Shown: positions 1 to 16,749 of the stretch, piece after piece
How positions within the stretch are numbered: the stretch's first letter is position 1
How the letters are laid out: every line of letters begins with the position of its first letter
DNA from: Myxococcales bacterium
GTDB lineage: Bacteria; Myxococcota_A; UBA9042
DNA length: 16,749 nucleotides
Assembly (NCBI GenBank): GCA_037441385.1
Contig: JBBISH010000131.1
Location: 1-16,749, forward strand
Direction: 5' to 3'
Made by a program: the position numbers and the translations under genes
Notes under the pieces: model-generated
Told to the model about the DNA's origin: nothing
The model's database searches: none
Seen by the model: the letters and a program-made list of their open reading frames with translations, nothing else

Positions 1-1267
1 TCAGGGCCTTGGCGGCGACGCAGGCGTCGTCGGCGGTGATGAGGCACGAGTTGGGGTTGGCGCCCTGGCTCTCGCAGGTGCCGGCTTTGCACAGGCCCAG
101 CAGGCACGGTTTGCCGGGGGTGCAGGCCGCGCCCTCGCCCAGGTCGCTGAATTGCTTGGGATCCTTGGCCGGGTCGCAGATTTGGCAGGTGAGGTCGGCG
201 GTCTTGGGCTCGCCCTTGACCATGCAGCGCGGCTTGCCGCCGTCTTGCACCAGGCACGTGTCGGCCTTGAGGGTGGAGGAGTCGCAAGTGCCCTTGCCGT
301 CGCACGAATCGACGGTGCAGTCCAAGCTGTCTTGGCACGGGCTGCCCTTGGCGGTGGGCGACCAATCGGTCTTGCTTTGCGTCGGGGCGCACTGCAGGCA
401 GGGGTTGTCGGGGTGGGTGGCGCCCGCGGCCACGCAAGCATTGGCAATCAGGCAGCCCTTGTCGTTGGGGACGGCCTGGCAGGCCTTGCCGTTGCAGACG
501 TCGTCCGTGCAACTCTTTTCGTCGGCCGTGCAGGTCGTGTCCTTGGGGGCAGCGGACCAATCGCTTTGACTTTCCGACGGGTTGCAGACCTCGCACGGGT
601 TGTCGGACTTGGCTTCGCCGCTGGCCTGGCAGGTCCCGCCGATGCGGCACTGGTTCTTGGGGATGCCGTCGTGGCTGCAGATCTTGCCCTTGCACTGGTC
701 TACGGTGCAGCTGACCTTGTCGTCTTGGCACGGCACGCTGTCGCCCGCGGCGGACCACTCGGTCTGGCTGGCTTTGGGATCGCAGACTTGGCAGGCGCCG
801 TCGGCCACGTCGGCGTCGTTGCTGTCGCCCGCCTTCTTGCACGCGCCGCCGATCAGGCACTTGTCGGCGGCGATGACCTTGGCGGGGTCGCACTTGCCGT
901 CGGCGCTGCAGGTGCCATTCTGGCAGTCCTGGGCGTCGCCGTCGTCGCAAACGTCGCCTGCGGCCTTGTTGACGAGTTTGCAGGTCTTCGCCACGCAATC
1001 GGCGGTCTGGCACACGCCCACCGTGCCGGGTTTCCAGTTGCCGTTCTTCAGGGCGTCTTGGCAGTCGCTGGCGGCGGTGCAGGCAAACGCGTTTTGCGGC
1101 ACACACTTGCCTTGGATGCAGTCGTAGCCCGCCTGGCAGTCGGTCTTGGCCGTGCACGTCGACGAGGTCGAGACAGGCGAACAGGCCGCCAACGCCCAGC
1201 CGCACGCGAGCAGGGCCAGAGGGGCCTTCGCCTTGTATGTACTCTGAATTCGGTCACGCCAGCCCAA
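1..1267 (-). CDS. Cysteine-rich repeat lipoprotein, 3'-truncated by the window edge (>=422 aa)
   Basis: Manual translation of the minus frame is open from TTG at 1267 (GAGG 5 nt upstream) to the edge: MGWRDRIQSTYKAKAPLALLACGWALAA-C29 (lipobox-like), then CTAKTDCQAGYDCIQGKC and ~65-70-aa Cys repeats. The listed + strand ORFs 9..569 and 582..1127 are its antisense shadows. Start codon is uncertain. Confidence 0.85.
   Translation of the reverse strand, partial: MGWRDRIQSTYKAKAPLALLACGWALAACSPVSTSSTCTAKTDCQAGYDCIQGKCVPQNAFACTAASDCQDALKNGNWKPGTVGVCQTADCVAKTCKLVNKAAGDVCDDGDAQDCQNGTCSADGKCDPAKVIAADKCLIGGACKKAGDSNDADVADGACQVCDPKASQTEWSAAGDSVPCQDDKVSCTVDQCKGKICSHDGIPKNQCRIGGTCQASGEAKSDNPCEVCNPSESQSDWSAAPKDTTCTADEKSCTDDVCNGKACQAVPNDKGCLIANACVAAGATHPDNPCLQCAPTQSKTDWSPTAKGSPCQDSLDCTVDSCDGKGTCDSSTLKADTCLVQDGGKPRCMVKGEPKTADLTCQICDPAKDPKQFSDLGEGAACTPGKPCLLGLCKAGTCESQGANPNSCLITADDACVAAKAL
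2..859 (-). repeat. Intragenic Cys-rich tandem repeats, ~195-210 bp period (4 full units plus the start of a 5th)
   Basis: Units start at Cx[IV] motifs at 859, 649, 454, 256 and 46. Each has a CxIxGxC...NPCxxCxPxxSxxxWS module followed by a CxxDxxxCTxDxCxGKxC-type module; later units are more divergent. Confidence 0.8.
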
Positions 1268-1291
1268 AGCCGCCTCGCTCGGGGTGCAGAT

Positions 1292-1308
1292 TGCAGGCGC
1301 CCCGCCAA
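1292..1308 (-). promoter_or_regulatory. Possible sigma-54 (-24/-12) promoter for the lipoprotein gene
   Basis: Minus strand reads TTGGCGGGGCGCCTGCA: GG-N10-GC spacing with TGGC and TGCA cores, placing a start site just upstream of the GAGG/TTG. It deviates from the TGGCACG-N4-TTGC consensus and chance matches are common at this GC content. Confidence 0.3.
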
Positions 1309-1474
1309 CGCCATAGCGTAGCAACAGGGCCCAGCCAAGCAAGTTTTGGCGGAATTGCCGTGCCGTGGCACGTGACTACCGATGCGGAACCCTGCAAGGG
1401 CAAAGGCCCGCCTGAGGATGCCGCGGCCGTTACTGCTTGGAGGTAAGTGGCTGATGATACGGAGGAGCCCTGCC

Positions 1475-1643
1475 CTTGAAAGGGCGGGCTATCATTGCGC
1501 CGTTGGCCTGCGCCGGCGTCCTGTCCCTGGTAGGCCATGGTCGCGCGCAAACTCAGCAACTACCTATTTGCCAAGAATTTCTCGTCAATTTGGAGTGGCC
1601 GTCCCCGTAGAGGGACGGCGTCATGATAGCCCGCTGCTTCAAG
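1475..1643. repeat. 29-bp imperfect inverted repeat flanking a 111-bp core
   Basis: Left arm 1475-1503 CTTGAAAGGGCGGGCTATCATTGCGCCGT versus reverse complement of right arm 1615-1643 CTTGAAGCAGCGGGCTATCATGACGCCGT: 24/29 identical with a perfect 12-bp centre. Confidence 0.85.
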
Positions 1644-1680
1644 TGATCAGCACAAATAGGCCTTCGTGGCTACCGCCGCG

Positions 1681-1767
1681 ATTCGTCCGCCCCAAAGGCG
1701 GCGAATTTGCGGCCCACCCAGCAGGGGAGGCGAGGCGGAAACTCATTTCCGCTGACCGCCTCAGCGG
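1681..1767. other. Cluster of GC-rich hairpins downstream of the minus-strand hypothetical gene (possible 3'-end structure)
   Basis: ATTCG(T)CCGCC/GGCGGCGAAT stem at 1681-1706; three overlapping 7-bp stems at 1735-1741/1746-1752, 1732-1738/1756-1762 and 1749-1755/1761-1767. No clear U-tract. Confidence 0.4.
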
Positions 1768-1820
1768 CCGGGCCACACCAAATGCCACAAATCACGGCAG
1801 GTTTTGGGCGGTCGCGCGAC

Positions 1821-2675
1821 TCAGCCGTTGTTGCGCTTGCGGCGGCGGCGGTTGCGCTTGCGATCCCCGCCCGCCCCGGTCGCCGTTGCCTCGCCCTGCA
1901 CGGTGAGCGTGAGGGTCAGCGCCCCGCTGGCCTTCTTGGTCCGCAGCTCGCGCAGCGCGTCGCCGGCCAGCGCCAGGATCAGCTCGGCGGCGGTCTCGGC
2001 GCCTCCGCGGCGGGTCACGGTCACAGCCAACTTGGTGGGCTCGCCGTCGGCCGGACCGTCGTCCTCGTCGTCGTCGCACTCGTCGTCGATGTCGTCGCTC
2101 CCTTCGTCCTCGCCGTCCTCTTCCGCGGCGGCGGGCGGGGCCGGCGGCGGATCCGGCTGCTTGCGCAAGGCGTTGAGCTCGGCCAGCTCTTCGGCGTCCA
2201 ACTCCTCGCGAGTCATGCTGGGCACCTTGCCAAAGAGGACGTGGAAGCGCGGCGGCGGCAGGCCGCTGGTCTCGCACACCCGCGACCACAGGCGCTGCAG
2301 GGTCTTGTCGCGCAGCACCTGCAAGAACGCGGCGATGGTCCCGTCGGGCGCCATGGCGTTTTCGAGCGCGGTGTGGGCGTCGTCCAGGGCCTTGGTGGTG
2401 GCGGCGTCCACGGCGCTTACGGTGGCGTCGCGGCGCGCTTGCGAAAACCGCTGGTGGCCGTCGATCAGCTGACCGCGGGCAATCGCGTAGCCGCTCCATA
2501 GCACCTTGGCATAGGTGCGCAAGTACGGGTTTTGATGGTAGCTGAACTTGAGGAGGCCATCGGCCTCGCCCGTGCCGGCGCCCGACGATTTGCTGGTGGG
2601 CAGACCGGCCAGCGAACGTTCGAGGAACAGCAATTCCTCTTTGGCTAGCTGGGGTTGATTGGGGTTCTTGGACAT
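1821..2675 (-). CDS. Hypothetical protein (284 aa) with Pro/acidic low-complexity linker and Arg/Lys-rich C-terminal tail
   Basis: ORF 1821..2792 in the track; protein-like composition begins at ATG 2675 (MSKNPNQPQLAKEELLFLERSL). Contains EEDGEDEGSDDIDDECDDDEDD and ends RKRNRRRRKRNNG. No family recognised. Confidence 0.75.
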   Translation of the reverse strand: MSKNPNQPQLAKEELLFLERSLAGLPTSKSSGAGTGEADGLLKFSYHQNPYLRTYAKVLWSGYAIARGQLIDGHQRFSQARRDATVSAVDAATTKALDDAHTALENAMAPDGTIAAFLQVLRDKTLQRLWSRVCETSGLPPPRFHVLFGKVPSMTREELDAEELAELNALRKQPDPPPAPPAAAEEDGEDEGSDDIDDECDDDEDDGPADGEPTKLAVTVTRRGGAETAAELILALAGDALRELRTKKASGALTLTLTVQGEATATGAGGDRKRNRRRRKRNNG

Positions 2676-2941
2676 TGGTGGCACTCGCTGCAGGCCGCTC
2701 GGGCCGGCATGAACGGGTGATGGCTGCCGGTCGCGACGGTTGCGACTGCGGCGCCGGGACTCTACAAGCTCGCGGTGCGGCGGGCAAGCCAACTGCGCGA
2801 CGGACCGGCAGCCCAGCGATTTCCCCCCAGCCGATATGACAATCGAGTGACGTCTTGGCAGCCCAGCCCGCGCAAAATGCCGCGCGGCGGGCCCGCCCCA
2901 TGCGGCTCAGGCGACGCGGCGGCCATGGACTGGAGGGCGAG

Positions 2942-4807
2942 ATGGTGCTGGGACTAGAGGACATCGACCAACTGCTGGCCGACGAAGAAGCCGACGAGCT
3001 GGAGTACATCCACCTGACGTCGAACGAGACGCTGCTGTCGCCGCGGGCCCTCAAGGTCCTGTCGTCGCCGCTGGGCAATCGTTACCTGCTGGAACACCGC
3101 GACATGCGGCAGGATTCGCCGTCGCGCCTCAACGGCTTCATCTTCAAGGGCCTGAGCCGGGTCAACGCCATCGAGGCTTCGGCCGCCGAGGTGTGTCAAG
3201 AGCTGTTTGGCGCCAAATACGTGGAGTTTCGTTGCCTTTCGGGCCTGCACGCCATGCAGACCACCATGCTGTCGCTGACGGAGCCGGGCGACACCGTGAT
3301 GCGCTTTGGCATCGTCGATGGCGGGCACTTCGCCACCGAGCACCTGATCAAAGTGTTCGGCCGCAAAAGCTGCACCTACGGCTTTGACCGCGCGCGGCTG
3401 ACCATCGACATCGCCAAGACCGCCGAGATTTTCAAGCGCGAGAAGCCCAAGCTCCTGTATCTGGACGCGATGAACTACCTGTTCCCGTTCCCGATTCGCG
3501 AGCTGCGCGAGGTGGTAGGCGACACGCCGATCCTGTACGACGCCAGCCACACGCTGGGCCTCATCGCAGGCGGCCAGTTCCAGAACCCGCTGGCCGAGGG
3601 CGCCGACATTCTGCAGGCCAACACTCACAAGACCCTGTTTGGACCACAAAAAGGCATCATCCTGACCAACAACCGCGAGCTGATCGACCGCATCGGCTAC
3701 AACCTGTCGCAGGGCCTGGTGTCGAGCCAACACACCGCGTCGCTGCTGTCGCTGTTCATCGCCCTGCACGAGACGCGGCTGACCGGCAGGGCGTTTGCCA
3801 AGCAAGTGGTCGAAAATGCGCGAACTTTGGCCGAACGACTGGCCGCGCAAGGCGTGCCGGTGCTGGCCCGCCACGATGGGCAGTTTACCGATAATCATCA
3901 CTTTTTCATCAACTTGACTGGCGTGGCCTCGGCGGCCCACCAGCTCGAACGTCTGCTGCGCGCCCACCTGGTGGTGCAGCGTGGCATGCCGTTCCGCAAC
4001 GTGGACGCGCTGCGGGTGGGCGTGCAAGAAGTGACCCGGCGCGGCTACGGCCCCGGCGAGATGGCGCAACTGGCGGAATGGATGGCGGCCGTGCTGCACG
4101 GCGCCGAGCCCGAGGTGCTGGCGCCAGCGGTGCGGGCGATGGCCAGGCGCTTCGACCAGACCTATTACACGGGCGAAGCGGGCGACGGCACGTTGGATTT
4201 GCCCGCCATCCCGCCGCCGTCGGCCAAGGGGCGCTGGGTCGATTATCGTCACCTGGGCAACGAGTTTGCCATGAGCGACGACCAGTTTGCCGACATTCGC
4301 TCGCTGGGCGCTGCTGCGGGCGACTTCCCCAACCAGACCGATTCGACCGGCAATGTCAGCCTGCGCGCGGGCGAACGGGTGTTCGTGTCGAGCAGCGGCT
4401 CGTACATCAAGCACCTGGCCGACGGGCAAGTGGTGGAGCTGGACGCGGTGGATCCGAGCGGCGAGCTCATCGACTACCACGGCGCGGCGCTGCCCTCGTC
4501 CGAATCGCTCATGCATTTCTTGGTGTATCAAAGCGTGCCCGCCGGCGCGGTCATCCACACCCACTACCTGCTGACCAACCAAGAGGCAGCGGACTTTGGG
4601 GTGGTGGTGGTGCCGCCTCAGGAGTACGCCTCGATCGCCCTGGCGCGGGCGGTGGCCGAGGGCAGCAAGCGCAGCCGCATCGTGTACATCCAGAAGCACG
4701 GCCTGGTGTTCTGGGGCACCGACACTGCCGATTGCCTTGCGCAGGTCCACAACTTCATCCACAACCGCCCGCCACGCCGCGCCGCGGAGGCCGCCTATGC
4801 ATCCTGA
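2942..4807 (+). CDS. flFT: 4-fluorothreonine transaldolase-like didomain enzyme (PLP-dependent L-threonine transaldolase/SHMT-like domain + class II aldolase/adducin domain), 621 aa
   Basis: GGAGG at 2932-2936 precedes ATG 2942. N-domain motifs: HLTSNETLLSPRA, RYLLEH, EFRCLSGLHAMQTT, DGGHF, DAMNYLFPFP, DASHTLGLIAGG, QANTHK(230)TLFGPQKG (PLP lysine), VSSQHTAS, GVQEVTRRG. C-domain motifs: GNVS, SSGSYIK, PSSE..MH, HTH, KHGLVFW (metal-binding His triad). Architecture and motifs match Streptomyces FTase as I recall it; the symbol denotes homology, not proven activity. Confidence 0.88.
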   Translation: MVLGLEDIDQLLADEEADELEYIHLTSNETLLSPRALKVLSSPLGNRYLLEHRDMRQDSPSRLNGFIFKGLSRVNAIEASAAEVCQELFGAKYVEFRCLSGLHAMQTTMLSLTEPGDTVMRFGIVDGGHFATEHLIKVFGRKSCTYGFDRARLTIDIAKTAEIFKREKPKLLYLDAMNYLFPFPIRELREVVGDTPILYDASHTLGLIAGGQFQNPLAEGADILQANTHKTLFGPQKGIILTNNRELIDRIGYNLSQGLVSSQHTASLLSLFIALHETRLTGRAFAKQVVENARTLAERLAAQGVPVLARHDGQFTDNHHFFINLTGVASAAHQLERLLRAHLVVQRGMPFRNVDALRVGVQEVTRRGYGPGEMAQLAEWMAAVLHGAEPEVLAPAVRAMARRFDQTYYTGEAGDGTLDLPAIPPPSAKGRWVDYRHLGNEFAMSDDQFADIRSLGAAAGDFPNQTDSTGNVSLRAGERVFVSSSGSYIKHLADGQVVELDAVDPSGELIDYHGAALPSSESLMHFLVYQSVPAGAVIHTHYLLTNQEAADFGVVVVPPQEYASIALARAVAEGSKRSRIVYIQKHGLVFWGTDTADCLAQVHNFIHNRPPRRAAEAAYAS

Positions 4808-5762
4808 TTTCTTGCACCCGCTGGATTTGGACTCGCCGCTGCACACCGCCACACCGCAGTGGCACTCGCTGCCGATCTCGCGCACGGCTGGCAAGCCGAT
4901 CCATCTGAAAATCGAGGCGTTGCAGCCGGTGGGCTCGTTCAAGATCCGCGGCATCGGCCGGCTCTGCCAAAAGGCGGTGGCGGCGGGGGCGCGGCAGTTC
5001 GTGTCGTCGTCGGGCGGCAACGCCGGGGTGGCGGCGGCCTACGCGGGCAGTCAACTCGGTATCAAGACGACGGTTTACGTGTTCGCTGGCGTGCCCGAGA
5101 CGGCCAAGCTGCGCATGCAGGAGTTTGGTGCCGAGGTGGTGATGGCCGGGCCGACCTGGGCCGAGGCCCACGCCATGGCCAGTGAACTGGCTGAAAAGCA
5201 GGGCGCTTTCTACATCCACCCCTTCGATCACCCCGACCTCTGGGCCGGCCACAGCACGCTGGTCGACGAGGTGGTGGCCAGCGGCTACCGGCCCGACCTG
5301 GTGGTGGTGGCGGTGGGCGGCGGCGGCCTGCTGACCGGCCTGCTGGACGGCCTGGACCGGCACGGTCTGAGCAAGACCAAGGTGTTGGCGGTCGAGACCT
5401 TTGGCACGGAGTCGCTGCACGCGGCGCTGAAGGCCGGCCAGCCGGTGACCCTGCCGCGCATCAATTCGGTGGCGAAAACCCTGGGCGCGGCCCGGGTTTG
5501 CGACGCGGCCTTCGAGCGAGCGCAGCGGCACGCGGTGGAGTCGCTGGTGGTGACCGACGAGCAGGCGCTGCGGGCCTGCCGGCAATTTGCCTTGGACCAT
5601 CGGCTGTTGGTCGAGCCGTCGGCGGGGGCCGCCCTGTCGGCGGTGTACGAGGGGCTGGGCGCGGTGGCGCAGGCCCGCGACGCGCTGGTCATCGTGTGCG
5701 GCGGCGTGGGAATTGCCTTGCGCGACGAGGTGTTCGCTTATGCGCCGCGGCTGCCGGACTAG
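4797..5762 (+). CDS. PLP-dependent L-serine/L-threonine dehydratase (ammonia-lyase), fold type II, SDS/CHA1-like, no regulatory domain, 321 aa
   Basis: GGAGG at 4786-4790, ATG 4797 overlapping the previous gene by 11 nt. Motifs: LKIEALQPVGSFKIRGIG (PLP Lys), SSGGNAG, HPFDHPDLWAGH, AVGGGGL, LVEPSAGA, VIVCGG (Cys as in eukaryote-type serine dehydratases). Confidence 0.88.
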   Translation: MHPDFLHPLDLDSPLHTATPQWHSLPISRTAGKPIHLKIEALQPVGSFKIRGIGRLCQKAVAAGARQFVSSSGGNAGVAAAYAGSQLGIKTTVYVFAGVPETAKLRMQEFGAEVVMAGPTWAEAHAMASELAEKQGAFYIHPFDHPDLWAGHSTLVDEVVASGYRPDLVVVAVGGGGLLTGLLDGLDRHGLSKTKVLAVETFGTESLHAALKAGQPVTLPRINSVAKTLGAARVCDAAFERAQRHAVESLVVTDEQALRACRQFALDHRLLVEPSAGAALSAVYEGLGAVAQARDALVIVCGGVGIALRDEVFAYAPRLPD

Positions 5763-5780
5763 GCGAACGAGAGGAACTCC

Positions 5781-6995
5781 ATGAAAACTCCTGACGTCAT
5801 CGTGGTGGGCGGCGGCATCTCGGGCCTGGCGCTGGCGTTCTTTGCCGCGCGCGACGGCAAACAGGTCCTGGTGCTGGAAAGCAGTGACCGCATCGGCGGT
5901 TGCCTGGACTCGCGCCGCCACGGCGACTACTGGTTCGAGCTGGGCGCCCACACCTGCTACAACTCGTACACCACCCTCATCGAGATCCTGGAGGCCACCG
6001 GCCTTATGGGCAAGCTGGTGCCGCGCGGCGAGGCCCGCAAGGTCTTTGCCCTGTTGCGCGACGGCAAGATCAGCACCATGGGGCCGATGTCGGTGATGTT
6101 CCAGTTCAACTGGCTGGAGCTGCTGGTGTCGCTGCCGATGGGTCTGTTTGCCAGCAAGACCGGCCGGAGTACGGCGGAGTACTACGGCAAGCTGTTGGGC
6201 CGCAACAACTTTGCCAAGGTGCTGGGGCCGTTTTTGTCGGCAGTGCCGTCGCAGGCGGCGGATGGCTTCCCGGCCGAGGGCGCGGGCAGCCTGTTCAAGA
6301 AGCGGCCGCGCCGCGAAGATGTCATCAAGACTTGGACTCTGCAGGGTGGGCTGGGCACGGTGGCCGAGGCAATCGCTACGGTGCCGGGCATCGAAGTGCG
6401 CACGAATTGTGCGGTGCAACATGTCGCGCGGGCAGATGGCGGCTATCAGGTGACAACGGCGAAGGGCGAGGTGCTCGCAGTGCCCCAATTGGCGATGGCG
6501 GTGCCCCCGGCGACGGCGGCGCGGCTGCTGCAGAGCGCGGAACCCCAGCTAGTGAAAGCGCTTTCTGCCATCCAGATGGCCGCGGTCGATACGCTGGGCG
6601 CGGTGGTGGCCAAGGCGGAGCTGAACCTGCCCGACCTGGCCTTTGTGGTGCCGCAGCAGGACACGTTCTTTTCGGCGGTGACCCGCGACGCCGTGCCGGA
6701 CCCCGACCGCCGCGGCTTCGCCTTCCACTTCCGGCCCGGTCAGAGCGCCGCGCTGCAGCGGCAGCGCATGGTCGAAGTGCTTGGTGTGCCAGAGGAAAGT
6801 CTGCAAGCGACCTTCAGCCGCCATACCGACCTGCCGTCGCCGCAGGTGGGCCATGGCGAGCGGGTGGCGGCCCTGGACGCGGCGGTGGCGGGCAAGCCGC
6901 TGGCGCTGTGCGGCAACTACTTCGTCGGGCTGGCCATCGAGGACTGTGTGGCGCGGTCCAAGGCGGAGTGGTTGCGGCTGAAGGCGGCGGGGTAG
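5781..6995 (+). CDS. FAD-dependent oxidoreductase, protoporphyrinogen/coproporphyrinogen oxidase (HemY)-like, flavin amine oxidase superfamily, 404 aa
   Basis: GAGGA before ATG 5781. Rossmann motif VVGGGISGL...VLVLESSDRIGG, FELGAHTCYNSY, TLQGGLGTVAEAI, and C-terminal LCGNYFVGLAIEDCV typical of HemY-like proteins. Shorter than canonical HemY; substrate uncertain. Confidence 0.8.
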   Translation: MKTPDVIVVGGGISGLALAFFAARDGKQVLVLESSDRIGGCLDSRRHGDYWFELGAHTCYNSYTTLIEILEATGLMGKLVPRGEARKVFALLRDGKISTMGPMSVMFQFNWLELLVSLPMGLFASKTGRSTAEYYGKLLGRNNFAKVLGPFLSAVPSQAADGFPAEGAGSLFKKRPRREDVIKTWTLQGGLGTVAEAIATVPGIEVRTNCAVQHVARADGGYQVTTAKGEVLAVPQLAMAVPPATAARLLQSAEPQLVKALSAIQMAAVDTLGAVVAKAELNLPDLAFVVPQQDTFFSAVTRDAVPDPDRRGFAFHFRPGQSAALQRQRMVEVLGVPEESLQATFSRHTDLPSPQVGHGERVAALDAAVAGKPLALCGNYFVGLAIEDCVARSKAEWLRLKAAG

Positions 6996-6997
6996 GC

Positions 6998-7041
6998 GCC
7001 CACTCTGCGCCTCTGGCCCCTATTTGTGGCGCGGGGTGGGC
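6998..7041 (+). terminator. 14-bp stem-loop immediately after the operon's last stop codon (3'-end structure, no U-tract)
   Basis: GCCCACTCTGCGCC (6998-7011) pairs with GGCGCGGGGTGGGC (7028-7041), with two G-U pairs that form only on the + strand; 16-nt loop. Confidence 0.5.
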
Positions 7042-7467
7042 CTCATCGTGTGCCGCTTGACACCTTACGGCACCTGGGGTTGCCTACGGATGTCGTGCTC
7101 AACGAGTCCCAGCCCATCTGGCGTCACCGCCGGACGAGGCGCTTCCCGCAGACGTGAACCAGACTGGGCAGGACCGGCAGTGGAGTCGGCGCCGAACGCG
7201 TGGAGGAGCAAACCCGAGAAAGTTTAGGCGACCGCGCGCAGCTTTCACGCCCGCCGCTCATCCGCTGCAACGCCTGAGTCCGTAGCTCTCGACACGAGCA
7301 CCCAACTGGTGCCGGTTTTCCATAGAGTGCTGCCCACTGATCGATGGGGACCGCGCGCGCGATCCCAAGCATGGTGATGCGACCACCAGGATGCCCTAAG
7401 GTTGGAACCTAACAATTTCATGACGAGTTCATCGGCGTGGGGATTTCGGCGGTGGGTTTGGGCGCCC

Positions 7468-7499
7468 TTGACAAGCGATAAGCTCATCCAGTAAATAAT
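7468..7499 (+). promoter_or_regulatory. Candidate sigma-70-type promoter for the lipoprotein operon
   Basis: Perfect TTGACA at 7468-7473 followed after 18 bp by AT-rich TAAATAAT (7492-7499), unusual in this GC-rich DNA. The best -10 hexamer (AATAAT) sits at a suboptimal 20-bp spacing. Confidence 0.4.
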
Positions 7500-7714
7500 A
7501 CCTACGCGCTACCAGTGGGGGCTGGTGGACGTGGGGAACGACGCCGCGCGGTGGGGTTGGCAAACTCCAGACGCGCGCCGCAGCACTCCAGTAATCCTTA
7601 GGCATATTAGGCACATCCTTGTGTCCGCAGAGCCGCTAGGCCGGCCAGCGCATACGTTTGCGCGGACACCGAGGCGGGTCAAGGCGCGGCCATCCAGCCA
7701 CGAGGCGATTGGGC

Positions 7715-9754
7715 ATGAATCACGGACTCCTGTCGTTCTTGAACGACGCAACGCCAACGCGGGCCCGCGGCGCCGATCCACTCTCGTGGCGGCGAACGTT
7801 GGCTCTGGTCGTCGCCTCGCTGACGCTGCTGCACTGCGGGGGTGAGCCGGCCGGCGCGCCCGCCGATGCCGGCACCGGCTTGGACTCGACCCAGGGAGTG
7901 GACGGCGGTGCGGACGCCCCCTTGGCCGTGGACGCGAGCAAGAAGGACGGCAGCAGCAAGGACGTCAAGTACAGCGACGCCCAGCTGTTTCCAGACCTGC
8001 CCGCCAACACCTCGCCGACCGTGGAGTGGCTCACCCCGCTGGAAGGCGCGATGGTGCCGGCCGACACGCCGCTGGTGGCCACCGCGACCATCGCCGATGG
8101 CGAGAGCCCGCCGGCGGACCTGGGCTTGGCCATTACCGTCACGGATCTGCTCGGCGACAATGCCAAGCTTTTCAGCGAGAACGAAGGCCTGGTGGCGTTC
8201 AAGGTGCCGGGGCTGGCGGTGGGGCCGCACAAGCTGATCCTGAGCGTGACCGATGGCCAGGGCGGGATGGCGACGGCCGAGAGGACCGTAACCGCCGTGG
8301 CGCCGCTGCCCGAGCCCACGGTGACCATCAGCCCGGCCAAGCCGGTGGCCGGCGAGCCGCTGCACGCCACGGTGGAAGGGACGTGGCCGCCGGGCACCCA
8401 GGTGTCCGTGCAGTGGACCCGCAACGGCGAGCTGCTGCAGTGGGCGACCAGCCCCGACATCGCCGCGGGCGTGGTCGTGCGCGGCGAGGAGTGGCGCGTG
8501 TACGCCCAGGCGGTGGGCATTGGCACCGCATCGCCCGCAGTGCAGGCCGCGGTGGTCGTGGGCAACACGCCGCCTGGCGCGTTTTCGCTGGCCCTGGACC
8601 CCACCCAGGTCCACGTAGCCGGGAGCACGTGGTGCGGTCTGGCGGCGCCCAGCGTCGACGTCGACGGGGATCCAGTGGCCTACACGGTCCAGTGGGCCCT
8701 GGACGATGTGCCGCTCGCGGCGGACGTGACGGCCAGCCTGCTGGTGCTCGGGTTTGCCAAGGAAGGCAACTTCGCGGTCAACGTGCCGTGCAGCGTGGGG
8801 CAAGTGCTCACCTGCACCGTCACGGCCGACGACGCCCACGGCGGCACGGCCACCGCCAAGGTCAGCACCACGCTGGCGGCCAACCCGGCGTGCAGCACCG
8901 ACGCCAACCCGTGCAGCCCGGCCGCCGACTGCTCGCCCACGGCCACCGCCCCGGTCACCTGCACCTGCAAGCCCGGTTTCGCGGGCAACGGCATCGCCTG
9001 CGCCGACGTGGACGAGTGCGTCGACCTGGCCAACGCCTGCACTGCCGACGCCGTGTGCACCAACAGCGAGGGCAGCTACAGTTGCGCCTGCAAGCCCGGA
9101 TTCCAGGGCGACGGCAAGACCTGCAACGACATCGACGAATGTGCCGAAGTGCCAGGACCTTGCGCGCTCGCCGCCGACTGCACCAACACCGCCGGCAGCT
9201 ACACCTGCACCTGCAAGGGGGGCTACGCGGGCGATGGCTACTCGTGTACGAACGTCGACGAATGCGCCGTGGGCCTGGCGCAGTGCGCCACGACCGCCGT
9301 CTGCACGGACACCAACGGCAGCTACCTGTGCGCATGCACAAGCGGTTTCACGGGCGACGGCTCGACCTGCACCGACATCGACGAGTGCGCCAGCGTGGAG
9401 CTCGCCAACTGCGCCACCGAGGCGGTCTGTCTGAACCTGCCCGGCTGGCACACCTGCACCTGCAAGGACGGCTACGTTGGCAGCGGCGATGTCTGCGAAG
9501 ACGTGGACGAATGCGCCGCCGCCACCCCGGTGTGCAGCGCCAACGCGACCTGCACCAACAGCCCCGGCGACTACCAATGCGCCTGCAACCCGGGCTACGT
9601 GGGCGACGGCCTGCAGTGCGCCGACGTGGACGAATGTGCAACTGGCCAGGACAACTGCAGCATTTTCGCCAGCTGCACGAACAACGACGGCGGGTTCTCC
9701 TGTGAGTGCCAGCCGGGCTACGCCGGCGACGGTACCAACTGTGTGGCGCAATGA
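7715..9754 (+). CDS. Putative lipoprotein with Ig-like beta-sandwich region(s) and 7 tandem EGF modules, 679 aa
   Basis: GAGG upstream of ATG 7715; signal-like WRRTLALVVASLTLLH-C41-GG; NTSPT/NTPP-started beta-rich blocks (LTCTVTADDAHGG); C-terminal D[VI]DEC...CTN..GSY.C.C..GY.GDG..C repeats. Confidence 0.88.
   Translation: MNHGLLSFLNDATPTRARGADPLSWRRTLALVVASLTLLHCGGEPAGAPADAGTGLDSTQGVDGGADAPLAVDASKKDGSSKDVKYSDAQLFPDLPANTSPTVEWLTPLEGAMVPADTPLVATATIADGESPPADLGLAITVTDLLGDNAKLFSENEGLVAFKVPGLAVGPHKLILSVTDGQGGMATAERTVTAVAPLPEPTVTISPAKPVAGEPLHATVEGTWPPGTQVSVQWTRNGELLQWATSPDIAAGVVVRGEEWRVYAQAVGIGTASPAVQAAVVVGNTPPGAFSLALDPTQVHVAGSTWCGLAAPSVDVDGDPVAYTVQWALDDVPLAADVTASLLVLGFAKEGNFAVNVPCSVGQVLTCTVTADDAHGGTATAKVSTTLAANPACSTDANPCSPAADCSPTATAPVTCTCKPGFAGNGIACADVDECVDLANACTADAVCTNSEGSYSCACKPGFQGDGKTCNDIDECAEVPGPCALAADCTNTAGSYTCTCKGGYAGDGYSCTNVDECAVGLAQCATTAVCTDTNGSYLCACTSGFTGDGSTCTDIDECASVELANCATEAVCLNLPGWHTCTCKDGYVGSGDVCEDVDECAAATPVCSANATCTNSPGDYQCACNPGYVGDGLQCADVDECATGQDNCSIFASCTNNDGGFSCECQPGYAGDGTNCVAQ
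8891..9742 (+). repeat. Seven EGF-like repeats (six with calcium-binding [DN]-[VI]-D-E-C consensus), ~123-bp period
   Basis: Six-Cys modules counted in the translation; modules 2-7 start DVDEC, DIDEC, NVDEC, DIDEC, DVDEC, DVDEC. Confidence 0.9.
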
Positions 9755-9762
9755 GGTGGGGC

Positions 9763-12700
9763 ATGACCAGCGGCTTTTCTTTTGGAGTCCGGCCCCTTGC
9801 GGTGGCCATGCTGCTTTTGTTCGCCTCGGCCTGTGGCGATGGCGCGTCGAGCGCGCGAGTCACCGCGCCGGCCGATGCCCACGGCGACGCACCCACGGGT
9901 GACCTGGCGACGGGCGACTTGGGCAGTGCGGACGCGAGCGGCGACGTCGCGGTGCACCTGCCGGGCACGCCCACCGACGTGTCGATCGACTACCTGGCGG
10001 CCGGCCAGCTGAAGATGACCCCCGCCCAGCAAAAGGCGGCGATCGACAAGCTGAAGGCGGGCGGCGAGTTCATCGATGTCCACCTGCGCCCCGAAGTCGT
10101 GATGCTGGACGCCAAGGTCACGGACCAAGCCGTGGTGCTGCCGGATCAGATCCGCCTGCCCAAGGCCGGCAACGAGGCCTTGCTGCAGCTCAAGCCCGGC
10201 GCGCCGATGATCGGCAATCGCTCGGCGTCGGGCAACAACCCGTTCGGTTTCTTGCGCAAGGTCACGTCGGTGCAAGAGATCGGCGGCGAGATCGTCATCG
10301 AGACCAGCAAGGCCAAGTTCTACGAGGTGCTGTCGGGCGCCATGGCGATGAAGATCGACGCCGACGACCTGCAGCTGCTCGACACTTCGGGGGTGGACGA
10401 AGGCATGTACTTTGCGGGCATGGACGGCAAGTTGAAGCCCAGCCCTGCTGGGAGCCGCCGGCGGGCGCGCTGGGGCCGCTTCCGCGCACCGCTGCAGGAC
10501 TTGGACGCCGACGTGACCTACACCGGCGACTGGAGCGCCAGCGCCTCGTTCAACGCGCTGACGTTCTCCAAGAGTGTCTCCGCCGGCAAGGCCACCCTGA
10601 CGCTGAGCGGCACGGCGAGCGCGACCAGCAATTTCTCGTTCAAGCCCTCGTTCTACCTGCAGATGGGCGTGGACTGGTTCGACTTCGAGTATTTGAACGT
10701 GGGCGCTTCTGGCCAGCTCGACCTGGGCGGCGTCATCGACGTCAACCTGCAACTGGCCCTGAGTGGCGCGGTAGACACCAGCAAGGACGCTTCGGATGCC
10801 AAGGACTCGCTCAAGAAGTCTCCGTCCAAACCCGACAAGAAATCGTTCGAGATCGCCGAGCTGGGCCCCTTCGTCGGGCCGACCATCCCGACCCCCATCC
10901 CGATTCCGACCACATTCAAGATCAGCATCATCGCCGACTGCTCCTTCACCATTTATGGCGACCTCCAGTCCAAGATCGAGGGGACGGTGTCGACCAGCGC
11001 CGGCTTTGGCGTCAAGTACGAAGACCCCGACTCGTGCGACTCGGACGACGACTGCTGGACGACGTGCGTGAACGGCGTCTGCGGCGTGGGCGGCGACGGC
11101 TGGACCCTGACGTCGGCGGCCACCTGGAACACCACCAAGACGGTCTCGTTGACCCTGGGCGGCGGCGTCATCGCCGAGTGCGGGGTCACGCCGCAGATCG
11201 AGTGGCTGCTGGCCGACGTCGCGGGACCTTCGATCGGGGTCCGCGGGGCGGTGCGCGGCACCCTGGACTATGCGAGCACGTGCCCCGACTCGACCACGAT
11301 GCTGACTTCGCAGAAGCCCGACGGGGCAACCACACTGACGTTCGAAGTCGGCGTGGACATCGTCATCGGCGCAACGATCGATTTTCTGGTCACGGAGTTC
11401 AACTTCTCGTTCACCGTCTACGAGAAATTCTGGACGATCTGGACCAACACCTGGAATTTCATCGGCGGCGGGTTGGGCTGGTGCCAGGCCGGCTGCGACA
11501 ACGGCTACAAGAACAACCAGGAGACCGACGTCGACTGCGGCGGCTATGTGTGCAATGCCTGCGCCGAGGGCAAGGGCTGCAATTTCAACGGAGACTGTGC
11601 AACGTTCAATTGCACGAGCGGCAAGTGCGGCCCAAAACTGTGCGGCAACGGCGTCTTGGATGGCAAAGAGACGGACCTCGACTGCGGCGGGCCGGCGTGC
11701 TCGATCAAGTGTGGCCTGGGCAAGACCTGCGAGGACAACTCGGACTGCGGCAAGGACTCGACGGGCAAGGCATTGGGTTGCCACCTCACCGTTCCCGGTA
11801 ACCTTTCGATCGGCATGTCGTCCAAGGGCACTTGCCAAGTTCCGACCTGCACGGACTTGTGGACGGGACCCGGCGAGACCAGCGTTGACTGTGGTAGCGG
11901 GTGCCTCTGCCCGGGCAAGCTGTCTTGCCAAAGTAGCTATCAGTGCCTGTCGACTCAGCAATGCTACTACGACGAAAAGCTGGCAAAGAACTACTGTGTG
12001 CCTACGATCAGCGCGGCCTGCTACGGCCAGGCCAACGGCTACAAGGACGGCGACGAGACCGACGTCGACTGCGGCGGCAGTTGTGTCGGTGCGATCAGCA
12101 ACTTGATGCTGTGCGGCCGGGACAACCAGGACATGGAAGTGTGCGGTCCGCAGATGTTCAAGTGCGCCATTGGCGGCGCCTGCAAGACAAGCCTGGACTG
12201 CAAGTCGGGGGCGTGCAACAGCACAACCAAGAAATGCACCGACAAATGCACGGACGGGGTCTTCTCTCCCGACACCGGCGAAACGGATGTCGACTGCGGC
12301 GGTTCGTGCGCAACCAAGTGCGCGACCAGCAAACACTGTAAGATCACTGCGGACTGCGCCGCCGGCTTGGTCTGCACCGGATCACCGTCCACGTGCCAGG
12401 TCTCGCTGTTGACCAATAGCATCAAAGACGGCGACGAGACCGACGTCGACTGCGGCGGCACCAACCCGGCCAAGTGCGCGCTGACCAAGGCCTGCAAGGT
12501 CGACGGCGACTGCGGGAGCGGCATCTGCTCGGTCGGCCTGTTGTGCGTGGACTCGATCTGTAAGAACGGCAAGCTGGACCGCGCCAGCGGCCACAAAGAA
12601 GGCTATATCGACTGCGGCGGCGACTGCCCGGCGTGCGCGATCGGTTCGCCCTGCTACCCCAGCGGCAACGCGCTGTACGTGGCCGACGAGTGCCCGACCG

Positions 12701-15700
12701 GTACCGCCTGCGTGCCTGCGGTGGTGGGCGGCGTCGCCTCGACCACGACCGGCACGTGCGCCGCGGCCAGCTGCACCGACGGCGTGAAGAACGGCGCCGA
12801 GGCGGACATCGACTGCGGCGACGCATTGGGCAAGTGTCCGCCCTGCGGCCTTGGCAAGGGCTGTATCGACAACGAAGCCGATACTGCCTATTCCAAGACG
12901 TGCAAGCAAACCGCCGGCAGCCCCCTGGCCTGCGTCCCGGACGGACCTACCTGCCAGCCCGCGTGCGCCGACGGCGTCAAGACCCTGAAAGAGTCCGACA
13001 TCGACTGCGGCGGCCCGCTGCGCTACTGCGCCACCCGCTGTGCGTTGGGCAAGGGCTGCGACGCCAGCACCGACTGCGCCTCGGGCATTTGCGCGTTTGG
13101 CAAGTGCGCGACCTCGACGTGCCCCAACGGGACGCAGGATGGCACGGAGGCCGACGTCGACTGCGGCGCACCCACCTACAAGTGCGACCCCTTCTGCAAG
13201 TCGAGCCCCACGAAACCCTGCGCGAATGACTGCTCGACGTGCAACAAACGCTGCGGGGTCGGCAAGAAGTGCCTGATCGGCGCCGACTGCGAGAGCGGCT
13301 TTTGCTCCACCGACGGAAAATGCGTCGCGACGGAATGCGAGACCGGTTCGGCCTGCGGCGGTGCGTGCCCCAAGTGCGGGACAGGCAAGCCATGCACTAC
13401 GGGCGATCAGTGCCTTTCGGGCGTGTGCCAGAAGAACGGCCTGTGTGGGCCCTCGTGCTCGGATGGCCTGCAGAACGGCGACGAGGGCGACATCGATTGC
13501 GGCGGCGCGTGCCCCACGAGCTGCGCCATCGGCAAGACCTGCAACAAGCACGCAGACTGCAGCTCCGGCTCATGCAGCTCCAAAGGATTCTGCATCAACC
13601 CGTCGTGCAGCAACGGCGAGTGGGACCCGATGGAAGCGGGCATCGACTGCGGCGGCCTGGCCTGCAAGCAGGCGTGTCCGGCGCAGTCGACCTGTCAGAA
13701 GGACAGCGACTGTCTGTCTGGCAAGTGCGACGCGAACCTCCATGTTTGCCTCATGCCGTCCTCTTGCAACGACAGCAAACTGGACGGCAATGAGACAGGG
13801 ACCGACTGCGGCGGGGTGTGCCTGGGCTGCGCCGTCGGCGTGGCCTGCGCGGTCAACACGGACTGCATAAGCCACAGTTGCGTGGGCGCGTCGGGGTCCG
13901 GCTCCAAGACGGTCCTCGGCAAGTGCGGCAACGCCCCGGCGGTCTCCTGCACAGACAAAGTGGTCAACGGCAGCGAAACCGACATCGACTGCGGCGGCAC
14001 CTGCACCACCAAGTGCGTATCCGGCAAGAAGTGCCTGATTTCAGCTGATTGCACGTCGGGCCTGGGCTGCGACCCGGGTACCCACAAGTGCTCGTCAAGC
14101 ACCTGCGCCGACGGCGTCAAGAGCGGCGACGAGTCCGACGTGGACTGCGGCGGCTCGTGCGTGGCCAGGTGTGGAGTCGGCAAGGTCTGCACCGTGGAGT
14201 TCGACTGCAAAAGCAACTTCTGCAACATGACCACCGGCAAGTGTGCCGCCGATGCGTGCTCGGACGGCGTCCTGTCCCTAGGCGAGGCGGACGTGGACTG
14301 CGGCGGCAAGTGCGCCAAGTGCGCAACCGGCCAAAAGTGCCAGGCGGGCGAGGCTTGCGCGTCTGGCTTCTGCCACGCGACCCTCAAGACGTGCGCGGCT
14401 GGATCGTGCGGCGACGGTGCAGTGGACATCACCGAGACCGACATCGACTGCGGCGGCTCGACCTCGACTTGCAGCACCCGCTGCCTCGTGGGTCAGATCT
14501 GCAAGCTAGACTCGGACTGCCTTTACAATTCGTGCCTGAGTGGCAAGTGCTCCAACGCGTTCTGCAGCAATGGCAAGCTCGATGTGGCCAACCTGGAGAC
14601 GGGGACCGACTGCGGCGGCATCTGCACGGCCTGCGCCGACGGCCAGAAGTGCACAGTGAGCACGGACTGCAAGTCGGGCCTGTGCAGCGCCGGGCTGTGC
14701 AAGAACGTGACCTGCTACGACAAAGTGAAAAGCGCAGGCGAAACCGACGTAGACTGCGGCGGCACCTGCGTGACCAAGTGCGCGACCGGCAAGGCGTGCA
14801 CCATTGGCGCCGACTGCATCAGCACGACGTGCTCGTCGGTCAGCAAGCTGTGCGTGGCCGGCGCGTGCAGCGATCAAGCGCTGTCGCCCGGCGAGACCGA
14901 CATCGACTGCGGCGGCACCACCTGCACGCAGAAGTGCGCCACCAACCAAAACTGCAAGGCCGACACGGACTGCACCAGCGGCATCTGCTCGGTGGCGGGC
15001 AAGTGCGTCACGACCACCTGCGCCGACGGCAAGAAATCCGGCACCGAGACCGACATCGACTGCGGCGGCACCTGCGGCAAGTGCGCCACCAGCAAGCTCT
15101 GCAAGCTGGGCGGCGACTGCCAGAGCGGCATCTGCTCGCTGGGCGGCCTGTGCGTGGCCAGCCTGTGCGAAGACGGCAAGGTCTCGGGCGGCGAGACGGG
15201 CGTGGACTGCGGCGGCGGTTGCCCCAATAAGTGCAAGAACGGCGAGGCATGCGGCGGCACGGGCGATTGCCAGAGCGGGATCTGCTCGGCCAGCAACCTG
15301 TGCGTCGACTCCATGTGCAAAGACGGCGTGATCTCGGGCGGCGAGAGCGACGTGGACTGCGGCGGCCCGTGCGCCCAGAAGTGCGCCACGGCGGCCCTGT
15401 GCAAGCTCGACACCGACTGCGCGAGCGGCGCGTGCGGCGCCAACGGCAAGTGCGCGACCAGCGCCTGCAGCGACGGCAAGCTCGACGGCGCCGAGACCGA
15501 CATCGACTGCGCCGGCGGCTGCCCGGACACGTGCGCCCTGTCCAAGGCCTGCAAGGCCGGCAGCGATTGCCAAAGCGGCGTATGCTCCACCACCGGCAAG
15601 TGCGTCGCCACCACGTGCGAAGACGGCAAGCAGAACGGCACCGAGACCGGCCTTGACTGCGGCGGCGCGTGCCCAACGGGCTGCAGCGTCGGCGGCGGTT

Positions 15701-16749
15701 GCGCGGCGGGCAGCGACTGCCAGAGCGGCCAGTGCGGCGTTGCCGGCAAATGTGTCGCCACGGCCTGCGAAAATGGCAAGAAGGACGGCAGCGAGTCGGC
15801 CATCGACTGCGGCGGGTCGTGCCCAACGGCGTGCGCCGATGGCCAGACCTGCGTCGCCGGAGCTGATTGCGCGTCGACCGTGTGCGCGGCCGTGTCCAAG
15901 ATCTGCGTCGCCACCACCTGCAAAGACGAGGTCAAGTCCGGCACCGAGAGCGACGTGGACTGCGGCGGCACCTGCACGGCCAAGTGCAGCGGCGGCAAGG
16001 CGTGTCAGGTGAACACCGACTGCATCTCGGCCCAGTGCGGCACAGGCAACCTGTGCGTCGCCTCGGCGTGCGACAACGGCAAGCTCGACGCGGGCGAAAC
16101 GGACATCGACTGCGGCGGCCCGACCTGCGGCGCCTGTGCGCTGACCAAGGCGTGCGCGGCCGGCAGCGACTGCCTGAGCAGCGTCTGCTCGGCCGGCCTG
16201 AAGTGCGTCGCCAACACCTGCCTGGACGGCAAGAAGGGGGTCGGCGAGACCGACGTGGACTGCGGCGGCACCTGCGCGGCCAAGTGCGGGTTGACCCAGG
16301 GCTGCGGCGTGGGCGGCGACTGCGCCAGCGGCATCTGCAGTGCGGGCAAGGCTTGCGTGGCCAGCTTGTGCCTGGACGGGGCCAAGACCGGCGACGAGAG
16401 CGACGTGGACTGCGGCGGCAGCTGCACCAGCAAGTGCGCCACCGGCAAGATCTGCGGCCAAGACACCGACTGCACCTCGACCTTCTGCGCGGCCCAGAGC
16501 CTGCTGTGTGTGGCCAATGGCTGCCTGGATCAAGCGGTTTCGGGCACCGAGAGCGACGTGGACTGCGGCGGCAGCTGCAGCACCAAGTGCGCGCAAGGCA
16601 AGAAGTGCAAGGCCACCAGCGACTGCGCAACCGGAGTCTGCAACGCGCTGGGCGTGTGCGCGGCGAACCTGTGCGGCGACGGCGTCAAGAACGGCACCGA
16701 GACCGACATCGACTGCGGCGGCAGCTGTGCGCAAAAGTGCGCGACCACC
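9763..16749 (+). CDS. Giant cysteine-repeat lipoprotein (>=2,329 aa, 3'-truncated): lipobox, beta-rich N-terminal domain, >=33 'ETDVDCGG' 8-Cys repeats
   Basis: Frame +1 translated by hand has no stop from 9751 to the window end. Start is ATG 9763 (GAGGT 5 nt upstream) or ATG 9751 (ATGA overlap with the upstream stop). Signal: [24 protein letters not shown]24-GD. Absent from the ORF track because it has no stop in the window; the ORFs listed here are off-frame or antisense shadows. Confidence 0.92.
11494..16749 (+). repeat. Tandem array of ~50-aa Cys-rich units, consensus CxDGxKxGxETD[VI]DCGGxCxxKCxxGKxCxxxxDCxSGxCxxxxxC
   Basis: 33 CG[GSDA]/CAG-centred units counted (last one partial). In the distal part the DCGG cysteine codon recurs at 15208, 15358, 15508, 15658, 15808, 15961, 16111, 16261, 16411, 16564 and 16714 (150-153 bp period). 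Confidence 0.93.

What the first reader, a model, noticed from the sequence alone, without database searches (positions are those of the whole stretch)
2942..5762. FTase-like transaldolase translationally coupled to a Ser/Thr dehydratase: candidate aldehyde-capture and deamination/dehalogenation pathway
Seen: the two genes overlap by 11 nt, with the dehydratase RBS (GGAGG) inside the transaldolase 3' end. Established: FTase transfers the glycyl unit of L-Thr onto fluoroacetaldehyde to give 4-fluorothreonine plus acetaldehyde and is reported to accept other small aldehydes; fold-type-II dehydratases turn beta-hydroxy amino acids into 2-oxo acids, and threonine deaminase has been reported to defluorinate 4-fluorothreonine. 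Inference: the pair could convert R-CHO into a beta-hydroxy amino acid and then a 2-oxo acid (with halide release for haloacetaldehydes). That would be a catabolic or detoxifying use of an enzyme known from toxin biosynthesis. I do not know of this pairing having been described.
Basis: partly seen in the sequence, partly recalled or inferred. Interest (0 to 1): 0.85.

Follow-up and report, generated by a model that had tools for sequence, protein, structure and literature searches.

The report
Conserved threonine transaldolase–dehydratase gene pair
In a group of uncultured myxobacteria that lack any fluorine-adding enzyme, a fluorothreonine-transaldolase-like gene and a serine/threonine-dehydratase-like gene overlap and are always inherited together, so they probably convert threonine plus a small aldehyde into a keto acid, a natural enzyme pairing that I did not find described.

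Summary
Gene 1 (2942-4807) is a full-length two-domain member of the fluorothreonine transaldolase family (TIGR04506, 773 bits against a cut-off of 650). Gene 2 (4797-5762) is a mammalian-SDS-type PLP dehydratase. They overlap by 11 nt, and a GGAGG lies inside gene 1.

The pairing is not chance:
- The dehydratase sits directly downstream in all 16 distinct loci of one transaldolase clade, with an 8- or 11-nt overlap in 14 of them.
- Within the window's family, 13 of 37 genomes have both genes and 24 have neither.
- That clade has no fluorinase. Among the other two-domain family members, 16 of 22 loci carry a fluorinase and/or an FthB-like editing gene, and none carries the dehydratase.

So this is a repurposed branch of the FTase family. 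It most likely makes a small beta-hydroxy amino acid from L-Thr and an aldehyde, then deaminates it to a 2-oxo acid.

The acceptor aldehyde is unknown. Nothing supports the dehalogenation or detoxification reading. Glycolaldehyde or formaldehyde look at least as likely.

The only clade member tested in print (DbTTA) was a contig-edge fragment lacking the PLP lysine, so its inactivity says nothing.

Verdict: a new variant of a known kind, of moderate to high interest.

The parts
2932..2937 (+). GGAGGG ribosome-binding site of the transaldolase gene, 4 nt before the ATG
   Evidence: Read from the sequence. The start at 2942 agrees with the N-termini of homologues (MVLGL..., alignment A1).
2942..4807 (+). 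Two-domain L-threonine transaldolase of the fluorothreonine transaldolase family (621 aa). It has an N-terminal SHMT-like PLP domain (S) and a C-terminal class II aldolase-like zinc domain (A).
   Evidence: TIGR04506 at 773.1 bits, cut-off 650. Pfam PF00464 plus PF00596. It is 49-52% identical to FTases of Streptomyces, Nocardia and Actinoplanes.
2960..4084 (+). S domain: SHMT fold with the PLP site. D200, H203 and R358 are invariant; H129 and K230 (in the THK motif) are nearly invariant.
   Evidence: Pfam SHMT match to residues 7-381. Conserved columns in the 28-sequence alignment A1. Best solved relatives are M. jannaschii SHMT 4bhd (3.3e-56) and ObiH 7k34 (1.7e-40).
4343..4747 (+). A domain: class II (FucA/DrdA/MtnB-type) aldolase fold. 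It keeps the metal ligands (H539, H541, H586), the glutamate (E521) and the residues that align with the FucA phosphate site (N471, S485-G486, S519-S520).
   Evidence: Pfam Aldolase_II match to residues 468-602. Alignment to E. coli FucA chains with residue numbers. Invariance across 28 sequences.
4786..4790 (+). GGAGG ribosome-binding site of the dehydratase gene, inside the transaldolase coding sequence
   Evidence: Read from the sequence.
4797..4807 (+). 11-nt overlap (ATGCATCCTGA) between the dehydratase start and the transaldolase stop, implying translational coupling
   Evidence: The same 11-nt or 8-nt overlap occurs in 14 of 16 distinct related loci.
4797..5762 (+). SDS-type, fold-type II PLP-dependent beta-hydroxy amino acid dehydratase/deaminase (321 aa, no regulatory domain)
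   Evidence: PALP at 1.4e-68. Human SDSL 2rkb at 1.3e-71, with the SFKIRG lysine motif, SSGGNAG loop, GGGGL loop and CGG aligned. It belongs to a discrete cluster of 20 protein clusters at 60% identity or more that tracks the transaldolase clade.
5781..6995 (+). FAD-dependent amine-oxidase/protoporphyrinogen-oxidase-like oxidoreductase (404 aa), 18 nt after the dehydratase. It is a lineage-specific third gene of the operon, role unknown.
   Evidence: PF01593 at 4.6e-21. Orthologues at 76-84% identity occur only beside the pair in the two same-genus genomes G374 and G058. Homologues at 43-49% lie elsewhere in genomes both with and without the pair.

Best explanation
The two overlapping genes form a self-contained, co-inherited two-step module that is not part of fluorometabolite biosynthesis.

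Step 1 (inferred from family membership): the S domain of the two-domain transaldolase cleaves L-threonine, releases acetaldehyde, and transfers the PLP-bound glycyl unit to a small acceptor aldehyde, probably one that is strongly hydrated. This gives a small beta-hydroxy-alpha-amino acid. The zinc A domain assists with the aldehyde, as proposed for FTaseMA.

Step 2 (inferred from family membership plus gene linkage): the SDS-type dehydratase dehydrates and deaminates that product to a 2-oxo acid and ammonium.

Net reaction: L-Thr + R-CHO gives acetaldehyde + R-CH2-CO-COOH + NH4+.

Shown here: both protein identities, the translational coupling, strict co-inheritance, one evolutionary origin of the pairing, and absence of fluorinase.

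Not shown: any activity, the order of the steps, or the acceptor. My ranking of acceptors is glycolaldehyde (giving 4-hydroxythreonine, then 4-hydroxy-2-oxobutanoate) or formaldehyde (giving serine, then pyruvate), ahead of haloacetaldehydes, 2-(methylthio)acetaldehyde and glyoxylate.
For: 1. Identity. TIGR04506 scores 773 bits against a cut-off of 650. The PLP and zinc-site residues are conserved or invariant across 28 family members. The dehydratase aligns end to end with SDS/SDSL, catalytic motifs intact.

2. Linkage.
- The dehydratase is directly downstream in 12 of 12 assessable genome loci at 60% or more transaldolase identity, and in 0 of 12 loci at 49-53%.
- It is downstream in 12 of 12 loci from the phylum search, 11 of which duplicate earlier ones.
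- It is downstream in 3 of 3 assessable metagenome loci at 60% or more, and in 0 of the other 10 two-domain loci.
- The overlap is 8 or 11 nt in 14 of 16 distinct loci.

3. Co-inheritance. In the window's family, 13 of 37 genomes have both genes and 24 of 37 have neither. The only other hit is a 30%-identical paralogue. The identities of the two proteins fall together from locus to locus.

4. One origin. Dehydratase-linked transaldolases form one clade of 14 rows with SH-aLRT 97. The dehydratases form a discrete cluster of 20 protein clusters at 60% or more, followed by a drop to 56% or less.

5. Not fluorometabolism.
- PF01887 was found in 0 of 14 genomes carrying the pair. It was found in 2 of 37 family genomes, and both of those lack the pair.
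- Fluorinase and/or an FthB-like editing gene lies within 6 kb in 16 of 22 non-clade two-domain loci and in 0 of 16 clade loci.

6. Published biochemistry. FTaseMA accepts glycolaldehyde (kcat/Km 4096 M-1 min-1) about half as well as fluoroacetaldehyde (7473 M-1 min-1), along with other small aldehydes. A-domain mutants keep only 14-28% activity (PMC7162832, Table 1 passages and section 23). An engineered cascade of transaldolase, dehydratase and aminotransferase works in vitro (bioRxiv 10.1101/2024.12.06.627276, passages).

7. Only four positions set the linked dehydratases apart from 100 other SDS-like proteins. Three of them cluster in one otherwise conserved loop (P96F, T98G, T99V), which is compatible with a changed substrate.
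Against: - No activity has been measured for any full-length clade member.
- An SDS-type enzyme may also deaminate L-Thr, which would compete with step 1. Nothing here shows that it spares threonine.
- No other gene recurs around the pair across lineages, so no transporter, aldehyde source or 2-oxo-acid consumer points to a substrate.
- No riboswitch or other regulatory clue lies upstream.
- The module is patchy (13 of 37 family genomes; 13 of 401 sampled genomes of the phylum), so it is accessory and its selective value is unknown.
- The A domain keeps every residue that aligns with the FucA sugar-phosphate site. This is not needed for the role assumed here and may mean the true substrate set is different.
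- Genomes with and without the pair do not differ in Fe-S serine dehydratase (7 of 37) or threonine-aldolase-family genes (33 of 37), so no replaced function is visible.
Confidence: 0.55

Rival explanations
1. The pair captures fluoro- or chloroacetaldehyde as 4-halothreonine, and the dehydratase then deaminates and dehalogenates it. This would be a detoxifying or catabolic route for haloacetaldehydes, or a resistance module against 4-fluorothreonine made by neighbours.
For: - The enzyme scores above the curated cut-off of the fluorothreonine transaldolase equivalog.
- The clade branches from a family whose other members sit beside fluorinases.
- FTaseMA uses fluoro- and chloroacetaldehyde.
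- Threonine deaminase is reported to defluorinate 4-fluorothreonine. I recall this paper (Wu and Deng 2020), but it was not read here; only lists papers that cite the topic.
- Fluorinase clusters turn out to be widespread in metagenomes, so 4-fluorothreonine may be commoner in nature than thought.
Against: - No fluorinase was found in any of the 14 pair-bearing genomes, so there is no internal source of fluoroacetaldehyde.
- No fluoride riboswitch, and no dehalogenase-like or fluoride-exporter-like neighbour, was seen in the loci examined.
- The FthB-like editing gene that accompanies FTases elsewhere is absent from all 16 clade loci.
- The position next to the PLP-stacking histidine that is Lys in 86% of other family members is Ala in 94% of the clade (K125A).
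- The hosts are lake, groundwater and wastewater MAGs by their record titles, where haloacetaldehydes are not an obvious regular substrate (inference).
Confidence: 0.1
2. There is no sequential coupling. The two enzymes are parallel threonine/serine catabolic enzymes kept together only for co-regulation. The transaldolase acts mainly as a threonine aldolase (Thr to Gly + acetaldehyde), and the dehydratase is an ordinary L-Ser/L-Thr deaminase.
For: - The dehydratase is about 50% identical to mammalian SDS/SDSL and keeps the same active-site motifs.
- In some lineages the flanks contain catabolic genes: acyl-CoA dehydrogenases in L005, L006 and L008, and acetate kinase plus phosphotransacetylase in L003 and L004.
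- Myxobacteria live largely on amino acids (general knowledge).
Against: - Strict co-presence and co-absence (13 genomes with both, 24 with neither, of 37), plus an overlap kept in 14 of 16 distinct loci, is stronger than expected for mere co-regulation.
- 33 of 37 family genomes already have threonine-aldolase-family genes, whether or not they carry the pair.
- FTaseMA did not use glycine as donor (PMC7162832 passage).
- The linked dehydratases form their own subclade with a changed conserved loop.
Confidence: 0.15
3. Oxygen-independent methionine salvage. The A domain is a real aldolase that cleaves 5-methylthioribulose-1-phosphate to DHAP plus 2-(methylthio)acetaldehyde. The S domain converts this with L-Thr to 3-hydroxymethionine. 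The dehydratase then yields 4-methylthio-2-oxobutanoate, the last intermediate before methionine.
For: - The A domain keeps all residues that align with the FucA metal, catalytic-Glu and phosphate sites, invariant over 28 sequences.
- Its structural relatives DrdA and MtnB act on 5-deoxy- and 5-methylthio-ribulose-1-P (PMC7162832 section 23).
- MtnA was found in 35 of 37 family genomes.
- Within the family, the five genomes at 90% or more completeness that lack both MtnB and the dioxygenase ARD all carry the pair.
- CysK lies directly upstream in one sublineage (L025, with a PALP gene at the same place in L049).
Against: - Across the phylum, MtnA without MtnB is the commonest state (MtnA 373 of 401, MtnB 127 of 401), while the pair occurs in only 13 of 401. 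Losing MtnB therefore does not need the pair.
- 8 of 13 pair-bearing family genomes, including the window's own, keep MtnB and ARD.
- No mtnA, mtnP or mtnK gene lies next to the pair in any locus.
- No SAM riboswitch was found.
- The five losses amount to about three independent events.
Confidence: 0.06
4. Biosynthetic use. The fold-II enzyme is not a dehydratase here. Instead it performs a beta-replacement, racemisation or epimerisation on the beta-hydroxy amino acid, making a specialised amino acid for a natural product.
For: - Other characterised threonine transaldolases (FTase, LipK, ObiH) all serve natural-product pathways (PMC10495429 passages).
- Fold-type II enzymes include racemases and beta-replacement enzymes, which appear among the weaker solved-structure matches.
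Against: - No NRPS, PKS, ligase, tailoring or export genes recur next to the pair, and the flanks are housekeeping-like and variable.
- The best matches by far are true dehydratases (2rkb 1.3e-71, against serine racemase 6.9e-23).
- The large ORF downstream in the window is a Cys-rich repeat protein with no Pfam family, not a synthetase.
Confidence: 0.05

Closest known systems
4-Fluorothreonine transaldolase (FTase: S. cattleya FlFT, P0067; FTaseMA of Streptomyces sp. MA37)
   Same: - Same two-domain architecture: SHMT-like PLP domain, linker with invariant RW, and class II aldolase-like zinc domain.
- 49-52% identity, and above the curated TIGR04506 cut-off.
- PLP and metal residues conserved.
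   Different: - No fluorinase in the genome and no FthB-like editing gene nearby. A dehydratase overlaps the 3' end instead.
- It forms a separate clade (SH-aLRT 97).
- It has clade-specific residues S27, A125, I136, A331 and A401.
- The product is presumably consumed, not accumulated.
Mammalian-type L-serine dehydratase / L-threonine deaminase (SDS, SDSL; PDB 1pwe, 1p5j, 4h27, 2rkb)
   Same: - Single-domain fold-type II PLP enzyme of about 320 aa.
- SFKIRG lysine motif, SSGGNAG and GGGGL loops, and C-terminal CGG.
- Alignment over residues 13-309 at 1e-67 to 1e-71.
   Different: - It belongs to a discrete subclade found only next to the transaldolase.
- The conserved loop changes from P-x-T-T to F-x-G-V at residues 96-99.
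- It reaches no NCBIfam equivalog cut-off; the best hit is NF006094 at 216 bits against 331.
- Its substrate is presumably the transaldolase product.
Engineered one-pot cascade: L-threonine transaldolase + phenylserine dehydratase + aminotransferase (bioRxiv 10.1101/2024.12.06.627276; passages read)
   Same: Same logic: aldehyde plus L-Thr gives a beta-hydroxy amino acid, which is then converted to a 2-oxo acid. A dehydratase was chosen so that it would not consume L-Thr.
   Different: - It is man-made, from unrelated organisms, and works on aryl aldehydes.
- It uses an S-domain-only transaldolase and a different dehydratase.
- Those authors only suggest looking for such enzymes in the same genomes. 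Here the two occur as a natural overlapping operon.
S-domain-only threonine transaldolases ObiH/ObaG and LipK
   Same: SHMT-fold PLP enzymes that use L-Thr as glycyl donor. ObiH (7k34) matches the S domain at 1.7e-40.
   Different: - They have no aldolase-like domain.
- The single-domain relatives found here are 30-41% identical.
- They are embedded in antibiotic gene clusters. None of the 40 single-domain loci has the dehydratase.
Beta-hydroxyaspartate cycle enzymes BhcC (aldolase) and BhcB (dehydratase). The pathway is recalled from the literature and was not read here.
   Same: An aldol-forming PLP enzyme followed by a fold-II PLP dehydratase acting on the beta-hydroxy amino acid just made. 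One related locus (L052) also has an ornithine-cyclodeaminase-family gene about 320 nt downstream, the family of the imine reductase BhcD.
   Different: - The dehydratase scores 114 bits against the BhcB equivalog, cut-off 550.
- The aldol enzyme has a different fold and uses threonine, not glycine, as donor.
- No aminotransferase partner is present.

Membership tests
Fluorothreonine transaldolase (NCBIfam TIGR04506, equivalog) | Sequence score at or above the curated cut-off over the full profile | tested here: met
   773.1 bits against a cut-off of 650, covering profile positions 2-604 of 609.
Fluorothreonine transaldolase (NCBIfam TIGR04506, equivalog) | Two-domain architecture: SHMT-like PLP domain plus class II aldolase-like domain on one chain | tested here: met
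   PF00464 over residues 7-381 and PF00596 over 468-602.
Fluorothreonine transaldolase (NCBIfam TIGR04506, equivalog) | PLP-site residues and the zinc ligands and glutamate of the A domain, which are mutation-sensitive in FTaseMA | tested here: met
   D200, H203, R358, N471, E521, H539, H541 and H586 are invariant, and K230 and H129 nearly invariant, in 28 sequences. Alignment to FucA N29, T43-G44, S71-S72-E73, H92 and H94. Mutant data come from PMC7162832 section 23.
Fluorothreonine transaldolase (NCBIfam TIGR04506, equivalog) | Works in a fluorometabolite pathway: fluorinase in the genome, usually with fluorinase and/or an FthB-like editing gene nearby | tested here: not met
   PF01887 was found in 0 of 14 pair-bearing genomes. 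Fluorinase or the editing gene is present in 0 of 16 clade loci against 16 of 22 other two-domain loci. The own genome is 91% complete, so absence is likely but not proven.
Fluorothreonine transaldolase (NCBIfam TIGR04506, equivalog) | Catalyses L-Thr + fluoroacetaldehyde to 4-fluorothreonine + acetaldehyde | not testable with these tools
   Needs an enzyme assay. The one published test of a clade member (DbTTA) used a 382-aa fragment lacking residues 1-240.
SDS-type L-serine/L-threonine ammonia-lyase (fold-type II PLP) | PALP fold with the Schiff-base lysine motif, Asn loop and Gly-rich phosphate loop | tested here: met
   PF00291 at 231.9 bits. SFK49IRG, S70-SSGGNAG and G174-GGGL align with 2rkb and 4h27. 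K49, N75 and G175-G177 are invariant in 32 sequences.
SDS-type L-serine/L-threonine ammonia-lyase (fold-type II PLP) | Single catalytic domain without the ACT-like regulatory domains of IlvA | tested here: met
   321 aa. The alignment to SDS/SDSL covers residues 13-309, and the IlvA matches cover only the catalytic part.
SDS-type L-serine/L-threonine ammonia-lyase (fold-type II PLP) | Membership of a curated equivalog (threonine/serine dehydratase, TdcB, IlvA, EutB, BhcB, threo-3-hydroxyaspartate ammonia-lyase) | tested here: not met
   No model reaches its cut-off. The best is NF006094 at 216.6 against 331. [quoted passage not shown]
SDS-type L-serine/L-threonine ammonia-lyase (fold-type II PLP) | Dehydrates/deaminates L-Ser and L-Thr | not testable with these tools
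   Needs an enzyme assay.
Canonical methionine salvage / DHAP shunt (MtnA, MtnB, ARD, Ald2-type aldolase) | Gene linkage or co-distribution of the pair with mtn genes | tested here: inconclusive
   No mtn gene lies in any locus. Within the family, the 5 well-assembled genomes lacking MtnB and ARD all carry the pair. Across the phylum, however, MtnA without MtnB is the majority state.

The most novel reading that the evidence does not exclude
The pair is the core of a natural, threonine-recycling cycle that assimilates C1/C2 aldehydes, a counterpart of the synthetic 'homoserine cycle' (recalled, not read here).

- L-Thr hands its glycyl unit to formaldehyde or glycolaldehyde and leaves as acetaldehyde, which goes to acetyl-CoA.
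- The dehydratase turns the resulting serine or 4-hydroxythreonine into pyruvate or 4-hydroxy-2-oxobutanoate.
- The latter is re-aminated to homoserine and converted back to threonine by the ordinary ThrB/ThrC enzymes.

The aldehyde is thus converted to acetaldehyde without loss of carbon and without folate. A variant of the same idea, with the A domain as a true sugar-1-phosphate aldolase that feeds 2-(methylthio)acetaldehyde, would give an oxygen-independent methionine salvage route.
Probability: 0.1. Interest if true: 0.85.

Novelty: new variant of a known kind. Interest (0 to 1): 0.6.

Why it matters
All characterised threonine transaldolases belong to antibiotic or toxin biosynthesis. This would be the first natural case in which the beta-hydroxy amino acid is an intermediate that a dedicated, co-evolving dehydratase consumes at once. 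That would be a catabolic or assimilatory use of the chemistry.

- **Annotation.** The annotation 'fluorothreonine transaldolase' is being given to a whole clade (18 protein clusters at 59% identity or more in public data) whose genomes lack a fluorinase. Counting these genes as evidence of biological fluorination would therefore mislead.
- **Biocatalysis.** The clade offers a natural transaldolase with a matched dehydratase, which must tolerate millimolar threonine if the pair is to work. That is the property engineers of transaldolase-dehydratase-aminotransferase cascades had to look for.
- **A published negative result.** DbTTA was reported as inactive, but it was a truncated gene.
- **Fluorinase clusters.** Fluorinase/FTase/editing-protein clusters appear in low-GC and other non-actinomycete metagenome contigs, which widens the likely distribution of 4-fluorothreonine producers.

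Tried and rejected
- **Predicted complex** of the transaldolase (alignment A1) with the dehydratase (A2): no verdict, score 0.00 against a mark of 0.32. This is not evidence either way.
- **RNA evidence for co-transcription:** no RNA holder was listed. Only DNA runs were listed, one of them a possible source of the window.
- **Riboswitches and other RNA families** in the window and 10 related loci: only a cobalamin riboswitch far upstream in L025, and a sub-threshold CRISPR-repeat match at 7531-7584.
- **Promoter and terminator scan of 1700-7800:** 0 promoter-like sites, and 1 terminator-like site outside the operon, below the shuffle expectation.
- **Complementary distribution.** Fe-S serine dehydratase PF03313 occurs in 7 of 37 genomes (all six of genus g2 plus one of g8). 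Threonine-aldolase family PF01212 occurs in 33 of 37. Neither tracks the pair.
- **Methionine-salvage profile:** a suggestive pattern inside the family was undercut by the phylum-wide figures.
- **The context of mtnA** is conserved (beside dnaG and a peptidase) and uninformative.
- one search failed on a two-letter search term and was repeated.
- **Solved structures:** no structure of any two-domain FTase was found, so no structure-based reading of the acceptor pocket was possible.
- **A literature search** on the SDS substrate loop gave nothing usable.
- **Earlier findings of this scan:** nothing on this place or sequence. The word search returned unrelated transaldolase operons.
- **P0112,** a protein carrying both PF00464 and PF00291, looked like a possible fusion. 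It is an S-domain-only relative on a 2.3-kb contig with only a C-terminal fragment of a PALP protein at its N-terminus. I did not count it as evidence.
- **The tree** is the quick IQ-TREE search. The careful search did not finish in the time allowed. The base of the two-domain family is an unresolved polytomy, so I do not claim that the clade is nested inside fluorinase-linked FTases.

Full report
**What is in the window.** The window is GC-rich, 63-73% in 1-kb windows. It is contig C131 of a 6.6-Mb genome that is 91% complete. Public relatives carry titles such as 'uncultured Myxococcales bacterium', 'Myxococcota bacterium' or 'Deltaproteobacteria bacterium'.

Gene 1 runs from ATG 2942 to TGA 4805-4807, with GGAGGG at 2932-2937. 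Gene 2 runs from ATG 4797 to 5762. The two overlap by 11 nt (ATGCATCCTGA), and GGAGG lies at 4786-4790 inside gene 1. A third gene follows after 18 nt (5781-6995). It encodes an FAD amine-oxidase/protoporphyrinogen-oxidase-like protein. No terminator-like site lies between the three genes.

**Identity of the two proteins.** Gene 1 (621 aa) has an SHMT-like domain and a class II aldolase domain. It scores 773 bits on NCBIfam TIGR04506 'fluorothreonine transaldolase', whose cut-off is 650. It is 49-52% identical to the FTases of Streptantibioticus (Streptomyces) cattleyicolor, Nocardia brasiliensis and Actinoplanes sp. N902-109.

In an alignment of 28 two-domain proteins (41-86% identical to the window protein), these residues are invariant or nearly so:
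- the PLP-site residues D200, H203, R358, K230 and H129;
- the A-domain residues N471, G486, E521, H539, H541 and H586.

The A-domain residues align with E. coli FucA N29, T43-G44, S71-S72-E73 and H92/H94. The roles of these FucA residues are recalled from the literature. The numbering is from the alignment. For FTaseMA, the paper reports 1:1 zinc. It also reports 13-28% residual activity for the K237A, H551A, H598A and N484A mutants, and it proposes that the A domain dehydrates the hydrate of fluoroacetaldehyde (PMC7162832, section 23 read).

Gene 2 (321 aa) is a single-domain fold-type II PLP enzyme. Its best solved relatives are human SDS-like protein and human/rat L-serine dehydratase (1e-67 to 1e-71), with the lysine motif, Asn loop, Gly loop and C-terminal CGG aligned. 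It reaches no curated NCBIfam equivalog cut-off.

**Is the pairing conserved?** Yes, and only in one clade.

- *Species-representative genomes.* 25 loci encode a relative of gene 1. Twelve assessable loci have a transaldolase 60% or more identical to the window's, and all twelve have a dehydratase orthologue (60-97% identical) directly downstream. Twelve loci are at 49-53% (eleven actinomycete records and one MAG labelled Micrarchaeota), and none has a dehydratase homologue within the locus. One locus (L027) ends inside the gene and cannot be assessed.
- *Phylum sample.* A search of 401 genomes of the phylum found the transaldolase in 13. These comprise 12 of 29 genomes of the window's family, counting the window's own, and one genome of a second family. 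All 12 loci returned besides the window's own have the dehydratase next to it. Eleven of these duplicate earlier loci.
- *Metagenome contigs.* The dehydratase follows the gene in the three assessable loci at 60% identity or more (L049 and L050, which are identical, and L052). It follows none of the 10 other two-domain loci and none of the 40 single-domain relatives.

That makes 16 distinct loci in all. The dehydratase ATG overlaps the transaldolase stop by 11 nt in seven and by 8 nt in seven. Two have gaps of 75 and 190 nt (the starts in L010-L012 were corrected by eye).

**Co-inheritance.** I searched the 37 genomes held for the window's family with the dehydratase. Orthologues (62-100% identity) occur in 13 genomes, and the only other hit is a 30%-identical paralogue. 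Those same 13 genomes have the transaldolase, and the other 24 do not. Some of the 24 are only 58-77% complete, so a few absences are uncertain. Identities of the two proteins fall together across loci.

In the 5.8-billion-protein collection, both proteins show the same picture:
- the transaldolase has 18 clusters at 59% identity or more and then drops to 54% or less;
- the dehydratase has 20 clusters at 60% or more and then drops to 56% or less, into a very large family of SDS-like proteins from many phyla.

**Contrast with the rest of the family.** I used fluorinase and editing-protein sequences taken from metagenome loci as queries (their Pfam domains are confirmed). A fluorinase and/or an FthB-like aminoacyl-tRNA-editing gene lies within 6 kb in 16 of 22 non-clade two-domain loci and in 0 of the 16 clade loci. 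The six without are L014, L022, L024 and L053, plus the short contigs L056 and L058.

The fluorinase family PF01887 was not found in the window's genome. It was not found in any of the 13 pair-bearing family genomes. The two family genomes that have it lack the pair. It was not found in the pair-bearing genome of the second family either. The function of FthB as a fluorothreonyl-tRNA deacylase is recalled, not read.

A quick maximum-likelihood tree used 35 two-domain and 5 single-domain sequences. It puts all dehydratase-linked transaldolases in one clade (14 rows, SH-aLRT 97). The base of the two-domain family is unresolved, and long outgroup branches call for caution.

**What surrounds the pair.** Beyond the two genes, nothing is conserved:
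- The FAD oxidoreductase follows only in the window and its two same-genus relatives. In those two relatives, acetate kinase and phosphotransacetylase come next.
- One genus has three acyl-CoA dehydrogenases and a B12-binding protein upstream.
- One sublineage has CysK directly upstream.
- Another has TonB/ExbBD genes upstream, and a cysteine desulfurase with an encapsulin downstream.
- L052 has an ornithine-cyclodeaminase-family gene about 320 nt downstream.

No riboswitch lies upstream. The module therefore looks self-contained and probably draws on common metabolites.

**How it most likely works.** By family membership, gene 1 cleaves L-Thr to acetaldehyde and transfers the glycyl unit to an aldehyde. 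By family membership and linkage, gene 2 dehydrates and deaminates the beta-hydroxy amino acid so formed to a 2-oxo acid. No step has been measured.

For the acceptor, the only experimental guide is FTaseMA. Its kcat/Km values are 7473 M-1 min-1 for fluoroacetaldehyde, 4096 for glycolaldehyde, 1056 for chloroacetaldehyde and 841-1635 for three other aldehydes. Glycine is not a donor (PMC7162832, passages with Table 1). Formaldehyde and glyoxylate were not mentioned in the text searched.

If the A domain serves hydrated aldehydes, as those authors propose, then glycolaldehyde, formaldehyde, glyoxylate and haloacetaldehydes all qualify. Their hydration is general chemistry and is recalled. The SDS-type partner suggests a small product, either serine or a 4-substituted threonine.

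Only four positions distinguish the 20 linked dehydratases from 100 other SDS-like proteins. Three of them lie in one loop: P96F (Pro in 99% of the others), T98G and T99V. The transaldolase clade differs from 77 other two-domain proteins at five positions. These include K125A, four residues before the PLP-stacking His. These changes fit a change of substrate but do not name it.

**The methionine-salvage idea, tested.** The A domain's relatives act on 5-methylthio- and 5-deoxy-ribulose-1-P, so I asked whether the pair could bypass MtnB/C/D.

- *Within the family.* MtnA is present in 35 of 37 genomes. MtnB is in 29 and the dioxygenase ARD in 28. The five genomes at 90% or more completeness that lack both MtnB and ARD all carry the pair.
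- *Against.* This amounts to about three independent losses. Eight pair-bearing genomes, including the window's own, keep both genes. Across the phylum, MtnA (373 of 401) without MtnB (127 of 401) is the commonest state, while the pair is in only 13 of 401.

I therefore keep this only as a low-probability variant.

**Literature.** I found no paper in the library that describes a natural transaldolase-dehydratase pair. Subscription-only papers are not covered.

[quoted passage not shown] Its authors remark that it may be worth checking whether such dehydratases occur in the same genomes as transaldolases (bioRxiv 10.1101/2024.12.06.627276, passages).

Jones et al. 2023 (PMC10495429) took 'DbTTA' from the FTase cluster of their similarity network and found it inactive (passages). 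Their supplement 2 gives it as MBI5609283 on contig JACRCU010000288.1, length 382. That is the contig of locus L004, where the gene runs off the contig end. The protein (P0017) starts at the residue aligned to position 241 of the window protein, after the PLP lysine. The negative result therefore says nothing about this clade.

**Verdict.** The pairing is a conserved, co-inherited, translationally coupled unit. It marks a fluorinase-free branch of the FTase family. The halide and detoxification part is unsupported, and the substrate is open.

I rate this a new variant of a known kind, with interest 0.6. It would surprise specialists in transaldolase and fluorine enzymology. It is directly testable with two recombinant proteins. 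It does not by itself resolve a long-standing question.

Noticed in passing
L062:240-6590; L064:2495-7917; L065:5887-11515; L063:2498-7950; L057:488-3969; L055:5989-12527: Metagenome contigs of very different GC content (33-66%) carry compact clusters of a fluorinase (PF01887+PF20257), an FthB-like tRNA-editing protein and a two-domain FTase. L062, L063, L064 and L065 also have a conserved 616-712-aa protein with no Pfam family. L064 adds a threonyl-tRNA-synthetase-like gene. In L055 the fluorinase follows a PNP_UDP/NB-ARC/TPR fusion protein. 4-Fluorothreonine producers may be far more widespread than the known actinomycetes.
   Followed up: partly
L004:3-1148 (contig JACRCU010000288.1) = P0017: The 'DbTTA' enzyme reported inactive in PMC10495429 is this contig-edge fragment. 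It is 382 aa, starts at the residue aligned to position 241, and lacks the PLP lysine. It is 88% identical to the window's protein over the part present.
   Followed up: yes
L014:2228-6869 (MAG labelled Candidatus Micrarchaeota): A two-domain FTase-family gene (52% identical) is followed by a radical SAM gene, a threonine-aldolase-family (PF01212) gene and a GNAT acetyltransferase. An AsnC-type regulator lies upstream. No fluorinase, editing gene or dehydratase lies within the locus. This is a third kind of context for the family. L053 (30% GC) has yet another: an AsnC regulator, a vault-like protein and a xylose-isomerase-like TIM barrel.
   Followed up: no
window 9706-16749 (+), 7658-9754 (+), 2-1342 (-): Three large Cys-rich secreted-looking proteins flank the operon. 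The first is an open-ended ORF of at least 2348 aa, built of roughly 49-50-aa Cys-rich repeats (147-150-nt tandem periods) with no Pfam family. The second is a 698-aa protein with seven EGF-type domains. The third is a Cys-rich repeat protein of at least 447 aa with no Pfam match.
   Followed up: partly
G000:C6:86888-87418 (L046:1387-2544): One of the genome's three stand-alone class II aldolase genes sits directly beside a microcompartment vertex protein gene (EutN/CcmL-like). This suggests an aldolase-containing bacterial microcompartment that would release an aldehyde.
   Followed up: no
G000:C69:23967-25100 and family-wide: mtnB and the acireductone dioxygenase gene are adjacent in the window's genome. 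Within the family, the five well-assembled genomes lacking both all carry the transaldolase-dehydratase pair. Across the phylum, however, MtnA (373 of 401) without MtnB (127 of 401) is the usual state.
   Followed up: yes
L025:1844-1985: A cobalamin riboswitch (33 bits, gathering score 31.5) lies about 4 kb upstream of the cysK-transaldolase-dehydratase genes, in front of proteins with no Pfam family.
   Followed up: no
L008 and L013 (record titles): Two public MAG records that carry the pair are titled 'uncultured Enterobacteriaceae bacterium'. The identical sequences, however, lie in genomes that the genome search places in the window's own myxobacterial family (G144, G402). The titles are probably wrong.
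   Followed up: partly
P0112 (552 aa, 2.3-kb contig): A single-domain transaldolase-like protein whose N-terminus carries the C-terminal end of a PALP-family protein (PF00464+PF00291 on record). It could be a real fusion or two adjacent genes merged at a contig edge.
   Followed up: no
window 1821-2792 (-): A divergently transcribed 323-aa protein with a long acidic stretch and no Pfam or NCBIfam match. It is conserved (76% identity) only in the closest relative with sequence on that side (L003, which is the same as L037).
   Followed up: no

Follow-up and report, generated by a model that had tools for sequence, protein, structure and literature searches.

L-Threonine transaldolases make β-hydroxy amino acids, and Ser/Thr dehydratases turn such compounds into 2-oxo acids and ammonia. 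In actinomycetes that carry a fluorinase, the known final step in making 4-fluorothreonine is a fluorothreonine transaldolase (FTase), such as FlFT of S. cattleya or FTaseMA of Streptomyces sp. MA37; FTases from genomes with no fluorinase are left unexplained in the accessible text of PMC7162832. One such copy, without flA, fthB or fthC, has already been reported there in the non-actinomycete Ca. Kentron sp. DK; given this precedent, a fluorinase-free FTase is not new by itself. The window studied here, a stretch of 16,749 nucleotides from a Myxococcales bacterium, encodes an FTase that shares its two-domain build and key residues with FlFT and FTaseMA but differs from them in belonging to a separate, long-branch clade, in lacking fluorinase, FthB and FthC, and in having a fixed dehydratase partner. 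Its role would be catabolic where theirs is biosynthetic, and the protein is a true member of the FTase family in a new, catabolic-looking variant. In the literature searched, mostly without subscription papers, no paper deals with the FTase–dehydratase pair or with Myxococcota FTases; McMurry and Chang 2017 may list some of the genes.

The FTase gene is an open reading frame on the + strand (2942–4807) that encodes 621 aa with no internal stops, and GGAGG lies just 5′ of its ATG (2942). The protein scores 773 bits against the NCBIfam model TIGR04506 (cut-off 650), covering model positions 2–604 of 609, and Pfam places SHMT at residues 7–381 (E 3.7e-30) and Aldolase_II at residues 468–602 (E 2.9e-16). 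Its alignment to FlFT spans both domains, with 301/612 positions identical (49%), 56% in the S domain and 39% in the A domain. The cut-off of the SHMT model is missed (230 versus 335 bits), and the protein has two domains where SHMT has one. A separate SHMT-like gene lies on another contig (C45) of the source genome (G000). An AlphaFold model of the FTase (mean pLDDT 91.3, pTM 0.90) has M. jannaschii SHMT and ObiH as its best structure matches in the PDB, over the N-domain; a sequence search of the PDB returned no FTase. These data agree with the initial annotation, which had called the gene a complete didomain FTase homologue and had quoted PLP-domain and class II aldolase motifs, all of which are found in the protein. 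Judged from its sequence, 2942–4807 encodes a true didomain member of the FTase family.

The PLP transaldolase (S) domain comprises residues ∼1–411 (2942–4174, + strand), as placed by the ObiH alignment and the structure match. Its H129, D200, K230 and R358 align with ObiH H131, D204, K234 and R366, the roles of which we take from PMC10495429. Mapping by motif order and spacing onto the residues named in PMC7162832, rather than by direct alignment of the MA37 sequence, equates K230, N471, H539, H541, E561 and H586 with FTaseMA K237, N484, H551, H553, E573 and H598. Thus, the six tested or proposed residues are present, and all FTaseMA residues tested by mutagenesis, as given in the accessible text of PMC7162832, are kept in the window FTase. 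The class II aldolase-like (A) domain, residues ∼445–608 (4274–4765, + strand), was placed by motif order and spacing and by alignment to FucA, and it carries the FucA-type G-N, S-S-E and H-x-H residues, as do some fluorinase-linked FTases. Here S519-S520-E521 aligns with S71-S72-E73 of FucA, the PSSE motif, whose glutamate is catalytic in FucA. The partner of that glutamate is E521, not E561, and E521 is invariant in 45/45 aligned FTases. One caveat here is that the FucA match spans just the first 100 residues of the A domain, for which a single-sequence model reaches a pLDDT of 40. Purifying selection acts on each of the two FTase domains and on the dehydratase (dN/dS 0.06–0.23 in three pairs), with a value of 0.14 for the A domain. 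We considered PSSE as a clade-specific mark of sugar-phosphate aldolase activity and rejected it; 16/16 clade proteins have the motif, but so do 3/13 fluorinase-adjacent FTases.

Downstream of the FTase gene, and overlapping it, is a gene absent from the initial annotation (4797–5762, + strand; 321 aa). Pfam (PALP) and homologue searches identify its product as a putative PLP-dependent Ser/Thr dehydratase of the eukaryote SDH type, with a PALP fold, SFKIRG and SSGGNAG motifs, and the human SDH-like and SDH enzymes as its closest relatives. Its ATG (4797) and the FTase stop codon (4805–4807) lie within an 11-nt overlap, preceded by GGAGG at 4786–4790 (4786–4807 in all, + strand), and from this arrangement we infer translational coupling of the two genes. 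The dehydratase gene lies directly 3′ of the FTase gene in 17/17 clade loci whose sequence continues past it, several of which are near-duplicates or congeners and hence not all independent, compared to 0/20 other didomain loci, each with >400 nt of downstream sequence. For fluorinase the counts are inverted (0/17 versus 15/20). Left outside these counts are one clade locus that ends inside the FTase gene (L110) and eight other loci at contig edges. Genes flanking the pair vary among lineages. The HemY-like FAD oxidoreductase gene that follows in the window (5781–6995, co-oriented on the + strand; NCBIfam and neighbourhood comparison) was considered as a third member and rejected; it adjoins the pair in none but the closest loci and is also present in non-carriers, so that it probably does not belong to the module. 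Within 2500–7300, neither a sigma-70 promoter nor a terminator was matched.

In a panel of 30 genomes, a dehydratase orthologue is present in 13/13 FTase carriers, always adjacent, and in 0/17 non-carriers, with the split running within two genera. A protein search set apart, above a score gap, a subclade of 20 dehydratases in which residue 96 is Phe (20/20), compared to Pro in 100/100 other homologues. Positions 98 and 99 are changed too; the window enzyme has F96, G98 and V99 and is missing the conserved V-x-P-x-T/S-T loop. By these residues the partner is a specialised dehydratase. We consider it very unlikely that the FTase and the dehydratase work independently of each other, with the dehydratase serving general Ser/Thr catabolism and travelling with the FTase only because both consume threonine. 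Its kinship to human SDH-like enzymes would suit such a role, as would the finding of no second Ser/Thr dehydratase-type gene in the source genome (E ≤ 1e-6). However, the non-carriers manage without this enzyme, no genome of the panel has it without the FTase, its subclade mirrors that of the FTases, and its loop changes are unique. A candidate fusion of the two enzymes, P0112, proved to be a single-domain transaldolase that bears no more than a short PALP segment, and was set aside.

The FTase phylogeny was estimated in a quick IQ-TREE run of 59 rows, the root of which is unsure. The window protein falls in a 54-row didomain clade (SH-aLRT 100), where the initial call would place it, rather than with SHMT or the single-domain transaldolases (TTAs). 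The dehydratase-linked FTases group together as a single clade of 19 rows (SH-aLRT 100, branch 0.76) within a 99-supported group that also holds Ca. Kentron, archaeal proteins and the FTases of loci L113 and L114. The Ca. Kentron sp. DK enzyme, 52% identical to that of the window, is thus in the same supergroup and outside the dehydratase-linked clade. In L113, the start of a fluorinase gene lies right after the FTase (84% over 38 residues, to the contig end), while YbaK, PF01887 and PNP genes lie near the FTase of L114. The nesting of the clade in a group with these two loci suggests that its ancestor was probably halogenase-linked. We found 23 alignment columns that separate the clade from 15 fluorinase-linked FTases, some of them near the PLP site (S27, A131); hence, substrate specificity may have shifted.

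The host is not an actinomycete, in line with the initial annotation: of the named records, the closest two (86%, 88%) carry the titles of a Myxococcales and a Deltaproteobacteria MAG, and Myxococcota also appears among the titles of near records. Two others are titled Enterobacteriaceae, which looks like mislabelling. TIGR04506-type FTases were found in 13/401 sampled genomes of the phylum, 14/107 of the class and 13/37 of the family. Recent transfer into the source genome is not indicated, GC3 being at the 71st and 91st percentiles of called genes. No relative was found in the viral contigs searched, and the only plasmid matches were to pSCATT (2 records).

Given the fixed coupling of FTase and dehydratase, the pair most likely functions in disposal or salvage rather than in biosynthesis. 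We think it probable that it converts X-CH2-CHO and L-Thr to 4-X-threonine and then to a 2-oxo acid and NH3, a degree of confidence that applies jointly to this two-step chemistry, which is common to X = fluorine and to the methionine-salvage and glycolaldehyde alternatives weighed below. In the first step, suggested by FTase family membership and the intact residues, the Zn-type A domain and the PLP S domain would make 4-X-Thr and acetaldehyde from X-CH2-CHO and L-Thr. In the second, suggested by the invariant FTase–dehydratase linkage, the dehydratase would eliminate the β-hydroxyl; were X fluorine, the resulting enamine would lose fluoride to give a 2-oxo acid, ammonia and fluoride. Threonine deaminase is reportedly a housekeeping enzyme in the producers, and 4-hydroxy-2-oxobutanoate is said to be the product when 4-fluorothreonine is defluorinated. 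Wu and Deng 2020, as cited in a sentence of PMC10324308, report that threonine deaminase removes fluoride from 4-fluorothreonine, which is the same reaction as the proposed second step and supports it for X = fluorine; the present system differs in having a dedicated SDH-type enzyme, coupled to an FTase, in non-producers. The β-hydroxyaspartate (BHA) shunt (BhcC, BhcB and BhcD; accessible text of bioRxiv 10.1101/2022.08.08.503134) likewise joins an aldehyde and a glycyl unit to a β-hydroxy amino acid and then applies a dehydratase, and its reductase step is paralleled, only in likeness, by an OCD-family reductase at locus L111. Enzyme families and substrate differ, however, and the window pair is not a member; scores fell far below the cut-offs of the BhcB (114 versus 550) and BhcD (186 versus 500, L111) models.

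Searches of the source genome (90.9% complete) returned no PF01887 or TIGR04507 (fluorinase) match, and tblastn with flA, fthB, fthC and flH queries gave no match at E ≤ 1e-4, so that the initial report of missing fluorinase, FthB and FthC extends from the window to the genome. PF01887 (fluorinase/chlorinase) was found in 0/14 carrier genomes, which are MAGs 81–97% complete, and in 2/19 non-carriers (G154, G401), the G154 protein looking by eye like a plain DUF62-type protein. FthB had no match in the 17 clade loci, and no NRPS or exporter gene lies beside the pair. These data make it highly improbable that the hosts produce a halogenated or other β-hydroxy amino acid as an end product, by way of a halogenase with no relation to PF01887 or one missing from the assemblies. 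Such a product would fit the function of the FTase family, the incompleteness of the MAGs leaves room for a missed gene, and flFT and flA of S. cattleya are on different replicons; the partner dehydratase, however, would destroy the product. The suggestion in the initial annotation of an unrecognised organohalogen metaboliser is the reading we favour in a catabolic sense and is not supported in the sense of a producer, since PF01887 is missing from all carriers and an enzyme predicted to destroy 4-X-threonine is encoded next door.

As for the identity of X, we tentatively favour fluorine or another halide, with the pair forming a detoxifying route from fluoroacetaldehyde; our weighting of the candidates for X reflects judgement of single-lineage signals rather than computed values. 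The dehydratase would take the place of FthB and FthC as a safeguard against 4-fluorothreonine, and CrcB would export the fluoride, a step proposed from gene order in one genus only. A plausible source of the aldehyde would be a 5′-fluoro-nucleoside or fluorosugar of fluorinase-bearing neighbours or prey, processed by the host's own MTAP, MtnA and DrdA-like aldolase. In three genomes of that genus (G074, G089 and G144), crcB lies 3′ of the dehydratase gene on the same strand and is their only crcB match; at L004 it starts 43 nt past the dehydratase stop and has its own GGAGG. The crcB type linked to the pair (g5) is present in 5/10 carriers of the family, representing three carrier lineages, compared to 1/16 non-carriers (Fisher P = 0.018). 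Most family members have another crcB type, located beside a thioredoxin gene (trxA) in the four loci inspected, and in G369 a g5-type crcB lies between livK- and livH-like genes. Fluoroacetaldehyde, moreover, is the aldehyde preferred by FTaseMA among six (PMC7162832).

Several observations weigh against fluorine. In 11/14 carriers, the source of this window included, crcB lies apart from the pair, and the adjacent cases are one lineage; crcB is also near-universal (27/33 genomes) and mobile. An Rfam scan of 11 sources found two tRNAs and one cobalamin riboswitch, nothing else, and hence no fluoride riboswitch, and no haloacid dehalogenase scored above cut-off in 5/5 genomes. Natural organofluorines are rare, and we count this against fluorine given the presence of the pair in 13/37 genomes of the family. 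The columns that set the clade apart from fluorinase-linked FTases, with the change of specificity that they may reflect, count against it too. If X is fluorine, the pair would constitute a dedicated natural route of C–F cleavage unlike fluoroacetate dehalogenase, and natural organofluorines would have to be frequent enough to maintain selection for such a route across about one-third of a bacterial family. Fluorine leaves certain mtnB/mtnD and sulfur-gene signals unexplained.

Those signals bear on a methylthio substituent. In the DHAP shunt (MtnP/MtnK, MtnA, Ald2/DrdA), MTA is converted via MTR-1-P (MTAP) and MTRu-1-P (MtnA) to DHAP and methylthioacetaldehyde, and the host has MTAP, MtnA and a DrdA-like aldolase. 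With this aldehyde, supplied by the A domain or by the separate DrdA-like aldolase, the FTase would make 3-hydroxymethionine, the dehydratase would yield 4-methylthio-2-oxobutanoate (KMTB), and transamination or imine reduction would return methionine, an oxygen-independent salvage. Known DHAP shunts reduce methylthioacetaldehyde to methylthioethanol, and the accessible text of PMC6302742 and PMC10986504 describes no direct conversion of it back to KMTB. The predicted chemistry of the pair lands exactly on KMTB, and FTaseMA takes propanal and larger aldehydes (PMC7162832). MTAP is found in 33/33 genomes and mtnA in 13/14 carriers and 18/19 non-carriers, whereas mtnB is missing from 5/14 carriers compared to 0/19 non-carriers (Fisher P = 0.008). 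The same five carriers lack mtnD, as does one fragmented non-carrier. However, these losses amount to about three lineages, among MAGs 90–95% complete, and may simply reflect anaerobic life; both genes are kept in the source genome and in 9/14 carriers. The source genome also encodes a separate, free-standing class II aldolase, for which DrdA (6BTD) is the best match in the PDB.

Rrf2 and cysK genes lie directly upstream of the pair on the same strand in L023 and L108, a tauD/encapsulin-2A/cysK/cysA (sulfur-starvation) cluster abuts L005, and the OCD/BhcD-like reductase gene of L111 lies 3′ of the pair, 335 nt further on. G052 has a spermidine-synthase-like gene 70 nt downstream of the pair, and G324 has one at a distance of 5.7 kb, again downstream. 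Taken together, cysK, the sulfur-starvation cluster and this gene flank the pair in three lineages. The spermidine-synthase-like gene was rejected as a co-occurring marker at the genome level, the family not being enriched in carriers (10/14 versus 17/19 non-carriers). None of the loci has an mtn gene next to the pair, PSSE is shared with three fluorinase-adjacent FTases as noted above, and the crcB linkage would be left unexplained. MetH, present in 5/5 genomes, and the MetY model, below cut-off in 5/5, do not discriminate. On balance, we regard it as rather unlikely that X is methylthio and that the pair is a new carbon-conserving, O2-free methionine salvage that allows MtnB and the dioxygenase MtnD to be lost in some lineages; were it so, the route would be an undescribed anaerobic one, and in genomes with crcB attached the pair may additionally serve for natural defluorination.

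A third candidate is a common non-halogen aldehyde, most likely glycolaldehyde, scavenged through 4-hydroxythreonine to 4-hydroxy-2-oxobutanoate and on to homoserine/threonine or to pyruvate and formaldehyde. FTaseMA uses glycolaldehyde with a kcat/KM of 4096, compared to 7473 for fluoroacetaldehyde (PMC7162832). Like fluoroacetaldehyde it is hydrated, which would suit the proposed role of the A domain, and the logic would resemble that of the BHA shunt. Class II aldolases able to make such aldehydes occur in 30/30 genomes tested, and ackA-pta lies near the pair in L001 and L002. Nevertheless, no neighbour in any locus suggests glycolaldehyde, pentose or glycol metabolism, and neither the crcB linkage nor the mtnBD pattern is explained, leaving glycolaldehyde an improbable substrate. 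Vitamin B6 synthesis from 4-hydroxythreonine, raised by the initial mention of glycolaldehyde, is unlikely, as this product would be broken down by the partner dehydratase, and pdxA, present in 5/5 genomes (four carriers and the one non-carrier alike), is not linked to the pair. The broader proposal that the native substrate is non-fluorinated does not hold for the family as a whole, given fluorinase at 15/20 other FTase loci, several of them non-actinomycete-like, and is possible for this clade only.

The fixed partner narrows the question of fluorinase-free FTases to two enzymes and three candidate aldehydes. Whichever applies, the clade offers new full-length FTases together with a dehydratase likely tuned to 4-substituted threonines. 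One relative, DbTTA (MBI5609283; PMC10495429), 88% identical and a member of the dehydratase-linked clade, was assayed and reported inactive. It is the sole clade member with an assay in the literature searched, in which no full-length member has been assayed. Its contig, JACRCU010000288.1 according to a table in PMC10495429, is that of locus L002. The alignment in that paper gives the assayed protein as a 382-aa fragment starting LTNNRE, at a contig edge, which matches our P0017. This fragment begins at the position of window residue 241 and is thus without H129, D200 and the PLP lysine, K230, so the inactivity of DbTTA says nothing on the full enzyme. The sole published negative assay for the clade, as presented in the accessible text of PMC10495429, hence traces to a fragment that lacks the PLP lysine.

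Within the clade of fluorothreonine transaldolases (FTases) linked to a Ser/Thr dehydratase, the deepest member lies on a contig of 51% GC, where the FTase gene is followed by the dehydratase and an OCD/mu-crystallin reductase (L111:8001-12314). This order parallels BhcC-BhcB-BhcD, the aldolase, dehydratase and imine reductase of the beta-hydroxyaspartate shunt. Upstream and divergent in the same locus is a weak DNA alkylation repair match. In another clade locus, the pair is bordered by a cluster of tauD, YeeE/YedE, cysK and cysA that also encodes a family 2A encapsulin whose cargo is a cysteine desulfurase (L005:12903-21826).

The catalytic glutamate proposed for the Streptomyces sp. MA37 enzyme is E573 (PMC7162832), whose counterpart in the window FTase is E561 (window 4622-4624). 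The PSSE glutamate of FucA, however, aligns with E521 (window 4500-4504) rather than with E561; the published E573 assignment may need revision.

Outside the clade, fluorinases adjacent to FTase genes score above the TIGR04507 cut-off in L116, L121, L123 and L124; L113 and L122 also belong to this set. GC contents of these contigs range from 33 to 66%, and several of them are not actinomycete-like. Fluorometabolite clusters appear to range beyond Actinomycetota. Four of these metagenome clusters share a protein of 600-690 aa (pairwise identity 36-47%), whose gene adjoins those for the fluorinase, YbaK and FTase (L121:2881-4692, L122:5916-7961, L123:4843-6720 and L124:11440-13512). Pfam and NCBIfam gave no match for this protein; the ESM Atlas suggests an AAA-type ATPase (0.92). 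The gene may be an unknown fluorometabolite gene.

Downstream of a Micrarchaeota FTase come genes of KamA-like radical SAM, LtaE-like aldolase and GNAT type (L012:2423-6866), with no fluorinase found within the locus, and on a contig of 30% GC an FTase lies directly downstream of a major vault protein homologue (L112:1867-5423). P0112, seen on one contig, is a 552-aa protein with an N-terminal PALP fragment on a single-domain transaldolase. Genes of L006 and L011 group with Myxococcota sequences, despite record titles of "uncultured Enterobacteriaceae", which look wrong. In genome G369, crcB sits inside an amino-acid ABC transporter operon, flanked by livK-like and livH-like genes (L192:3-2865).

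With the dehydratase as query, tblastn of the whole Myxococcales genome gave no IlvA/TdcB-type match at E<=1e-6. This genome carries two further class II aldolases, on contigs C11 and C6; the latter adjoins an ORF that, by eye, resembles EutN/CcmL. Large cysteine-rich ORFs occupy 7715-9754 (+), 9706-16749 (+, open) and 2-1342 (-, open) of the window. Among them are EGF/calcium-binding EGF repeats, a protein of more than 2300 aa bearing numerous "ETDVDCGG" repeats, and a second ORF rich in cysteine.
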